Part shown: positions 1 through 64,000 of the stretch, one piece after another
Layout: each line of letters starts with the position of its first letter
Position numbering within the stretch: the stretch's first letter is position 1
NCBI GenBank assembly: GCA_027078545.1
Contig: JALWXN010000004.1
Span: 1,056,001-1,120,000, forward strand
Source of the DNA: Nitrososphaeria archaeon
GTDB lineage: Archaea; Thermoproteota; Nitrososphaeria; Geothermarchaeales; JDFR-13
Reading direction: 5' to 3'
Length of the DNA: 64,000 nt
Position numbers and translations under genes: made by a program
Notes under the pieces: model-generated
Told to the model about the DNA's origin: nothing
Databases searched by the model: none
Seen by the model: the letters and a program-made list of their open reading frames with translations, nothing else

Positions 1-47
1 CCATATATTTAGGTGTTGGGAGCCATACCTAGGGATAAGGGATATCC

Positions 48-872
48 GTGATGACCCCCGACTACATGTTGATAGAGATCACCAGTGGAGCCGAGGCCTC
101 CATAGACAGGGTCGTGGAGGAGGCCTCCCAAGAGGGTGGACTGACGATCTACCTGGGCGAGGTACACCAGAGGAGATGGATAATAAGCCTATCCCTAGAC
201 ATACTGAGGCGTATCATGGGGAAGGGTGGTGAGCTATACATAGGTATGGAGCACTTCAACCAGGAGCAGCAGGAGATCCTGGAGGCCTTCCTAGAGGGCG
301 ATATAGAGTGGGAGGAGCTCGTAGAGAGGTATGAGGAGGGGCCCGAGGGCTTCGACCTCGAGTACTACAGGCCACTAATCGAGTGGGCCCGCGACATGGG
401 GATACCCATATATGGGCTCATGCCCCCGAGGATATACGCCTCACAACTCGTCAGGCTATACATGTCCGGCGACAAGGAGGGTGTAGAGAGGCTACTAGCG
501 AGATACGGCCTAAGTATAGACGACCTAGACGCAGGGGAGGAGTATAGGGAGAGGTTCCTACAACTAATCCCGAGGGAGGGGCCCATGGCTAGGCTCGACC
601 CAGAGGCCCTCCTCCTGGCACAGTCCTTCAAAGATGAGGTCATGGCTAGGAGGATCGTAGAGCTAAGCAGGCGGTACAGGGCCGGATACATACTGACCGG
701 CTCCGGCCACGTGGAGCACAAGGGGAGCGTCCCCACAAGGGTCGTGAAGCACGGCTATAGAGGAGGATACACAGTGGTAACGTCTAGGGAGGCGGATAGG
801 GAGGAGGCCCTAGAAGATCTGAGGAGGGCCGAGAAATACCTGATCGCTAGGTACCTAGCCCTACCTAGATAG
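48..872 (+). CDS. ChaN-family (Tiki/TraB/EreA superfamily) protein, no signal peptide
   Basis: Motifs YLGEVH, IGMEHF, Q..DEVMA and GSGHV match the ChaN/DUF399 pattern as recalled. Confidence 0.75.
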   Translation: MMTPDYMLIEITSGAEASIDRVVEEASQEGGLTIYLGEVHQRRWIISLSLDILRRIMGKGGELYIGMEHFNQEQQEILEAFLEGDIEWEELVERYEEGPEGFDLEYYRPLIEWARDMGIPIYGLMPPRIYASQLVRLYMSGDKEGVERLLARYGLSIDDLDAGEEYRERFLQLIPREGPMARLDPEALLLAQSFKDEVMARRIVELSRRYRAGYILTGSGHVEHKGSVPTRVVKHGYRGGYTVVTSREADREEALEDLRRAEKYLIARYLALPR

Positions 873-874
873 GG

Positions 875-2590
875 GTGAGGCGAGTGAAGAGGTTCCTAGA
901 GATCTACGCATACAGGCTGGGCCGGAGAATAGGTGAGAAGCTCCTCTACATATCGGACAAGGAGGGGAGGCCCAAGCTATACCAGATGATAGGCGGAGCC
1001 GAGACCCTACTACTCGACGTGGATAGGGTCATAGGCTATACCCTAGACCCTGGGAAGAAGCTAGTCGTAGTAAACCATGACGAGGCCGGTAACGAGAGGT
1101 GGAGGATAACGGTACTGGACAACGCTGGGTGGAGACTTGCCGAGATCGGGGATGGGAGGAGCATAAACCATATAGGCACGCCTGGAGAGACGTATGAGAT
1201 ACCCTACACATCAAACAGGGAGTGGGGATCCGAGTTCGGACTATACATATATAGGCTGGAGGACGGGGAGGAGGAGTTCATATACGGCCCCGAGACCGGG
1301 CTCTACGGCTCAGGCATGAGCAGGGATGGAGAGCTCCTATACGCACAGGTATTCAGAAGCTCCTCGGACGTGGAGCTACTAATAATTGAGCGGGAGACTG
1401 GAAGGGTGATAGACAGGATAGGCGGTGGGGGAGACGTGGTATACCTCCCCCGATGGAGGGACGGGGACAGCCTATACATAGTCACAGATATAGGGGAGGA
1501 GACCCCCTACCTAGCCCTCTACAGGGTCGGCGGGGGGATAGAGCCGATAATAAACGAGGAGTGGGGAGTAGAGACCTACGGCGTCACCAGCGACGGAGAG
1601 ATAATCTACAGCCTAAACGTGAGGGGAGACTCAAGACTCTACATAGGTGAGGAGGAGATCGAGAAGCCCATGGGCGTCGTGACCTATATAGACGTAGATG
1701 GAGAGGCCACCATATCCATGAACACAGTCAAGTATGGAGAGTCTATATGGAGGCTGGTCGACGATAGGCTGGAACCGATACTATACCCCAGGGAGATAGA
1801 GGATCTATGGGACACGATAGTCGAGCCAGAGATACATACCTACCAGTCATTCGACGGCCTCGAGATAGACCTCCTCCTATACAGGCCCAGGAACCGGGAG
1901 AAGCCCCACCCAACCATTATAAACCCCCATGGGGGGCCGGAGTCCCAGAGCAGGCCGATGTACAGCCCGATGATCCAGGGCCTAGTATCACTGGGCTACG
2001 CCGTCGCCCAGCCAAACTATAGAGGCGGAACCGGATATGGAAAGACCTTCAAGGAGATGGATAGGGTGGAGAAGAGGGTCGACAGCCTACGAGACGTATA
2101 CGAAGCAGCTAGATACCTCATAGAGACAGGCCTGGCAGACCCCGATAGGCTCGGGATCATGGGTGGGAGCTACGGTGGATACGTCACCCTATACATGGTG
2201 ACCCACCACCCCCAGCTCTTCAAGGCAGCTGTATCAATAGTCGGGATAGCGAATCTAGAGACCTTCCTGAGGAACACGGGGCCGTGGAGAAGGAGCCATA
2301 GAGAGTATAAGTACGGCAGCCTAGAGAAGGACCTTGAGACCCTCAGGAGGCTGTCACCCATATACTATATCGATAGGGTGGAGACACCCCTACTCCTCAT
2401 ACATGGGAGGAACGACCCGAGGGTACCTGTAGAGGAGAGTATAGAGATGTATCGGAGACTATCGGAGAAGGGTGTGGAGACAAAGCTCATCATATACGAG
2501 GATGAGGGGCACGGCGTCGTTAAGAGGCGTAACAGGGAGCACTACATGGAGAGCGTGGCCCAGTGGTTCACCAGGCATATGCCCCCATAG
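875..2590 (+). CDS. S9 family serine peptidase (acylaminoacyl/dipeptidyl peptidase)
   Basis: N-terminal beta-propeller region; HGGP, GGSYGG nucleophile, DPRVP Asp, EGHG His. Confidence 0.93.
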   Translation: MRRVKRFLEIYAYRLGRRIGEKLLYISDKEGRPKLYQMIGGAETLLLDVDRVIGYTLDPGKKLVVVNHDEAGNERWRITVLDNAGWRLAEIGDGRSINHIGTPGETYEIPYTSNREWGSEFGLYIYRLEDGEEEFIYGPETGLYGSGMSRDGELLYAQVFRSSSDVELLIIERETGRVIDRIGGGGDVVYLPRWRDGDSLYIVTDIGEETPYLALYRVGGGIEPIINEEWGVETYGVTSDGEIIYSLNVRGDSRLYIGEEEIEKPMGVVTYIDVDGEATISMNTVKYGESIWRLVDDRLEPILYPREIEDLWDTIVEPEIHTYQSFDGLEIDLLLYRPRNREKPHPTIINPHGGPESQSRPMYSPMIQGLVSLGYAVAQPNYRGGTGYGKTFKEMDRVEKRVDSLRDVYEAARYLIETGLADPDRLGIMGGSYGGYVTLYMVTHHPQLFKAAVSIVGIANLETFLRNTGPWRRSHREYKYGSLEKDLETLRRLSPIYYIDRVETPLLLIHGRNDPRVPVEESIEMYRRLSEKGVETKLIIYEDEGHGVVKRRNREHYMESVAQWFTRHMPP

Positions 2591-2639
2591 CCCCGTTTTA
2601 TATCCTCTATACATACCATTATATACTTTTTGGGAGAAG

Positions 2640-3041
2640 ATGTTCACCCCCTACGAGGTAATAGTCAAGACGATACTACCAGCGATAAGAAGTATCCTCG
2701 TAAGGGAGCTTGCCGAGAAGTATGGGTATAAACAGATGGAGATCGCTAGACACCTCTACATCACACAGGCAAGCGTATCCTACTACCTGACCCACAGCAG
2801 GGGCAAGTATATCCAGGAGGTGGCCAAGTATCCAGACGTCACCGAGAGGATAAAGAGGCTGGCCGAGAAGATACACCGTGAGAAGCCGACCAAGGAGGAG
2901 CTGATCAAGGAGATAAACGATATAATCATGTACATCATGGCGAAGGAGTATATCTGCGAGGTCCACAAGACACTCGAGCCAGACGTCGATATAGAGGAGT
3001 GCAAGGTCTGCGAAGCAATGATAATAGACAGATACAAGTAG
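2640..3041 (+). CDS. Archaeal HTH transcriptional regulator (COG2522-like)
   Basis: MFTPYEVIVKTILPAIRS...QMEIARHLYITQASVSYY HTH plus C-terminal CEVH..CKVC. Start refined to ATG 2640, downstream of a TATA-like tract near 2597-2625. Confidence 0.85.
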   Translation: MFTPYEVIVKTILPAIRSILVRELAEKYGYKQMEIARHLYITQASVSYYLTHSRGKYIQEVAKYPDVTERIKRLAEKIHREKPTKEELIKEINDIIMYIMAKEYICEVHKTLEPDVDIEECKVCEAMIIDRYK

Positions 3042-3063
3042 GGATCCATGCTATAATAGGTGC

Positions 3064-3993
3064 ATGGCCGGGGAAGTAGAGATCGGGACACTCCTTAGAC
3101 GGGCGGCCCAACTAGCCAGATACTCCTTTAGATGGGGCGTCATCCCCGGCCTAATACTGAGCAGGCTCTCCAGCCGGGTGATAGACAGGCTGGGTGGATA
3201 TACAAGGCCCAGGCTCACCGATCAGAGGAGCCTCATAGAGAGGAGGGACTGGAACGTCCTAGTCATACTAGACGCATGTAGATACGACGCCTACCTCATG
3301 AGTAGGGAGAGGCCCCACTGGGGAAGGCTTAAACCCGTATACAGCCCCGCATCGATAACACCCCACTGGCTCGTGAGGACGTGGCTAGGGGGAGACTGGA
3401 GGGACACGATATACATATCGGGAAACATATTCGCCAACAAGTCTATAGGGGCGATGAAGCATCTACACCGATACTTCCGATATAGACTCGCCGACAAGTT
3501 CCTAGACATAGTGGAGGTATGGAGGAACAGCGACCCAGATACCGGTGCAGTCCCGCCGGAGAGGGTCTACAGGGCCTACCGGATGGTAAGGACTAGGATG
3601 AGGCTTAGGGGGCTACGCCTAGGGAGGGACTATAGACTGGTTATACACTTCATGCAGCCCCACACACCCTACCTAGCGACACCCAGGCTCAACCACCTCA
3701 TCAATAGGCTGGATAGGGAGACCCGTAGAGACGGCGTAGGCCTAGGCTTCGAATACGTCTACATACCCATGCTACGCAGAGCCCTAGGAGCCAAGGCAGA
3801 CAAGGCGTTATGGAGGCTCTACATGGATAACCTGGAGAGGGCCGCGAGATATGCACGCCTAATAGCGGAGGAGAATAGGGGCTACACAGTGATAACAGCC
3901 GACCATGGGGAGATGCTGGGCGAGTACAACCTATACTTCCACTTCGACGTGGCCACCCCGGAGCTCAGGGTAGTCCCATACCACAGGCTATAG
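3064..3993 (+). CDS. Alkaline phosphatase/sulfatase superfamily protein
   Basis: ILDACRYD, SPASITP (Thr nucleophile), HFMQPHTPY and ITADHGE metal-binding motifs. Confidence 0.8.
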   Translation: MAGEVEIGTLLRRAAQLARYSFRWGVIPGLILSRLSSRVIDRLGGYTRPRLTDQRSLIERRDWNVLVILDACRYDAYLMSRERPHWGRLKPVYSPASITPHWLVRTWLGGDWRDTIYISGNIFANKSIGAMKHLHRYFRYRLADKFLDIVEVWRNSDPDTGAVPPERVYRAYRMVRTRMRLRGLRLGRDYRLVIHFMQPHTPYLATPRLNHLINRLDRETRRDGVGLGFEYVYIPMLRRALGAKADKALWRLYMDNLERAARYARLIAEENRGYTVITADHGEMLGEYNLYFHFDVATPELRVVPYHRL

Positions 3994-4410
3994 AAGAGGG
4001 AAGTCCACACCCTCCTCCCTAATAATCTTCTCCGCCTCCTCCCTATCGAAGCCCCCGAAGAACTCCTCGCCATCCAGGATCCTATAAATATGGTACTTCG
4101 TCACGGGTGGTATGGGGCGCTCCCAGTCAACCCTATGTATACTCATAAGCCCCGGATCGTCAGACTCGTATTTATAGACCACCAGGTCATACTCATCAGC
4201 CGTGACGATATCGTTGAAGGTCAGCTTCCTCATATAGTGTGTGAAGACCCTCTCGAAGAAGAGTATGAAGGGCTTATCAGGATCGATCTCCACACCCTCA
4301 ACCTCCTCCCATGAGCCACCGACCCTCCTATACAGCCTCCCATCCATCCTAAGCTTGAAGTCGTGGTAGGAGTTATAGTAGTCGAGAACAATCCTATAGA
4401 CCACCGGCAT
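3988..4410 (-). CDS. Hypothetical protein
   Basis: 140-aa ORF with genome-typical codon use filling the gap between convergent genes; no motif recognised. Confidence 0.6.
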   Translation of the reverse strand: MPVVYRIVLDYYNSYHDFKLRMDGRLYRRVGGSWEEVEGVEIDPDKPFILFFERVFTHYMRKLTFNDIVTADEYDLVVYKYESDDPGLMSIHRVDWERPIPPVTKYHIYRILDGEEFFGGFDREEAEKIIREEGVDFPLL

Positions 4411-4461
4411 AAAAGGGAAAAATGTTTTGTGGGGGGCATTAAACCAGTGTAGATACTTGGG

Positions 4462-5913
4462 CTAGCCAGGTATAAATATGTCGTGTGGCTTGATCTCCAA
4501 CGAGCCCTGTGGAGGTATATATGCGAACCGGGCCTTCTCCCACATCTCCGCTATCCTTGAGGCCCCCACATAACCCATAGCCGCCTGCAGACCAGCCCTC
4601 AACTCACCAACTACATCTGATACCGAGCCTCTATACGGGACCCAGCCCTCGACACCCTCATCAATATCTTTCGACGGCTTGGAATATCTGTCTAGCCCCG
4701 CCCTCTTAGCCCTTGCCCTTGCGCTACCCATGCCGTAGTACTCCTTATAGTACTTCCCCTGTATAGCGATGAGCCTACCGGGGCTCTCACGTGTACCTGC
4801 AAACACGTTACCCATTATGACAGCCGAGGCGCCGGCAGCCAGTGCAAGGGCTATGTCCCCAGTATTCCTTATACCGCCATCGGCCAGGACAGGTATCTCC
4901 CCATGGAGGCCCAGCTCGTCGAGGGCGTCTGCAGCCTGTATAGTGGCGTAGAGGGTGGGTGCAGCTACACGGGTCACCACGCTGGTGGTGCAGATCGAGC
5001 CGCTACCCATACCCATACGTAGGCCATCCACCCTCTCTATCCTCGACAAGACCTCGAGGACGGCCTCCCTAGTACCAAGGTTACCCACCACGAACCTGGC
5101 GGATATCTCCCTAGCCATCTTAGCAGCGGCCCTAATCACATTCTCGTTGTGGAAGTGGGCCACATCAGTGACGATGACATCTACATATCTATCAAGCCTC
5201 TTGGCACGCTCAAGGTCGAAGGGAGACACGGCAGCGCCTACCAGGAGCCTACCATCCTCATCCCTACTAGCCATTGGATACCTACCCTTCAGGGAGATAT
5301 CCCTAAAGGTTATGAGGCCCCTGAGCCTCCCCTCACCATCAACTATCGGTAGCTTCTCAACCCTATGCTCATGCATAAGCTGCTTAGCCTCCTCCAGAGA
5401 GACCTCCTCACTAGCCGTTACAAGCCTATCCCTAGGCGTCATCACTGAGGAGACCCTGAGCCCCCGGTCACTATACCTGATATCCCTCCACGTAACTATA
5501 CCCACAAGCCTATCCCCATCCTCCACCACTGGGAGGCCATGGATATTCTTCTCCTCCATGATCCTATAGGCCTCCCCGACAGTCGTGTCAGGAGTCACTA
5601 CAACGACATCCCTAATAATCCTCGACTCAGCCCTCTTCACCCTCCTAGCCATCTCGACCTGCTCATCCACACTACAGTTCCTATGAAGAATACCGAGGCC
5701 CCCCTCCCTAGCCAGGGAGATAGCCAGCTCCGAGCCGGTAACAGTGTCCATAGGGGATGAGATGAATGGCAGGTTTATCCTGAGCCCCCTAGCCGCATAG
5801 GTTGATAGGTCGATCTCCCTCGGCTCGACATAGGACTTCCCAGGCAGGAGGACGAGGTCGTTAAAGGTATATAGAGTCTCTATACCCTCCAGCTTAGAGA
5901 CGAACCTAGCCAT
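4462..5913 (-). CDS. guaB: Inosine-5'-monophosphate dehydrogenase with CBS pair
   Basis: SSPMDTVT, tandem CBS domains, catalytic loop [24 protein letters not shown]. Confidence 0.95.
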
Positions 5914-6036
5914 TAGGAGACACCCCAGAACCTATTTAAAAGACTATTGAATATCCCGTCGTGAATATAAATAGGAACCGATGGAGGAGGGTTACTATGG
6001 ATGAGGAATCTATAAAAATGTTTGGGTGTGGAGGGA

Positions 6037-7899
6037 CTACTCCACCACGGGTATTCCAAACTTGATGGAGATCCTCTTCTTCTCCTCGTAGCTGATGCTG
6101 TCCGGATCCCAGAAGCCCTCGTAGGTCTGCCTGTAGAGTGGGTCGGACTCAAGCTTCTTGATATTCCTCTTATACCTCTCCTGGCTCAGGCTCTTGAGCC
6201 CAGTCCTCCTCAGATACTCCTTGAGGCTCATGGAGTACCTCTTGATCAGCCTATCCCTATACATCTCCGGCATGACGTTGTAGGTACAGAACGGCATTAT
6301 CCTCCCGTCTGGCCCGACATAGTGGATGTCACACCTCTGTATCCTGGCAACGTCATAGTTATACTCGTCCTGGAAGTGCATCATACCGACGTATAGCGTG
6401 TTGAGGTGGAACTTACCCAGTGAGCTGTAGTCATGCCTCACAAAGATGTCGAAGAACATCTTGTAGATCCTACCCCTCTTCCTCAGCTGCTCAGGCACAT
6501 ACTTCCTATCTATGAAGCTGGGTATCTTGGAGAGGAGCTTCATCAGGGCCATCTTCCTACTACCGCCCTTCCTCATATACTCATTCAGCTCCTTGATATA
6601 CTCGGCGAAGGACTCCACATCCATGAACTTCGGCAGCGGGGTTATCTTACCAGTCTTCTGGTCCTGGAAGATGTAGGTGGCGACGCCACATGCGAAGTGG
6701 TTAGTCATCTTGAACTGGTGCTCACCAGTCACTAGCTCAACGAACTCGCTGATCGGGGCTGTGAACGGGACTGAGAACCAGTGATCCATCAAGACCTCTC
6801 CATTGGTGCCCTCCTCCACAAGCTTGACAACATCGGGGATAGTTATCCTGAGCCTCTGCCTCTCATGCTTAGGCATCCTACCAACCAGGCTTACCGGCTG
6901 GTAGTTAAGACCCCTCACAACATCGTTGTGCTTCAGGGCGAAGTAGAGCATCTGGGCAACCTCATGGTCATTAACAGTCCTGATCACCGTCGGGACCAGG
7001 ACTATACCCATCCCAGCCTTCCTAGCCGCGTCGAATATGAAGGGGACCTCCCAATGGTTCTTCGGATTAGTGTATGGAGTAACACCGTCGAAGCTCATGT
7101 AGAGCGTGTTCACACCAGCCTCCCTAAGCTCCCTGAGATACTCAGGCCTACCCACGAAGTTTATACCTGTGGTGTTGAGCTGGACATGGATGAAGCCCAG
7201 CTCCTTAGCCATCTTCACGATATCCACTAGATCCTCCCTAAGAGTAGGCTCTCCACCAGTTATCTGTAGGGCCATGGCGGGGACGGGCTCCATACTCCTA
7301 GCCGACTCCATCATGAACCTGATGTGGTCTAGGGTCGGCTCATAGATATAGCCCGCCGCCTCCGCATAGAAGAAGCAGTACCAGCATGATAGGTGGCACC
7401 TATTGGTTATGACCAGGTTTAGGAGGGCCGTGTGGCTCTTATGGCGTGCACACAGCCCACAGTTGTATGGACATGGGTTGACCAGGTCTACGAATGGGTT
7501 GCTAACCCCATGCCCATCATAGGACTCCTTACTTTTCTTATAGAAGAACTCTGCATCGCTCCAGTATACCTCCTCCACCTCACCATGGTCTGGGCATACC
7601 TTCCTGATGTAGATAGCCCCATCCCTCTCGAAGACCACAGCCCTGATCAGGCTCCTACACTCGGGACAGATGCTCAGTGTGCTCTTAACCCTCTTCTCCC
7701 CCTCCCTAAGGGGGACCTTAGCCCTGATCTTAAACTGGAAGTCGACGCCCTCCTTAGGCATCGTCTCCTCGACGACCTTCTGGCCGACGAGGGCGAAGAT
7801 CATGCTGTCCTTGACCTTGCTAAGCTCGTCATAGTTTACATAGCCATCCTCCCTGAAGTACTTACTGATATCCAGCCTTATCTCCGACACTTCCACCAC
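6037..7899 (-). CDS. tes: Tetraether lipid synthase (GDGT-macrocyclic archaeol synthase, MJ0619 family radical SAM)
   Basis: N-terminal CPEC...CPDH metal site, CPYNCGLCARH auxiliary cluster, CHLSCWYC radical SAM motif, HFACG, and C-terminal MHFQD.YN.D..R..RC..H...IMPFCTYN. Confidence 0.88.
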   Translation of the reverse strand: MVEVSEIRLDISKYFREDGYVNYDELSKVKDSMIFALVGQKVVEETMPKEGVDFQFKIRAKVPLREGEKRVKSTLSICPECRSLIRAVVFERDGAIYIRKVCPDHGEVEEVYWSDAEFFYKKSKESYDGHGVSNPFVDLVNPCPYNCGLCARHKSHTALLNLVITNRCHLSCWYCFFYAEAAGYIYEPTLDHIRFMMESARSMEPVPAMALQITGGEPTLREDLVDIVKMAKELGFIHVQLNTTGINFVGRPEYLRELREAGVNTLYMSFDGVTPYTNPKNHWEVPFIFDAARKAGMGIVLVPTVIRTVNDHEVAQMLYFALKHNDVVRGLNYQPVSLVGRMPKHERQRLRITIPDVVKLVEEGTNGEVLMDHWFSVPFTAPISEFVELVTGEHQFKMTNHFACGVATYIFQDQKTGKITPLPKFMDVESFAEYIKELNEYMRKGGSRKMALMKLLSKIPSFIDRKYVPEQLRKRGRIYKMFFDIFVRHDYSSLGKFHLNTLYVGMMHFQDEYNYDVARIQRCDIHYVGPDGRIMPFCTYNVMPEMYRDRLIKRYSMSLKEYLRRTGLKSLSQERYKRNIKKLESDPLYRQTYEGFWDPDSISYEEKKRISIKFGIPVVE

Positions 7900-7935
7900 C
7901 TTAAAATAGATTCTAAAGATTATCAGGACACATCG

Positions 7936-7943
7936 TTATATAA
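7936..7943 (-). promoter_or_regulatory. TATA box of the tes promoter
   Basis: TTATATAA about 37-44 bp upstream of the tes start codon. Confidence 0.55.
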
Positions 7944-8034
7944 GCGTTTCATACCTTTCACCATGGTATTTGTTATGAACCTGTAAGTAAATCCTTGGTG
8001 ATGTATATACATCATATATCATTTCCCGATAAGG

Positions 8035-8616
8035 CTAGCGCCTCGGGAGGAAGACCCTCCTCCTAGCGAGGAGGAGCAGCACCACAGCCAGGAGGAAGAT
8101 GATATAGATCGTGAGGTCATCCCCATCCCTAGGCTCAGGGACTTCAGCTGTATCCCCACCGAGTATGTCCTCCCTACCAAACTCGTTGGGATAGTCCTTA
8201 TATACCGCGTAGCCCTCCCTCACCATATAGGCATTTACATTCACCAAGCCATCCTCAGAGACCAGGTATAGGATCGCTACAACCCTCCCATATGGGTCGA
8301 AAACCCCCTGGTCATCAATATCTAGGCAGGCGTCCCACCCAATACTCGAGACAAGTCTATAGAGGGCGTCGGACGCCTCCTCACCCTCGGGCGTGCCAAG
8401 CTCAGGAGCATTGATATCCGCGAGCCTCACCTTTATCAGGTCCCCAACGGATACACCGGGAATCTCCCTCTCCATCTCCTCGACAACGATCCAAACCGTG
8501 TCCCCATCAACAATCCTGTCTATATATCCACATACCTCGGTTGGATATGCATACACGGCCTGTGGATCGGTAAATATTATGGATAGGAGGAGTAGGAAGG
8601 GTATACTACTCCTCAC
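8035..8616 (-). CDS. Membrane-anchored thermonuclease (SNase family)
   Basis: Signal peptide; IVDGDT, VRLADINAPE, DPYGRVVA, MVREGYA; C-terminal TM followed by RRR. GTG 8616 preferred over TTG 8643. Confidence 0.88.
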   Translation of the reverse strand: MRSSIPFLLLLSIIFTDPQAVYAYPTEVCGYIDRIVDGDTVWIVVEEMEREIPGVSVGDLIKVRLADINAPELGTPEGEEASDALYRLVSSIGWDACLDIDDQGVFDPYGRVVAILYLVSEDGLVNVNAYMVREGYAVYKDYPNEFGREDILGGDTAEVPEPRDGDDLTIYIIFLLAVVLLLLARRRVFLPRR

Positions 8617-10534
8617 CAGACCCACCCTTAAGCCACTTATCAAACCATCCTAGGAGCTCTTTAAGCCTCTCAACCCTATGCTTAGGCTTCCCCTTACGGC
8701 TCAGGTCATGATCCTCCTTGGGGAAGAGCACTAGCCTCGTTGGGACACCAGCCTTCTTAAGGGCTGTGAAGAAGATCAGGGCTTGGTCCATCCAGCAGCG
8801 ATAGTCATTCATCGAGTGGATAATCAGGGTGGGCGTCCTAACCCTCGAGGCATGGGCCACAGGGCTCTTCTCGATACACCTAGCTATATCTTCTAGGGGG
8901 CTACAGCCAATCTGATCCTCTACGAAGTAGAAGCCTATATCCGTGGTCCCGAACATCGAGACCCAGTCGGAGATCGGCCTCATAGTAGCTGCAGCCCTAA
9001 ACCTATCGGTCTGGGTAACTATCCAGTTCGTCATGAAGCCTCCGTAGCTCCCACCAGCCACCCCAATCCTATCCCGGTCGAGGAAGTCGAACTTCTCAAG
9101 GACATGGTCTACAGCCTCCATCAAGTCCATATAGTCCCTCTCCCCATAGCGGCCCCTAATATCGGCGAATCCCTCGTCATAGCCATCACTCCCCCTGGGA
9201 TTGGTGAATACCACTGCATACCCACTAGAGACGTAGAGCTGGAACTCCTCCATGAACGACGGTCCAAACATCGTCTTAGGCCCGCCATGGATATATAGGA
9301 TCCATGGGAAGGGACCCTTACCCCTAGGCTTCAAGACCCAGCCATCGATCTTAGCACCGTCGGAGGCCGTGAACCTGAAGTGGAGTGGGGATGCAAGGTA
9401 GTACTTCTCCCTAAACCCCTCCGTGAAACGCGTAGCTCTACGTGGCTCCCCATCCTCATAGATATAGATCTCCTTAGGCCGGTCAAACGACATAGCGGTG
9501 AAGACTAGCCTCCCATCCCTGACGTCGAACTCATCTATAGACATATCACCCAGATCGAGGAATGGCTTAGCGTCCCAGCCCGGTGGGGAAGCCCTGTAGA
9601 GGACTACCCTACCCTTCCTAGAGACCTGGAAGTATAGGTCTTCACCATCCCAGACCATCCTCCTGCTACAGGAGGGCCCCCTAACATCTGAGTTCACGGT
9701 ATTGGATACGTTGTATATCCCCGGCCTGACTATGGCCACTAGATCCATCTCCACCGGATGGACTATGTATATCCTGTTATGCGTGGCGAAGCCCCTCGCC
9801 CTGTCATGGCCCAGCACAGCCAGTAGGCCGGACCCGCTCCAAGCGACGCTCCACAGCGTGTATCCCGATAGGAGGGTCTCCTCCTCCCCAGTCTCCATAT
9901 CCATGATGTGTAGACTCGTCACGTAGGGCCTCAGCTCCTCATCCCTAGATATATAGGCTAGTAGACGGCCATCCCTAGACATAGCAGCATCGACGACATG
10001 GAGATCCTCGGGCGTAGCCTCCCTCTTAACGCCTCCATAGGCGTCCAGGACATAGGCCCTGTTATAGAGGCTGTAGACGAAGCCCGCCCCATTGAACCAT
10101 ACGGGGAGGCGCTCAATCCTCTTCACATCCTCCTCAACCTCACCCGTCCTCTCCAGGATGAGTATCCTCCCATCATCTATCCATGACCAGGATACTATTC
10201 CGTTCCTACTCCTGTAGAGCTCCCGGGGCTCACCCCTCAGATCAGTTACCCAGAGCGAGACGCCCCTCTCATCATCCTTGAAGCCCCTCCGGCTCAGGAA
10301 GCCTATCCTAGCCCCGCTGGGGCTCCACCTCCCACAGAAGTCTGAAGGGCCACTCGTGACAGACTCGTGATGACCATCTCCATAGTCCATGAGCCATAGG
10401 GTCGAGAGGTATCGATCCCTATCGCCATCCATCCTGGTAACGGTGAAGAGGATCTTGTCGGCATCTGGTGAGAAGCTCGGGTCGGATACCAGTGTGATCT
10501 CTAGGAGACTCTCAGGCGTGAGCCTCTTCCTCAT
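8606..10534 (-). CDS. S9 family serine peptidase
   Basis: PD40/propeller N-terminus; IHGGP, NPRGS, GGSYGG, DYRC, EDHDLS. Confidence 0.93.
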   Translation of the reverse strand: MRKRLTPESLLEITLVSDPSFSPDADKILFTVTRMDGDRDRYLSTLWLMDYGDGHHESVTSGPSDFCGRWSPSGARIGFLSRRGFKDDERGVSLWVTDLRGEPRELYRSRNGIVSWSWIDDGRILILERTGEVEEDVKRIERLPVWFNGAGFVYSLYNRAYVLDAYGGVKREATPEDLHVVDAAMSRDGRLLAYISRDEELRPYVTSLHIMDMETGEEETLLSGYTLWSVAWSGSGLLAVLGHDRARGFATHNRIYIVHPVEMDLVAIVRPGIYNVSNTVNSDVRGPSCSRRMVWDGEDLYFQVSRKGRVVLYRASPPGWDAKPFLDLGDMSIDEFDVRDGRLVFTAMSFDRPKEIYIYEDGEPRRATRFTEGFREKYYLASPLHFRFTASDGAKIDGWVLKPRGKGPFPWILYIHGGPKTMFGPSFMEEFQLYVSSGYAVVFTNPRGSDGYDEGFADIRGRYGERDYMDLMEAVDHVLEKFDFLDRDRIGVAGGSYGGFMTNWIVTQTDRFRAAATMRPISDWVSMFGTTDIGFYFVEDQIGCSPLEDIARCIEKSPVAHASRVRTPTLIIHSMNDYRCWMDQALIFFTALKKAGVPTRLVLFPKEDHDLSRKGKPKHRVERLKELLGWFDKWLKGGSGEE

Positions 10535-10630
10535 AGCAAGGAAACTCCCCTGATAAACGATTTAAAACATGAGAACCATGCCCGAGTAGAGGCGTCATCT
10601 TTATCCATCGAGACTGGGAAATACTAGTCT

Positions 10631-11626
10631 ATGGAGCTCAGGCTATGTATAGTCGGCTTTGGAAACGTTGGCACGGGGCTGGCCAAGATCCTCCTCGAGA
10701 AAGGCTACAAGGTGATGGGTCGGGAGATAAGGGTCACCGCCATAGTGGACCCGGTGAAGGGGAGCGTTATCGACCAGGGTGGAGTAGACCTCGCCAAGGC
10801 CCTTAGACTGGTCAGGGAGAAGGGTAGGCTCGTGGGATATGGAGAGGGCTATCATGACGAGGTGGATACATTGGAGGTTATCAAGCAGGGATATCACGAC
10901 GTGGTTGTGGAGCTCACCCCAACCAATATAGAGACTGGGGAGCCGGGGTATAGCCATGTAAAGACGGCCCTAGAGACGGGGAAGCACGTCATAACCACCA
11001 ATAAGGGCCCCATAGCACTCAATCTATACGATCTACTCACACTGGCCAGTGAGAAGGGGCTATACCTAGGCTTCGAGGGCACCGTGATGAGTGGGACACC
11101 ACTGATAAAGACCCTCCTATACGGGATGGATAGAGGGCTTGTAAAGAGGGTGGAGGGAGTCCTCAACGGGACTACGAACTACATATTGACGAGGATGGAG
11201 GAGGGCCTGACATATAGCGAGGCCCTGGAGGAGGCGAGGGCCAAGGGCTATGCAGAGGCCGATCCAAGCATGGATATAGATGGCCACGACCTAGCAGCGA
11301 AGGCCTCGATACTGGCTAGCCTGATAGAGGGGAGGCAGGTAACCCCCAGGATGATCAGGAGGACGAGCCTAAGGACATACCTAGAGAAGGCTGGGTATAG
11401 GGTGGGAACCAAGTACGTCCTCTCTGTAGAGCCCGGCGACTACAGGGTAGAGCCCAGGGAGTATTCCGAGGATCATCCCCTAAGGATGCTCAGAGGAGTT
11501 GAGAACGGTGTCATCATAGAGACGGAGTACCTCGGAAGGATATTCCTCAGCGGCCCCGGGGCTGGTAGGGAGGAGACCGGCTACGCCGTATTGACAGACC
11601 TTATCGACCTTATACGCCGCCTCTAG
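10631..11626 (+). CDS. hom: Homoserine dehydrogenase
   Basis: GFGNVG Rossmann motif, TTNKGP, EGTVMSGTP, NGTTNYIL, GYAEADP, GPGAG. Confidence 0.92.
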   Translation: MELRLCIVGFGNVGTGLAKILLEKGYKVMGREIRVTAIVDPVKGSVIDQGGVDLAKALRLVREKGRLVGYGEGYHDEVDTLEVIKQGYHDVVVELTPTNIETGEPGYSHVKTALETGKHVITTNKGPIALNLYDLLTLASEKGLYLGFEGTVMSGTPLIKTLLYGMDRGLVKRVEGVLNGTTNYILTRMEEGLTYSEALEEARAKGYAEADPSMDIDGHDLAAKASILASLIEGRQVTPRMIRRTSLRTYLEKAGYRVGTKYVLSVEPGDYRVEPREYSEDHPLRMLRGVENGVIIETEYLGRIFLSGPGAGREETGYAVLTDLIDLIRRL

Positions 11627-12711
11627 GGGATTATCTCCACACTATTCGTGTAGGGTGGATACCTGATATCCCCGAGGCTCACTATACCCTCCCTCACAAG
11701 CTCCACGACCCGGGGCCTAACCCTCTCCAACTCATCTATAAGGTGGAAGACAGTCCTACAGACCTTGTGGAAACCATCCTCACCCCAGAACATCGTCTTA
11801 TTCGTGAATAGACACCTACCCCCACATAGGTCGAAGTAGCTACAGGACCTACAGGGCTCACCAACCACCGCCCTGCCCGGGAGGCTCTCCGGCGTGTCCC
11901 TATCGATATGCCCCACAACATTAAACCTAAACTCAGGGGCTATCGGGCAGGCCAGTATCCTACCATCAGTAGCTATGGCGAAGGCATCTATACCTGAGCC
12001 GCAGCGGAGATACCTCCTACGCTCACCAGTCAGCATACTCCACATCAGCCCCTTGAAGGGTGCTATCCCAAGAACATTACCATTCTCCATCTCCCTTATC
12101 CATAGCCTCACAAGCCTAGAGACACCCTCGTTATACCTCTCCAGCCAGGAGTCGAAGTCGCTATACCTCTGCATAGGGGGGTAGTCCCAGAGCACATCTA
12201 GCTGCCAATGTACATGGCTGAAGAGACCGTCGAGGAAGAGTAGATGGGTAACCTCCCTATAGATATCCGTCTTGGAGGAGACGGCCATACGGGCGACCAG
12301 GTCACCCCTAAACCCCACACTCCTAACATACCTAGCCCTCTCCAAGACCTTGTCATACACACCCCTTCCACGGTAATAGTCTGTAACCTCCCTACCCCCA
12401 TCGATGCTAAGGAGGATCGTGTCGAACCTCCGGATATAGTCGTCACCCAGCCTATGGAGCATGACACCATTGGTCTGGATAACATAGTGCTTAGCAGGTA
12501 CACGGTCCATAATGAGCCTAACCAGGTCACCCCTCATCGAGGGATCCCCACCATAGAAACATATCACCGCCTCAGGGTCGCGAGATATGAAGCGGCGTAT
12601 CCTCTCTACATCCACCTCGAGATGTATAGGCATGATCCTAGGGTTAGGCTCATTCATACAGTAGATACACTTCAATCCACAGACCTGGGTCAGTATAATG
12701 TAGTACAGCAT
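11623..12711 (-). CDS. Radical SAM/SPASM protein, AF0577 (TIGR04084-like) putative peptide-modifying family
   Basis: CGLKCIYC; SPASM cysteines CGSG...CP...CRSC...CGGRC...C; C-terminal NSVEIIP typical of the family as recalled. Confidence 0.85.
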   Translation of the reverse strand: MLYYIILTQVCGLKCIYCMNEPNPRIMPIHLEVDVERIRRFISRDPEAVICFYGGDPSMRGDLVRLIMDRVPAKHYVIQTNGVMLHRLGDDYIRRFDTILLSIDGGREVTDYYRGRGVYDKVLERARYVRSVGFRGDLVARMAVSSKTDIYREVTHLLFLDGLFSHVHWQLDVLWDYPPMQRYSDFDSWLERYNEGVSRLVRLWIREMENGNVLGIAPFKGLMWSMLTGERRRYLRCGSGIDAFAIATDGRILACPIAPEFRFNVVGHIDRDTPESLPGRAVVGEPCRSCSYFDLCGGRCLFTNKTMFWGEDGFHKVCRTVFHLIDELERVRPRVVELVREGIVSLGDIRYPPYTNSVEIIP

Positions 12712-12836
12712 TGATTACTAACTATCCACCAGAGGATTTAATAACTCTGGATAAGGTTTCGAACCGGCGGGGTAAATACATGTATTAACGGGGACGCCAA
12801 GGTTATTATACCAGGCAGAGTGGAAATATCCATATT

Positions 12837-13478
12837 ATGATTATAACCTTCGACTGCTACGGAACCCTGATAGACTGGCTCGGAGGAGCCAAGAAAGCCT
12901 TCCTAGAACTATACCCCGGCGAGGAGGAGAAGGTAGACAGCTTCATAAAATACTGGGGAGAGAAGGACTGGGAACTAGTTAGCAGCGGTGTATACAGGCC
13001 CTACAGAGAGATCCTGAGGATAGGCTTCAAATACGCCCTCGAGAAGCTAGGCCTAGAATATGATGAGGAGACCCTTGAGAGGCTGACCTACTCCATCTAC
13101 GACTGGAGACCCTTCCCAGACGTGCATGACCCACTCGCGAGGCTGGTGGAGAAGGGTGTCGAGCTAGGAATAATATCCAACACCGATAGAGACTTCATAA
13201 TGAAGAGTATAGAGCATATAGGCGTGGAGTTCCGCCACATAATAGTCGCAGAGGACATCAAGATCTACAAGCCAGACCCAAGAGTATTCATAGAGGCCCG
13301 TAAAAGACTCCCAAGCGACAGGTGGATCCACGTATCGGCATATCCACAGTACGACATATACCCAGCACTAGAGGCGGGGGTAGAGACCATACTCCTAGAC
13401 AGATACGGATACAGAGACCAGGTGGACCAGACAAAGGTCAGGGTGATAGAGAGGCTGGAGGAGCTCCTAAACCTGTAG
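12837..13478 (+). CDS. HAD-superfamily hydrolase (2-haloacid dehalogenase-like)
   Basis: FDCYGTLID motif I, ISN motif II, YKPDP motif III. Confidence 0.9.
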   Translation: MIITFDCYGTLIDWLGGAKKAFLELYPGEEEKVDSFIKYWGEKDWELVSSGVYRPYREILRIGFKYALEKLGLEYDEETLERLTYSIYDWRPFPDVHDPLARLVEKGVELGIISNTDRDFIMKSIEHIGVEFRHIIVAEDIKIYKPDPRVFIEARKRLPSDRWIHVSAYPQYDIYPALEAGVETILLDRYGYRDQVDQTKVRVIERLEELLNL

Positions 13479-13782
13479 AGACTACCTATCCCCTAAATAT
13501 CCCACGGCATATCACTGAAGGACAAATCCCTACCTTACGACAGAGGAAGACTAGAAGACTCATAGGAAACAATACTGAAACCAGGCGTAATATCGTCTCA
13601 ACACACCAACGAAAAATATAAATTCTAGATAAGCTCCCAACCACTTCTCAAAGGCATACTTACCGCTATCCAATGACTGAGGAGTGTGGCTAGGCTATTG
13701 CTCCAGTCCAGATCCAATGTAGATAAAAACCAAAATCTATACTCATCTGTAGACTGTAGCACGAGGATTTTAGTTAAATATA

Positions 13783-14730
13783 ATGGGACTATATCTAGTT
13801 CATGGGATGACTTCTGGCGTGGGCCTAGTCAGGACTGAGAAGCTGAACAAGTACTTCGGCAGGGTACACGCCTTGAGGGACGTCACCCTAACGATTGGGG
13901 GTGGCATAACAGGTGTAATAGGCCCCAACGGCGCTGGGAAGACAACGTTGATGAACATTGTGGTTGGCCTAGTCAAGCCCAGCAGCGGAGAGGTGGAGGT
14001 CTTCGGCATGGATCCATGGAGCGAGGGGAGTAGAGTTAGGGATAGGCTGGGCCTACTACTTGAGGATATGGAGCTCCCTAGACGGTTTACTGGTAGAAGG
14101 TTCATAAAGTTCCTCTCAGACCTCTACGGGGTATCGATGGATAGCCTCATGGATATGGTTAGATACTTCGAGATGGAGTATGCATTGGATAGGGAGATAT
14201 CAACATACTCCGCGGGCATGCTTAAGAGGATGGGCCTAATAAACGCCTTCGCAAACCCCGAGGCGGAACTCGTAATACTAGACGAGCCATCCGCAAACCT
14301 CGACATAGGCAGTAGACTGAAGGTGATGGACTATATTAAGCAGATAAGGAGTGAGAGGAACGTGGTGATAGCGTCCCACATACTCCCAGAGCTCGAGGAG
14401 GTGTGTGACTGGGTGATACTGATAAACAGGGGGCGCGTAGTGGAGTCGAAGAGGCTAGCCCACTACTACGAGACTATGAAGCCGTATAGATACGTCGTGA
14501 CATCCAACAACAGTGAGGCCCTCTACAGACTGCTTGAGGGGATAGATACGATAGATAACTACTGGGTGGAGGGGAGCAGAATAGTCCTCGAGACAGGGGA
14601 GCCAAACAAGACGCTCAGAAAACTGGTGGAGACCGCCGAACAGAACAGGATAGAGATATACGAGTTCAAACCAGTGGAGGACATACTCACAAGGATCTTC
14701 AGGGAGAAGATATACTCGGACCAGGCCTGA
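13783..14730 (+). CDS. ABC exporter ATP-binding subunit
   Basis: GPNGAGKTT, YSAGM signature, ILDEP, SH; exact start uncertain (13783-13819). Confidence 0.92.
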   Translation: MGLYLVHGMTSGVGLVRTEKLNKYFGRVHALRDVTLTIGGGITGVIGPNGAGKTTLMNIVVGLVKPSSGEVEVFGMDPWSEGSRVRDRLGLLLEDMELPRRFTGRRFIKFLSDLYGVSMDSLMDMVRYFEMEYALDREISTYSAGMLKRMGLINAFANPEAELVILDEPSANLDIGSRLKVMDYIKQIRSERNVVIASHILPELEEVCDWVILINRGRVVESKRLAHYYETMKPYRYVVTSNNSEALYRLLEGIDTIDNYWVEGSRIVLETGEPNKTLRKLVETAEQNRIEIYEFKPVEDILTRIFREKIYSDQA

Positions 14731-14738
14731 GGAGAGGG

Positions 14739-15653
14739 TCAGCCCCTAAGCCTCCTAACAATCCTCACCACGACATATATGAGAAGCATTATCAAAGCTA
14801 ATGGTAGCAGGCCAAATAGGAGGCCTAGCAAAGGGTTCACCAGACTCAGTGCTCTCTGTGTCCTGGTGAACATAAATAACAGCCCCTCAAAACTTAGAAT
14901 CGGCAACTCGCTGAGCGGCAGATTAGTATCTAGGAGAGACAGACCAACCCTAACGAATAAGTCGCGCTCGATAAGCTCCGGGAGGAAGGACATACATCTG
15001 TAGGCCACACCCGAGACAGCATCAAAACTACACGTGAACATTGGACTTAGGTCGATAGTTACATTGAGCTCTGGATACGACACTAAAACCTCCATAAATA
15101 TTGTGAATTCAAAGGCTCTATAATACCAATCCAAATGATTTATCGTACCCACATCGGAAACCTCAATATCGACTATACTCGCGTTGAACCTCTCCATATA
15201 TATCGCGTACTCACCCCGAGCAAGATCCTCAGCCTTGAAGATATCTACAAAGGTTAGGAAGGGCATCCTCCCCCAGGGAAGCACAATATAGTGGCCCCTC
15301 CTATCAACAGTGAAACGCCCAGCAAGAATATCAAGAACCTCCATATCTGGTGATAGACTCTCAATCTCATACCGGATAACCATGGAATCCACACCTATAT
15401 CCTCAACAACATAGGTAAGCCTGAACCTCCTATCAACCAGCCCCTCATTAACATCATACAAATCCTTCAAGACACCGGGGTACACAACATCTGTAGACAG
15501 AGGAATCACGTCACTTACAGTGAGGCTATATACTACATAGGAGTCTTCAGAGAGGTATGGCATAGCATCCGAGCCATTCTCTGCAAATACTGGAAGAGGT
15601 AATAGCAGAAGTAGAGCCGTAACAATTCCCAATAGACGGTTAAAGCGGTACAT
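14739..15653 (-). CDS. Secreted/surface protein with signal peptide and C-terminal membrane anchor
   Basis: Hydrophobic N-terminus ending VFA-E; C-terminal TM followed by RIVRRLRG. Confidence 0.75.
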   Translation of the reverse strand: MYRFNRLLGIVTALLLLLPLPVFAENGSDAMPYLSEDSYVVYSLTVSDVIPLSTDVVYPGVLKDLYDVNEGLVDRRFRLTYVVEDIGVDSMVIRYEIESLSPDMEVLDILAGRFTVDRRGHYIVLPWGRMPFLTFVDIFKAEDLARGEYAIYMERFNASIVDIEVSDVGTINHLDWYYRAFEFTIFMEVLVSYPELNVTIDLSPMFTCSFDAVSGVAYRCMSFLPELIERDLFVRVGLSLLDTNLPLSELPILSFEGLLFMFTRTQRALSLVNPLLGLLFGLLPLALIMLLIYVVVRIVRRLRG

Positions 15654-15837
15654 TACCCCACACTCCCCTCGATGTTAACAGATCCCTCCCATATCCGCAT
15701 ACCCCAGCCACATAACATTGGAGACTAGTGTTGAGAGGGCTCAGCACATAGGTGTTCCTATGTATAGCTCCTTCAACAGGTGATAGATGTATAGCCTGGG
15801 TCATGTTAGAATCCGTTAAGATATTATACAGACCCAT
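15640..15837 (-). CDS. Possible small protein (65 aa) upstream of the surface protein
   Basis: Overlaps the start of 14739..15653; TTATA at 15864-15868 is about 29 bp upstream of the ATG (leaderless spacing). No homology recognised. Confidence 0.35.
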   Translation of the reverse strand: MGLYNILTDSNMTQAIHLSPVEGAIHRNTYVLSPLNTSLQCYVAGVCGYGRDLLTSRGVWGNVPL

Positions 15838-16070
15838 AAAATTATGTGATGTTAGACTATGCCTATAAGTATTATGGCATCACATTTCAGTAGTGAAGGG
15901 TATTTGCTAAATGGGTGTACATCGTGTGGATAGGTGTGTGGAGCTCCTCATCTCCAAGATTAGATGGAGATGGTTCATTCCATGTAGAGGGTTATGTAGG
16001 GGTTGCTGAGGCCCTTGGACATAGTGTGAAGGCGATGTGGTGGAGACTGGTTCCTAAGGGGTGTCTATAG

Positions 16071-16919
16071 GTGAGGAGGGTATTAACATTATTGAAGTAC
16101 GAGTTGTTTAGCCAGAGTGTCTATCCCTACGCCTTCCTCGTAATGCTGATAGTCTTCGCGGCTACCTACTCCCCCGATTTCAATAAGGGTATAGGGCTTC
16201 TGAACCTCAGGGTGGTGGGTGGCGAACCCTCTGACCAGGTGCTGGAGAGGGCCATCCTATCCGGATACCTGATCAACCTGAAGACCTTCCATATAGACTT
16301 CTATGGTGGAGTATTCTCCCCCTGGGTGATCCTAGGCATCTCAGCCACCTATGCATTCTCCCTGTGTAGGGATCTGGGGAGGGAGAGGCTTAGATATATG
16401 TTATCCCTCCCAATCAGGAGGTCCGAGTATCTCCTGGCAAAGATAGTCGTCGTGACCACCCTAGTCCTGGTATCCTACTACCTATCCCTAGTAATGGTTT
16501 TGGGGCTCAGGTTCGGCTTCGGGGAGATGGCCTACACCTACCCCTTAGTCTTCGTTAGGGATGTAGCGATCGTCTCGAGCGCATCTATACTCGTCGCCGT
16601 GGCGACTAGGAACGACCTAGTCACAATATTCTCAGGAGTCATGGGTAAGTCGATCGTAGACTTCATATTCACCACCTACTTCGTTGGTGAGGAGGGCTAC
16701 GACCTCATACACAGTATAGAGCCCTACTACACAATGGGGATCATAGAGGTTGTTAGGAAGGTCGTCTCTGAACAGCCTACAATGATCTTCCTACTGGATC
16801 CCGAGTCTATAGACAGGGCGATAACCAACTCCAACCTCTACACCACCTATGTAATCCTGGCCTCACTCCTACTCATCGTCATAGCCCTAGCCATATTCAA
16901 CAGGAGGGAGGTGGACTAG
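16071..16919 (+). CDS. ABC-2 type exporter permease
   Basis: About 6 TM segments; LSLPIRRSEYLLAK motif; ends FNRREVD. Confidence 0.88.
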   Translation: MRRVLTLLKYELFSQSVYPYAFLVMLIVFAATYSPDFNKGIGLLNLRVVGGEPSDQVLERAILSGYLINLKTFHIDFYGGVFSPWVILGISATYAFSLCRDLGRERLRYMLSLPIRRSEYLLAKIVVVTTLVLVSYYLSLVMVLGLRFGFGEMAYTYPLVFVRDVAIVSSASILVAVATRNDLVTIFSGVMGKSIVDFIFTTYFVGEEGYDLIHSIEPYYTMGIIEVVRKVVSEQPTMIFLLDPESIDRAITNSNLYTTYVILASLLLIVIALAIFNRREVD

Positions 16920-17387
16920 ATGAGGATCCGTGACATAGGCCTACTGCTAGCCCTGGCGGCAATCACGATCCTGGTTACACATATAGTCATAGCAGAGCCC
17001 CCAAACCTGAAGAGGGAGTATATATTCGACCAGCCGCCCGCAAGGTCGTCACACATCCTGGTTATAGACGTCCCTGCAAGAGACATATTCATAGAGGTAA
17101 TACCTGAGGGCAGGGTAGAGCTGAGGATATTCTACACCGAGACTGGCGAGACTATAGTCGAGGAGGCCCTGGAAGACGTGGCACGCTACACGCTTAGGCC
17201 CGACAAGTCTACATACCTCTCCATAGAGATAGTTCTGGACAGGGATGAGAGGGCGGCCCTAACAGTCCTGATACATGGGTTGAGGCGCGACCTGATCAAC
17301 GCCTCGACCATATTGTTTATGGCTGGAGCCCTCCTCTACCTAGCCGCTAGACTGGCCTCCCGTAGATATGGCCTGGACTGGTTGTAG
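16920..17387 (+). CDS. Membrane protein (TM - beta-rich ectodomain - TM)
   Basis: Starts directly after the permease stop; hydrophobic segments at both ends. Confidence 0.75.
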   Translation: MRIRDIGLLLALAAITILVTHIVIAEPPNLKREYIFDQPPARSSHILVIDVPARDIFIEVIPEGRVELRIFYTETGETIVEEALEDVARYTLRPDKSTYLSIEIVLDRDERAALTVLIHGLRRDLINASTILFMAGALLYLAARLASRRYGLDWL

Positions 17388-17395
17388 CCCGGCTC

Positions 17396-18781
17396 CTAGA
17401 AGGCTTCTATAATCTTGATCCTCGGGATCTCCTCACTAAGGATCGGGGCTACATCCTTCAGGGCCTCGATAGTCTTCTCGATATCCTCCTCTGTATGCTG
17501 GACACTTATCGTCCACTGCTCATCATAGCCAGGTGCGGTGGCCACCACACCCCTATTCATCATGGCTATGAAGTAGGCCCACCACATCCCCACATGGTTA
17601 TACCTCAGGAAGTCATGCCAGTTCTTCACCTCGTTATCGGTGAAGAACACCGTTGCACTGTTCCCAAACACCTTTATGTTGTGGGGCACACCAGCATCGC
17701 TAAGGACGTCGTCATAGGCCTTGGCCAGCTCCTCATTCAGCCTGGCACTCCTCTCCATAGCCTCCCTCGTCAACGCCTCTGTAAGCGTTGCTATAGCCGC
17801 GTCAACAGCCAATGGGTTGGAGTTGAACGTCCCTGCATGGGGTATCTTACCAGGCCCAACCTCCTCCATAATCTCCTTCCTACCACCTATGATGGATAGT
17901 GGGTAGCCCCCTGCAACGGCCTTAGCCATAGTCTTCATATCGGGCCTGACACCATAGTACTCCTCCGCCCCACCGTAGAGCTTACCAGAGGTCTTGACCT
18001 CGTCGAAGATCAGGATCACCCCATACTCGTCGCAGAGCCTCCTAAGGCCCCACATAAACTCCTTATCCGCCGGTACAAGCCCGATGTTCATGGCGACGGG
18101 CTCAAGGATGACGGCTGCAACCTCGTCAGGATGCTCCGACAGGAGGATCTCCACACTCTCGAGGTCGTTGAACTGGGCCACCAAGGTATCCTCAACAGCC
18201 AGGTCTGGTATGCCTGGCCCGCTCTTAGGCCTGGCCGGATACTTGACATGCCCAGCCGCATATATGTTGGGCTTGGTACCCACCAGGACATAGTCGTGGC
18301 TACCGTGGTAGTGGCCTAGGAACTTTATGATCTTATCCCTACCAGTATAGCCACGGGCTATCCTGATCGCGTGGAGAGTGGCCTCGAGACCCGTGGACTG
18401 GAACCTAACCATCTCAACGTTGAACCTCCTACTCACGATCTCCGCCAATTCATAGACCCTCTCATACTCGAAGCCCAGGATCGTCCCGTTAACAATCCTC
18501 TCCTTGACAGCCTCTACCACGGCTGGATGGTTATGCCCAGCCACCAGTACGCCGAAGGCGAGGTTATAGTCTATATACTCGTTCCCATCGGCGTCGAATA
18601 CCCTGGAGCCCCTCCCACTGGAGAAGTATACTGGGTAGGGCTCCCAAGCCCTATAGTTACTGTTCACCCCGTAGGGGATCAGTGGAGCAGTCTTCTCAAA
18701 TATCTCCCTAGACCTCCTAGTCCTCCCCCTGAAGACCTCGAGCTCCTTCTGGACAGCCTCTGGGAGACCACTCATAGACAA
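17396..18781 (-). CDS. Class III PLP aminotransferase, glutamate-1-semialdehyde aminomutase-like
   Basis: GVNSNYR, DADGNEYIDY, YHGSHD, FDEVKT, AKAVAGG (PLP Lys), GTFNSNP. Confidence 0.88.
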   Translation of the reverse strand: MSMSGLPEAVQKELEVFRGRTRRSREIFEKTAPLIPYGVNSNYRAWEPYPVYFSSGRGSRVFDADGNEYIDYNLAFGVLVAGHNHPAVVEAVKERIVNGTILGFEYERVYELAEIVSRRFNVEMVRFQSTGLEATLHAIRIARGYTGRDKIIKFLGHYHGSHDYVLVGTKPNIYAAGHVKYPARPKSGPGIPDLAVEDTLVAQFNDLESVEILLSEHPDEVAAVILEPVAMNIGLVPADKEFMWGLRRLCDEYGVILIFDEVKTSGKLYGGAEEYYGVRPDMKTMAKAVAGGYPLSIIGGRKEIMEEVGPGKIPHAGTFNSNPLAVDAAIATLTEALTREAMERSARLNEELAKAYDDVLSDAGVPHNIKVFGNSATVFFTDNEVKNWHDFLRYNHVGMWWAYFIAMMNRGVVATAPGYDEQWTISVQHTEEDIEKTIEALKDVAPILSEEIPRIKIIEAF

Positions 18782-18831
18782 CGGTTTTGTGAGATAGGGC
18801 TAAATATATATAGGTTTAAACCTGGGAGGCC

Positions 18832-20082
18832 CTACTCCCTCATCACCTCCCTCTCAACCTCTACACCGGCCTCCCTGATAACCTTCTCAAAGAACATCCC
18901 GAGCCGCTTAACACCCTCCCTAATAGTGTCCGGCGTGGGTAGGCTGAAGCTTAGGCGGAGAGTATTCTTACCAGAACCATCGGCGTAGAAGCCCTCCCCA
19001 GGCACATAGGCAACCTTGACCTCCTCGATCGCCCTATAGAGAAGCTCCATAGCGTCGAGCCCCCTAGGCAGGTAGGTGAAGAAGAAGAACCCTGCGTCGG
19101 GCTCGACCCAGTCGATGGCGCGGGGCATATACTCCCTCATAGCCTCGGCCATAGCATCCCTCTTAACACTGTAGACCTCCCTGATCCTACCGATGTTAGA
19201 GTCGATCCACCTGTTACGTAGGAAGTACTCCACAACGAACTGGTTGAAGGGAGGTGCACAGAGGGTGGTGCCCTGCTTAGCCAGGACGACCCTCCTAACG
19301 ACCTCCTCCGACGCGGCCAGCCAGCCCAGCCTGAAGCCAGGGGCGAAGATCTTGCTGAAGGTCGATAGATAGATGACCCTATCCCCGCCGTCAAGGGTTA
19401 TTAGGCGGGGCGGAACCCTGTCATAGGTTATGAAGCCATAGGGATCATCCTCCACGATGTAGAAGTCATACCTCTCAGCCAGCTCCAAGAGGTGCTTCCT
19501 CCTATCAAGGGGTAACACACTCCCTAGAGGGTTGTGGCCAGTAGGTATGGTATAGACAAACTTGAGGTACCCCCCATCACTATAGAGACGGCGGAGCCTC
19601 TTCTCAAGGGCATGTACATCCATACCCTTCTTATCAGTCGGGACGGTTATGTAGCGGGGTCTCCAGATGTTAAACACCTGTAGAGCAGCTATATAGGTGG
19701 GGAGCTCCACAGCTACCCAGCTATTCCTATCGAGGAATAGCCTAGCTATAACGTCGAGGCTCTCCTGGCTCCCCACAGAGACAACTATATTCTCTGGCGA
19801 GAGCTTTACACTCATCATCCTAAGCATAAAAGCCGCTATCTGCTTCCTGAACGAGGGGAGTCCCTCCGTGGTACCATACTGGAAAGCCTTCTCATAATTG
19901 GTGAGGGCATACTCAACAGCCTCCTGGAAATTCTCGACCCTGGGGAAGGTCTTCGGATCAGGGGCCCCACCAGCGAAGCTGATAACGTCCTGCTGGAGGA
20001 AGCTGAGAAGCTCACGTATAATGTTCGACCTAAGCCCCAGCATCTGCTCCGAGAGGAATTTCTCATTCAAGTCGCGACTCAT
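18832..20082 (-). CDS. Class I PLP aminotransferase (aromatic amino acid/2-aminoadipate, ARO8/LysN family)
   Basis: FAGGAP, HNPLG, EDDPYG, STFSKIFAPGFRLG, LRLSFS. Confidence 0.92.
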   Translation of the reverse strand: MSRDLNEKFLSEQMLGLRSNIIRELLSFLQQDVISFAGGAPDPKTFPRVENFQEAVEYALTNYEKAFQYGTTEGLPSFRKQIAAFMLRMMSVKLSPENIVVSVGSQESLDVIARLFLDRNSWVAVELPTYIAALQVFNIWRPRYITVPTDKKGMDVHALEKRLRRLYSDGGYLKFVYTIPTGHNPLGSVLPLDRRKHLLELAERYDFYIVEDDPYGFITYDRVPPRLITLDGGDRVIYLSTFSKIFAPGFRLGWLAASEEVVRRVVLAKQGTTLCAPPFNQFVVEYFLRNRWIDSNIGRIREVYSVKRDAMAEAMREYMPRAIDWVEPDAGFFFFTYLPRGLDAMELLYRAIEEVKVAYVPGEGFYADGSGKNTLRLSFSLPTPDTIREGVKRLGMFFEKVIREAGVEVEREVMRE

Positions 20083-20146
20083 CTCACAAACTATATTTAA
20101 CCCATACCGAATTAAAGCGGCGTCCCAACAGTATATACTTAATATA

Positions 20147-20210
20147 GTGATGAGGATAGGTCTGACTGAGCCCCCTCGACAGGGGCGGTGATGACGCTTG
20201 GCTTCACTGA
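20147..20210 (+). ncRNA. Box C/D 2'-O-methylation guide sRNA
   Basis: Box C GTGATGA 20147-20153; 12-nt guide; D' CTGA 20166-20169; GC hairpin; C' GTGATGA 20188-20194; 12-nt guide; D CTGA 20207-20210. Intergenic. Confidence 0.88.
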
Positions 20211-20212
20211 TG

Positions 20213-21520
20213 CTAGAGCCTCATCAGGGAGAATAGCCACGCAGGCAGGACCCAGACCTCCATATCGCCATACCTATGAACCTCCATAGTCTCCTTGACT
20301 ACTAGGAAGCCCCAGTCACCACCCAGCCTCTTAAGGGCGTTAGCCACCTTCTTAACATCCCTCTTACTAGCCCTCTTCACATACCTAACCAGTATCGGTA
20401 TATAGCCCTCGCCAGACTCGTATACAAGGACTGCGGAGCCACTCGCCCTCTTCATATACGCCTTCACACCCCTCTCCATGATGATGTGGCTCTCCACCAC
20501 AGCACTCATAAAGACCTCGTCATCCATCATCTCCGGATGGAGAGCCAGTGGATACGCAGGGGTATAGGGATAGATCCTAGGCATCTTACGGCTCTCCTGG
20601 CCACGCCCAACCATATGCCTAATAGTCCTGATCATGAATGCATGCTCAAGGCTCTTGACATAGCTAGTCACGGTCCTGATATCCTTACCAATAGCCTCGG
20701 CCAACTCGTTATAATTCACCTGGATACCGGGCTCGTAGCAGAGCATGGTGAGGAGCTTATCAGCTATCTTAGGCTTCTTCCTCCTACCCGCCCTTGGGAG
20801 GTATTTATAGATCTGGGTATCCATCATCACCTTCAACCAGTTCCTCACACCACTATCATCAACCGATAGGTCGAGCCTCGGGAAGCCACCCCTTATAAGA
20901 TACTTCGTATAGAGGACGTCATAGTCCAGATGCTCTATATAGAAGTCCCTAACCCCATAGACATCCCTCTCCAGGATGGGGGCCTCGAAGTCATGGTACT
21001 CCAGGAACTCCCTGAAGCTCAGCGGGGAGAGCTGGTATACAACGGGCTCTACACCCCAGTCGATCTCCCTATTAGGGAGGTAGCTAGAGACGAGGACCAT
21101 GTGGAGATTCTTGACATCACCCCTAGACATCAACTCCCTGATCACTGTTTGACAGTCAGGCATGAGGAGGAACTCATCTATGAAGACGTAGATCTCCTCA
21201 CCTGTACGTATCTTCTCGAAGAAGTAGTTGATCGCCTCGGAGGGGGAGTAGCCCTCCTGGTCACAGGGGACATGGACCATAGACGTGCCGGGCACAACCC
21301 GGGCCAGCTCATCCATCAAATACTTTAGTAGGGTCGTCTTACCCACGCCTAGCGGGCCATATATGATGACGAGCCTCCTCTCAAGGACATCACGGAGAAT
21401 CTTCTTGAAGACCTCCCTCCTATAGGCTACATGTGTCAATACACTCCTACCCTCCCACTGGACGTTATCCCTCTGGATACCTGAGAGGGACATATCATCC
21501 CTCCTCATCCCAGGAGACAC
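20213..21520 (-). CDS. AAA+ ATPase, COG1373/DUF4143 family
   Basis: GPLGVGKTT, FIDE, LSPLSFREF, RGGFP, winged helix, degenerate C-terminal restriction-endonuclease-like domain. Confidence 0.85.
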   Translation of the reverse strand: MSPGMRRDDMSLSGIQRDNVQWEGRSVLTHVAYRREVFKKILRDVLERRLVIIYGPLGVGKTTLLKYLMDELARVVPGTSMVHVPCDQEGYSPSEAINYFFEKIRTGEEIYVFIDEFLLMPDCQTVIRELMSRGDVKNLHMVLVSSYLPNREIDWGVEPVVYQLSPLSFREFLEYHDFEAPILERDVYGVRDFYIEHLDYDVLYTKYLIRGGFPRLDLSVDDSGVRNWLKVMMDTQIYKYLPRAGRRKKPKIADKLLTMLCYEPGIQVNYNELAEAIGKDIRTVTSYVKSLEHAFMIRTIRHMVGRGQESRKMPRIYPYTPAYPLALHPEMMDDEVFMSAVVESHIIMERGVKAYMKRASGSAVLVYESGEGYIPILVRYVKRASKRDVKKVANALKRLGGDWGFLVVKETMEVHRYGDMEVWVLPAWLFSLMRL

Positions 21521-21601
21521 CCATATCTTGTAAGTCCGCCCCGAGATATAATTTAAAAACGTGGAGAAGCCAAACTAAATACGTCACCCTCCCCCAGGTG
21601 T

Positions 21602-22171
21602 ATGGATATGCCCTACATAGAGGTTGACGACCCCTTCTACAGAGTCCTACACCCCAGACCCGCATACCTAATAGTCAGTGGCAGGGGCGACGACGTCAAT
21701 ATAATGGCGGCCAGCTGGGTAATGCCCATAAGCGAGGAGCCATGGACAGTCGGCCTAGCACTAGACCGTGAGACCTACACCTATGGACTCGTCAAGAAAT
21801 ATGGAGAATTCACTGTAAACGTGGTCACCATAGACGAGGTTGACCTGGTATACTACGTCGGCCACGTCAGTAAATATGAGGTCGACAAGATCAGGGAGAG
21901 GGGGATAGAGCTGGAGCCTTCGAAGGAGGTCGAGACCCCACACTACAAGGGGGCTATAGGATACCTGGAATGTAGGGTAGCAAAGATGATACCAGTGGGC
22001 GAGGTAGACCTAGTCATAGGAGAGGTCCTAGGGGCATATGCAGATAAGGATCTATTCACCCGATACGGCTGGGACCTCAGGAGGACGAAGATACTGATGC
22101 AGAACATTGGGAGGGGCTTCACAACCAACGAGTCCAGGGTCTACTACGCCTCCAAGGGTGGAGAAGGGTGA
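21602..22171 (+). CDS. Flavin reductase-like FMN-binding protein
   Basis: HPRPAYLI, NIMAASW, GEFTVNV, LECRV, GEV. Confidence 0.9.
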   Translation: MDMPYIEVDDPFYRVLHPRPAYLIVSGRGDDVNIMAASWVMPISEEPWTVGLALDRETYTYGLVKKYGEFTVNVVTIDEVDLVYYVGHVSKYEVDKIRERGIELEPSKEVETPHYKGAIGYLECRVAKMIPVGEVDLVIGEVLGAYADKDLFTRYGWDLRRTKILMQNIGRGFTTNESRVYYASKGGEG

Positions 22172-23289
22172 AGTACATAGAGACGATATTCAGCAACGTC
22201 TCCAGCATCCCGGCCGGGGAGATCAACAAGCTACACAGATCCCTACTCGAGGCCGACCTAGTCATACCCTACGGCTCGGGGAGGAGCTACTCATCCCTAA
22301 AGATACCCATGAGCCAATACGCGAAGCTGGACGACGCACCAGTAGTCCTGACACCGGAGGACACAGGCTTCCCAGGGAACGATATGTACGAGGCCCTGGA
22401 GAGGCTTACAAAGAAGTATGGCAGGATAGTCATGATCGTAAACTCTGGGAGCGGGGAGAGCTACGAGCCACTCGTACTGGCGAGGGACTTCGCCAGCTAC
22501 AGGGAGGAGGAGGGGCTAGAGGATAGGCTGGAGCTCTACGTAGTCACCTCTAACCCCCGGAGCAGCCTCGGGAGACTGGGGGAGAGGTATGGAGGGGTTA
22601 TCCACCTCCCCGGGGCTGAGAGGATAGAGATCGACTACCCAACAACGGGGATAATGGGCGACGTATTCGAGCTGGGAAGCCTACTCCTATTCCACACACT
22701 AGTCAGGATGAGGTATGAAGGCGTGGATAGCCATAGATCCATACTAGACACCTACATATCAAGGATAAGGGAGCTGATAGAGGAGCACGTGGAGTCGGAG
22801 GAGTATTCAAGGGTCCTCGACATACTCGAGAGGAGGAGCAACGTCTTCATAGGGGGTAGGGGAAGCGCCTACGAAGTAGCTACCATGCTAGTCATCAGGC
22901 TGAACCACATCAAATACGCTATCGGCGACCATGTATACAGGGCCAGGGGCTCAAACACGCCTAGGCCGAGGAAGGGGGACCTAGGCATACTCATATCATG
23001 CAGCGGCGAGACACCAGCAGTGATAAAATGGGCGGAGGACTTCACAAGGATAGGGATAGACATATTCTCCATAATAGGTAGGAGAGGCTCCACACTGGAG
23101 AGATATACAAAGTACTGCATAGTCCTAACCGAGTGTGAGGGCTACAGGATGGGGATCCCCAGGGACTTCTACCTATACGCATCCTTCCTACTAAGCCCAC
23201 TACCCATAAAGCTGATAACCAGGCTAAAGGAGAGGGGGCTAGTCCTCCCCGAGTCGATACTGAAGTACTACCACAGCATCATGGAGTAG
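22168..23289 (+). CDS. Tandem SIS-domain sugar-phosphate isomerase (6-phospho-3-hexuloisomerase-like)
   Basis: Two repeats: GSGRS...NSGSGES...MGDVFE and GRGSA...ISCSGET. Confidence 0.7.
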   Translation: MKYIETIFSNVSSIPAGEINKLHRSLLEADLVIPYGSGRSYSSLKIPMSQYAKLDDAPVVLTPEDTGFPGNDMYEALERLTKKYGRIVMIVNSGSGESYEPLVLARDFASYREEEGLEDRLELYVVTSNPRSSLGRLGERYGGVIHLPGAERIEIDYPTTGIMGDVFELGSLLLFHTLVRMRYEGVDSHRSILDTYISRIRELIEEHVESEEYSRVLDILERRSNVFIGGRGSAYEVATMLVIRLNHIKYAIGDHVYRARGSNTPRPRKGDLGILISCSGETPAVIKWAEDFTRIGIDIFSIIGRRGSTLERYTKYCIVLTECEGYRMGIPRDFYLYASFLLSPLPIKLITRLKERGLVLPESILKYYHSIME

Positions 23290-23293
23290 CTGG

Positions 23294-23830
23294 CTAGACC
23301 TTCACGACGTTATGCATATGCTTGATCAGGGCCTCAGTCCTCCTCCTATGCATAGGGTCATACGCAACGAAGATCGGCGCCTCCTCCCCGCCGAGGAACG
23401 TATTCCCGATGAAGGTCTTGGCCTTCCTCAGATACCTGAGGAAGTTATCCAGCTCGCTCCCGAGGAGGTATATATAGAGGTCATTAACCACGAGTATATC
23501 CCTATCAGAGCTCATAAAGTCGTTGAAGAACTCCTCCGCAACCCTGACATTCTTCTCGAAGACTCTATTCATCGCGGAGGGATCAGACGAGATGTTCGGG
23601 ACCTGGATCTCCCTCGAATACCTATAGATAGCGTTCTTAAATCCATAGATGAACTTAGAGAGCCTCATCCCAACCCCCTTGGACTGTGGGGCCAGGTCGA
23701 TGATGTATATCCTGTCGTCCAGCCCCCTCCGGATAAGCTCCCTCACAATCTCGGAGGTATACTTAGTCCTCCCACGCCCCGAGTCCGACAGGATGATCGT
23801 GTATCGATCGAGGAGCAGATCCACATTCAT
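23294..23830 (-). CDS. Small P-loop-fold protein with degenerate Walker A
   Basis: TIILSDSGRGRT, IIDLAP, LVVND; resembles small archaeal HerA/DUF87-like proteins. Start placed at ATG 23830. Confidence 0.6.
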   Translation of the reverse strand: MNVDLLLDRYTIILSDSGRGRTKYTSEIVRELIRRGLDDRIYIIDLAPQSKGVGMRLSKFIYGFKNAIYRYSREIQVPNISSDPSAMNRVFEKNVRVAEEFFNDFMSSDRDILVVNDLYIYLLGSELDNFLRYLRKAKTFIGNTFLGGEEAPIFVAYDPMHRRRTEALIKHMHNVVKV

Positions 23831-23954
23831 CTCTATAACATATGAAAATATGTTTCTACGAAAATAAGGTTGGGCCCCCAAAGCGGCCTAGAGATAGGCC
23901 CCAAGATATAGTTGCCATGCCTATCCATTGATTATCCAGGCGGTGTAGGAGGGG

Positions 23955-24581
23955 ATGCTGAGCCAGCTGGTGGACTATATTGTTGATAGGATTGTGGAGC
24001 TGGACTGGATGGCGGTGGCACTGGGAGTCCTTATAGAGACGATAATAGTCCCGATACCAAGCCCATTAATACCCATGGCCGCAGGCTTCGCCCTACTAAG
24101 CAGGGCCGAGGGCATAGGCTTCATAGCAACACTATTCATAAAGATCGGGCTGGTAGGGGCGGCCACAGCCACCCTGGCAAACCTACCCTTCTACTACATC
24201 GGGCTGAAGGGTGGGGAGCCCGTCATGAGGAGGATGTCCCGCTGGATAGGTGTGGACGAGGAGGAGATCGAGAAGGCCGTGAAGCTTATCGGTGGTGGGA
24301 GGCCTACACACCTCATCATCTATAGGGCCCTACCCATAATGCCCCTCTCCCTAGTCTCACTAGCCACCGGTGCGCTACGGAGGAGTACGAGGGAGTTCAC
24401 CCTATACACCTTCACCGGCTGCCTACCGAGATACGTATTCCTAGGATACCTGGGATGGGTGATGCAGGACCTCTACATGGAGATGGCAGACCTACTCGAC
24501 AGCCTAGAGACAGCCACGATAGTCTTAATAATCCTAGCCGCCGGAACATATATTCTCGTGAAGAGGCTCCTGAGGAGGTGA
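23955..24581 (+). CDS. DedA/VTT family membrane protein
   Basis: ETIIVPIPS...AG, YYIG..GG, RALP...LVSLATG. Confidence 0.9.
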   Translation: MLSQLVDYIVDRIVELDWMAVALGVLIETIIVPIPSPLIPMAAGFALLSRAEGIGFIATLFIKIGLVGAATATLANLPFYYIGLKGGEPVMRRMSRWIGVDEEEIEKAVKLIGGGRPTHLIIYRALPIMPLSLVSLATGALRRSTREFTLYTFTGCLPRYVFLGYLGWVMQDLYMEMADLLDSLETATIVLIILAAGTYILVKRLLRR

Positions 24582-24587
24582 AGACGT

Positions 24588-24803
24588 ATGGAGAAGCCCA
24601 GCCCAATAGTCTATAAACCCGGAACAGGCGGATTGAAGACCAGGAAGGGGAGGGGATTCTCCCTAGGCGAGCTTAGAGAGGCCGGTATAGACCTAAACAC
24701 GGCCAAGAAGCTGGGGATATACGTTGATATGAGGAGGAAGAGCATCCATAAAGAGAATGTGGAGGCTCTGAAGAAGTACCTCGAGGAGCTCAAGAGACAA
24801 TAG
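24588..24803 (+). CDS. rpl13e: 50S ribosomal protein L13e
   Basis: [15 protein letters not shown]...[18 protein letters not shown]. Confidence 0.95.
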
Positions 24804-25941
24804 CCTTGGCGAGCTTAAATGCTACTCCGGGAGCCTTCAACAACCTCCTCACAACACCCATCACATCCTCCCCATTAGCAATCTTCACAATGTCGTCCGG
24901 CTCCAAGACATCCGCCAGCTTATTCAGCTCCTCGTCAGACAGCTTCTCCAGGAAGCGCATAGCCTTCAAGCTATAACGTATCTTCTTACCCCACGGATCC
25001 TCATACCTCTCCACCCAGCGGGCTAGGGACGCCTCACTAGTATCCCCCTCGAGGACAGCGTCGGCAGCAGTCTCACCAGCCACGAGGCCCGCCACACCCG
25101 ATGGATGCATACCAGCACCCGTCAGGGGCATGACGGTACCAGCTGCGTCGCCTACAAGTATAAAGCCGTCGCCATAGGGCTTACTGATCATCCCACCTAT
25201 CGGGACCGGCGCACCCCTATAGTCGATCACCTGGGCACCCCCGAGCCAGTCACTATGCTCCTTCACAAACTTATCTAGGTAATACTTCGCACTCCCACCC
25301 CTGACGCCCACACCTACCTCGGCCACCTTATCACTCTTGGGGAAGATCCATGCATAGCCCCTTGGAGCCACCTCGCTCCCAAGGTAGAAATACGCTATGT
25401 CGGGCTCATCCAGCCTAACATTAGCCATGAGGTAGATAAGCGTCGGTATAGGCTCACTCTTCTCCCTGACACCCAGCGACTTAGCCACTACGCTGTGGTA
25501 GCCATCAGCACCTATAACCACCTTCGCCGTATAGACACCATACTTAGTCTTAACCTTCATCACACCATCCACACGGGAGACCGCCTCGACAGGCTCCCTC
25601 ACCCGTATATGGGCCCCATTCTCGGCAGCCTTCAGGGCGAGCTCCTGCAGATACATCGTCTTGTTGATCGAGTACGTCTCGGCGAAGCCTATATCGATAT
25701 ACTTCCCGTTCGGGGCATATACCCTGGGGATAACCTTATGCAGGACTATATAGGGCTTCGGATCAATACCCAGGTCCTTGAAAGTACCTATACTCGTAGC
25801 CTCTCCACAGGGCTTCTTAGCCATGATAGTCTCGTTCTTCTCTATAAGGAGGGTCTTAACACCCTTCTCAGCAGCCTTCATAGCAGCAGGGATACCAGCT
25901 GGCCCAGCACCGACAACGATGACGTCATAATCGGTGGACAT
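24790..25941 (-). CDS. Geranylgeranyl reductase family flavoprotein (digeranylgeranylglycerophospholipid reductase-like)
   Basis: [19 protein letters not shown] (YxWxFP), GDAAG..PLTGAG. Confidence 0.88.
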
Positions 25942-26019
25942 AGTATTGATTTTCCCACTACCCAGTATTTTAAGGGGGGAATATTCAGCCCAGCCCCTTA
26001 CATATACATCCTAATACGT

Positions 26020-28392
26020 CTAGCCACCCACCGAGCCAGAGTTCTCAACAACCTGGAGCCTAGACACCTCACCCTCCCTATAAACCTCCACAACACTCTT
26101 AAAGACATCTGACACCCGGATCTCGAAGTCATGGGTTATGACTATCACCTGGCTAAGGAGTCCATTATTGATCAGCTCCTCGATCGTCTCCAAGACAGCA
26201 TTCTTCTTCTCCCTATCCAGATGTGGGAATGCCTCGTCGAAGACCATGAAGTCGAGTGTGTAGGACTTCCCACCCAGCTGGGAGATCAGGCTCCCAAGCC
26301 CCAGTCTAAAGGCTAGGCCGAGGACAGTGACCTCACCCCCACTCAACGTGTTTATCTCCCTCTTCCTATTCCCCTCTAAGACCTCGATCTTCACACCATG
26401 CTCAGTAGTCCTTAGATTAATCCTGAATAGGCTCGACATTCCCTCTAGGAAGATGTTTATCATCCGCTCAAGGCTGGGCACGACAACGTTGTTGACGAAA
26501 TAGTTGGGGAATCCCCTCTCAGCAAATACCTTGTCCAACACCTCCAGGACCTCTATCTCCGAAGTTACTTCCTCGAACCTCCTCCTCTTCTCGACATACT
26601 CGCCATACTTTTTGCGCATCTCATCCACGTCTTTAAGCCTCTCACTAAGAACCCCCATCTCTCTCTGAAGCTCAGCCATCTTCTCCTCAAGACTTTTGAT
26701 ATTATTCTTAATCTCTCTAATCCTCGACCTCCCCTCCTCGATCAGCTTTCCCAGCCCATCTAGCATATCATCCGTGAGGCCGAGTTCATCCATCTTTTTA
26801 TCCAATGTCTCCTTGAGGCTCTCCAGCCTACCCATCTCTTTCCCAAGGTGTCCCAACACCTTCCTAGCCCTCTTAGCCCTAGAGAGCCTCTCCACCAACC
26901 CATTCCTAAAGCTCGTGAGATCCCTATGCAGAGTGGGGCTGATCATGATCCCCAGCCTATCAGCCTCCTTAACAAGCCTCTCCAAGAGTGTCTTTGAAAG
27001 CTCTCCAGGCCTCTCTATCAACCCATCAATATCTACCACACCTATTTCCGAGAGGATGTCTCCATACCCATCCTTGATCGACTTTATACTATTGCCATAC
27101 TCCCCCTCCTTATTGCTGATCGTCTTTTCCAGATTCCTCGCGGTCTTCAGCCTCTTATTCAGGGCCTCATATGTATCTTTAAGCCTTGGGATCCTCTCGT
27201 CGAGCTCCTTTATCTGCTCCATATAGCTATTTATCAAGCTCTCCCTATGCTCCTCAGTTAGCTCCGACCCGCATACTGGACACTTATCACCAGCCTTCCT
27301 AAGCTCCTCCACCCCCTTCTCCAACTGCCTCTTGATAGCCTTCATGGCCGAGATATTCTCTAGGACTTGGGACAGCTCTTCGCTAAGCTCATCTATAGAC
27401 CTTCCATTAGTCACTCTTTCCAGTCTCTCCCTAAGCCTCGTCAGCTCATCACGGATCGACTTGGCCCTCTCAATACTCGATACCAGTGAGATATAGTCAT
27501 CAACCTTCTCCACCAGCATCTCTATATCCTCAATCAGGGTATCTAACTCGTCCAGCACAATGTCTCTATACTCCTCTGGGAGCTCCCTCCTCCTCCCCTC
27601 TATCTGGGTCTCTAAACTCTTCACATTTCTGTAGAGAGCCTCAACATCGCTCATCTTCCTAATCCTATCTTCTAGGTCACTATTCTCCTCTCTAAGCTCC
27701 TCGAGCTGCTTCTCCACATTCTCCAACTCCTTTTCCTTAGACCTCAGCTCAGCCTTGATGGTCTCCTCATACTCCTTTATGGCTTCAAGGGTTACCTCCT
27801 CTATCCCATTGGCGCGGAACCATCCCTTCAACTCATCTATCTTTCTCTGTAGCTCCTCCCTCTCCTCTCCTAGACTCTTGAGATCCTCTGTAACCCTATC
27901 CCTCACCCTGTTGAAGAAGTTTATGTCCAGGATCTCTATGAGGAGGCCCCTCAACTCTCTCTCCTTCATGTATAGGGGATCCTCGGTCCTACCCTGCCTA
28001 ACAATATAGGTCTTTAGGAGCGAATCATAGATATGCCCGGTCAGCTCTTCGAAGCTGGGGGCCTTCCTCGTTGAGCTACCTATAGCCATATTCCCCCTAC
28101 CATTGTCGAAGATGTATACCGACCCATCGTCCGAGACCAGCTCTACTACTGCCTTCGCCTCATACTCTCCACCTAGGTGGTATCTACTCGCCAGCCTCTT
28201 TACACCCGACTCCCTTCCATACGCCTTTCTCATAGCCCCATAGGTGAGGGCGTCTACGAAGAACGTAGTCTTACCCGCCCCGTTATGCCCAAGAACTAGT
28301 ATCGGCTGGCCTAGGCCATCGATATCCAGCTCCTCTAAGGTATATAGTCCGAAGTTCTCGACCCGTATCCTACCAAGCCTGAGCTTAGACAC
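26020..28392 (-). CDS. rad50: Rad50/SbcC-type SMC ATPase
   Basis: Walker A GHNGAGKTT, Q-loop, long coiled coils, central CPVCG zinc hook, LSGGE signature, Walker B/D-loop VFDEAFPHLD, ITHD. Confidence 0.9.
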   Translation of the reverse strand: MSKLRLGRIRVENFGLYTLEELDIDGLGQPILVLGHNGAGKTTFFVDALTYGAMRKAYGRESGVKRLASRYHLGGEYEAKAVVELVSDDGSVYIFDNGRGNMAIGSSTRKAPSFEELTGHIYDSLLKTYIVRQGRTEDPLYMKERELRGLLIEILDINFFNRVRDRVTEDLKSLGEEREELQRKIDELKGWFRANGIEEVTLEAIKEYEETIKAELRSKEKELENVEKQLEELREENSDLEDRIRKMSDVEALYRNVKSLETQIEGRRRELPEEYRDIVLDELDTLIEDIEMLVEKVDDYISLVSSIERAKSIRDELTRLRERLERVTNGRSIDELSEELSQVLENISAMKAIKRQLEKGVEELRKAGDKCPVCGSELTEEHRESLINSYMEQIKELDERIPRLKDTYEALNKRLKTARNLEKTISNKEGEYGNSIKSIKDGYGDILSEIGVVDIDGLIERPGELSKTLLERLVKEADRLGIMISPTLHRDLTSFRNGLVERLSRAKRARKVLGHLGKEMGRLESLKETLDKKMDELGLTDDMLDGLGKLIEEGRSRIREIKNNIKSLEEKMAELQREMGVLSERLKDVDEMRKKYGEYVEKRRRFEEVTSEIEVLEVLDKVFAERGFPNYFVNNVVVPSLERMINIFLEGMSSLFRINLRTTEHGVKIEVLEGNRKREINTLSGGEVTVLGLAFRLGLGSLISQLGGKSYTLDFMVFDEAFPHLDREKKNAVLETIEELINNGLLSQVIVITHDFEIRVSDVFKSVVEVYREGEVSRLQVVENSGSVGG

Positions 28393-29651
28393 TACCTCCT
28401 CCCCTCCTCCAAATATTTAAGGGCGGCCTCGACCACCCTCCTCCTAAAACCTTCATCCCTATTCCCTAGGAGACCCTCAATATATCTCTTGAGTGCCTCC
28501 TCTATACTCTCGATGGTGGTTTCTCCACTCCTCTCCACTGCCTTGCTACCCATGAATCTCGACCTTATCTTCAGTGCCCAGCCGCCACCCTCTGTCAGGA
28601 GGTCCCTAAGCTCCTTCCTGACCTCGTCTATCCACTCTAGGAGGTCGGGTTTCCAGTAGGATAGGTGTAGACTCACCATTGCTCCCTCCAGCTTATCGAT
28701 CCCTTTCACCACATTATCCACAACCTCTTGTGGGCTGGAGTACTCGTCGAGCTCCATCCTGAAGATGTACATATTCATGGTATCTACTGGTACCTTCTCA
28801 ACCCTTGGGCTACCCCCGGTGAGCTCCACGTCTAGGAAGACCTTCTCGTCACCAGCCTCGGAGAATCTTAGCTTGTTCAGACTCCCCGAGTAGTATGCGG
28901 GGTACTCACCAATCCTCTGGGTTACATGGATATGCCCCAGAGCTGCATAGTCAAATTCTCCAAGCCTCAGATCCCTGGTGTATATCTCCGGGATGATCTT
29001 GACACCCGGATCCATAGCCTCAACCTCCACCTTCCCAAACAGTCTCGTGAATCTCACCCTGTCCACCTGTACATGTCCAAGGAGGATCTTGTACCTCCCC
29101 TTGGCACTCCTGAGCTGGCGCTCCAGGTATTGATAGGTGTCCTTCCTCCAATCCGTGTCTTGATCCTTGTAGGGTACTACGTAGGGGAGGGGTATTATCG
29201 AGGCGTCCCCGTGCTCAATACCGACGAAGTCCTCGCTGTAGAACCTCTCGGGATCCGGATACACGTCGAAGTAGCGTATGTGGTCGGATATCCTCCTGGT
29301 GAAGATGGCTAGGCTTGACCTGGAGACCTCCCTAGTAGCCACGTCATGGTTCCCTGCCACGATATACACATTTATCCTGTTATCGACAGCCCTCTCCAAG
29401 AACTCCGCTAGGCGGCGTTGGTAGATAAGGCTAGTCCTAACATCATCGAAGACATCCCCAGCTATGAGTATAACGTCTATACCCCTCTCCACAGCATAGT
29501 CCAACGCCCTATCCATGTTTGAGAGTGTCACATCATTTATCCTCCTCATCAAGCCCTCCACGCCACCCTGGATATTAGGGAGTATCTCTACCCCCCTATG
29601 GGTGAAGCCCAGGTGTAGATCCGCCATATGTAGGAACCTCATACCCACCAC
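28392..29651 (-). CDS. mre11: Mre11/SbcD metallophosphoesterase nuclease
   Basis: DLHLG, AGDVFD, AGNHD, GH, ALGHIH, YSGS. Confidence 0.92.
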   Translation of the reverse strand: MVGMRFLHMADLHLGFTHRGVEILPNIQGGVEGLMRRINDVTLSNMDRALDYAVERGIDVILIAGDVFDDVRTSLIYQRRLAEFLERAVDNRINVYIVAGNHDVATREVSRSSLAIFTRRISDHIRYFDVYPDPERFYSEDFVGIEHGDASIIPLPYVVPYKDQDTDWRKDTYQYLERQLRSAKGRYKILLGHVQVDRVRFTRLFGKVEVEAMDPGVKIIPEIYTRDLRLGEFDYAALGHIHVTQRIGEYPAYYSGSLNKLRFSEAGDEKVFLDVELTGGSPRVEKVPVDTMNMYIFRMELDEYSSPQEVVDNVVKGIDKLEGAMVSLHLSYWKPDLLEWIDEVRKELRDLLTEGGGWALKIRSRFMGSKAVERSGETTIESIEEALKRYIEGLLGNRDEGFRRRVVEAALKYLEEGRR

Positions 29652-31526
29652 CTAAACATCGTCGACCACGAACCTCCTCTCAGACCCCTTCTTCCGCTTG
29701 ATTACCCACTCCATCGCGTCATAGACCTTCATATCCCTGTCACTCCCGGGAGGCCTCACAGTGTCTCCACATATGTTTATCGTCTTGAGGACCATTGGGA
29801 AGACCGATCTGATGTTGTGGTAGACCACCCTACCCCTCCCAAGCTTAGCTATCAACTCCCTAAACATCCTCTTATTCTCAAGCCCGGAGATTACGGCGTT
29901 AATATCCGAGTCGTCGGTAAGCTGGAATATGAACATCGCCCAGAGCATGGATATTACGTCACTATCCAGGTCGCCCGGCTTCTGGTCGATAGGTACAACG
30001 ACGACACCATACTTCCTATACTCCCTGGCCAGGCGCCCGAAGACCGTGCTCTTATCCTTCTCTAGGAATCGGTGGGCCTCCTCAAGATAGATGACCAGCT
30101 TATGATACATCCCACTAGGCTTTTTAGGAGCCGCCATCAGCTCATCGATCCGATCCATGATCTTCTTGGCGAGGATATTGGCTATACTCATGTATACAAC
30201 CACATTCCTACTATACCTGCCGCCCAAGTCTATCGTGACATGCTCACCCCTATCAACCAGCAGCCCCACAATGTCATCATATAGCTCAGCGTCATCCCAT
30301 CTAAAGGATATTGGTAGACCCCTGAGGTTGTAGATCCTCCTCTTCAGAGCGCCTATCGACTGCCTAAGCCCCGACATATCCCTACCACTCAGTTTACCCT
30401 CTAGTTCCTCCATCAGCTCCACCATGTCTTTTGCCAACTCGCCGGGGGAGGCGCTACGCGGGAGGTCAATAAGATTCTGACGTAGCAGGAGGCGTGCAAG
30501 GCTATCTGCACTACTCCTGCTGAAGTATAGGAGGGTGAGTGCCCAGTGCTCAGGCTTTATGAGGAGGTCGGGCAGCCCCTCCGACTGTCTAATTTTATTA
30601 ATATCTTTTATTGCCTCCAGTACCTTGGCCCTGTATACCTCGAGGTTATGGATACTCACCTCGGTGGGTGAGAGGGGCTCGAGGATCGTGGCCAAGGTGT
30701 CCACGGAGACGTCGTATAGGGGGATACGTAGTATACCGTCGCCACCAACCTTATTATACTCGTCCTTGTCTACGCAGTAGATATAGACATACTTCTTACC
30801 GTTGACCATCTTCATCCTGGCTGAGGCTCCCTGGCAAACCTGCTGGTGCCTATCGTCTAGGAGGTAGTATGAATACTCACCCTGTACATCGAAGACCAGT
30901 AGTGTAAGCTTCTCCTCGTGATGTAGATATCCGTGGACATATGCGTTGAGTATCAGTAGGTTCGCGAGATACGTCTTCCCAGTCCCCGCCTTGCCGAAGA
31001 TGCCGAAGCTCAGCTGGTGGAGGTCATAGATGTCATCAGCAACGATGACCTCCTCACCCGTGACGAGGTCCAGCATCCCGATGGGGAAATACCTATCGAA
31101 GTCAGCCTCAGGTATGAACCTCCTCGCCAAGGGGCCCTGCTCCATAGGGACTATCGAGCCGTGCTGCGGGATGCTTGAGACCTTGGAGGCCTCCCCCAGA
31201 GCAACGTCATACTCGGCTAGGGGGATGACGGAAATACTTGGGGAAGCCACCTCCTCCCTAATATACTCCATATAGGGCTCCTGTAGGGCGGTGCCCTCGA
31301 GGATCCTATAGATCTTCATATGGCTCTCCGGGACACCATATCCAATGTCGAGGACCACGCCTAGGTATAGCTTCTCCCCACCCTCCACAACTATCACCCT
31401 ATCCTTCTCAACCTGCTCCAGCCTAGCCTCTGGCGAGAGGTCAATAACTATACCCTCCGAGATCGAGGCCCCCCTAACCCATCCAAACACCTTCCTAGAC
31501 ACCCATACCCACCTCCATGAAGACAC
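29652..31526 (-). CDS. herA: HerA-family ATPase/helicase with N-terminal HAS barrel
   Basis: GKAGTGKT, FDVQGEY, LEEAHRF, AREYRKYG, DQKP. True start may be GTG 31502, which has GGAGGT upstream. Confidence 0.9.
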   Translation of the reverse strand: MSSWRWVWVSRKVFGWVRGASISEGIVIDLSPEARLEQVEKDRVIVVEGGEKLYLGVVLDIGYGVPESHMKIYRILEGTALQEPYMEYIREEVASPSISVIPLAEYDVALGEASKVSSIPQHGSIVPMEQGPLARRFIPEADFDRYFPIGMLDLVTGEEVIVADDIYDLHQLSFGIFGKAGTGKTYLANLLILNAYVHGYLHHEEKLTLLVFDVQGEYSYYLLDDRHQQVCQGASARMKMVNGKKYVYIYCVDKDEYNKVGGDGILRIPLYDVSVDTLATILEPLSPTEVSIHNLEVYRAKVLEAIKDINKIRQSEGLPDLLIKPEHWALTLLYFSRSSADSLARLLLRQNLIDLPRSASPGELAKDMVELMEELEGKLSGRDMSGLRQSIGALKRRIYNLRGLPISFRWDDAELYDDIVGLLVDRGEHVTIDLGGRYSRNVVVYMSIANILAKKIMDRIDELMAAPKKPSGMYHKLVIYLEEAHRFLEKDKSTVFGRLAREYRKYGVVVVPIDQKPGDLDSDVISMLWAMFIFQLTDDSDINAVISGLENKRMFRELIAKLGRGRVVYHNIRSVFPMVLKTINICGDTVRPPGSDRDMKVYDAMEWVIKRKKGSERRFVVDDV

Positions 31527-32103
31527 GTGTGATAGTCTCGATCACCTTGATATCGTTCCCACTATTCCTGAGGAACTCCTTGTAGAGCTCCGGCAGGGTG
31601 AGCCTCCTACCCAATACCCTGGATAGGTAGGCCGCCAGGTTCCTAACGAGGATCATATCCCTCAGGTCGAGATACCTGAGGAAGCTTAGGTCGGGCTCCT
31701 CACCGAGCAGCGAGGCGACCTGGTCATCGGGGAGGAGATAGACAGGGTTGTGGGGCTTCACGAAGAGCCTGAAGCTCCTCTGGATATTTCCTGCGCTGTC
31801 CACCTCGTATATGGGATGGGTGGTGAAGAGGAACTCGTATAGCCTAGTAGTATCCACATTCATGATGGAGGATCTATTCAGCCTAGGCTGGAACTTACCC
31901 GCATACTTCGGGTCTATCGCCTTGGACCCGGCCACCACTACTACTCCTCCCTCCCCAGTATCTATGTATAGGAAGTTGCCAGGCCTCACCCTGTCCAGCC
32001 TATCGGGGAGGAGGTAGACCACCACATCACTACCCTCCAGCCTATACACCTCACCAACCGCATCCTCAAGGCCTATCCTACCAAGGTCTATACCACCAGT
32101 CAT
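31495..32103 (-). CDS. Standalone HAS-barrel domain protein
   Basis: VGEV...PGNFL...HNPVY...DLSFLRYL pattern; lies between nurA and herA; ATGA overlap with the nurA stop. Confidence 0.65.
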   Translation of the reverse strand: MTGGIDLGRIGLEDAVGEVYRLEGSDVVVYLLPDRLDRVRPGNFLYIDTGEGGVVVVAGSKAIDPKYAGKFQPRLNRSSIMNVDTTRLYEFLFTTHPIYEVDSAGNIQRSFRLFVKPHNPVYLLPDDQVASLLGEEPDLSFLRYLDLRDMILVRNLAAYLSRVLGRRLTLPELYKEFLRNSGNDIKVIETITRVFMEVGMGV

Positions 32104-33317
32104 AGTATCCTCCACCTCTTCCCAATACTCTTACCAGTCATGGAGTATTCGGGGGGCTGGCCCAGGAGGAGCTCCGATAGGATAGACTCGAGGTCAGACC
32201 TCTGCCTAGAATATATCACGGCTGCATGGTGTGCCTCGGAGAGGAGGTATGGATAGCCACCTCCACGCCTAGCATCTAGATAGACCGAGTTAAACACCCT
32301 CTCAAGGCTATGGGGATCCCAGTCGAAGTGGTCGGTATACTCAACCATGAATACGTTGGGCATGGGGAGATCCAGGGGCTCTACATGCATATATACAGTT
32401 GAGACCCTGTAGACCCCCTCAATGGGGTCTGACACCACCCGGAAACGGCTGCTCCTACTATTCCTGGGTAGGAGCCGACCCATTATCACCCTATCCCTGT
32501 ACTCAGGCACGTCGGGGCTTATCAGACCAGCCGTCTTTAGACACTTGATTATCGAGCTCCTACCACTATAGTATACACCCACCGGGAGGACCCTACCACC
32601 ACCCATCTCCCCAACATCCCTGAATAGCTCGTCATACATCCCGACATACTCCTTCCTAACACTGGCCGAGTACGTCGATGCATAGCCGAGGTTAAAGTTC
32701 TCGTCGAACATAACCACGGAGAGGTCTAGACCCTCACTCTCCATGATGTCTAGGAGGTACTTCACAAACCTCCTTACGAAGTGGTGCTCCACCTCCTTAC
32801 TGATAAGCTCCCTAGGCTTATCATCAAGATCCCTAGGTATCACGAGGTAGGTCAGGTGGTAGGGCTCACCTGGAGACCTATATACATGGCCATCCTTGAA
32901 GATGGTGTATTGATACCCGATGTTGATGATCATCACGGGGATGGCGAAGTGCCCCCCGGGGACGTGGTAGCTCGCGTCATAGGCTGCTAGAACCATATCA
33001 CCAACGTTCTCCAGCGCCGACTCCTCACTGGGCATCGGGTAGTAGGTGAAGGGCTCGAGGGGTTCTACATATGTATACTTCCCCTTAATGCTACATCCAT
33101 ATTTACCCGGCTCGAGGTACTTGGATATCTCCTCGGCAACCTCATCACCCGGGGTTACATCAATATCCTTAGACAGCTTATCCCTGATCTCCTCGAGATA
33201 GAGGCTGATGATGCCCGGGTCAAACTCTCCAGGAGCCCAGCCGATCTCTCCAAGCTCATAGACTATATATCCATCCTCCTCACGCCTACTCACGGGGCTC
33301 GACACGGCAACCACCAT
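32100..33317 (-). CDS. nurA: NurA-family nuclease
   Basis: AAYDAS (motif I Asp), MFDEN (second Asp), GYPYLLSEAHHAAVI; upstream of herA. Confidence 0.8.
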   Translation of the reverse strand: MVVAVSSPVSRREEDGYIVYELGEIGWAPGEFDPGIISLYLEEIRDKLSKDIDVTPGDEVAEEISKYLEPGKYGCSIKGKYTYVEPLEPFTYYPMPSEESALENVGDMVLAAYDASYHVPGGHFAIPVMIINIGYQYTIFKDGHVYRSPGEPYHLTYLVIPRDLDDKPRELISKEVEHHFVRRFVKYLLDIMESEGLDLSVVMFDENFNLGYASTYSASVRKEYVGMYDELFRDVGEMGGGRVLPVGVYYSGRSSIIKCLKTAGLISPDVPEYRDRVIMGRLLPRNSRSSRFRVVSDPIEGVYRVSTVYMHVEPLDLPMPNVFMVEYTDHFDWDPHSLERVFNSVYLDARRGGGYPYLLSEAHHAAVIYSRQRSDLESILSELLLGQPPEYSMTGKSIGKRWRIL

Positions 33318-33524
33318 CCGGAGTAGCTAGGATTGTGTTTGGGTGCTGCCCCAGACACATTTCCAGTAGCAACTATGCGGGGCGAATTATTTATAGGAGA
33401 ATTGACGCACAGGTGGCTATAGAGCAGCCGGATACTTCTATGTGGGGGGAAATATTTAAAGGAAAATCGACACGTATCCCTAGGTAGCCCCCTTAATTAT
33501 TACCTATGCCGAATAGAGTTTCTA

Positions 33525-34307
33525 TTGACCCCCCGGTCCAAGGTGGTGGCATTGGCCAGGACACGGTCATTCAGGAAGGTTCTAGAGACGCCCGAGGGCG
33601 TCACCCAGCTAGCAGTCGTCGGGGACATGGCCGACATCATAGTCGAGCCCCACGACGACGACACCATAGTCCTACACGGCTTCATACTGGGTGGCGACCC
33701 ACCCCTAATAGACGTCTCCGAGGGGGAGAAGCAGATAGACATCACGATCAAGAGGGCCAAGGCCGAGAGCAGGCTATACTCACTCAAGATGAAGATGTTC
33801 GTCCCCATAGAGAGGATAACAGAGATGCTCAGCATAACCCTAGAGATAGGCGACGTAAGGATAGACGGCGTCCCAGTCAAGATCCTAAAGATAGACACCT
33901 CCAACGGAGACGTGATGGTGGGGGGTGTAAACACTGAGCAGGCAAAGCTCTCATGTAGGAATGGAGATGTCATGTTCAGGGGAGGATCCTTCAAGGACGG
34001 ATACTTCACCACGATAAACGGCGACGTGAGGCTAGAGATACTCATGGATAGGGGCTACAGCCTCTACGCCTCCTCGAAGAGGGGTAGGATAAGGATATCC
34101 CTACCAGTAAACACATCGGCAAAGATCAGGGCCAGGGCACTGAGGGGGAGGGTCATGATAACACCGAAGTCAGCGATAAGGGAGGATGAGGGTGAGGAGG
34201 TTAGGACGATAGTCTTCGGGGATGGAGACGCGGAGATAAGGCTGGAGACCCTAGACGGCGACATAAGTATAAACCTCTTCGCCACACCCCCCGTGGAGAC
34301 CGAGTAG
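33525..34307 (+). CDS. DUF4097 family beta-strand repeat protein
   Basis: Repeated T/S-x-N/x-G-D-V/I units (EIGDV, TSNGDV, CRNGDV, TINGDV, TLDGDI). Confidence 0.8.
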   Translation: MTPRSKVVALARTRSFRKVLETPEGVTQLAVVGDMADIIVEPHDDDTIVLHGFILGGDPPLIDVSEGEKQIDITIKRAKAESRLYSLKMKMFVPIERITEMLSITLEIGDVRIDGVPVKILKIDTSNGDVMVGGVNTEQAKLSCRNGDVMFRGGSFKDGYFTTINGDVRLEILMDRGYSLYASSKRGRIRISLPVNTSAKIRARALRGRVMITPKSAIREDEGEEVRTIVFGDGDAEIRLETLDGDISINLFATPPVETE

Positions 34308-34389
34308 ATCCTCTGGAGCCCCGGAATACTTTCACTACCCATATTTTTAAAGAGCCTCCACAACCCAGTTATTGTAGGAGGGGAAACTA

Positions 34390-34971
34390 GTGGTAAGGAA
34401 GTATAGGGTCTCGGGCTTCACCCTCCACTTCCAAGTCTCCCCGAGGACTGGGCTCCTCGAGAACATAGTCCTAGTCCTAGAGGTTGAGGGCGACCCGAAC
34501 AAGGTATTGAAGATGCAGAACATCCCCCTCGAGATAGCCATCGAGCTGGAGAAGTTCGCCACGACAGAGTCCCAGCTAAACATCGAGAACAACGACTTCA
34601 GGATGAGTATCTTCGACGTCCTGATGGAGATTCCCAACGTTGAGAAGATGCTTAGGCAGAGCGTTAAAGAGATAGTTATAAACAAGCTCCACAAGGATAG
34701 GAATGTCTACTCCGCGGAGGTCCACCTGGTAGACACATATAGCGGTAAACCCGCGGTTGTCGAGATGATACCGAGCCACGCACTACTCCTCTCGGTCATG
34801 GGTAACATACCCGTCTACGTCTCCGAAGACCTCCTGATGGACAGGAATAGCGAGCCGACAGGGCCTGAGGACTACTTCAACATGTTCATAGACGACGAGA
34901 TACTCGACCCCGACGAGATGGGCTTCTTCGACGACTGGGACGACGAGGACGACGACCTGGAGAACCTATAG
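34390..34971 (+). CDS. Bifunctional nuclease (DUF151) family protein with acidic tail
   Basis: EIVINKL...YSAEVHL...IPSHALLL...IPVYVSEDL. Confidence 0.7.
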   Translation: MVRKYRVSGFTLHFQVSPRTGLLENIVLVLEVEGDPNKVLKMQNIPLEIAIELEKFATTESQLNIENNDFRMSIFDVLMEIPNVEKMLRQSVKEIVINKLHKDRNVYSAEVHLVDTYSGKPAVVEMIPSHALLLSVMGNIPVYVSEDLLMDRNSEPTGPEDYFNMFIDDEILDPDEMGFFDDWDDEDDDLENL

Positions 34972-35754
34972 CGACAATAGGTCCAGCAGCCTCTCCAAGA
35001 GGTGGGGTGTAGAGGCGGAGACAATCTTTATACCATACACCTTGCTGAGCCTGACATCCCTGGAATCATCCTGGGTTATCCATACATGTCCACCCGCCTC
35101 CCTAACTATCAACTGGCTAGCCGCTATATCGAAGACTCTGAGACTTCCCCTAACGTCTACATGGGCATCTAGCCGGCCCTCAGCCACCATACAGTCCTCC
35201 AGAGCCGCGCTCCCGAAATGCCTAGGATAATTCGTGTATCTCAGCAGCTCAAGGGTGGTGGAGACACCGGGGTATTGATGTACGATGGAGATGGATATGA
35301 AGGCATCGATAGTCTTCAAAGTCCTCGACACCCTTATCTCCCTACCGTCCTTATAGGCTCCCCTCCCCCTGTAGGCTGTGTAGGTCTCCCCCGTGAAGAT
35401 GTTCCTAACTATCCCCGCATAGACACCCTCCATAGAGTCGGACTCTGCTATCGCTAGTGAGACCGCGCTGAAGGGGATACCCCTACTCAGATTACTCGTC
35501 CCGTCTATAGGATCCACCACCAGTATCCAATCCTCATCTGGCTCGTAGTCGTCGAACCACTCCTCACTGATGACCCTCGGCCTAAGCCCCCTATCAAGTA
35601 GGAACTCCCTGAGGGCGGATGCAGATGTATAGTCCATCCTCCTGCCATACTCCTTAGGGTCATCTGGGCCCTGCTCCATATTCCTCAGGACTGCGTCGGA
35701 CATATATTCAGATGCCGCCCTGAGTATCTCACTGGCCTCCCTAAAGCTGAGCAT
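34966..35754 (-). CDS. Inositol monophosphatase / FBPase family
   Basis: ISEE, VDPIDGTSN, GSAAL, FDIAA..LIVREAGG. Confidence 0.92.
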   Translation of the reverse strand: MLSFREASEILRAASEYMSDAVLRNMEQGPDDPKEYGRRMDYTSASALREFLLDRGLRPRVISEEWFDDYEPDEDWILVVDPIDGTSNLSRGIPFSAVSLAIAESDSMEGVYAGIVRNIFTGETYTAYRGRGAYKDGREIRVSRTLKTIDAFISISIVHQYPGVSTTLELLRYTNYPRHFGSAALEDCMVAEGRLDAHVDVRGSLRVFDIAASQLIVREAGGHVWITQDDSRDVRLSKVYGIKIVSASTPHLLERLLDLLSL

Positions 35755-37095
35755 CTAGCCCCTAGCCTCCTCATCAGCAATCTTGAGGGCCTCGTCCAGA
35801 GCCTCGACACCCTTGTCAATATCCTCCTCATTAACGATGAGTGGCGGTGCTATTACGAAGTGGCTTATCCAGTTCATCACCAGGACACCCTGCTCCCTCA
35901 TCCTCGCGGCAACCCTATCCGTCATCAGCCTCCTACCCGCCAGCTTATCCTCCCTAGTGTTGAAGGGTTCCTTGGTCTTCCTGTCCCTCACGATCTCCAC
36001 AGCCCAGAAGAGGCCTAGCCCCCTCACATCACCTATACTCGGATGCCTATCCATAAGCTCCCTGAGCCTCTTACCCAGGTATTCACCCATACGTCTACTC
36101 CTCTCGATCAGGCCTAGCCTCTTATACTCCTTTATACTAGCCTCTATAGCCGCCATCGTAACAGGGTGGAAGGCGAAGGTATGTCCAACAGCGAAGAAGT
36201 GGTCCTCGAAGAAGCTGGCTACCTCCCGATCCACAGCCGTTATCCCTACAGGCACGTAGCTAGAGGTGGCGCCCTTAGCCGTGGTCATGATATCCGGCTT
36301 AACATCCCAGTTCATATGGGCGAACCACTTCCCTGTACGCCCCCAGCCAGCCATCACCTCGTCGAATATGAGGAGGAGGCCATGCTCATCAGCGATCTCC
36401 CTGAGCCTCTCATAATACCCTGGGGGAGGCACGATCACACCATTGGTCCCAGTCACGGGTTCCATGAAGATAGCCGCCACATTCCCCTCCCTCCTAACCA
36501 TATAGTCCACATACTCTGCACAGGCTAGGCCACACTCTGGATATGACAGCCCGAAGGGGCATCGGTAGCAGTAGGGATCAGGTGCGAAGACAGTGCCCCT
36601 AACATTGGTATGGAGCTCCACCGAGACCCTCCTAGGATCACCCGTGAGGGATATCGCCCCAGCCGAGGAGCCGTGGTAAGACTCATACCTAGCTATGACC
36701 TTATAGGCCGGCGCCCTATACATCCTAGCTATCTTCAGGGCATCCTCATTAGCCTCCGCCCCACTGACGGAGACGACGAACTTTGAGAGGTTCTCGGGAA
36801 CAACCTCTCTAAGGGCTTTGAGGGCACGGGCCCTGATCTCATGGGCATATGCCGGGCCTAGATATGCGAGGTCGTCCAGCTGCTGCTTAACAGCCTCTAT
36901 AACATTCCTATTCCCATAGCCAAGGTTCACACATACCAGCTGGCTACTGAAGTCTAGGAACCTCCTACCATCCCTAGTGATTAGGTATGCACCCTCACCC
37001 GAGACGAACTCTAGTGGAGGCCTCCAGTCCCTCTGATACCTCCACGTACCAAAGGCAAGCTCATGGTAGATCTTTGACGGGTCACCCGGATCCAT
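35755..37095 (-). CDS. Class III PLP aminotransferase (omega-amino acid/4-aminobutyrate type)
   Basis: SGAEANE, SYHG, FDEVMAGWGRTG, TAKG, GHTF. Confidence 0.92.
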   Translation of the reverse strand: MDPGDPSKIYHELAFGTWRYQRDWRPPLEFVSGEGAYLITRDGRRFLDFSSQLVCVNLGYGNRNVIEAVKQQLDDLAYLGPAYAHEIRARALKALREVVPENLSKFVVSVSGAEANEDALKIARMYRAPAYKVIARYESYHGSSAGAISLTGDPRRVSVELHTNVRGTVFAPDPYCYRCPFGLSYPECGLACAEYVDYMVRREGNVAAIFMEPVTGTNGVIVPPPGYYERLREIADEHGLLLIFDEVMAGWGRTGKWFAHMNWDVKPDIMTTAKGATSSYVPVGITAVDREVASFFEDHFFAVGHTFAFHPVTMAAIEASIKEYKRLGLIERSRRMGEYLGKRLRELMDRHPSIGDVRGLGLFWAVEIVRDRKTKEPFNTREDKLAGRRLMTDRVAARMREQGVLVMNWISHFVIAPPLIVNEEDIDKGVEALDEALKIADEEARG

Positions 37096-37142
37096 AGATA
37101 AATAGTATGGATGGCGGGGTGAAATAAGGCTCTAGAAGTACA

Positions 37143-39371
37143 TCACCAGCCCACATTACCAGTAATCTCTATAGGTCCTGGCGAGTAGAGCAGCCCCCTA
37201 CTCCTGTCGAGTATCATGGTCTGGTTACCCTCCATATATGGGTTGGTGAAGCGTATCCACATGATCAGGAAGTTGTCAACGGCCCTGTAGCCTAGGACCC
37301 TGAAGCTCCAGACCTCCACCTCAACCGGCTGATACATTGATATTGGGATGTCGTTATAGATCCTTATCCATCCACGGTCACCCGAGACTACGATCCTCAT
37401 AGACTGGTGCTCAACATGGCCAGCGGCAGAGAAATAGATCACTCCTATAGCCATCGTAAGGTTGCCATACCAGGATGGCAATGTCTTGCTCAGCCCCCAG
37501 TATAGTAGGTAGCCCCTCTGGAAGGTTCCATAGCTACTCGACACAACTACGAAGAGCTGGTCGATGAACGGGTTAGACTCGTCATATAGATAGCTTAGTG
37601 AAAAGTCCACATAGCCGCCCAGCCCCGTCTGGCCCAGAGCCACCAAGGTAGAGGAGTCGTAGAGCGAGACTGGTAGGAGGGGGATGGGGAAGCCCGTCAG
37701 GCTGGAGACCACCCTCACCCTGAGGGTCCACCTACTGAGTATAGTGCCTCCATTATTCACCGAGGTGAGCTCGTCATAGACCGTTTCATTAAGCACCATC
37801 AGGGACGAGGCCCCCGGCACGTCCCACATCTGCACCCTGTCAAACAGGGATCTATAGACCATCACCTTCGTCCCAGGACTGTTCATCGACCAGTAGACTA
37901 GGCTCCATGGAGAGAGCGTGGTATTCACATCCCTGATATCGGCCCATGAACCCCCAGCATTGTTGAAATAGTCCACCTTAATATTCTGTATACCAGCCGA
38001 GGCTAGGAAGGCCCTCCATATATGGGCCTCCTGGTAAGAGTTAGAGGTGGCACCAAGATACATGTTGTTCAGACCAGCGGCAGTGGCGTTGAAATCGGTG
38101 AGCCAGACTACCTGAGAGGAGGAGCCAGCACTACTGTATAGGACGATATTAGTGTCGCTAGCCCCCGTGAAGAAGGATCTCGATACGTTTAGGAATAGGC
38201 TGCTAAAGTCCCTTGTATAGGTGGCTAGATTATACCTCTGGGAGGAGACGGCAGTCAACTCCTCAACCTCAGCTATCTGCATAGACGCACCGAAGGTCAG
38301 GAACCTTATATTGGCATCCCTAGGTCCGGAGAGATATGCACCATCTATCACGGACCTGAAGACAGCCGCAGAGTCGGAGTAGATCTGGATATTCTCAAAG
38401 GACGGCGTAGAGTCCTCATACACAGTCAGGTTGTATACCTCAAGATTAACCTCGGAGTTATGGCTAGCCAGTATCACCAGGTTCCTCCATACATCAGCAT
38501 CTATCAAGGTCGTATTCACGATTGATACGTTAAGCCTAGTCGTGAAGTATGCCTCGAAGAAAAGATTATTAAACGTGCTGTCGAAGACAGTCACATTCCT
38601 TATGAACACTTCTGTATAGCTATTGGGGCTATGCGTATTGCCGAAATAGCCGTAGATCCCCTCTATAGCCTGGCCAGAGACATATGAATCCCTGAGCCAG
38701 ATCGTCCTATTATTATCTCCATAATCCCTGATTATAACGCCGTAGTGGGCGGTGAAGACTGTTAGATTAGTCACGTTTACCCAGGAGTATTGTGAGAGGC
38801 CAGGTGAGTCCACCAGCTCAAGCCCCCAGAAACCGCCTCCTAGATAGATGTCTGTGAGCGTTGCGTTGGAGTGGTTAACAAGTATCCTTGCCCTAGATCC
38901 AGGCCCATTATCAATAACAGAGACGTCCGTCAGCCGAATATCATCGGAGATATTGATGTGTATACCGGGGTACCACCACATGGTGTTCAGGTTTAGCTGG
39001 AGCCTCCTAAGGACTACATCCCTACTACCGTTTATGAATATTGTCTCGAAGGGGGCCGACCTAGTGATCACCAGGTCCCTAAGAACGATGTTCCTAGAAG
39101 ATAAGATCCTTACACCCGATGTCGGCTGGAGAATCCATGTATATCCATTCCCATCTATCAGTATCCCTACCTGACCCACAATATTGACAGTGGCCGTCTC
39201 CACAATGTTAGAGCTAAAGAATATGTTGGTACATCCATTGGCCAGGGCAGTAGCCACATCGGGGTAATCAACTGGGACGTTGCAGGAGAGTGCCGCAGCC
39301 TCATATCCATACCCAGAAAAGCCTACTAGGAGGAGTAGTGGTAGGAGGAGCCACGCTAGGAGACGCGGCAT
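37143..39371 (-). CDS. Secreted right-handed parallel beta-helix repeat protein
   Basis: Signal peptide; IDGNG start typical of pectin-lyase-like folds; repeating N-I/V-x-I/L units; many NxS/T sequons. Confidence 0.7.
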   Translation of the reverse strand: MPRLLAWLLLPLLLLVGFSGYGYEAAALSCNVPVDYPDVATALANGCTNIFFSSNIVETATVNIVGQVGILIDGNGYTWILQPTSGVRILSSRNIVLRDLVITRSAPFETIFINGSRDVVLRRLQLNLNTMWWYPGIHINISDDIRLTDVSVIDNGPGSRARILVNHSNATLTDIYLGGGFWGLELVDSPGLSQYSWVNVTNLTVFTAHYGVIIRDYGDNNRTIWLRDSYVSGQAIEGIYGYFGNTHSPNSYTEVFIRNVTVFDSTFNNLFFEAYFTTRLNVSIVNTTLIDADVWRNLVILASHNSEVNLEVYNLTVYEDSTPSFENIQIYSDSAAVFRSVIDGAYLSGPRDANIRFLTFGASMQIAEVEELTAVSSQRYNLATYTRDFSSLFLNVSRSFFTGASDTNIVLYSSAGSSSQVVWLTDFNATAAGLNNMYLGATSNSYQEAHIWRAFLASAGIQNIKVDYFNNAGGSWADIRDVNTTLSPWSLVYWSMNSPGTKVMVYRSLFDRVQMWDVPGASSLMVLNETVYDELTSVNNGGTILSRWTLRVRVVSSLTGFPIPLLPVSLYDSSTLVALGQTGLGGYVDFSLSYLYDESNPFIDQLFVVVSSSYGTFQRGYLLYWGLSKTLPSWYGNLTMAIGVIYFSAAGHVEHQSMRIVVSGDRGWIRIYNDIPISMYQPVEVEVWSFRVLGYRAVDNFLIMWIRFTNPYMEGNQTMILDRSRGLLYSPGPIEITGNVGW

Positions 39372-39523
39372 GGAAATTATACGTTTACCGAAAATATATA
39401 AGTTATAAACTATATGTCACGACTCGTCGGGTGGAATGCGACGCTTCCTTATAAATTTGTCTAAAGACGTCTCTGGCCCTTAATATATATGGGCGTATAT
39501 ATCGCCCGAGTCAGAGGTGGTCT

Positions 39524-40483
39524 ATGGAGGCACCATCCAAGATGTCGCTGGCAAGGTATGTAGCTAGGAGGGTATTACAGGCAGTCCCCACGCTCCTAAT
39601 ACTCATAGTATTCATGTTCATACTGGTGAGGATACTCCCCGGAGACCCTGCCAGGCTCATAGCCGGGCTGGAGGCAACGGAGGAGGATGTTGAGAGGATT
39701 AGGGAGGCCCTCGGGCTTAACAAACCATTACATGAACAGTTCATAGACTATATGTCCGGCCTACTCAGGGGGGATCTAGGGACATCCATAAAGTATGACC
39801 GGCCCGTCCTAGAGGAGATACTCGCCCGGTTCCCCAAGACCCTTGAGCTGGCTATAGCTGCAGAGCTGATAGCAATAGCGCTGGCAATACCCCTGGGCGT
39901 GGTATCCGCTCTTAAGCCCTACACGAAGACCGGATTACTAGCCACCATCGTCTCCCTGATAGGCTCATCCATGCCCATCTACTGGCTAGGCCTCATGCTA
40001 ATATACATCTTCAGCGTCCAACTAAGACTACTACCCTCCTCAGGGACGGGAACATTGGCACATCTCATACTCCCCGCCGTGACCCTCGCAACACTATTGA
40101 TGGGGAACCTTGTAAGGATAACGAGGGCCTCGGTCCTCGAGGCGCTTGAGAGCAACTACATAGTGACCGCGAGGTCCAAGGGCCTCAGGGAGGAGGTGGT
40201 GGTCTATAGACACGCCCTTAGGAACGCCTTGATACCGATAATCACGATAACAGGTCTACAGCTAGGCGCCCTACTAGGCGGGGCTATACTCACAGAGACG
40301 GTCTTCGCATGGCCCGGCCTGGGCCAGCTACTACTCACGGCCATCAATAGCCGGGACTACCCCCTGATACAGGGGATCATAATCTTCTACGCAGTCATCC
40401 TCATAGTCATCAACCTCGTGATAGACATTGCCTACGCCTATATAGACCCAAGGGTGAGGGTGTCACTATGGAGCAGCGGGTAG
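39524..40483 (+). CDS. dppB: Peptide/nickel ABC transporter permease
   Basis: PGDPA, GDLGTS, TARSKGL...HALRNA (EAA loop), RDYPLIQG. Confidence 0.92.
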   Translation: MEAPSKMSLARYVARRVLQAVPTLLILIVFMFILVRILPGDPARLIAGLEATEEDVERIREALGLNKPLHEQFIDYMSGLLRGDLGTSIKYDRPVLEEILARFPKTLELAIAAELIAIALAIPLGVVSALKPYTKTGLLATIVSLIGSSMPIYWLGLMLIYIFSVQLRLLPSSGTGTLAHLILPAVTLATLLMGNLVRITRASVLEALESNYIVTARSKGLREEVVVYRHALRNALIPIITITGLQLGALLGGAILTETVFAWPGLGQLLLTAINSRDYPLIQGIIIFYAVILIVINLVIDIAYAYIDPRVRVSLWSSG

Positions 40484-41364
40484 AGACTAGGGAGAGGGAG
40501 GAGGAGAGGTCGGGGATCAGGGAGTTATGGAGTAGGTTCAGCGCCAACAAGGCAGCGGTAATATCCCTATACGTCATAATAGGCCTGGGGATAGCCTCGA
40601 TACTCGCCGACTACATAGCCCCATACGACCCATACGCCTTCGACATAGCCCGTAGACTAGAGCCGCCGAGCCTCCAACACCCCTTCGGCCTAGACCACCT
40701 CGGGAGAGACATACTGAGCAGGATCATCCACGGAGGGAGATACTCCATGGGTATAGCATACGCCTCAGTCCTCCTAGGAGCAGCAATAGGTGTCCTCCTA
40801 GGCGTGGTCTCAGGCTACTACGGCGGCTGGGTAGACGATGTTATACAGAGGTTCACAGACGCACTCCTATCACTACCCACCCTACTACTCGCCATAGCCC
40901 TAGTCACCGTCCTAGGCCTAGGCCTACAGAGCCTAATACTATCCATCGGGATAAGCACCGTCCCAGTATACATCAGGCTGGCCCGCAGCCTAGCCCTACA
41001 GGAGAGGAATATGGACTACGTCGTAGCCGCTAAGATCATGGGGAAGGGCGACGCATACATCATGGCTAGGCATATACTCCCAAACATAGTATCACCCATA
41101 CTCGTCCAGTCAACCTACTACATGGGGCTAACCATACTCATAGCATCCGGCCTAGGATTCCTAGGCCTAGGCGTCCAGCCACCAACCCCCGAGTGGGGAT
41201 CCATGATAGGCCTAGGGAGGAACTATATCTATGCAGCCCCCCACGTAGTAGCATTCCCCGGGATATTCATACTCATAACGAGCCTCGCCTTCAACATCCT
41301 GGGCGACGGGCTGAGAGACGCCCTAGACCCCAGGATGGCCAAGTATATCAAGAGGGGTGTATAG
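40468..41364 (+). CDS. dppC: Peptide/nickel ABC transporter permease
   Basis: HPFGLDHLGRD, HILPN, LGFLGLG..PP.PEWG, GDGLRDALDP. Confidence 0.92.
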   Translation: MEQRVETREREEERSGIRELWSRFSANKAAVISLYVIIGLGIASILADYIAPYDPYAFDIARRLEPPSLQHPFGLDHLGRDILSRIIHGGRYSMGIAYASVLLGAAIGVLLGVVSGYYGGWVDDVIQRFTDALLSLPTLLLAIALVTVLGLGLQSLILSIGISTVPVYIRLARSLALQERNMDYVVAAKIMGKGDAYIMARHILPNIVSPILVQSTYYMGLTILIASGLGFLGLGVQPPTPEWGSMIGLGRNYIYAAPHVVAFPGIFILITSLAFNILGDGLRDALDPRMAKYIKRGV

Positions 41365-41366
41365 AG

Positions 41367-42332
41367 ATGCCGCTCCTAGAGGTGAGGAACCTAAAGGTCT
41401 ACTACGACCTGCCACAGGGGACTGTAAAGGCCGTCGACGGGGTATCCTTCAGCCTGGAGAAGGGGGAGATACTAGGCGTAGCCGGGGAGAGCGGCTCCGG
41501 GAAGAGTACACTGGCACACTCAATAATAGGCCTGGTGAAGCCGCCGGGCAGGGTAGTGGATGGAGAGATAATATTCGAGGGGAGGAACCTACTCGAGCTG
41601 AGTGAGGAGGAGCTCCGGGAGATAAGGGGTAGGGAGATAACAATGGTCTTCCAAGACCCAAACACCTATCTAAACCCAGTCCTAAGGATAGGGATACAGG
41701 TCGGGGAGGTCTATGAGGCCCACCTAGGGATAGAGCCTAGGAAGGCTATCGACAAGGTGGTCGACCTACTCAGGAAGGTCAGGCTGACAGACCCTGAGAG
41801 GAGGGTGGAGTCATACCCCCACGAGCTGAGCGGGGGGATGAAGCAGAGGGTCATGATATCCATGGCCATAGCCCTCAAGCCGAAGCTGATAATACTCGAC
41901 GAACCCACATCCGCGCTAGACGTCACCATACAGGCCGAGATAATGGAGCTCCTCATAGAGATGAGGGATGAGCTGGGGGCCGCAATGATCTTCATAAGCC
42001 ACGACCTGGAGCTGCTGGGCCAGGTCTCAGACAGACTAATGATAATGTATGGAGGCAGGCTCGTCGAGATAGGGGAGACCGAGGAGATCTTCAGAGACCC
42101 CCTACACCCATATACAGAGGCCCTCATAAACGCCATCAAATACGTAAGGAAGACGGAGCTCCCAACACTGGAGGGGGAGCCCCCAAGCCTACTAAAACCA
42201 CCACCCGGCTGCAGATTCCACCCAAGATGCCCGAAAAGGATGGAGAGGTGCAGCCAGGTCGAGCCGGGCGAATACCTAGTAGGAAGTAGGAGGGTCTCAT
42301 GCCTACTCTACGAGGAGGAGAGTGATGCCTGA
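41367..42332 (+). CDS. dppD: Peptide ABC transporter ATP-binding protein
   Basis: GESGSGKS, LSGGM, LDEPT, C-terminal GCRFHPRC. Start refined to ATG 41367. Confidence 0.93.
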   Translation: MPLLEVRNLKVYYDLPQGTVKAVDGVSFSLEKGEILGVAGESGSGKSTLAHSIIGLVKPPGRVVDGEIIFEGRNLLELSEEELREIRGREITMVFQDPNTYLNPVLRIGIQVGEVYEAHLGIEPRKAIDKVVDLLRKVRLTDPERRVESYPHELSGGMKQRVMISMAIALKPKLIILDEPTSALDVTIQAEIMELLIEMRDELGAAMIFISHDLELLGQVSDRLMIMYGGRLVEIGETEEIFRDPLHPYTEALINAIKYVRKTELPTLEGEPPSLLKPPPGCRFHPRCPKRMERCSQVEPGEYLVGSRRVSCLLYEEESDA

Positions 42333-43287
42333 ACCACTCATAAAGGCTGAGAACATAAAGAAGTACTTCCCCGTGAAGAAGGGCCTGATAGGCGGGACCG
42401 AGTATGTAAGGGCGGTCGACGACGTATCCCTAGAGATAGGGGAGAAGACGATAACCGCCCTGGTAGGCGAGTCCGGCTCTGGGAAGACGACGCTCGGCAG
42501 GATAATGGCGGGGATATGGAGACCAACCAGCGGCAGGGTACTCTACCGAGGAATAGACATCCATAGAGACGGGATGAGGAGGGAGGTTAGGCATAGGATA
42601 CAGATGATCTTCCAAAACCCAGACTCAAGCCTAAACCCACGTATGAAGATCCTAGACATACTGGGGGAGGCAATAACAGAGGCGGAGCCCGGGATCAAGA
42701 AGGACGAGCTAATAGAGAGGGCCACCAAGCTCCTCGAGGAGGTGAACCTACACCCAGACCACCTATATAAATATCCACATGAACTCAGCGGTGGGGAGAA
42801 GCAGAGGGTAGCAATAGCCAGGGCCATAGCGCTCGAGCCAGAGTTCATAGTGGCTGATGAGCCCGTCTCCGCCCTAGACATATCGATAAGGGCACAGATA
42901 ATAAACCTACTAGCCCGTATACAGAGGGAGCATGGGATAGCGATACTATACATAGCCCACGACCTAAGAACAGTCTGGAACATAAGCGACTACGTAGCGG
43001 TCATGTACCTAGGCAAGATCATGGAGTACGGCCCCACAGAGGAGGTATTCAAGAACACGGGCCACCCATACACGGCTACACTACTCTCTACAGCACCACT
43101 CCTACCAGAGGAGTTCAGGAGGCACAGCCTAAAACCGATCGGTGAGCCACCAAGCCTTATAAACCCGCCGAGAGGTTGCAGGTTCCACACGAGATGCCCA
43201 CTAGCCAGGGAGGAGTGTAGAGAGGTGGATATGAGGCTCATAGAGATCGGGAGGGAGCACTACACAGCATGCCCATTCTGGAGATGA
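42322..43287 (+). CDS. dppF: Peptide ABC transporter ATP-binding protein
   Basis: GESGSGKT, LSGGE, ADEPVSALD, GCRFHTRC. Confidence 0.93.
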   Translation: MMPEPLIKAENIKKYFPVKKGLIGGTEYVRAVDDVSLEIGEKTITALVGESGSGKTTLGRIMAGIWRPTSGRVLYRGIDIHRDGMRREVRHRIQMIFQNPDSSLNPRMKILDILGEAITEAEPGIKKDELIERATKLLEEVNLHPDHLYKYPHELSGGEKQRVAIARAIALEPEFIVADEPVSALDISIRAQIINLLARIQREHGIAILYIAHDLRTVWNISDYVAVMYLGKIMEYGPTEEVFKNTGHPYTATLLSTAPLLPEEFRRHSLKPIGEPPSLINPPRGCRFHTRCPLAREECREVDMRLIEIGREHYTACPFWR

Positions 43288-43421
43288 GTATATACCTGAA
43301 TAAACAGAACCTTTTATATCTAGACAAGGGAGGATAAATATATACGAGGATTCTCTGTATATATCATTATAATCAAATCCTTAAATAGTATATACATCGG
43401 AATCTACCTAGGTGTAGAACC

Positions 43422-44984
43422 TTGAGGCGAAGGGTGGGACTCTCCACCAGGATAGTCGCTATAGCAGTAGTGATAGTGCTGGTGGTGGCCCTAGCAGGAT
43501 ACTTCCTACTACAGCAGGAGGCACCAGTGGAGAGGGAGCTCAGGGTAGCGATAGGTATCGACATGGACACGGTAGACCCACATATGCAGACAACGACGCT
43601 GGTCTTCAATATTAACAGGCATATCTACGACACACTGGTATGGTTCAACGAGGAGGGCGAGATCATCCCATGGCTAGCCACCGAGTGGAGCATATCAAGA
43701 GACGGCCTAGAATACACCTTCAAGCTTAGGCAGGGCGTGAAGTTCAGCGACGGGACGGAGTTCGACGCCTACGACGTGAAGGCCAACATAGATAGGTGGC
43801 TAGACCCCACGGTCAAGGTGCCCACAAGGAGCCAGCTAGGACCCGTGAAGGGAGCCGAGGTCATCGATAAGTACACCATCAAGATAATCCTTGAGGATGC
43901 ATATGCACCCTTCCTAGCGGCCCTCGCCAACTACCTCATGATCACTAGCCAGGAGGCCATAGAGGAGTATGGTAACCAGTCGATCGACGAGCCGGTAGGG
44001 ACGGGGCCATATGTACTCAAGAGCTGGGAGAAGGAGTCTGAGATAGTGCTGGAGGCCAACCCCAACTGGTGGGGGCCGGAGCTGAAGATCAAGAAGATAG
44101 TCTGGAAGATCATCAAGGAGGCCGGGACCAGGGAGTCGGCCCTCCTAGCAGGGGATGTTGATGTAGCCTTCCTGCCACCAGCGGCTGACAAGGAGGCGTT
44201 GGAGAACAACCCCGACGTGGATATCTACATACCCGTCACCAACAGGATACTCTTCGTAGGAATAATGCCGAGGGGTCCGCTGGAGAACAAGCTTGTGAGG
44301 CAGGCCCTGAACTACGCTGTTGATAAGGAGGCTATAGTCAACGAGGTCCTCTTCGGCCTAGGGATACCCGCCGACGCACCTATACCGCCACACTTCTTCG
44401 GCTACGCCAAGATGGATCCATATGAGTATGACCCCGACAAGGCTAGGCAGCTCCTAGAGCAGGCAGGGTATGGAGACGGGCTCAGCCTAAAGATGATACA
44501 TCCCACCGGTAGGTATCTACAGGATAAGGAGGTGGCCGAGGCTATACAGGCATATCTCAGCAGGGTGGGTATAGACGTCGAGCTGGAGACGATGGACTGG
44601 CCATCCTTCGTACAGAGGCTATTGAAGCCACTGGATGAGGTTGACTACGACCTAGTCCTAGTCGGCTGGGGACCAGGCGTGGCGGATGCACACTTCACAC
44701 TCTACCCACAGTTCCACAGCAGCCAGATAATACCCAATGGACTAGGGATAGCTAGGTACAACAATAGTGAGGTCGACCAGCTCCTAGAGAGGGCTATGAG
44801 GGAGCTGGACGAGGAGACCAGGAAGGATCTATACCGCCAGGCAATAGAGATCATCTGGGAGGACGCTCCATGGATCTTCCTATACACCCAGAGGAACCTA
44901 CTAGCGGTCAATAAGAACGTGAAGGGCGTCTTCATCCACCCAGGAGGAGAGATGTTCTTCTTCTACACCGCCTACTTCGAGTAG
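43422..44984 (+). CDS. dppA: Peptide ABC transporter substrate-binding protein (family 5)
   Basis: N-terminal TM anchor; YTFKLRQGVKFSDG, PVGTGPY, VRQALNYAVD. Confidence 0.92.
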   Translation: MRRRVGLSTRIVAIAVVIVLVVALAGYFLLQQEAPVERELRVAIGIDMDTVDPHMQTTTLVFNINRHIYDTLVWFNEEGEIIPWLATEWSISRDGLEYTFKLRQGVKFSDGTEFDAYDVKANIDRWLDPTVKVPTRSQLGPVKGAEVIDKYTIKIILEDAYAPFLAALANYLMITSQEAIEEYGNQSIDEPVGTGPYVLKSWEKESEIVLEANPNWWGPELKIKKIVWKIIKEAGTRESALLAGDVDVAFLPPAADKEALENNPDVDIYIPVTNRILFVGIMPRGPLENKLVRQALNYAVDKEAIVNEVLFGLGIPADAPIPPHFFGYAKMDPYEYDPDKARQLLEQAGYGDGLSLKMIHPTGRYLQDKEVAEAIQAYLSRVGIDVELETMDWPSFVQRLLKPLDEVDYDLVLVGWGPGVADAHFTLYPQFHSSQIIPNGLGIARYNNSEVDQLLERAMRELDEETRKDLYRQAIEIIWEDAPWIFLYTQRNLLAVNKNVKGVFIHPGGEMFFFYTAYFE

Positions 44985-45005
44985 CCTTACCCACCCCTCC
45001 CACCT

Positions 45006-45755
45006 TTATATCATCCTCCTTAGTAGCCTGTCTATCTCTACAAGGGCCTTCTCCGCACCCGTACCTATCCATACCGATGCGAGCTCGGTGAGCGCGGAGG
45101 GCTCTGGGTTAACCTCTACTATCCCAGCCCCCTTGGCATGGGCCTCCTCCACGAGTGATGCGGCTGGATATACCACTCCACTAGTCCCTATCACGAGGAG
45201 TGTATCTGCACGGAGAACCTCTGTCAACGCCCGCCTCCAGACCGCCTGGTCGAGAGGCTCGCCGAACCATACAACGTCTGGGCGGAGGAGGCTATAGCAG
45301 TTCGGGCATATTGGTGGTAGGCTCTCGAGGTCCAGGCTATCTATCTCGCCCCGGTACCAGCACCTCGTACATCTAAACCTGTGTAGGGAGCCGTGGAGCT
45401 CTATCACATCCTCTATACCTACACGTCTAAAGAGGCCGTCCACATTCTGTGTAATCACAGTCTTGACCAGGCCCCTACTCCACCAATCCCGTAGAACGTG
45501 GTAGCCTCTGTGGGGCTTAGCCCTCCTAACCTTCTCCAGCCTGGATAGGTACCACCTCCATACGAGCTCGGGGTTCCTCTGGAATCCCTGTGGAGTGGCC
45601 AGATCCTCCAGGCTATACCTGTCCCATAGGCCGGAGCCACCCCTGAAGACTGGTATACCCGAGTCGGCACTCATCCCGGCGCCTGTGAAGACGACTAGGT
45701 ATCTCGACCCGGCTATATACTCAGCCGCCCTAGCTATCTCCTCCATCACCCACAA
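45006..45755 (-). CDS. cobB: Sir2/CobB NAD-dependent protein deacylase
   Basis: GAGMSADSGIP.FRG, TQNVDGL, ELHG, CTRC..CPNC, RPDVVWFGE, GTSG.V.PAA. Confidence 0.93.
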   Translation of the reverse strand: MWVMEEIARAAEYIAGSRYLVVFTGAGMSADSGIPVFRGGSGLWDRYSLEDLATPQGFQRNPELVWRWYLSRLEKVRRAKPHRGYHVLRDWWSRGLVKTVITQNVDGLFRRVGIEDVIELHGSLHRFRCTRCWYRGEIDSLDLESLPPICPNCYSLLRPDVVWFGEPLDQAVWRRALTEVLRADTLLVIGTSGVVYPAASLVEEAHAKGAGIVEVNPEPSALTELASVWIGTGAEKALVEIDRLLRRMI

Positions 45756-46593
45756 CCTCTATAGCGTCTATGCTCTCCAGGACAGACTCCTTATCACTCC
45801 CCACCAGCATAAACTTGTTGGCGTGGTAGAATACTAGGCTCCCCCTCTCCCTAAGCTTCTCCGCCACCTTGTCCAGGCTGATCATGTCCTGATACCTCGA
45901 TAGCTTGATAACGCTGTACTGCTCAGGGTTCCTACTACTCGGCTGGATAATAACCTGCACATCCCCCCGCCTATTCATCACCTCATAGGGAGGGACAGCC
46001 CTGTCGAGCACCAGTATCTTCACCCCGTTAATAGTCATCTCGACGGCGTTCTCAAGCGCCTCTGCTATCTCCCTCTCCTCCTCAACCCTCTCCCTTAGAT
46101 AGTTGTAGAACCTCCTCCCCAACCACCTCAAAACCTGGTACTCCTCATCCCCAGGTGATATGTACTGGATATTTGCGAACCACCTCGTGTATACCCTCTC
46201 GAAGAAGAGTGTCTCGCTAGGTATCTCCACACCTATCGCCCTATGAAGCCCGAAACGATCCCTCACATCGATAAACCTCATCTCCGGGAGATCCAGGGCA
46301 TCCACCAGCTCTGGGAAGTGGTGCTTAACGACTAGTACTAGGCTACATGGGATCTCTATGTCCTGGTGATGGTCAAGTAGGTATGGGGGCTCATACCTCC
46401 GCCCGATATCGAGGTATATAGTCTTATCCTCAAACCCCTCCACACTGATGACACGCTCCACTGGGGCGCCATACTTATATGTAAGTAGGGCTGTACCCAG
46501 TAGGTCATCCATATGGGCATTCCCACCATGTGTAACTATCTTCCTAACCCTTAGAGACGTCTCCACACTACCCACCACGCAGCCACTACCCAT
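45730..46593 (-). CDS. MYG1-like (DHH-type) phosphoesterase/exonuclease
   Basis: THGGNAHMDD, DIG..YEP..LDHHQD and C-terminal FYHANKF match the MYG1 motif layout (THxxxFHxD, DxGxxYD..DHHQ, FxH..GF). Confidence 0.7.
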   Translation of the reverse strand: MGSGCVVGSVETSLRVRKIVTHGGNAHMDDLLGTALLTYKYGAPVERVISVEGFEDKTIYLDIGRRYEPPYLLDHHQDIEIPCSLVLVVKHHFPELVDALDLPEMRFIDVRDRFGLHRAIGVEIPSETLFFERVYTRWFANIQYISPGDEEYQVLRWLGRRFYNYLRERVEEEREIAEALENAVEMTINGVKILVLDRAVPPYEVMNRRGDVQVIIQPSSRNPEQYSVIKLSRYQDMISLDKVAEKLRERGSLVFYHANKFMLVGSDKESVLESIDAIEVVGDGGDS

Positions 46594-46645
46594 CTAGATA
46601 GGGCTGGGACACGATATATCTATCCCCAGCGATATATAGGGATAT

Positions 46646-47191
46646 ATGATTAGGATAGGCTTCGCCGCATACAGCGGCGACCCCACCCACCGGGACATCG
46701 AGAACGCCAGGCAGCTCGTCACGACTCTATACAGGGAGGTCGACTTCAACAGGGTGGCCTTCCTCCTAGGCGGGTACTGGGGCCTCATGAGGGTCTTGGT
46801 GGACGAGCTGTTACAGCACGGCGGGAGGGTGGTCCTCTTCCCCCCACTGGAGCTGGAGAAGCTCGAGTATCCCGAGGGGGCGATAGTTCTACGCCTAGGC
46901 CTCTCCATGAGGGCTAGGAGCATCCCCCTCGTGAGGAGCTCCGACGTATTCATAGTCATGGGTGGTGAGGGGGGCTCGATACTAGAGCTCGTCACCAGCT
47001 ACGACGAGGGGATACCCACATACCTACTCACCGAGACGGGACACTCCACCGATAAGATGTCCTTCCTAACACCATACCTCGACAGGAGGAGGACTGTGGA
47101 GATCAAGGTCTTCAACGACCCTGTACAGCTGGCCGAGGACCTGATACAGAACCATCTACAGGGCGTCCTGAGGAGCGGGGCAACTAAGTAG
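46646..47191 (+). CDS. SLOG/LOG-family nucleotide-processing protein (TIGR00725-like)
   Basis: GGYWGLM, RARS..LVRSSD, GGEGGSILE. Confidence 0.8.
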   Translation: MIRIGFAAYSGDPTHRDIENARQLVTTLYREVDFNRVAFLLGGYWGLMRVLVDELLQHGGRVVLFPPLELEKLEYPEGAIVLRLGLSMRARSIPLVRSSDVFIVMGGEGGSILELVTSYDEGIPTYLLTETGHSTDKMSFLTPYLDRRRTVEIKVFNDPVQLAEDLIQNHLQGVLRSGATK

Positions 47192-47223
47192 GGTTCCATA
47201 GGTAGAAAGGGGGAGGTGTGGGG

Positions 47224-48183
47224 CTACCTACCCATCCTAATGACTAGGTATGCCACTGGGATGGCTAGGAGAATGATTATCAGGTAGGTCAGCGGAGTAT
47301 TGACCAATCCATCCATCCCCTCCACACCAGTATCAGTACCAACAGCCTCTTCTGTGACCCTCTGGGCTGTGGTGTCCCCCGAGGATTCGGGCGAGGCTTC
47401 AGGAGACATCTCCTTATTGGATATCCACTCCTCATATGGCGAGAGAGGGAGCGGCTCGATCTCTGACTTATTAAAGGCTATGACTAGTGGATAGTCCCCA
47501 GGTATCGCCTCCCTCACATATGCAGCGAAGGCCTTGATATCCTCCATGCTCGGCTGTATATCACCCTGTATAACTATGAGGAGGGTCATCTCCAGCCCGA
47601 TCCTTATAGATGCGTGGAGACCCAGGAAGGTATCGATCTTACCATACCTTGAGAAGATCTCGACCGCCATATCATCTATCCTTTCTATAACGCTATCCTC
47701 ACCAGGCTGAGTAGGGCTGAGCACATCCCTTAGATACTCCACAGTCGACATGCTACCAAGCGTCGCATATACCTCCACCCTCTCAACACACCGGGGCAGG
47801 CTACTCACAACCCGGCCCACCAGATCCTTCTCCAGCCCACCCCATACCACGGAGATCTCCAGCACTCCAGAGCCGTTATTAAAGCTGACTTTCACCGTCC
47901 AGGGGAGGCTATCTAATATATGCCCCTCGATATCCTCTGGGCTACAGGGACTATCCTCGCCTCCAACCCTAGGAACCATGTATTCATCGGTCAGGCTATA
48001 GATATTCTCGCGGCCAAAGAGGATGTAGACATCACCATCAACATATGTATAGACGTCATAGTCTACAGGCTCATAGATCCTGATAATAACCATATCCTCC
48101 TGGGCCCCTACAACCTGTGTAGACCACCCGGGGGAGATGAGGAGGAGAGCCATCGATATGAGAAGGAGGAGTAGACTCCTCAT
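47224..48183 (-). CDS. Surface protein: signal peptide, S/T/E-rich linker, C-terminal TM
   Basis: Hydrophobic N- and C-termini; low-complexity linker SPEASPESSGDTT. Confidence 0.75.
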   Translation of the reverse strand: MRSLLLLLISMALLLISPGWSTQVVGAQEDMVIIRIYEPVDYDVYTYVDGDVYILFGRENIYSLTDEYMVPRVGGEDSPCSPEDIEGHILDSLPWTVKVSFNNGSGVLEISVVWGGLEKDLVGRVVSSLPRCVERVEVYATLGSMSTVEYLRDVLSPTQPGEDSVIERIDDMAVEIFSRYGKIDTFLGLHASIRIGLEMTLLIVIQGDIQPSMEDIKAFAAYVREAIPGDYPLVIAFNKSEIEPLPLSPYEEWISNKEMSPEASPESSGDTTAQRVTEEAVGTDTGVEGMDGLVNTPLTYLIIILLAIPVAYLVIRMGR

Positions 48184-48378
48184 ATAATCACCCCCGCTAG
48201 GATTGGGCCACGGTATTCTCCACTCCCTATCAATAACGGCGTTCTTATATCCCTCTTCAAGACGATCTCCTAATAATTTCTCGCTCCGTAAGGGTATATG
48301 TAGATATATATATCTGACCCCCTGGAGGGGGGCGGTATAACTATATTCTCTATATTTTGCTTAGGGGCTTGTCGATGG

Positions 48379-49272
48379 CTATTTAAATACTGTCCCCGTC
48401 TCCATCGCCCATAGTAGGAGGTCGAGCTCTGCTGGGAGCATCCCCAGGTATCTAGCCAGCCATCGGAACCGGGTCTCCAGCTCGATATACCTCCTCCTCG
48501 ATAGGCTCTTGGGGTAGCTGTTTATCAGCCTGAGCCGGGCCATCCACCTAAGGATATGCCTGTCTAGTATTGCTAGGTGTAGACCCCTCCCTATGTTCCG
48601 GAGGAAGTGGCTAGCCTCCTTATATCCGAGGCCCTTCACACCCCTGACGAGCATCTCCCTAGCCTCTAGGGGGTCTTCTATGCTGAGTATCTCACCTAGA
48701 TATCCCTCCATGTATAGCCTCCTAGCCCCCACTATGTATTGGGACTTCTTCCTCCAGAATCTACATCCCCTGATCACCCTGCCTATGTCTCCCGGCCCAC
48801 CGCTGTATAGTGTTCCTGAGAGGTGGAGCTCCTTCACCTTCTCCCAGCACCTTATGGCGGGGCTCATAGGGGTGAGTAGGCAGAAGACCAGCTCGAGGAA
48901 TATCCTCTCATCCCCACACCTACCCACCTCCCTGAAGCTCTTGATGGCCCTCTCTATATCGCCTCTATACCTCTGATAAGCGTCCCAGACAGCCTCTAGG
49001 GAGCCGCCTGAGACGTAGGTGAAGAGCTTCACCTTGGAGCCGGGCTCCACCACCGTGTCTAGGCCGCTGTCCAGCATCACGTTCCTACCATCGACCAGTA
49101 TCCCGTAGCCAACACCCTCCCTCTCCAGCTCCTCCATAAGCCTCTTGAGCCCGGGTATGGATGAGATTATCGTTGATAGGGGCTCCGCATCCTCTATCTC
49201 CAGCCTTATATAGTCCCTCCCAAGCCTAGTCCTGAAGACGCCGTATAGTAGGATCTCCACCTCCCGGGGCAT
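48379..49272 (-). CDS. ogg: Ubiquitin-like (MoaD/Urm1/SAMP) domain fused to 8-oxoguanine DNA glycosylase/AP lyase (Ogg2 type)
   Basis: Residues 1-90 show a beta-grasp pattern ending ILVDGRN...LDT....G..V.LF..VSGG. Residues 91-297 contain ELVFCLLT, HhH VKGLGYKEASHFLRN, AILDRH and a C-terminal Lys. Confidence 0.88.
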   Translation of the reverse strand: MPREVEILLYGVFRTRLGRDYIRLEIEDAEPLSTIISSIPGLKRLMEELEREGVGYGILVDGRNVMLDSGLDTVVEPGSKVKLFTYVSGGSLEAVWDAYQRYRGDIERAIKSFREVGRCGDERIFLELVFCLLTPMSPAIRCWEKVKELHLSGTLYSGGPGDIGRVIRGCRFWRKKSQYIVGARRLYMEGYLGEILSIEDPLEAREMLVRGVKGLGYKEASHFLRNIGRGLHLAILDRHILRWMARLRLINSYPKSLSRRRYIELETRFRWLARYLGMLPAELDLLLWAMETGTVFK

Positions 49273-49308
49273 GGCTATCCAGGTTGATAAATAGGTTTGG
49301 GTGGGGGT

Positions 49309-51327
49309 CTACTCCCCCTTGAACCTCGGCTTCCTCTTCTCCAGGAAGGCCGATACACCCTCTATGAAGTCCTCCGTGGAGAAGGTTAGGCCGAAGAAGC
49401 CGGACTCTATCGCCTCTCCATGCCATAGATCCGTCTCTAGGCCTAGCTGTATCGAGTATTTAGCCGCTAGGAGCGCGAGTGGAGGCTTCTCAGCTAGTTT
49501 GAGGGCGAAGCTACGGGTATATTCCTCGAGCCTCTCAGGTGGGACCACCTTGTCAACCATCCCCATCTCAAGCGCCTCGTAGGCGTTGTACATATCGCCT
49601 GTATAGATCACCTCCTTAGCCTTTGACGGCCCTATCAGCCTAGCAAGCCTCTGCGTACCCGCGGCCCCAGGGATTATCCCAAGGTTTATCTCCGGCTGCC
49701 CCACAACGGCTAGTTCACTGGCTATGCGGAAGTCACCAGCCAGGGCCAGCTCCATACCTCCGCCCAGGGCGAAGCCATTTATCATGATTATGACAGGCTT
49801 CGTGAAGTACTCTATCTTGTTTGTCAGCTCCTGGAAACGCCTTGAGAATATTGCGGCCTTGAAGGGTGTGACACCGACGAAGCTATTGACATCTGCACCG
49901 GCGCTGAAGGCCCTACCCATACCTGTCAGTATCACCACCCTGATATCATCCATCTCCTCGATCCTGTTCAGAGCCTTGGAGAGCTCCTCTAGTAGCTTTG
50001 GCGAGAGTGCGTTGAGCTTGTCCGGCCTATTCAGTATTATCCATGCTAGGGGCTTCTCAAACCTTATTATCAGGGTGTCCATCCGCTCCTCCTCATAGCT
50101 TGGATACTTGTAGAAGCCCTCGCCACTCCTAACGCCTAGGAGGCCCTTACCAACCATCTCCCTCAGAAGCTGATCAGGCTCGAACATCTTCAGGCCTGAG
50201 GCGCTGTACATATGCTCCAACGCCTTCACCACATTGTCGAGGCCATACTCGTCGCCATACCTCAGTATACCCTTGGGGTAGCCCAGGCCTAGGACCGTGG
50301 CCTTATCAATATCATATTTAGACGCGATCCCCTCCCTAACCAGGTATGCAGCCTCGTTCACAGCTGGGGCTATAAGCATCACCGGGTTCAGATCCTCAGC
50401 CGCGTCCCTAGGTATCTCAGGCTTCACATACTTCCCAGGAGATGGGTACTGGTAGAAGCCCTCCCCACTCTTGACGCCATACTTACCCTCCCTATACTTC
50501 TCCTCGAAGAGTCCGCAGCTATATACCTCGGTACCCCTCTCGATCATCGCCTTAGCGACGAGGTAGAAGACGTCTATACCGCTATAGTCGGCCAGCTCGA
50601 AGACCCCCATCGGGAAGCCAAGCTTATACCTAGCCACGGCGTCGACAGCCTCTATAGAGGCGTTCCCACTCTCAACTAGCCAGCAGGAAGCCGCCATGAG
50701 CTTGAGCAGGATCCTGTTGACTATGAAGCCTGGGACATCCCTCTTAACAAGGACCGTCTGCTTACCAAACCTCTTCGCTAGGTCCTCGGTGATCTTGACG
50801 GTTAGGCTACTCGTCTTCTCCCCCCGTATCACCTCGACCAGCGGCATCAATGGGGGTGGGTTGAAGAAGTGCATACCAACAACCTTCTCAGGCCTCTTGG
50901 TAGCCTCTGCAATCTCGCTTATAGGGAGGCTACTCGTATTGGTAGCCAGGACAGCGTGCCCAGGGGCTAGCTCATCAACCTTAGAGAACACCTCCCGCTT
51001 AAGCTCGATCTTCTCAGGTATAGCCTCTATGACGAAGTCGGCATCCCCCACCGCCTCGGCAAGATCCAGCGTTGGGTGTATCCTAGCCATGATAGTATCA
51101 ACATCCTCCCTCAACATCCTCTTAGAGACCAGCTTCTCAACACTCCACCTTATCCTCCCCAGAGCATTGTCGAGGAACTCCTGCTTAATATCGTATAGAT
51201 AGACCTGGTACCCCGAGTACGCAGCCACCTCCGCAATCCCATGGCCCATCGTACCCGCTCCGAGGACGGCTATAACCCTTATGTCATCCACGGCCCCCAT
51301 CTCTACCACCCTATAGGCTGAGGACAT
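49309..51327 (-). CDS. 3-hydroxyacyl-CoA dehydrogenase / enoyl-CoA hydratase bifunctional protein
   Basis: GAGTMGHG, TNTSSL, HFFNP; C-terminal crotonase FSAGAD, GGGMEL, PEINLG. Start may be ATG 51300. Confidence 0.94.
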   Translation of the reverse strand: MSSAYRVVEMGAVDDIRVIAVLGAGTMGHGIAEVAAYSGYQVYLYDIKQEFLDNALGRIRWSVEKLVSKRMLREDVDTIMARIHPTLDLAEAVGDADFVIEAIPEKIELKREVFSKVDELAPGHAVLATNTSSLPISEIAEATKRPEKVVGMHFFNPPPLMPLVEVIRGEKTSSLTVKITEDLAKRFGKQTVLVKRDVPGFIVNRILLKLMAASCWLVESGNASIEAVDAVARYKLGFPMGVFELADYSGIDVFYLVAKAMIERGTEVYSCGLFEEKYREGKYGVKSGEGFYQYPSPGKYVKPEIPRDAAEDLNPVMLIAPAVNEAAYLVREGIASKYDIDKATVLGLGYPKGILRYGDEYGLDNVVKALEHMYSASGLKMFEPDQLLREMVGKGLLGVRSGEGFYKYPSYEEERMDTLIIRFEKPLAWIILNRPDKLNALSPKLLEELSKALNRIEEMDDIRVVILTGMGRAFSAGADVNSFVGVTPFKAAIFSRRFQELTNKIEYFTKPVIIMINGFALGGGMELALAGDFRIASELAVVGQPEINLGIIPGAAGTQRLARLIGPSKAKEVIYTGDMYNAYEALEMGMVDKVVPPERLEEYTRSFALKLAEKPPLALLAAKYSIQLGLETDLWHGEAIESGFFGLTFSTEDFIEGVSAFLEKRKPRFKGE

Positions 51328-52525
51328 CTATCCCAAAGCTCTTCTTCAGGAGCTGCCTGATCGTCGTGAGCCTCTGGATATCGTTGGTACCCTCGTAGAT
51401 CGTGGTGATTATAGAGTCCCTCAGGAAGTGCTCCACACCGGTCTCCTTATCAACCCCTACGCCTCCATGGACCTTTATAGCCAGGGCGGAGACCTTCTCA
51501 GCCACCTCAGTGGCATATGTCTTCGCCATCGAGGCGGCGAATACATACTCCTCCCTACCCTGGTCAGCAAGGTTGGCGGCCCAGTATGTGAGGAGCCTAG
51601 CCGTCTGGATCATGGTAAGCATATCCGCCAGCTTGAAGCTGACTGCCTGGAAGGATATTATCTGTCTCCCGAAGGCCTGCCTCTGAAGACTATAGTTGAA
51701 GGCCTTCTCAAACGCCCCCTGGGCTATACCCACAGCCTGGGCAGCTATACCAACCCTGCTATGGTCATAAGTGGCTAGGAGCATCTTGAAGCCCTCGTTC
51801 TCAGGCGGTATCAGGTTCTCCTCAGGCACCTCCACATTGTCCAGTATAACCTCGCTGGGATGCTCACCATCGAGGCCCATGACGTCGAACCTACTACCCA
51901 CCTCCACACCCGGCCAGTCACGCTCCACGATGAAGAGCGAGATACCCCACCACCTCTTCCTACGCTCCTCAGGCGGCGGGCTTGTCCTAGCCGACACTAC
52001 GAAGTAGTCCGCCTTATCCGCACCAGTGATGAAGATCTTCCTACCGTTGATGATGTACTTATCACCCTCCTTACGGGCCGTCGTCTGGATACCGGCCACG
52101 TCGCTACCCGCTGCTGGCTCGGTATTGGCGTGGGCAGCGAACTTCTCACCCCTAGCCACAGGCGGGATATACTTCTTTTTCTGCTCCTCAGTGCCGAAGG
52201 TCATCACTGGGTATGTGAAGAGACCGTTTACGAGGAGGCCTGTACCGAAGGCTGGGAGGACCCTGGAGATCTCCTCCATCAGTATAACGAGGTACATCGA
52301 GCCTCCTCCCTGGCCACCCAGCTCCTCCGGGATCCCTATGCCTGTGAAGCCCATCTCGACAGCCTTCCTATACAGCTCCTCGGGTATGACGCCCTCCTTA
52401 ACCACCTTAACAGCTATCGGCTCTATCTCACGCTCGACGAACTCCCTGACACTAGCCCTGAAAATCTCCAGCTCGTCATCGATCTCGATGGAGTAGTCCT
52501 TGACACTGGTGAAGGGGAACACCAT
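51311..52525 (-). CDS. Acyl-CoA dehydrogenase
   Basis: TEPAAGSD, NGRKIFITG, RQAFG, HGGVG, IYEGT. Start refined to ATG 52525. Confidence 0.94.
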   Translation of the reverse strand: MVFPFTSVKDYSIEIDDELEIFRASVREFVEREIEPIAVKVVKEGVIPEELYRKAVEMGFTGIGIPEELGGQGGGSMYLVILMEEISRVLPAFGTGLLVNGLFTYPVMTFGTEEQKKKYIPPVARGEKFAAHANTEPAAGSDVAGIQTTARKEGDKYIINGRKIFITGADKADYFVVSARTSPPPEERRKRWWGISLFIVERDWPGVEVGSRFDVMGLDGEHPSEVILDNVEVPEENLIPPENEGFKMLLATYDHSRVGIAAQAVGIAQGAFEKAFNYSLQRQAFGRQIISFQAVSFKLADMLTMIQTARLLTYWAANLADQGREEYVFAASMAKTYATEVAEKVSALAIKVHGGVGVDKETGVEHFLRDSIITTIYEGTNDIQRLTTIRQLLKKSFGIDVLSL

Positions 52526-52632
52526 GTCAACCACACTAGTATAATCCCGGTAGGTGTAAAAAATAGGGGGATTATAACTGGCGGAGAGGCTAATGGGGAA
52601 GGAAGATATAAAGTGTTGGGGGGTATGCCCGG

Positions 52633-53199
52633 CTACTCCTCGGCCGGGACCCACTCATAGGTTATATAGTTCTCCGGCTTCCTCCTCACGATCTCCAGCC
52701 GCATCTTCATACCTATCCGGAGCTTCGACGGGTCGTCAGCCCTTATCCAAGCCGTGACATTGATCCCCTCAGGGAGCCTGACAATACCGACGATATAGTC
52801 GTCGTAGTGGCTGAAGCTATAGGGCTTCACATTGATCTGTGTATAGGTGAGGAGCTCACCCTCCCTCGAGAGCTCAACCCACTCCATATCACTCTTCCTA
52901 CACTTGGGGCAGTCCTTCTGGGGCGGGAAGTAGAGCTCCCCACAGGACCTACACTTGGTGGTGACGAACTTACCATCTATAAGCTTGTCGAAGAACTCCT
53001 TGATACCCTCCACGCTTATGACGAACCGCGTAGTTATCCACCTCTGGTCATACCACTGTAGAGCCCCACTCTTCATGTCTGGGAATGTGGGTAGGCCCAG
53101 GCTATCCTTCATACTCTCTACGAACTCCTCAAACTCCTTCATCTGCTTATCGAAGAGCTCCCTCTGACTAACCTTCTCCTCCCTACTCATACCACTCAC
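52633..53199 (-). CDS. DUF35 Zn-ribbon/OB-fold thiolase partner
   Basis: CRSC..YFPP...CPKC followed by an OB fold; overlaps the thiolase stop. Confidence 0.9.
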   Translation of the reverse strand: MSGMSREEKVSQRELFDKQMKEFEEFVESMKDSLGLPTFPDMKSGALQWYDQRWITTRFVISVEGIKEFFDKLIDGKFVTTKCRSCGELYFPPQKDCPKCRKSDMEWVELSREGELLTYTQINVKPYSFSHYDDYIVGIVRLPEGINVTAWIRADDPSKLRIGMKMRLEIVRRKPENYITYEWVPAEE

Positions 53200-54389
53200 C
53201 TCCCAGGCCTATCGAGGGATAGGATCGTGACATATGCATAGTGCCCAGTACCCCCGACGTTATGGGCTATGGCACGGCCCTTCTCTATCGGCGCCTGCCT
53301 ATCCTTCTCAACCCTCTGGAGCAGCTGGTTAGTCAGCTCGGCCACCATGCCCACACCGGTAGCCCCTATGGGGTGTCCCTTCGCCTTTAGGCCACCGCTC
53401 AGGTTTACCGGGATCTTCCCACCTATATAGGTCTCCCCATCCCTAAGCATCTTATGCCCCTCGCCGGGCTTGGCGAAGCGTAGATCCTCATACGCCATAA
53501 CCTCAGCAATTGTGAAGCAGTCATGGACCTCCGCCACGTCGAAGTATTTATACATCTCATACCCATCCAGGATCCCAGCCTGCATATATGCCTGCTCAGC
53601 AGCTAGTCGAGCTGCCCGTAGATATGTGAAGTCATCCCTCTTACTCAGGTTAGCCGTGTCGGAGGCATGCCCAATAGCCTCTATCCAGACAGGGGTGTCT
53701 GTAAGCTCCCTCGCTACCTCGCCACTAGCCAGTATAACCGCTGAGGAGCCATCGGTTATGGGGCTACAGTCGTATAGCTTTAGGGGCCACGCAATGTAGC
53801 GGGACGACATACACTTCTCCAGCGTAACCTCCTTCTGGAAATGGGCCTTAGGGTTCCTAGCACCGTAGTAATGGTTCTTCACAGCCGCTAGGCAGAGATC
53901 CTCCTCGGTAGCGCCATACCTATCCATATATGCAGTCGCGTAGAGGGCGTAGTAGCCGGGGAAGGTTAGTCCGAAGTTATGGAACTCCCAGAAATAGTTC
54001 CCAGCCCTACCTATGAACTCCACCACCGTAGGGGTGGGCGACTCATTCATCTTCTCCAGGCCTATAGCCATCGCTATATCCACAGATCCCGACGCAACCA
54101 TGTCATAGGCAAGCTTAACAGCAGCACTCCCAGATGCGCAGGCCGCCTCTACACGGGCCGTACCCTTAGGCGTCAAGCCGGAATACTCACCTATAACGAC
54201 GGCTGGTAGGTACTCACTGCTCCAGCCACCCACGCTGCTAACGACGAAGTACTCGATATCCCTCTGCTCCAGCCCAGCATCATCGAGGGCCATCGAGATC
54301 GACTCCCAGGCCAGCTCCCCAATATTCACGTCGCTCCTGACGCCATACCTACTGTGCCCCACACCCACTATCGCGACGTCCCTAGCCAT
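53196..54389 (-). CDS. Acetyl-CoA acyltransferase (SCP-x type thiolase)
   Basis: EAACASG, EVHDCF, KGHPIGATG, HNVGG. Confidence 0.93.
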   Translation of the reverse strand: MARDVAIVGVGHSRYGVRSDVNIGELAWESISMALDDAGLEQRDIEYFVVSSVGGWSSEYLPAVVIGEYSGLTPKGTARVEAACASGSAAVKLAYDMVASGSVDIAMAIGLEKMNESPTPTVVEFIGRAGNYFWEFHNFGLTFPGYYALYATAYMDRYGATEEDLCLAAVKNHYYGARNPKAHFQKEVTLEKCMSSRYIAWPLKLYDCSPITDGSSAVILASGEVARELTDTPVWIEAIGHASDTANLSKRDDFTYLRAARLAAEQAYMQAGILDGYEMYKYFDVAEVHDCFTIAEVMAYEDLRFAKPGEGHKMLRDGETYIGGKIPVNLSGGLKAKGHPIGATGVGMVAELTNQLLQRVEKDRQAPIEKGRAIAHNVGGTGHYAYVTILSLDRPGR

Positions 54390-54496
54390 AGAGCCACCTC
54401 CGTATAATAATCAGCCCCCCTGAAATATCTTTCAAGGTATTGTCTAGAGAGTCTACACAGCCCTTTATAACGTGGAGAGGATGATTTCATAGGTGG

Positions 54497-54847
54497 TTGA
54501 TCAAGATGGACCTAGAGACAGCCCGCCAGAAGTTCATGGAGGTCTATAACAAGGCGCTGGAGAAGATTGGGGACGAGGTGAAGGGGTGGAACAAGGTCTT
54601 CCAGTTCGAGGTAGAGGGGCTACCAGAGTTCTACATAGAGTTTAGCAACGGCGAGGTGAGCATAGTAGAGGGGAGGCATGAGAGGCCACTAGCAACCCTC
54701 AAGATGAGCCAGGAGGTCTTCGAGAAGATACTGAACCTCGAGATGGACCCGATGAGGGCCTTCATGATGGGGAAGATGAAGATCACGGGGAATGTGATAG
54801 AGACGGCTAACCTCAGGAAGATCTTCGACGTGGTTAGGAAGGGGTAG
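54497..54847 (+). CDS. SCP2 sterol/lipid-binding domain protein
   Basis: DPMRAFMMGKMKITGN signature. Confidence 0.9.
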   Translation: MIKMDLETARQKFMEVYNKALEKIGDEVKGWNKVFQFEVEGLPEFYIEFSNGEVSIVEGRHERPLATLKMSQEVFEKILNLEMDPMRAFMMGKMKITGNVIETANLRKIFDVVRKG

Positions 54848-54929
54848 ACACCCCATCCATTCTTTATATAAAGCCTAAACCCATCTCCTTAAGCCCGATT
54901 AATAACGACTCATTGGGAATTCTTTTTTA

Positions 54930-56666
54930 ATGACAAGTGAGACCGCGCCCGACAAGGAGGTCTTCGAGAAGTACTACCTCTCGAAGCCCTGGCTCGAGAA
55001 CTATGAGCCGGAGACCCCTAGGGAGATAGAGATCCCGGAGAAGCCGCTATACACCATCCTCGACGACAGCTACAACATAGCGAGGGACCATACAGCACTC
55101 ATCTTCCTAGGTAGGAGGATAAGCTATGAGGAGCTCCACCAGATGAGCGAGAGGTTCGGCTACATACTCCAGAAGAGGTTCGGCGTGGAGAAGGGGGACA
55201 GGGTCGCGCTATATCTGCCAAACACCCCCCAGTTCGTCATAGCCTACTACGGAGCCCTTAAGGCAGGGGCTACAGTCACACCGGCATCACCACTATACAC
55301 GGGGGAGGAGCTTGCCAGACAGCTCAACGACAGCGGTGCAAAGGTACTGGTCGCTATAGACCTCTTCACCGATAACGTCGAGAAGGCCTTCAAGGACTCC
55401 GGGGTGGAGAAGGTCATATACACGGGGATAGACGACTACCTCCCCGGGCTAAAGGCATTCATATACCGGACATTCATGAAGAAGGTGAAGCCACCGATAG
55501 ACAATAGGGAGAGGTTCCAGTTCAAGAAGCTCCTGGAGAGTGAGTCGGGGACAGTGGATAGGCCGGAGATCGAGCCCAAGGAGGACCTGGCCGCACTCAT
55601 GTATACAGGTGGGACCACTGGGATACCCAAGGGGGCTATGCTGACCCACTACAACCTCTACTCAAACATCCTACAGATCGATGCATGGCTATTCAGGGGG
55701 AGGAAGAAGAGGGATATATTCGTGGGCCTCCTACCATGGTTCCACATATATGGCCAGACGGCCGTGATGAACTTCGGAATCTTTTCGGCGGGAACGATAA
55801 TAGTCCTCCCCAGGCTAGACATCAAGGAGCTCCTCAAATCCATCGAGAAGTATAGGGCCAACGTATTCCACGGAGTCCCAACCCTCTATGCATACCTCAT
55901 CAACTATAAAGACATCAAGAAGTACGACCTGACAAGCATAGAGGCATGTATAAGCGGTGCAGCACCACTACCAGTATCAGTGGCGGAGAAGTTCGAGGAG
56001 ATAACCGGGGGTAAGCTGAGGGAGGGATACGGGCTCACCGAGACCAGCCCAGTCACCCATGTAAACCCGATATATGGGAAGTATAAGTTCGGCTCGATAG
56101 GCCTACCAGTACCCAACACGATAGCTGCTATAGCGGATCCCGAGAAGGACGAGTTCCTACCACCCGGGGAGGTGGGCGAGCTAGTAGTCACCGGCCCACA
56201 GGTGATGAAGGGCTACTACAAGAGGGATGATGAGAACCAGAAGGTCTTCTTCGAGAAGTATGGCTATAGATGGTTCAGGACAGGCGACATGGCAAAGATG
56301 GATGAGGAGGGATACTTCTACATAGTCGATAGGAAGAAGGACCTGATCAAGTATAAGGGATACAGCGTCTTCCCAAGGGAGGTCGAGGAGGTACTATATA
56401 GGCATGAGGCGGTGAAGGAGGCCGCCGTGATAGGCGTTCCACACCCAGAGTATGGGGAGCTGGTGAAGGCATTCATAGTCCTGAAGGATGAGTATAAGGG
56501 GAAGGTGACCGCCGAGGACATCATAAACTATGCTAAACAGTACCTAGCACCCTACAAGGTGCCGAAGGAGATAGAGTTTAGGGACGATCTACCCAAGAGC
56601 GCCGTGGGGAAGGTCCTGAGGAGGGTCCTCCGCGAGGAGGAGATGAGGAAGAGGGGACAGGCCTAG
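54930..56666 (+). CDS. fadD: Long-chain fatty acid--CoA ligase
   Basis: YTGGTTGIPKG, EGYGLTE, RTGD, DRKKD, LPKSAVGK. Confidence 0.93.
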   Translation: MTSETAPDKEVFEKYYLSKPWLENYEPETPREIEIPEKPLYTILDDSYNIARDHTALIFLGRRISYEELHQMSERFGYILQKRFGVEKGDRVALYLPNTPQFVIAYYGALKAGATVTPASPLYTGEELARQLNDSGAKVLVAIDLFTDNVEKAFKDSGVEKVIYTGIDDYLPGLKAFIYRTFMKKVKPPIDNRERFQFKKLLESESGTVDRPEIEPKEDLAALMYTGGTTGIPKGAMLTHYNLYSNILQIDAWLFRGRKKRDIFVGLLPWFHIYGQTAVMNFGIFSAGTIIVLPRLDIKELLKSIEKYRANVFHGVPTLYAYLINYKDIKKYDLTSIEACISGAAPLPVSVAEKFEEITGGKLREGYGLTETSPVTHVNPIYGKYKFGSIGLPVPNTIAAIADPEKDEFLPPGEVGELVVTGPQVMKGYYKRDDENQKVFFEKYGYRWFRTGDMAKMDEEGYFYIVDRKKDLIKYKGYSVFPREVEEVLYRHEAVKEAAVIGVPHPEYGELVKAFIVLKDEYKGKVTAEDIINYAKQYLAPYKVPKEIEFRDDLPKSAVGKVLRRVLREEEMRKRGQA

Positions 56667-56752
56667 GCCTAAACCACCCCCACTTTATATACCTCCTACC
56701 ATTATAGGCATAGACAACCCCCTCATTCCAGGGGAGCAGGAGGACATACTAG

Positions 56753-57688
56753 ATGAGGATAGACCTGGGGATAGCGGTCCTACTACTCATCCTAGCCAGC
56801 ATATCCATACCACTCGGCCCCAGGCTCGATGGATGGTGCTACCAGCTACAGGGCTTCGAGCCGGGAGACCTACCCCCGGGATGCAGCGTACTAGTGATAG
56901 ACTACTCTAGGGACGGAACCGACCAGGGGATGTACAGCGGCGAGGAGATAGGGAGGCTGGTGGAGGAGGGGGTCGAGGTATATGTATACCTGAGTATAGG
57001 GGAGGCGGAGGACTACCGCTTCTACTGGATGGATGAGTGGAGCACAGACCCACCGCCATGGCTCGACGAGGAGAACCCGGAGTGGCCTGGTAACTACCTA
57101 GTGAAGTACTGGATGCAGGGATGGAGAGAGATCCTCGACCAGTACATATCCAGGATAGTATCCCAAGGCTTCACCGGCGTATACCTAGACAAGGTGGACA
57201 GCTACTACACATGGAGCCTCAAGGGCTATGACGTAAACTGGACAGCCCGGGAGATGGCGAGCCTCATAACATGGATACGAGGCAGGCTCCCAAGCCACAT
57301 GAAGATCATACCCCAGAACGGGGTCGACATACTCCTATACATGCCAGACCTGATAGACATTGTAGACGGCTGGGGCCTGGAAGACCTCTTCTACAACGGG
57401 CCTGAGCAGCAAGACCCTGGAGACACGGCCTGGAGGATGAGGTTCGTGGAGGAGCTCCTAGAGGCTGATAAGGATATCTACATAGTCGAGTATCTATATA
57501 GTGGGGAGCTTACAAGGGAGATAGTAGCCCTCCATATAGAGGCCCGGCTGAGGGGGCTACACCCATACGTGGCCCACCAGGACAGGGCCCTAGACGAGAT
57601 AATAGTTATCCCCGGGATACAGCCCGAGACCGATCCATACAGCCTGATACATACCGCTATAAAGGCCCTCGGGTGGTGGAATGGGTGA
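56753..57688 (+). CDS. MJ1477/TM1410-family (GH114-like) secreted glycoside hydrolase
   Basis: Signal peptide; YLSIGEAEDYR.YW, ENPEWPGNY.VKYW, GVYLD.VD, PQNG. Confidence 0.85.
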   Translation: MRIDLGIAVLLLILASISIPLGPRLDGWCYQLQGFEPGDLPPGCSVLVIDYSRDGTDQGMYSGEEIGRLVEEGVEVYVYLSIGEAEDYRFYWMDEWSTDPPPWLDEENPEWPGNYLVKYWMQGWREILDQYISRIVSQGFTGVYLDKVDSYYTWSLKGYDVNWTAREMASLITWIRGRLPSHMKIIPQNGVDILLYMPDLIDIVDGWGLEDLFYNGPEQQDPGDTAWRMRFVEELLEADKDIYIVEYLYSGELTREIVALHIEARLRGLHPYVAHQDRALDEIIVIPGIQPETDPYSLIHTAIKALGWWNG

Positions 57689-59411
57689 GAAATACATAGT
57701 CGTAGCTGAGAAGCCATCAGTCGCGAGGGAGCTCCGCAGATTCTTCAAATATATGAAGATAGACGCCCTCACAACATCTACCAGGGGCCACATCTACAAC
57801 CTAGACTTCCCAAGCGACATGGGCTGGGGAAAGGTAGAGCCCAAAGAACTCTTCGAACGATACGACAGGATAGTCTATAAGGTGGTAGACAAGAAGACAT
57901 ACTACAACCTTAAGAAGCTATTCAGGACCGAGAGGAGGAGGATACTGGTCATAGCAACGGACAACGACTCGGAGGGAGAGCTGATAGGCTACGAGATCCT
58001 CCGGATATATGAAGAGGTGAATGGCAGGCCAGAGAAGTACTACAGGATGAGGTTCAACAGCCTAGACTACAAGGAGCTACGCAGAGCCTGGCTCAAGAAG
58101 GAGAGAAGCCTAAACTGGAGATGGGTCTACAAGGCCCTATTCAGGACATACTTCGACCTCATAACGGGGGCGGCCTTCACACGGATACTCACATACAGCG
58201 TGGGGAGGAGGGGGAACCCCATATCCTGGGGGAGCTGCCAGACACCCACGCTATACTTCGTCGTCGAGAGGGAGAGGCAGAGGAAGGCCTTCAAGAGGGA
58301 GAAGTACTACTACATAGCCGTGGAGGTGGAGAAGAACGGTGTAAGGGTAACCCTAACCAGCCAACACTTCAAGAAGCAGAGGGAGGCGGAGTACCTAGCC
58401 AAGGAGATTGGGGAGGCGGGCTACATAACAGTCACGAAGTATAGCAAGGAGAGGTTCGGGGAGAGGAGGCCCCTACCCATAGCAACGGACTACCTATTGA
58501 GAGACCTTACGAGGATCATGAAGATCGACGCGGCGGAGATACTCTCCATAGCGGAGGACCTATACAGCAGGGGATACATATCCTACCCTAGGACGGAGAC
58601 GGATAGATACCCAGCCACATTCGACCACAGCCAGCCATACAAGGCAGTAGCCGAGTCGGAGATAGGCGGGATAGTGGTCTACACCAAGGGATGGCCAAAC
58701 CCAAAGCCGAACCCTAGGCAGGGTAGGAAGGACGACAAGGCCCACCCCCCGATATACCCGGTCAAGCCCTACCCCCGGGACGGTAGTAAGCACTGGACGG
58801 TATGGGAATATGTCGCGAGGAGATACCTGGCAAACGCCTATGGAGACGATGCCTTCGGCTTCAAACAGTCGGTAGAAGCGGTGTATGGAGACGTGGTATT
58901 CACCGGCCACGGGAGATACTACGCCTACGAAGGGTTCCACAAGATCTTCCCATACTTCAGGGCGAGGGACAACCCGCTCCCAGAGTTCCAGGTGGGTGAG
59001 CGTCTAAAGGTGCTTAACATAGAGGTGAGGACAGGTAGGACCGAGCCACCCCCACGCCTATCAGAGGCAGACCTACTAAAGATGATGGAGGACCACGGGA
59101 TAGGTACCGACGCCACCAGAGCAATGTATCCGAGGATCATCGTGAAGAGGAGGTATGCATCCAAGAGGGGAGGGCGCTTCACACCCTCGAAGCTAGGTAT
59201 GAGGTTTATAGAGTTCCTAGAGGAGATCGATAAGAGGCTGGTAACACCGGAGACGAGGAGATACGTGGAGGAGATGATGCGGCGGATAGAGGAGGGCGAA
59301 CTATCGATGGAGCAGGCCCTAGAAAAATCCCTAGAGATCTATAGATCACTATTCGACAAACTGGTGGAGCACAAGGAGGAGATCGATGGACTGGCTGGCG
59401 ATAAGGGATAA
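57681..59411 (+). CDS. topA: Type IA DNA topoisomerase (Topo III-like), no C-terminal zinc ribbons
   Basis: AEKPS, ATDNDSEGE (TOPRIM), QTPTL, GYISYPRTET (catalytic Tyr), HPPIYP, GIGTDAT. Confidence 0.93.
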   Translation: MGEKYIVVAEKPSVARELRRFFKYMKIDALTTSTRGHIYNLDFPSDMGWGKVEPKELFERYDRIVYKVVDKKTYYNLKKLFRTERRRILVIATDNDSEGELIGYEILRIYEEVNGRPEKYYRMRFNSLDYKELRRAWLKKERSLNWRWVYKALFRTYFDLITGAAFTRILTYSVGRRGNPISWGSCQTPTLYFVVERERQRKAFKREKYYYIAVEVEKNGVRVTLTSQHFKKQREAEYLAKEIGEAGYITVTKYSKERFGERRPLPIATDYLLRDLTRIMKIDAAEILSIAEDLYSRGYISYPRTETDRYPATFDHSQPYKAVAESEIGGIVVYTKGWPNPKPNPRQGRKDDKAHPPIYPVKPYPRDGSKHWTVWEYVARRYLANAYGDDAFGFKQSVEAVYGDVVFTGHGRYYAYEGFHKIFPYFRARDNPLPEFQVGERLKVLNIEVRTGRTEPPPRLSEADLLKMMEDHGIGTDATRAMYPRIIVKRRYASKRGGRFTPSKLGMRFIEFLEEIDKRLVTPETRRYVEEMMRRIEEGELSMEQALEKSLEIYRSLFDKLVEHKEEIDGLAGDKG

Positions 59412-59417
59412 TCAAGG

Positions 59418-60197
59418 CTAGACACAACCCCCCGACCCACCACCATAGAGCTCCTCGAATAGAGAGTGGCTAACTATCCTCCTAACCCTATACCCATCCC
59501 TAAGGAGACTATTCAGAGCCTCTACAGAGTCTAGGCTAAGAAGGCCATCAGGACCCTCTACCTCCACAGTCAGGCCGGGCCTATAATCCCTGATACACCT
59601 CACAACCCGGCCATCAACAAGGAAGACCACATCCCTAGGGCGGAGGTTAGCCGCCTCATGGGTAGAAACCACGATAGTCTTCTCCCTACCCTCCCTATTC
59701 AACAGCTCCCCCACGAGGAGCTTACTCGGATAGTCCAGCGATGAGAAGGGCTCGTCGATAAGGTATAGATCGGCAGGCTTAGCTAGACAGGAGAGCAGTA
59801 TAAACTTCCTCCTATTACCACTCGACAACATGGAGTAGCTATGCCCCAAGTAGCCATCGAGACCCAGCTCCTCCGCAAGCCTATACCCCTCATCACCCAG
59901 ATACTCAACCACATCCCGAAGAACAGTATGGGGTGGGAACTGTGTATTCTCAAGGCAGAAGGACACCCGCCTCAACACCTCCCGAGAATCACGTATAGGA
60001 TCCATCCCGAGAACCCTGACCACCCCCCTAAGAGGCTTAAGGACACCCGTCAATAGATGTATAAGCGTAGTCTTACCACTCCCATTGGGCCCAACAAGTA
60101 GGGTAAGCCCACTACGTAGATACAGCCACTCGATACTAAGGATGAACCTCCGCCTATACTCAAAGACTAGCCCCTTGATCTCGACAACCCTCTCCAT
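59418..60197 (-). CDS. ABC exporter ATP-binding subunit
   Basis: GPNGSGKTT, LSSGN, IDEPF, STH. Confidence 0.9.
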   Translation of the reverse strand: MERVVEIKGLVFEYRRRFILSIEWLYLRSGLTLLVGPNGSGKTTLIHLLTGVLKPLRGVVRVLGMDPIRDSREVLRRVSFCLENTQFPPHTVLRDVVEYLGDEGYRLAEELGLDGYLGHSYSMLSSGNRRKFILLSCLAKPADLYLIDEPFSSLDYPSKLLVGELLNREGREKTIVVSTHEAANLRPRDVVFLVDGRVVRCIRDYRPGLTVEVEGPDGLLSLDSVEALNSLLRDGYRVRRIVSHSLFEELYGGGSGGCV

Positions 60198-60655
60198 CCA
60201 CCCACACCCAACAATGAAAGGAGAAGGCCCAGGACGATGAAGACCAGGATATATAGGGACACATCACCATCTATACGCTCAATACCAACCCTGAGACGCT
60301 CCCCAGGATCCAGCAGAGCAGATACCCTATAGAAGTATCCGCTGAGGAAAACCTCCCCTAAGCCATCGACCACGAAGAACTCCCGATCATCATAGATATA
60401 CACCTCCCCATCCCCATACACACTTACCAGATAGTTACCCGGGAAGACAGGGATCCCTATCGACACCATCAAGTATATATTCTCCCTATTAGGGAGAGGA
60501 TCGAAACCCGGGACGAGGCCGATAGTCGTATCCACAGCACTTCTATAGACCCCGCTGAGGACCCTAGCCCCCTGCTCCGTATACAGCGTGGTGAGTAGTA
60601 GTATACCCACCAGCAGAATGGCAAGCCCAATAGATAGGGTTGTGAAACTCCTCAT
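60167..60655 (-). CDS. Membrane protein (TM - beta-rich ectodomain - TM)
   Basis: Hydrophobic segments at both ends; overlaps neighbours on both sides. Confidence 0.75.
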   Translation of the reverse strand: MRSFTTLSIGLAILLVGILLLTTLYTEQGARVLSGVYRSAVDTTIGLVPGFDPLPNRENIYLMVSIGIPVFPGNYLVSVYGDGEVYIYDDREFFVVDGLGEVFLSGYFYRVSALLDPGERLRVGIERIDGDVSLYILVFIVLGLLLSLLGVGGWRGLSRSRG

Positions 60656-61476
60656 AACGACCGCCCCCGAACAAAGAGGTAGAACCCAATAAGACCAAGC
60701 AATAGGTAGAAGAGGAGTGAGAGGACAACATCCTCTATAGACACTAGCTCGGCATACTCCTCGATAAGGCTGTAGAGGAGGAGGGTATCCGGGCTAAGTA
60801 GGGAGAGGGGATTCTCCGGGTCTAGAGGCTTTATCAATGTGAAGGGTAGTATGGAGAGCATGGAGATCTCGACACTCCTCGTCACCATGCCCAGGAATAG
60901 GCCCAGCAGGTGATAAGCGATATAGCCTATAGACATTGCTAGGTAGATGTATAGGAGGATTGGGAGGAACGGTGTACCAGCCCTCACATGGTAGACCCCG
61001 ATCCCCGCAACAATGATGGTTATCAGGGCCAGTGCATAGAGGATGGAGGCAGCCATATGTAGAAGCAGAAGCCTACCCCTGGAATATCCGGAGAGGTTCA
61101 TCAACATGGTGTAGTGACCCCTGAAAACAGGGTCGTAAACAAAGATATAGGAGATAAGGACCCACATGAAACCGAGGAGTATGAAGACATCGCTATACAC
61201 GAGATAGGCTACCCCAGGAGCCACCCTCTCGAGGAGGATAGACCCATTCACAGCCTCTGAAAGACCCCTACTCAGAGTATCCAGATCCCGTATACTAAGG
61301 TTCGCCAGAACCTCCTCGAAAACCACGCTAGAACCACCAGTCCTATAACCCCTATAGAACATGTCCAACCTATCGAAGAAACCGTTAACCATCATCAACA
61401 CTACGAGTGGGACGAGGAGAACCACTATATAGACGAGATACCTATGAGCTCTAAACTGAAGCTCCACAGTCTTCAT
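60652..61476 (-). CDS. Divergent ABC-2 type permease
   Basis: About 6 TM segments; G....L...GYSRGRLLL corresponds to the ABC-2 cytoplasmic loop; in an operon with the ATPase. Confidence 0.75.
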   Translation of the reverse strand: MKTVELQFRAHRYLVYIVVLLVPLVVLMMVNGFFDRLDMFYRGYRTGGSSVVFEEVLANLSIRDLDTLSRGLSEAVNGSILLERVAPGVAYLVYSDVFILLGFMWVLISYIFVYDPVFRGHYTMLMNLSGYSRGRLLLLHMAASILYALALITIIVAGIGVYHVRAGTPFLPILLYIYLAMSIGYIAYHLLGLFLGMVTRSVEISMLSILPFTLIKPLDPENPLSLLSPDTLLLYSLIEEYAELVSIEDVVLSLLFYLLLGLIGFYLFVRGRSL

Positions 61477-62348
61477 AATCCCACCCTCCTAACCATGACC
61501 ACCAGTGCAACGATAGCAGCGAGAAGGATTAGAAATAGAACCCCCTCCATAGACAGCTGTGTGGATGCACACCTCTCGATACAGACCGGCTGACCCAGTA
61601 TGAAGTCCCTATACCTACTCACATACTCATTGGAAATCCCCATGGACAGCGACAGGTATCTCAGTGGGGGAAGATCCATCCCGAGAACCCCTGACACATG
61701 GGAAATAAGCATACTATACGACTCATAGGGAAGAACGTTGGCCGGCAACAAGACATCCACCTTAAGAGCCAACCTACCCCTAACCTCCGCCTTGTAAAAC
61801 GCTAGTTTAGAGGCTGTGTTAAACCCTAGATCATCTACTCCAAGATGGGAGACCGCTAGGCCTTCCTTAACCTGGAGCGGTATAGCCTCGAACCCCATAT
61901 AACCCACCATCTTAACAGGCTTATCGGGATATGCCACCGCATATCCGAGATATTCCAGTCTGGATACCCCATCCAACAGATAGTCGAAGGTTACTGGTAT
62001 GTCGAAATAGAATGGGCTGAAGCCTAGGAGCTCATCCCCAGTATAGATATGGTTCTTATAGAGTAGAAGTGAGAACCATAGATCCTTCCCCAGCCCCAGC
62101 CCAATTATCCTGATAGTAAGGTTATGGACATCATTTGGAAGTTTAGAGACCTCCACCACAACTGTCGAGGCTTCGGGAGCCTCGAGGGAATAGAGTACCA
62201 ACCCGCCATCAACACCCTCAAAGACCAGGCCAACATCACTAAGAAGAGAATACTCAATGGTAAGAACCCCACCATCCCCATCCACTGAAAAAGGATGGAT
62301 ACCAATAGGCGGCAAAACCAGGGCTATACCTACTATGACGAACCACAT
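61473..62348 (-). CDS. Secreted/surface protein with C-terminal membrane anchor
   Basis: Signal-like N-terminus MWFVIVGIALVL; C-terminal TM followed by RR. ATG 62348 preferred over GTG 62369. Confidence 0.72.
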   Translation of the reverse strand: MWFVIVGIALVLPPIGIHPFSVDGDGGVLTIEYSLLSDVGLVFEGVDGGLVLYSLEAPEASTVVVEVSKLPNDVHNLTIRIIGLGLGKDLWFSLLLYKNHIYTGDELLGFSPFYFDIPVTFDYLLDGVSRLEYLGYAVAYPDKPVKMVGYMGFEAIPLQVKEGLAVSHLGVDDLGFNTASKLAFYKAEVRGRLALKVDVLLPANVLPYESYSMLISHVSGVLGMDLPPLRYLSLSMGISNEYVSRYRDFILGQPVCIERCASTQLSMEGVLFLILLAAIVALVVMVRRVGL

Positions 62349-62350
62349 TT

Positions 62351-62530
62351 TTAGATGAATATACAACACGACCCCCTCTCCACGGTCCCAGTTAAAGGGA
62401 CGTTGCGAATAGATACGGCCCCTCCATTGCCTGGGCCAAACCTTTGCAACGCATGAACCAGACAGGAATATAAGGTGCTAAATACGATCCTATACATCCA
62501 TAGCCTTGGAGGTGGATTATCCATCAACAT
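62351..62530 (-). CDS. Possible small protein (59 aa), not in the ORF track
   Basis: Translated by hand: MLMDNPPPRLWMYRIVFSTLYSCLVHALQRFGPGNGGAVSIRNVPLTGTVERGSCCIFI. Its TAA lies 2 nt before ATG 62348, and a T-rich TATA-like tract sits about 25-32 bp upstream. Confidence 0.35.
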   Translation of the reverse strand: MLMDNPPPRLWMYRIVFSTLYSCLVHALQRFGPGNGGAVSIRNVPLTGTVERGSCCIFI

Positions 62531-62663
62531 TATAAATATTAATCAAGCCAAGTTGTAAAAAATATTTCCCAATACATTCTAGTGAAATACTAGGCATCAA
62601 CCTTATCGTAGGTAAAACACTACCAAGGGGATAAAAAAGTTGGGAAGCCTTGAGATAGCCGAG

Positions 62664-63617
62664 CTAGTAGGTGACCCTTGAGATCTTCACCCTCCTACTT
62701 ACCTGGTCTATCCTTAGCCAGTCCTCGTGGGCTAGGCTCCACCCCATAGCCCCTGCGTTATCCCTAGCCTGCTCCGGCCTCTTCGCACCCGGGATGGGTA
62801 GGGTGTTTGGATACGCGTCTAGGAGCCATCGTAGAGCCAGCTGTGCAGGCGTCTTCCCATACTTCCCCGAAAGCTCCTCCAACACCTTGACAACCTCATA
62901 TATCTGCTCCATATTCTCCCTTGTGAATAGGGGCTCCCTAGCCCTCACATCCTGGAACTCTGGGAGGTTCTCAGGTGTATACTTACCCGTCAATGCTCCC
63001 TTCGCGAGTGGGCTCCACGGGATGACGGCTAGGTCGTTCTGCAGGGCATAGGGTATCAGCTCTGCCTCGGCCTCCCTCTCCACGAGGTTATACCTGATCT
63101 GTATCGAGACGATATCGGTCGTTGACAGGCAGTTCCTAGCTGCCTCTACAAGCTCGACCGGGAAGTCGCTCAGACCTATATACCTGATCCTACCCTGTAG
63201 GACTAGCTGCTCAAGGGCACGCATATACTCACATGTGGGTATATTGTGCCAGCAGGGTGGCCAGTGGACCTGCGTAAGGTCGATGACATCGACACCCAGC
63301 CTCCTGAGACTGTTCTGCGTAGCCTTGAATACATCGTCCCTAGCCAGCATCTCCCCAGGGATCTTGGTAGCTATGAAGACCTCATCCCTTATACCCAGCT
63401 CCCTAATCGCCCTCCCGAGGAACTCCTCACTCTTACCCATGCCATAGACGATAGCCGTGTCGAAGAAGTTTATCCCAGCGTCAAAGGCCGCCTCCACAAT
63501 CTTCTTCGCATCCTCATACTCCGTGACCCCCCAGCTCTCACTGAACTGCCACACGCCCAGGCCTATCCTACTGACCTTCTCACCGGTCCAGCCCAGCTCC
63601 ATATACTCGGTAGCCAT
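62664..63617 (-). CDS. Aldo/keto reductase
   Basis: GLGVW, FDTAIVYG, ATK, DLTQVHWP, WSPLAKG, PIPG. Start refined to ATG 63617. Confidence 0.93.
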   Translation of the reverse strand: MATEYMELGWTGEKVSRIGLGVWQFSESWGVTEYEDAKKIVEAAFDAGINFFDTAIVYGMGKSEEFLGRAIRELGIRDEVFIATKIPGEMLARDDVFKATQNSLRRLGVDVIDLTQVHWPPCWHNIPTCEYMRALEQLVLQGRIRYIGLSDFPVELVEAARNCLSTTDIVSIQIRYNLVEREAEAELIPYALQNDLAVIPWSPLAKGALTGKYTPENLPEFQDVRAREPLFTRENMEQIYEVVKVLEELSGKYGKTPAQLALRWLLDAYPNTLPIPGAKRPEQARDNAGAMGWSLAHEDWLRIDQVSRRVKISRVTY

Positions 63618-63725
63618 TACACGACACCTATTCCATTGACTAGCAACAGGATATTTATTAATCGGGCTAGCCACAAACCTGTATATACCACGAGAAATCT
63701 ATCCATATGCACAGAATCTTCAACG

Positions 63726-64000
63726 ATGACGGTAGTAGTGGTCAACCATATAAAGGCTAGGGACAGGGAGAGCTACGACGAGATCATAAAGTTGTTCAGC
63801 ACCAGGAAGAGGCTAGTAGACAAGTTCCCCGGCTTCAAAGGATTCAAACTCCTAGCATCACCCGAGGAGATGGAGATTATGGTCATGACGATATGGGAGA
63901 GCAGGGAGGACTTCAAGAGATGGGTGGAGAGCAGGGAGTTCGAGGAGGGACATAGGAGGACGGGGGAGAGGAGGATAAACGCCGACTCCAGGGGAGTGGT
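63726..64000 (+). CDS. ABM-domain protein, IsdG-like heme monooxygenase (runs off the window end)
   Basis: Translated by hand: MTVVVVNHIK...F..R..LVDKFPGF.GF..L...TIWESREDFKRWVESREFEEGH; not in the ORF track because it has no stop codon in the window. Confidence 0.85.
   Translation, partial: MTVVVVNHIKARDRESYDEIIKLFSTRKRLVDKFPGFKGFKLLASPEEMEIMVMTIWESREDFKRWVESREFEEGHRRTGERRINADSRGV

Follow-up and report, generated by a model that had tools for sequence, protein, structure and literature searches.

At positions 26020-33317 of the window, the 64,000-nucleotide stretch of DNA analysed here, which belongs to a 92% complete Candidatus Geothermarchaeota MAG, lies an operon of five genes. A sequence-only reading of this DNA had described five co-oriented genes whose stops and starts overlap or abut, and minus-strand ORFs are found exactly at these positions, with all of the motifs quoted in that reading present in their translations. 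The features are as follows.

nurA, 32100-33317, minus strand: X-type NurA nuclease of 405 aa, encoded first in the operon
X, 31495-32115, minus strand: predicted stand-alone HAS-barrel protein with a helical tail
herA, 29652-31526, minus strand: X-type HerA translocase of up to 624 aa that retains a HAS barrel
mre11, 28392-29651, minus strand: 419 aa, Mre11
rad50, 26020-28392, minus strand: Rad50 of 790 aa, zinc hook CPVC
Intergenic region, 33318-33524: separates nurA from a divergently oriented DUF4097 gene upstream and is a candidate for holding the promoter

Read from the sequence, the nurA/X junction is an ATGA overlap. X can be opened from GTG 32115 (206 aa) or from ATG 32103 (202 aa), and the ATG, which overlaps the nurA stop as ATGA, appears the more likely start. 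The stop of X in turn overlaps a herA GTG by 8 nt, with the next GTG 4 nt past the stop, and the herA start may be GTG 31502 or 31490. X is translationally coupled to both of its neighbours. The TAG of herA directly adjoins the GTG of mre11, an ATG 9 nt further on (29642) being the likely mre11 start, and mre11 and rad50 meet in a TAGTG with a 1-nt overlap. Two A/T-rich TATA-like boxes, TTTAAATA and TATAAATAA, were picked out by eye in the intergenic region and are, we infer, candidate promoter elements at most; a scan for sigma-70 promoters and terminators, which applies a bacterial model to an archaeal host, returned counts at shuffle level. The operon is flanked by housekeeping genes encoding a geranylgeranyl reductase, an aminotransferase and an inositol monophosphatase, and the reductase and aminotransferase, both of which were searched for in related genomes, adjoin the operon there too. 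As had been read from the sequence, rad50 is more AT-rich than the flanks but only slightly so (GC of 0.49-0.50 against 0.52-0.55); the stretch has a strong purine skew and, because it encodes a Lys/Glu-rich coiled coil, to which we ascribe the difference, foreign origin cannot be read from its composition alone.

All four enzymes retain the motifs of their families, and HerA, Mre11 and Rad50 score far below the cut-offs of the archaeal equivalog models. NurA matches PF09376 over residues 163-368 (34.8 bits, cut-off 21), and D114, E177, D205 and H363, which by motif order probably correspond to the catalytic residues of NurA structures, do not vary across 16 archaeal X-type homologues; the same is true of the C-terminal K396...K400. 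HerA matches DUF87/PF01935 at 63 bits and reaches only 37-44 bits on equivalog models with cut-offs of 800-970: 37.4 bits on NF040937 (Thermoproteota, cut-off 800) and 37.0 on NF040819 (cut-off 970), both through C-terminal stretches only, and 44 bits on HerA_antiphage NF042943 (cut-off 800). Its structural model (pLDDT 91) aligns full length, over residues 10-607, with solved HerAs at Z scores of 21-28.6 (TdpA 28.6, SsoHerA 4d2i 24.7, TkHerA 24.0), and this fold match reveals an N-terminal HAS barrel, a RecA-like ATPase and an inserted helical bundle. Walker A (GKAGTGKT), Walker B (LEEAH) and the arginine finger (AREYRK) are intact and kept in 28 homologues. Mre11 matches Metallophos at 62.5 bits and carries the phosphoesterase motifs DLH, GDVFD, GNHD and GHIH; it passes the TIGR00619 sbcd model (78.4 bits, cut-off 77.65) and falls short on the archaeal Mre11 equivalogs NF041029, NF041030 and NF041031 (47.9, 24.3 and 19 bits, cut-offs 600, 550 and 500). 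Rad50 has a zinc hook (PF04423, 43.9 bits, CPVC at about residue 370), matches to SMC_N and the SbcC Walker B, and the ABC-type head motifs: a Walker A of sequence GHNGAGKTT, Q-loop, LSGGE signature, Walker B/D-loop DEAF and H-loop THD. Its scores are 145 bits on the Rad50 model PRK03918 and, among the archaeal Rad50 equivalogs (NF003034, NF041034 and others), 145 bits where the cut-off is 700 and 122 bits where it is 1000, compared with 70 bits on the sbcc model. Of the proposal that this pair is SbcCD-like, the Mre11 half agrees with the sbcd match; Rad50 is not specifically SbcC-like, as archaeal Rad50 models score best and the Rad50 tree is split three ways.

Protein X has no match in Pfam or NCBIfam, and none of 12 archaeal X proteins matches the Pfam HAS-barrel (PF09378) at E <= 1. 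The identification of the middle gene as a HAS barrel is nevertheless upheld by structural comparison. The AlphaFold model (pLDDT 84.9, pTM 0.84) has a barrel at about residues 18-130 followed by helices (130-206), and the five best VIA-align matches of X to solved structures are all HerA N-termini, from residue 1 to about 130, with Z scores of 8.0-10.2 (9c1m 10.2, SsoHerA 4d2i 9.2, DrHerA 7f6d 8.0), followed by the crown barrels of FliI, V1 and F1 (6.7-7.5). With Foldseek, 47 of the 47 matches listed at E <= 1e-3 are HerA-type chains, at E values of about 1e-5. The modelled fold is that of a HAS barrel, of the six-stranded type seen at the HerA N-terminus and in the F1/V1/FliI ATPases. The X profile also aligns in register with residues 11-193 of HerA (hhalign E 6e-5, 64.8%) and, since HerA retains its own barrel, X is an additional part rather than a split-off piece: a duplicated HerA N-terminal HAS barrel in which a small helical bundle takes the place of the ATPase. 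It contains no ATPase or known catalytic domain. A search of 1.84 billion representatives found only 32 clusters for X; the majority are of 194-218 aa and the others are shorter fragments. Among the X proteins of the host's taxonomic family identity is 24-40%. The Atlas clusters nearest to X are the small bacterial proteins of nurA-X-herA loci; 10-15% of the members of these nearest clusters carry DUF8166 (PF26500), and the clusters of the bacterial small protein carry in part either the Pfam HAS-barrel or DUF8166. Our literature search found no account of a stand-alone HAS barrel, of DUF8166 or of HerA/NurA in Geothermarchaeota, and no paper on the X-type NurA-X-HerA module.

A survey of synteny shows the five-gene order to be conserved in the 10 related genomes in which X was found and in no fewer than 20 archaeal loci in public sequence, with carriers among Geothermarchaeota, other Nitrososphaeria, Bathyarchaeota, a Kor3 MAG and Asgard MAGs. 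This recurrence of all five genes in a fixed order takes the arrangement beyond chance. X lies between nurA and herA in every case, both in these 10 genomes and in about 30 public archaeal loci, and an X-type HerA is present in 12 of the 13 genomes of the family. At archaeal loci L048-L051, L055, L057 and L072 nurA-X-herA occurs without adjacent mre11-rad50. The bacterial nurA-HAS-herA arrangement cited in the sequence-only reading proved real: Chloroflexota and other bacteria, among them a Thermalbibacter longus strain, carry nurA-X-herA. In the Chloroflexota loci a gene of 190-230 aa stands directly upstream of herA, and directly after nurA in L099, L107 and L108; its product is homologous to X (hhalign 84.9%, E 6e-6), and six of 10 bacterial X homologues match PF09378 (best E 5.3e-5). 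An apparent NurA-X-HerA fusion in Sphaerobacter (L083, a 1320-aa 'HerA') was rejected as an ORF-calling artefact of a high-GC antisense frame, the real HerA starting near residue 785. The plasmid collection gave no HerA match.

In trees built with archaeal and bacterial references the canonical sets each fall on one side of a branch (SH-aLRT support of 95 for HerA, 99 for Mre11, 100 for Rad50 and 83 for NurA), and the operon's HerA, NurA, Mre11 and Rad50 all lie outside the canonical Thermoproteota clades, in agreement with the non-canonical type that had been proposed. In our preferred reading the operon belongs to an old and distinct 'X-type' lineage within the NurA-HerA-Mre11-Rad50 system. 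Archaeal X-type HerAs form one clade (31 rows, support 99) apart from a bacterial clade (26 rows, support 95); the Mre11 and Rad50 trees follow the same pattern, and bacterial HerA, NurA and Mre11 form clades of their own. SbcC and SbcD show no specific grouping with X-type rows. The description of the operon as bacterial-like holds in the sense of features held in common with bacteria, among them the HerA signature motifs, which are common to archaeal and bacterial X-type proteins and differ in canonical HerA; it does not mean a recent bacterial origin, the archaeal clade being separate and widespread.

The host genome contains a single Mre11/SbcD and a single Rad50 zinc hook, both in this operon. 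Canonical HerA, as detected full length by NF040937 at 280-385 bits, is present in relatives of the same class (family f6) and in families f18 and f24 of the phylum, which cluster with f6 in the HerA tree; these genomes have canonical operons in the order nurA-herA-mre11-rad50, the same order minus X. Neither the host nor 17 genomes of its order, one of them a single contig, yielded anything comparable, the best hit being a 125-bit partial match. The search for a canonical cluster returned none in this 92% complete genome, and of the two options offered by the sequence-only reading, displacement of the canonical system fares better than an accessory role. The host does hold a second, unrelated and well-conserved pair, NurA2-HerA2, which could carry part of the housekeeping role. 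It was considered and rejected as the canonical system, with 44.7 bits on NF040937 and very long, unplaced branches in the trees, and the 12 kb around it gave no mre11-rad50 match to X-type profiles.

The operon evolves far faster than its neighbours, which is unusual for a core repair machine. Within the genus its proteins share 33-44% identity compared with 73-87% for two flanking genes, and dN/dS against the sister genome is 0.09-0.27 for the operon genes and 0.02-0.06 for the flanks, which makes it 2-8 times higher in the operon. Values of this size show that the genes are under purifying selection, and the fast evolution of a supposedly core repair operon is a puzzle that wants explanation.

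The intact catalytic motifs in all four enzymes support the operon as the resection machine of its host, an assignment that we hold with some confidence. The fuller statement, that the Geothermarchaeota lineage has in it its main machine for resecting double-strand-break ends, of a distinct, old X-type branch, is the best explanation of the data and probably correct, and whether X is stably built in as a subunit where HerA and NurA meet is an even call. We infer the biochemical roles of the operon proteins, and every contact of X, from comparison with characterised families. Going by the established roles of these, Mre11-Rad50 would recognise and then trim the DNA end, after which the HerA hexamer would pump duplex DNA while a NurA dimer docked on the HAS-barrel ring of HerA would degrade the 5' strand, so that a 3' tail remains on which recombination can start. 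In the Deinococcus complex NurA docks on the HAS-barrel face, as in Sulfolobus (PMC9960219). X may be seated on this barrel face of the HerA ring, either as an extra ring or as an adaptor between NurA and HerA, both of which are larger in the X-type.

A repair machine in which X is no structural part, but helps assembly transiently or acts as an inhibitor or decoy, a free HAS barrel that occupies NurA or caps HerA until an end is engaged, is the strongest of the alternatives and still rather unlikely. The HAS barrel is the surface that binds NurA (PMC9960219) and X is a HAS barrel, lacks an ATPase or known catalytic domain and diverges quickly (24-40% identity within the family), all of which would suit such a role, but strict co-occurrence and coupling with both neighbours suit a stoichiometric partner at least equally well.

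Somewhat less probable is an accessory or defence system that degrades the free DNA ends of viruses and plasmids, with X as sensor or regulator and NurA2-HerA2 as the housekeeping pair. According to a 2026 review, viral DNA is the main target of bacterial NurA-HerA (PMC13748450), the defence proteins TdpA and Sir2/HerA are among the closest full-length structural matches to HerA (Z 25-28.6, against 21-24.7 for repair HerAs), and the existence of a conserved second NurA-HerA pair, the patchy phyletic spread over archaea and bacteria and the several lineages with nurA-X-herA alone are all consistent with defence. The operon nevertheless holds the sole Mre11-Rad50 of the genome in an order where canonical HerA was not found, and it keeps a stable chromosomal site between housekeeping genes across genus and family, with no defence genes, no Sir2 or DUF4297 effector alongside and no plasmid copies. 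HerA scores 44 bits on the anti-phage model with its cut-off of 800, and although the operon diverges faster and has higher dN/dS than its flanks, all values are far below 1.

It is similarly doubtful that X forms a second or mixed HAS-barrel ring on HerA that gates the access of ends to NurA, the five genes having co-evolved under viral conflict to serve both repair and defence; if true, the gated ring would make one machine for repair and defence in deep-branching archaea, including Asgard, and in Chloroflexota. Recent horizontal acquisition from bacteria (Chloroflexota or Cyanobacteria) is very improbable, for although motifs and nurA-X-herA architecture are common to bacterial loci, Mre11 fits the sbcd model better by score than it fits the archaeal Mre11 models and rad50 is slightly AT-richer than its flanks, the archaeal X-type HerA, Mre11 and Rad50 are separate from the bacterial ones, HerA has only 22-28% identity to bacterial HerA, the operon with its conserved synteny is carried by 12 of 13 family genomes and its GC is near that of the flanks.

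Textbook accounts of archaeal end resection centre on HerA-NurA with Mre11-Rad50, which has been studied as a machine of four proteins and is encoded in Sulfolobus, Pyrococcus and Thermococcus by the canonical operon herA-mre11-rad50-nurA. The X-type operon encodes these four enzyme families too, their catalytic motifs intact, in the gene order of its class and phylum relatives, and presumably carries out the same 5' strand resection at DNA ends. It differs from the canonical operon in the extra gene between nurA and herA, in a longer HerA (median 581 aa against 506 aa) and NurA (360-417 aa against 278-397 aa), in Walker A and other signature motifs and in the position of its four proteins outside the canonical clades, with canonical equivalog models scoring about 5-15% of their cut-offs. 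What is new is a conserved fifth component, X, in a separate lineage of the whole end-resection system, one which on genome content appears to have taken the place of its canonical counterpart in one order of archaea or more. X-type systems extend to Bathyarchaeota and to MAGs labelled Korarchaeota-like and Asgard, and the three-gene core to Chloroflexota and cyanobacterial relatives. The annotation 'HerA/NurA present' conceals two different machines. In the X-type, the interface at which a 2-fold NurA dimer meets the 6-fold HerA ring may be built differently.

Also close to the operon are the uncharacterised nurA-HAS-herA loci of Chloroflexota, Melainabacteria/Cyanobacteriota and some Actinomycetes, which have a homologous three-gene core in the same order, a profile link to X and HerA motifs in common. 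They differ in that Rad50/SbcC is located elsewhere in all five bacterial genomes checked, mre11 is next to herA only in Thermomicrobiales-type loci, and the Pfam HAS-barrel is matched by bacterial but not archaeal X proteins. The NurA-HerA of Deinococcus radiodurans and Thermus thermophilus (7f6d, 7wrw) pairs the same nuclease and hexamer (HerA fold Z of 21-22); the operon HerA gave no sequence match to DrHerA at E <= 1e-3, and no third barrel gene is known between nurA and herA in these bacteria. NurA-HerA has been described as a two-protein complex (PMC9960219). Anti-phage HerA systems (Sir2-HerA/Nezha, DUF4297-HerA and TdpAB) have a similar full-length HerA fold (Z 23-28.6) and their N-terminal barrels are the best match to the barrel of X, whereas the operon is without a Sir2, DUF4297 or TdpB-like effector and its partners are NurA and Mre11-Rad50.

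With SbcCD the operon has in common an Mre11 above the sbcd cut-off and a Rad50 D-loop (DEAF) close to the DEGF of SbcC, but its Rad50 has a Rad50-type zinc hook and fits archaeal Rad50 models best. Among all of these, the bacterial carriers of nurA-X-herA, which include cultured organisms, offer a route to testing the role of a free HAS barrel.

The operon comprises five head-to-tail ORFs encoding NurA, a 202-206 aa protein referred to here as X, HerA, Mre11 and Rad50. Reading the junctions from the sequence, nurA and the X gene share an ATGA overlap, the X stop overlaps the herA GTG by 8 nt (a further GTG lies 4 nt downstream), the herA TAG directly abuts the mre11 GTG, and mre11 passes into rad50 through TAGTG. 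Between nurA and a divergent DUF4097 gene lie 207 nt of A/T-rich spacer containing two TATA-like boxes, and on the 3' side of rad50 a 78-nt spacer precedes a geranylgeranyl reductase gene. The operon and the two genes just upstream of it on the opposite strand are:

26020-33317, minus strand: nurA-X-herA-mre11-rad50 operon
33525-34307, plus strand: DUF4097 'toastrack' protein
34390-34971, plus strand: bifunctional-nuclease-domain (PF02577) protein

Profile searches identified NurA (PF09376, 34.8 bits), HerA (DUF87, 63 bits), Mre11/SbcD (Metallophos, with TIGR00619 at 78.4 bits against a cut-off of 77.65) and Rad50 (zinc hook, 43.9 bits; PRK03918, 145 bits). In the same searches the scores fell far short of every curated equivalog of the canonical archaeal proteins, HerA for instance reaching 37-44 bits where 800-970 are needed. 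All four enzymes retain intact catalytic motifs, and every motif quoted in the sequence-only reading was found in the translations.

X has no match in Pfam or NCBIfam. AlphaFold, given 12 homologues, produced a confident model (pLDDT 84.9, pTM 0.84) with a beta-barrel at approximately residues 18-130 followed by a helical bundle at 130-206. When the model was structurally aligned with 48,161 PDB representatives the best five matches were all HerA N-terminal domains (9c1m, Z 10.2; 4d2i, 9.2; 8wiv, 8.8; 8j4u, 8.5; 7f6d, 8.0) and the next were the crown barrels of the FliI, V1 and F1 ATPases; Foldseek agreed on the HerA N-terminal barrel. This ranking identifies X as a HAS (HerA-ATP synthase) barrel, as had been proposed from the sequence. 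The model of the operon HerA (pLDDT 91) aligns to solved HerAs from residue 10-12 on (Z 21-28.6), so HerA retains its own barrel and X is an additional one and not part of a split gene. In a profile alignment X lies in register with residues 11-193 of HerA (hhalign E 6e-5, probability 65%), and in the predicted models the two barrels have an identical order of secondary structure, helical insert included, which is consistent with derivation of X by duplication of the HerA N-terminus.

We compared the four enzymes with canonical and bacterial sequences in unrooted trees (IQ-TREE quick searches, LG+C20, SH-aLRT support) in which the canonical references were from Thermoproteota only, without euryarchaeal or Deinococcus sequences, joined by three SbcC and one SbcD; partial sequences, near-duplicates and one weak Rad50-like ORF were left out. 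None of the four falls within the canonical Thermoproteota clades. For HerA, 31 archaeal rows of the operon's lineage (X-type) form a clade (99) alongside clades of 26 bacterial (95) and 18 canonical rows (95), and Rad50 likewise splits three ways into canonical (100), X-type (90) and SbcC (86). Canonical Mre11 rows separate at 99, with archaeal X-type, bacterial X-type and E. coli SbcD radiating on the other side, and NurA gives a canonical (83) and a bacterial (100) group, the archaeal X-type rows lying around the bacterial one. On bacterial HerA the archaeal X-type HMMs reach 1e-64 to 1e-84, on canonical HerA 1e-15 to 1e-22. The description of the operon as bacterial-like holds for its architecture and HerA motifs, which it shares with bacteria, but by the trees it was not recently imported from bacteria. 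Because the trees are unrooted and have three clades, a placement as sister to bacteria would rest mainly on shared architecture, motifs and profile scores.

Bacterial relatives of the operon HerA (23-28% identity) were found in a one-genome-per-species scan in Dehalococcoidia, Anaerolineae, Chloroflexia, Thermomicrobiales, Melainabacteria and an Actinomycetes MAG. These loci carry a 190-230 aa gene immediately upstream of herA, which in three (L099, L107, L108) also immediately follows nurA. Profile comparison links the small bacterial proteins to X over 160 columns (hhalign 84.9%, E 6e-6), the GEV and P-x-H landmarks being lined up, Pfam HAS-barrel is matched by 6 of the 10, and the ESM Atlas clusters nearest X are small proteins of Cyanobacteriota and Chloroflexota, partly with HAS-barrel or DUF8166. 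Together these show that the bacterial nurA-HAS-herA arrangement, named in the sequence-only reading, is real. In five Chloroflexota genomes (G233-G237, behind loci L094, L089, L064, L101 and L083) the sole SbcC/Rad50 (853-886 aa) is encoded well away from herA (where positions are comparable, at hundreds of kilobases' distance or on a separate contig), so that the Mre11/Rad50 partners are genomically split; in Thermomicrobiales SbcC/Rad50 is far off though mre11 directly follows herA.

Among archaea, the same one-genome-per-species scan placed a Candidatus Geothermarchaeota MAG closest (90% HerA identity). X-type HerA is present in 12 of the 13 genomes of the family, and the five-gene order is kept in all 10 in which X was found. 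Among 80 public loci with a relative of the operon HerA, at least 20 archaeal loci have the full order, with labels spanning Geothermarchaeota, Nitrososphaeria, Bathyarchaeota, Thermoproteota including a Kor3 MAG, and Promethearchaeati; in several others, one of them a Njordarchaeota contig, the order is cut off at a contig end, and approximately seven archaeal loci have nurA-X-herA without adjoining mre11-rad50. X itself is rare, with 32 clusters among 1.84 billion representatives in a profile search (mostly 194-218 aa, the remainder shorter pieces; where named, 'hypothetical protein', e.g. in Bathyarchaeota and Baldrarchaeia) and occurrence in only 3 of 201 sampled Thermoproteota genomes. 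One Nitrososphaeria MAG (L036; G006 contig, 5388-7133, minus strand) has, between the operon herA and mre11, an extra HerA-like gene of 581 aa on the opposite strand and after it ~1.9 kb without match to the operon profiles. In two Thermoproteota PSS bins (L062, L076) nurA-X-herA is followed by a short opposite-strand Mre11-like ORF at the contig end, in place of co-oriented mre11-rad50.

The operon had been read as either displacing the canonical system or accessory to it. Our genome is 92% complete and contains one zinc hook and one Mre11, both in the operon, with no second, canonical cluster found. A canonical HerA model gave full-length matches in Nitrosopumilaceae-like class relatives (350-385 bits) and in a Ca. 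Caldiarchaeum-like genome and phylum-level kin (282-326 bits), the phylum-level kin clustering with the class relatives in the HerA tree, and none in 17 genomes of the order, one of them a single contig. The flanks are housekeeping genes, the two searched being syntenic in related genomes, and the operon HerA had no match in a plasmid collection. Taken together these observations favour the view that in this lineage the X-type operon has replaced the canonical one.

A second, unrelated and overlapping nurA-herA pair (NurA2, 335 aa; HerA2, 474 aa) lies outside the window at G000:C4:41019-43400 among housekeeping neighbours (PolB, ThrRS, GatE), and has the following positions in locus L009:

L009 5017-6441, minus strand: herA2
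L009 6398-7405, minus strand: nurA2

Conserved homologues of HerA2, 40-61% identical, occur in 34 of 41 related genomes, but the Nitrosopumilaceae-like family gave a weak match or none. HerA2 falls short of every curated HerA equivalog (44.7 bits against 800) and has a very long branch. The pair represents an old, as yet unnamed NurA-HerA lineage in thermophilic Nitrososphaeria. Two more DUF87/HerA-like ATPases (498 aa, G000:C4:347438-348457; 547 aa, G000:C1:65554-66714) have no adjoining NurA.

Rates of change were compared between our genome and two others of the genus over the following regions of the window:

26020-33317: operon
22168-25941: flank
33525-37095: flank

All five operon proteins are only 33-44% identical within the genus, against 87% for the adjacent reductase, 73-75% for a flanking aminotransferase and 59-61% for HerA2 over the same distance. 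In comparison with the nearest genome the operon genes have dN/dS values of 0.088-0.267, highest in Rad50, and seven flanking genes 0.023-0.063. At these values the operon genes are constrained and surely functional, yet their rate of change is several times that of the neighbouring genes, from which a conflict-related role gains its main support.

By homology, DNA ends would be processed and held by Mre11-Rad50, duplex DNA translocated by HerA and the 5' strand cut by NurA. Solved complexes show NurA docked onto the HAS-barrel ring (PMC9960219), and X, a free HAS barrel whose gene lies between nurA and herA and is coupled to both, is best explained as part of the NurA-HerA interface, where it could form an extra ring, adaptor or gate suited to the greater length of NurA and HerA in the X-type lineage. 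In the literature searched we found no description of a stand-alone HAS-barrel partner of HerA-NurA or of DUF8166. A 2026 review gives the archaeal synteny as a four-gene cluster (PMC13748450). The canonical operons of class relatives and phylum-level kin read nurA-herA-mre11-rad50, whereas here the X gene is extra, and archaeal and bacterial X-type HerAs have G(I/V)FGKSGTGK and (I/v)DQRP in place of the canonical ILA-TG-GKS and VSQRP.

Follow-up and report, generated by a model that had tools for sequence, protein, structure and literature searches.

We confirm that a ubiquitin-like (Ubl) domain and an 8-oxoguanine DNA glycosylase (Ogg) are encoded as a single protein in an archaeon from deep-sea hydrothermal vents, and that this fusion is both real and conserved. 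We give an even chance to the reading that the protein is a linear precursor, which would be cut after G90 into Ogg(S91–K297) and a SAMP-like Ubl, with their co-production tying the Ubl to conditions of oxidative damage. The window analyzed here is a stretch of 64,000 nucleotides (G000:C4:1056001-1120000) from a 1.24-Mb, 92%-complete metagenome-assembled genome. The sequencing runs that contain the fusion DNA are hydrothermal-vent metagenomes, and a 95%-identical relative carries the label Candidatus Geothermarchaeota. The coordinates of all features are collected in Table 1.

Table 1. Features of the Ubl–Ogg fusion and of related genes in the same genome. Positions are those of the window, except for the protease and the E1-like enzyme, which are given on contig C4.
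Feature	Position	Strand	Remarks
Ubl–Ogg fusion ORF (P0001)	48379..49272	(-)	Uninterrupted, 297 aa; stop codon 48379-48381
Ubl domain, residues 1-90	49003..49272	(-)	MoaD/SAMP1-type beta-grasp
Junction V87-S88-G89-G90 / S91 (gtc tca ggc ggc / tcc)	49000..49014	(-)	Proposed JAMM cleavage site after G90
Ogg2-type 8-oxoguanine DNA glycosylase/AP lyase, residues 91-297	48382..49002	(-)	Complete; activity predicted
K218 codon, HhH catalytic lysine	48619..48621	(-)	Aligned to MjOgg K129
D237 codon, catalytic aspartate	48562..48564	(-)	Aligned to MjOgg D147
K297 codon, C-terminal lysine	48382..48384	(-)	Aligned to MjOgg K207
Junction-spanning peptide of the uncut fusion			LFTYVSGGSLEAVWDAYQR
Sequence from S91 on			SLEAVWDAYQR
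End of the Ubl			...KLFTYVSGG
Free Ubls of the genome			Two, ending VGGG and AGG
Further Ubl of the genome			One, without GG
MoaD, masked			GG followed by a 15-aa tail; abuts moaE
Ubl fused to a TtuA/Ncs6-like PP-loop ATPase, masked			Joined through VVSGG-A
PfJAMM1-like JAMM/MPN+ metalloprotease, putative	G000:C4:427184-427642
E1-like enzyme, full-length ThiF-type	C4:480730-481806

The Fused Reading Frame and Its Two Domains

A preliminary description of this locus, made from the sequence alone, had proposed a single uninterrupted ORF with a junction that is not readily explained by a simple lost stop, and the translation bears this out. The S91 codon, TCC, is two changes away from any stop, and the first in-frame start-type codon past the junction in the ORF translation is the GTG at V116. 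Initiation at V116 would remove the whole first Ogg helix, and thus a complete Ogg can be made only as part of the fusion, which counts in favor of the precursor reading.

As the source is a metagenome-assembled genome, and as the corresponding spot in the close relative G003 holds two ORFs that differ in frame, we considered whether an erroneous junction base, introduced by sequencing or assembly, had joined two adjacent genes. However, contigs from three other vent samples in two studies cross positions 48990–49015 with indels only outside the ORF, in agreement with the continuity assumed in the preliminary description, and a variant of the G90 codon among these bridging contigs is synonymous (GGC>GGA). 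Furthermore, NCBI, ENA, and Logan assemblies contribute six sequence variants to the 90% cluster of P0001, G002 (95% identical) is likewise fused, and fused orthologues at 47–55% identity lie on contigs reaching 449 kb. Taking these data together, an artefact is vanishingly improbable.

The Ogg part is, as judged from its sequence, a plain member of the Ogg2 family with predicted glycosylase activity, and the earlier assignment of a complete Ogg2 glycosylase from S91 onward is upheld. It matches the Pfam Ogg-HhH family (PF22175) with an E-value of 1.9e-47 (161.5 bits, compared to a cut-off of 27), as well as the NCBIfam equivalog for N-glycosylase/DNA lyase (NF002305) with 190.1 bits, compared to a cut-off of 183, over positions 7–210 of the 210 in the profile. 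In Foldseek, the Ogg part of the AF2 model overlays on MjOgg (3knt_C) with a TM of 0.93, an rmsd of 1.7 Å, and 35% identity, with further matches to 3n0u, 3fhf, and 3fhg. The three residues that align to MjOgg K129, D147, and K207 (in the alignment to 3fhf) are invariant or nearly so in 12 homologues, and we take their functional roles to be those of the corresponding MjOgg residues. Thus, the protein resembles the Ogg2 enzymes MjOgg (3fhf/3knt), SsOgg (3fhg), and TmOgg (3n0u) in sequence (E-value 2e-32), in fold, and in its catalytic Lys, Asp, and C-terminal Lys, but differs from the solved, and from nearly all database, Ogg2 proteins, which are single-domain proteins of ~205–220 aa, by the addition of a 90-aa Ubl at the N-terminus. 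The Ogg part of the fusion is the only 8-oxoguanine glycosylase detected in the genome; the AGOG profile (PF09171) has no match there, which says little, as control genomes gave none either.

The Ubl, in turn, is a divergent member of the ThiS/MoaD/SAMP group rather than a SAMP1 equivalog. Pfam ThiS (PF02597) aligns to residues 42–90, with its last profile position at the GG ending in G90, and scores 25.1 bits on residues 1–90 alone and 21.6 bits in the whole protein, compared to a cut-off of 22.5 bits, which all 14 aligned relatives also exceed in the domain-alone scan. The NCBIfam moaD_arch (TIGR01687) and SAMP1 profiles match residues 5–90 weakly but end to end, without reaching their subfamily cut-offs (49.5 and 60 bits). 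When the Ogg-linked Ubls were combined with the six nearest ordinary Ubls with a free GG end (alignment A3), the resulting profile matched PDB entries over its full length, namely 2m19 (E-value 4.6e-14), 2l52 (M. acetivorans SAMP1, 9e-13), and PfMoaD (1.7e-11), in line with the MoaD/SAMP beta-grasp ending in VSGG that had been claimed for residues 1–90. Foldseek likewise places the Ubl part of the AF2 model with SAMP3/SAMP1 (2m19 with a TMt of 0.63, 2l52, 4hro, and 3po0), and the model contains a beta-grasp spanning residues 4–85 (strands at 4–9, 21–25, 56–60, and 80–85; helices at 12–17, 32–37, and 40–51). G89 and G90 occupy the last profile positions and are invariant in the 14 aligned sequences.

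The geometry of the junction brings in the alternative of a permanent two-domain enzyme, from which the Ubl would never be removed and in which it would serve as an accessory domain of Ogg that might dock to the proteasome/Cdc48, PCNA, or E1, or modulate DNA binding, similar to the UBL domains found in shuttle and repair proteins of eukaryotes. The GG falls at approximately positions 2–3 of a stand-alone Ogg (by alignment to MjOgg), and thus there is no linker between the domains. The Ubl tail abuts the natural N-terminus of Ogg, the first helix of which begins at residue 92 in the AF2 model, and the Ubl lies, in sequence, where Ogg1 has its additional N-terminal domain, all of which would suit a permanent arrangement. 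Conserved Ubl fusions without demonstrated cleavage also exist, such as Cgi121-Ubl in Thaumarchaeota (PMC2948915). The AF2 model of the fusion (56-row alignment), however, has a pLDDT of 94 but a pTM of only 0.72, with the confidence falling to a pLDDT of 73 across residues 81–90, which suggests that the two domains have no fixed packing against each other. A complex prediction with the Ubl (1–90) and Ogg (91–297) as separate chains (score 0.08, mark 0.32) weighs neither way on docking. We consider a permanent enzyme unlikely, if far from negligible, also in view of the relatives described below.

Conservation, Fission, and Loss among Relatives

The fusion, together with its SGG, is retained in five 90%-identity clusters with an overall identity of only 47–55%. 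The junctions of the fused orthologues read YVSGGF (P0003 and P0004), ISGGDILNREVDP (P0005/P0128), and VSGGSDP (P0006). The conservation of the GG, which the preliminary description had named as a point to check, holds in large part, in that SGG is present in 8 of the 9 lineages of Ogg-linked Ubls, and fails in P0010, which is fused through a junction without a GG; the Ubl of this protein has diverged past BLAST recognition, and its Ogg is as conserved as the others (50–56%), a combination that speaks for the precursor reading. An alignment of nine Ogg-linked Ubls, which are 35–56% identical save for P0002 at 89%, has just eight invariant positions, with S88, G89, and G90 among them. Such invariance is the constraint to be expected if the Ubl tail is functional, and would be difficult to account for if the tail were no more than a tether in a permanent enzyme. 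The SGG could, however, be kept simply as a flexible hinge, which is a counterpoint to the precursor reading.

The two domains are also found apart. In G003, which belongs to the same genus, and in three metagenome contigs, the Ubl ends in ...SGGI-TAG and is followed, after one nucleotide, by a conserved TTG that opens a 214-aa Ogg, such that the Ubl is a separate 87-aa protein. In one short contig, the GG is instead followed by a tail of 7 aa, which the Ogg ORF overlaps in a different frame. As split forms occur naturally, separated Ubl and Ogg products are viable, and the persistence of these forms in several lineages argues against a permanent two-domain enzyme. We also considered programmed +1 frameshifting as an explanation of the split forms (GGT ATT TAG A TTG), and rejected it for want of a conserved slippery site: G003 has ATT ahead of the stop and the P0136 contigs have ATC, while the TTG that opens Ogg is conserved.

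P0011 and P0013, which also belong to the clade, have no Ubl, despite sharing the same synteny (a fadB-like gene, ogg, and a convergent SLOG gene), with a spacer of just 44–56 nt at the place where the Ubl would be expected. In a tree of the Ogg domain, all Ogg-linked forms fall into one clade (support 100/99), within which the fused forms are paraphyletic and the split forms are nested. The most parsimonious history would be a single fusion event in the ancestor of this small vent clade labelled Candidatus Geothermarchaeota, with fission and loss of the Ubl following several times. The preliminary description had held that two-gene or GG-less relatives would speak against a meaningful fusion. 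Such relatives do exist (the two-gene forms, the GG-less one, and the two without a Ubl), but as these are derived states inside the fused clade, the fusion itself is not refuted. That Ogg is kept where the Ubl has twice been lost is a further point against a permanent enzyme, and as Ogg can evidently do without the Ubl in these relatives, the case for a deep link between protein tagging and DNA repair is weaker.

The variety of these states in close relatives raises the possibility that the Ubl is an evolutionary passenger, that is, that a duplicated SAMP/MoaD gene upstream of ogg was fused to it by loss of a stop codon and is now decaying, with little or no function, toward split-off, degradation, or deletion. 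That a small clade shows, at one syntenic locus, states that are fused, split, overlapping-split, GG-less, and Ubl-less is compatible with this, as is the presence of at least four other Ubls in the genome. Between G000 and G002, pN/pS is 0.30 for the Ubl and 0.08 for Ogg, which again points to relaxed constraint; however, neutrality is rejected for the Ubl (binomial p 0.002). Purifying selection acts on this domain, if with 4-fold less constraint than on Ogg. Moreover, in five fused lineages the Ubl and its SGG persist although the Ogg parts have diverged to ~50% identity, and the AF2 model folds confidently as a beta-grasp, such that we find a passenger rather improbable. The weaker constraint, taken with the fact that two lineages have lost the Ubl from the equivalent syntenic position, nevertheless indicates that its role is dispensable.

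To what extent this Ubl type is bound to ogg can be seen from the searches with the Ubl region. With only the Ubl as query, an exhaustive HMMER search of 50% representatives gave 11 proteins, of which the closest are all tied to ogg, with ordinary 88–90-aa Ubls with a free GG end forming the next tier; two matches (893 and 628 aa, with many short stretches) were taken as repeat or coiled-coil noise. A profile search for longer proteins found the Ubl joined to Ogg alone, in the five known fused clusters, and to no other partner. A word-based search restricted to the Ubl region had P0002 as its sole match, and in a related-locus search with the whole protein, the matches were limited to the 95% relative and three distant Ogg genes. 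The Ubl clade has no member with a free GG end, all of them being fused or carrying a GG+1 or GG+7 tail. That the GG is blocked in every member, and that this Ubl type was never found away from ogg in these searches, would favor a permanent domain, and the absence of a free GG would be expected just as well if the tail were never used.

A Proposed Route to a Free Gly-Gly

In the primary product, the Ubl lies N-terminal to its partner and is joined to it at the GG without a stop codon, as in a linear precursor, and G90 is held in a peptide bond to S91 instead of ending in a free Gly carboxylate. Such a carboxylate, as used in adenylation by E1, could be available only after proteolysis. The JAMM and E1 genes that a processing scheme of the kind put forward in the preliminary description presupposes are present in the genome, in the form of one PfJAMM1-like JAMM and one ThiF-type E1. 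The putative protease matches Prok-JAB with an E-value of 1.1e-13 and PfJAMM1 (5LD9/5LDA) with 7e-23, and its HxH...SxxD metal-site motif is intact (HGH...SSLD, aligned to HSH...SGKD). A JAMM is found in 4 of the 4 genus members searched, and no second JAB was found in the 92%-complete genome. The gene neighborhoods of the JAMM and the E1 have no linkage to Ubl or proteasome genes.

The fusion is not the only blocked Ubl in this genome. There are six ThiS-family matches, and the three masked Ubls (the tailed MoaD, Ubl-TtuA/Ncs6, and Ubl-Ogg) all read VSGG followed by S or A. It is established molybdopterin-synthase chemistry that MoaD needs a free GG; as the MoaD of this genome is masked, a protease that exposes the GG must be active in the cell.

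In the precursor reading, translation would yield a Ubl of the MoaD/SAMP1 type whose VSGG tail continues, through a normal peptide bond, into an Ogg2 enzyme at the natural N-terminus of the latter, and the single PfJAMM1-like JAMM of the genome would cut after G90, post-translationally. This cut would set free an Ogg with S91 as its first residue and would expose the Gly-Gly of the Ubl, which the E1-like enzyme could then adenylate for conjugation or sulfur carriage. Published systems offer close precedents for the proposed cleavage. HvJAMM1 cleaves a linear SAMP1-MoaE fusion exactly after the GG, both in vitro and in vivo; the corresponding deltaGG and deltaVSGG fusions showed no detectable cleavage in vivo, VSGG being the tail of SAMP1 (PMC4443979). 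The natural MoaD-MoaE protein of D. radiodurans is cleaved by DRJAMM, and PfJAMM1 is reported to recognize SAMP2 whatever its C-terminal Gly carries (PMC8832034). We note that, according to one statement in a review (PMC8832034, citing Hepowit 2012), the di-glycine motif is not required for cleavage of linear fusions by HvJAMM1, which weakens the argument from GG conservation.

Of the readings considered, that of a precursor fits best with the combination of an SGG in 8 of 9 lineages, the naturally occurring split forms, the PfJAMM1-like protease and E1, the two other masked VSGG Ubls of the genome, and the published JAMM cleavage of SAMP1-MoaE fusions. With respect to its purpose, we infer that the Ubl, being made together with Ogg, is coupled to the oxidative-stress response. 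In both archaea and eukaryotes, oxidants induce Urm1/SAMP conjugation (PMC12625751), and in Thermococcales there is an association of Ubl genes with peroxiredoxins (PMC2948915). The preliminary description had also envisaged a pre-tagged repair enzyme routed to the proteasome, a suggestion that gained no specific support in our analysis.

A more elaborate version of the scheme is a protease-gated repair switch, where Ogg would be born tagged, and inactive or mislocalized until the JAMM removes the Ubl, which would then be re-used under oxidative stress. The SAMP1-MoaE fusion is inactive until cut (PMC4443979), and this inactivation of MoaE by linkage to SAMP1 is the model for the idea. The E1-activated Ubl would, for example, conjugate to, or protect by persulfidation, the conserved Ogg cysteines C119 and C131 or other stress proteins. 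We regard such a switch as very improbable; if true, it would, together with the masked MoaD and Ubl-TtuA, make one desampylase a master licence for three pathways.

Comparison with Known Ubl Fusions

The glycosylase is a new partner for a known kind of linear Ubl fusion, and the arrangement may work like the Ubl-MoaE class. M. tuberculosis MoaX is a further linear Ubl-MoaE fusion of the JAMM-cleaved class, and to our knowledge such JAMM-cleaved Ubl-enzyme fusions have so far been known only with a sulfur-transfer partner (MoaE). As in the Ubl-MoaE fusions (engineered in the case of Haloferax volcanii SAMP1-MoaE and natural in D. radiodurans), an N-terminal beta-grasp runs through (V)SGG straight onto an enzyme, the genome encodes a JAMM/MPN+ protease, and fused and two-gene forms alternate among relatives. 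In contrast to MoaE, which is an obligate partner of MoaD, Ogg is a DNA glycosylase with no known use for a sulfur carrier, and its cleavage is here a proposal; the inter-domain AF2 confidence of Ubl-Ogg is also only moderate. We know of no biochemical reason that connects a sulfur carrier or modifier with Ogg.

The protein can also be compared to ubiquitin-ribosomal protein fusions, polyubiquitin, and the Caldiarchaeum ubiquitin precursor, with which it shares a GG masked by a peptide bond and a 1:1 stoichiometry set by the fusion. In ubiquitin precursors, a dedicated protease frees the modifier, and Caldiarchaeum ubiquitin is processed by CsRpn11 (PMC6043591). Ubl-Ogg differs in that its Ubl is from the MoaD/SAMP1 family, its partner is a repair enzyme, and its occurrence is limited to a small archaeal clade. 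The fusions and associations described by Makarova and Koonin in 2010 (Cgi121-Ubl, Ubl-E1, and Ubls by PP-loop ATPases or peroxiredoxins; PMC2948915) similarly bring a ThiS/MoaD-type Ubl together with a protein from outside the sulfur pathway, and likewise include an association with oxidative-stress proteins. The words "glycosylase" and "repair" have 0 occurrences in that paper, and Iyer et al. 2006 mention no glycosylase partner. In agreement with the preliminary description, the architecture is apparently undescribed, as our full-text literature searches, which were limited in coverage, found no account of a Ubl/ThiS/MoaD-Ogg protein.

As this is a small clade, and as the Ubl is dispensable in close relatives, the biological effect of the fusion may be modest. 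A conserved glycosylase fusion would nevertheless extend "born-fused" archaeal Ubls to genome maintenance, in parallel to eukaryotic ubiquitin-ribosomal-protein fusions and to the role of ubiquitin and SUMO in base-excision repair. The fused, split, GG-less, and Ubl-less orthologues at one syntenic locus also provide a natural experiment on the effect of an N-terminal Ubl on an enzyme, and Ubl-Ogg would be a simple, thermostable substrate for work on the specificity of archaeal JAMM proteases.

Genomic surroundings and start of the fusion gene

Synteny between the FadB-like gene and ogg, which encodes the fusion of a ubiquitin-like (Ubl) domain to Ogg (P0001), is kept throughout the clade of vent archaea labelled Candidatus Geothermarchaeota, with acyl-CoA dehydrogenase and thiolase genes preceding the FadB-like gene in relatives. 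On the other side of ogg, the 319-aa ORF, which has a hydrophobic N-terminus, a hydrophobic anchor at its C-terminus and no Pfam match, looks like an insertion, as in relatives the SLOG gene is convergent on ogg with nothing intervening.

The 36-nt spacer between the FadB-like gene and ogg contains the TATA-like TATTTATC. If this element is the promoter, transcription may start near or beyond the ATG, and the GTG at V5 (49260-49258) could be the true start of P0001. The N-termini of orthologues lie ~3 residues downstream of the P0001 start.

Coordinates of the features discussed
Feature	Location	Strand	Remarks
SLOG-cluster4 gene	window 46646-47191		
319-aa ORF	window 47224-48183	-	between ogg and SLOG-cluster4 gene
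TATA-like TATTTATC	window 49286-49293	-	14-21 nt 5' of ogg ATG
FadB-like gene, 672 aa	window 49309-51327	-	upstream of ogg; fused 3-hydroxyacyl-CoA dehydrogenase/enoyl-CoA hydratase
P0013	L027:2501-3160	+	Ubl-less Ogg
Tandem Ubl genes (two)	G000:C4:449736-450335 (L016/L014)	+	
Second N-terminal Ubl fusion of the genome	L017:538-1806 = G000:C4:636156-637424	-	ThiS-type domain, zinc-finger/PP-loop ATPase
Tailed MoaD	L013:1486-2253 = G000:C4:646107-646874	+	adjoins moaE
Hjc-like Holliday-junction resolvase ORF, 106 aa	L021:1076-1396	-	Pfam Hjc, E 9.5e-11
JAMM gene	L021:1417-1851	+	sole one of genome

Variant forms of Ogg

The Ubl-less P0013 begins with MEVRYRLSNQ, followed by the conserved Ogg N-terminus. 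This segment is similar to the strand that opens the Ubl beta-grasp (e.g. MTIYIKLYTG), and P0013 reads as if a fused ancestor had lost most of its Ubl through an in-frame deletion. The metagenome protein P0133 (128 aa), a 71%-identical variant, is continuous through VSGGSLEAIWEAYRRYREDIRRAIKN, beyond which its sequence departs from that of the fusion and soon reaches a stop. Either another population carries an Ogg that is truncated or frameshifted, or the contig is broken.

Other Ubl genes and the JAMM neighbourhood

In the second Ubl fusion, the VVSGG end of the ThiS-type domain passes directly into the ATPase, which carries an SGGKDS motif and matches Pfam ATP_bind_3 and tRNA_Me_trans; the protein is a TtuA/Ncs6-like tRNA thiolase joined to its presumed sulfur carrier. 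The tailed MoaD extends 15 aa (SRFKPPAEYSYGCGD) beyond PPVSGG, its stop codon immediately followed by the moaE ATG, and needs C-terminal processing to function as a sulfur carrier. The first tandem Ubl ends in PRALFVL, without Gly-Gly, and the second in PPVGGG.

The JAMM gene and the Hjc-like ORF are adjacent and divergent, possibly marking a DNA-repair neighbourhood, while the same adjacency may be due to chance.
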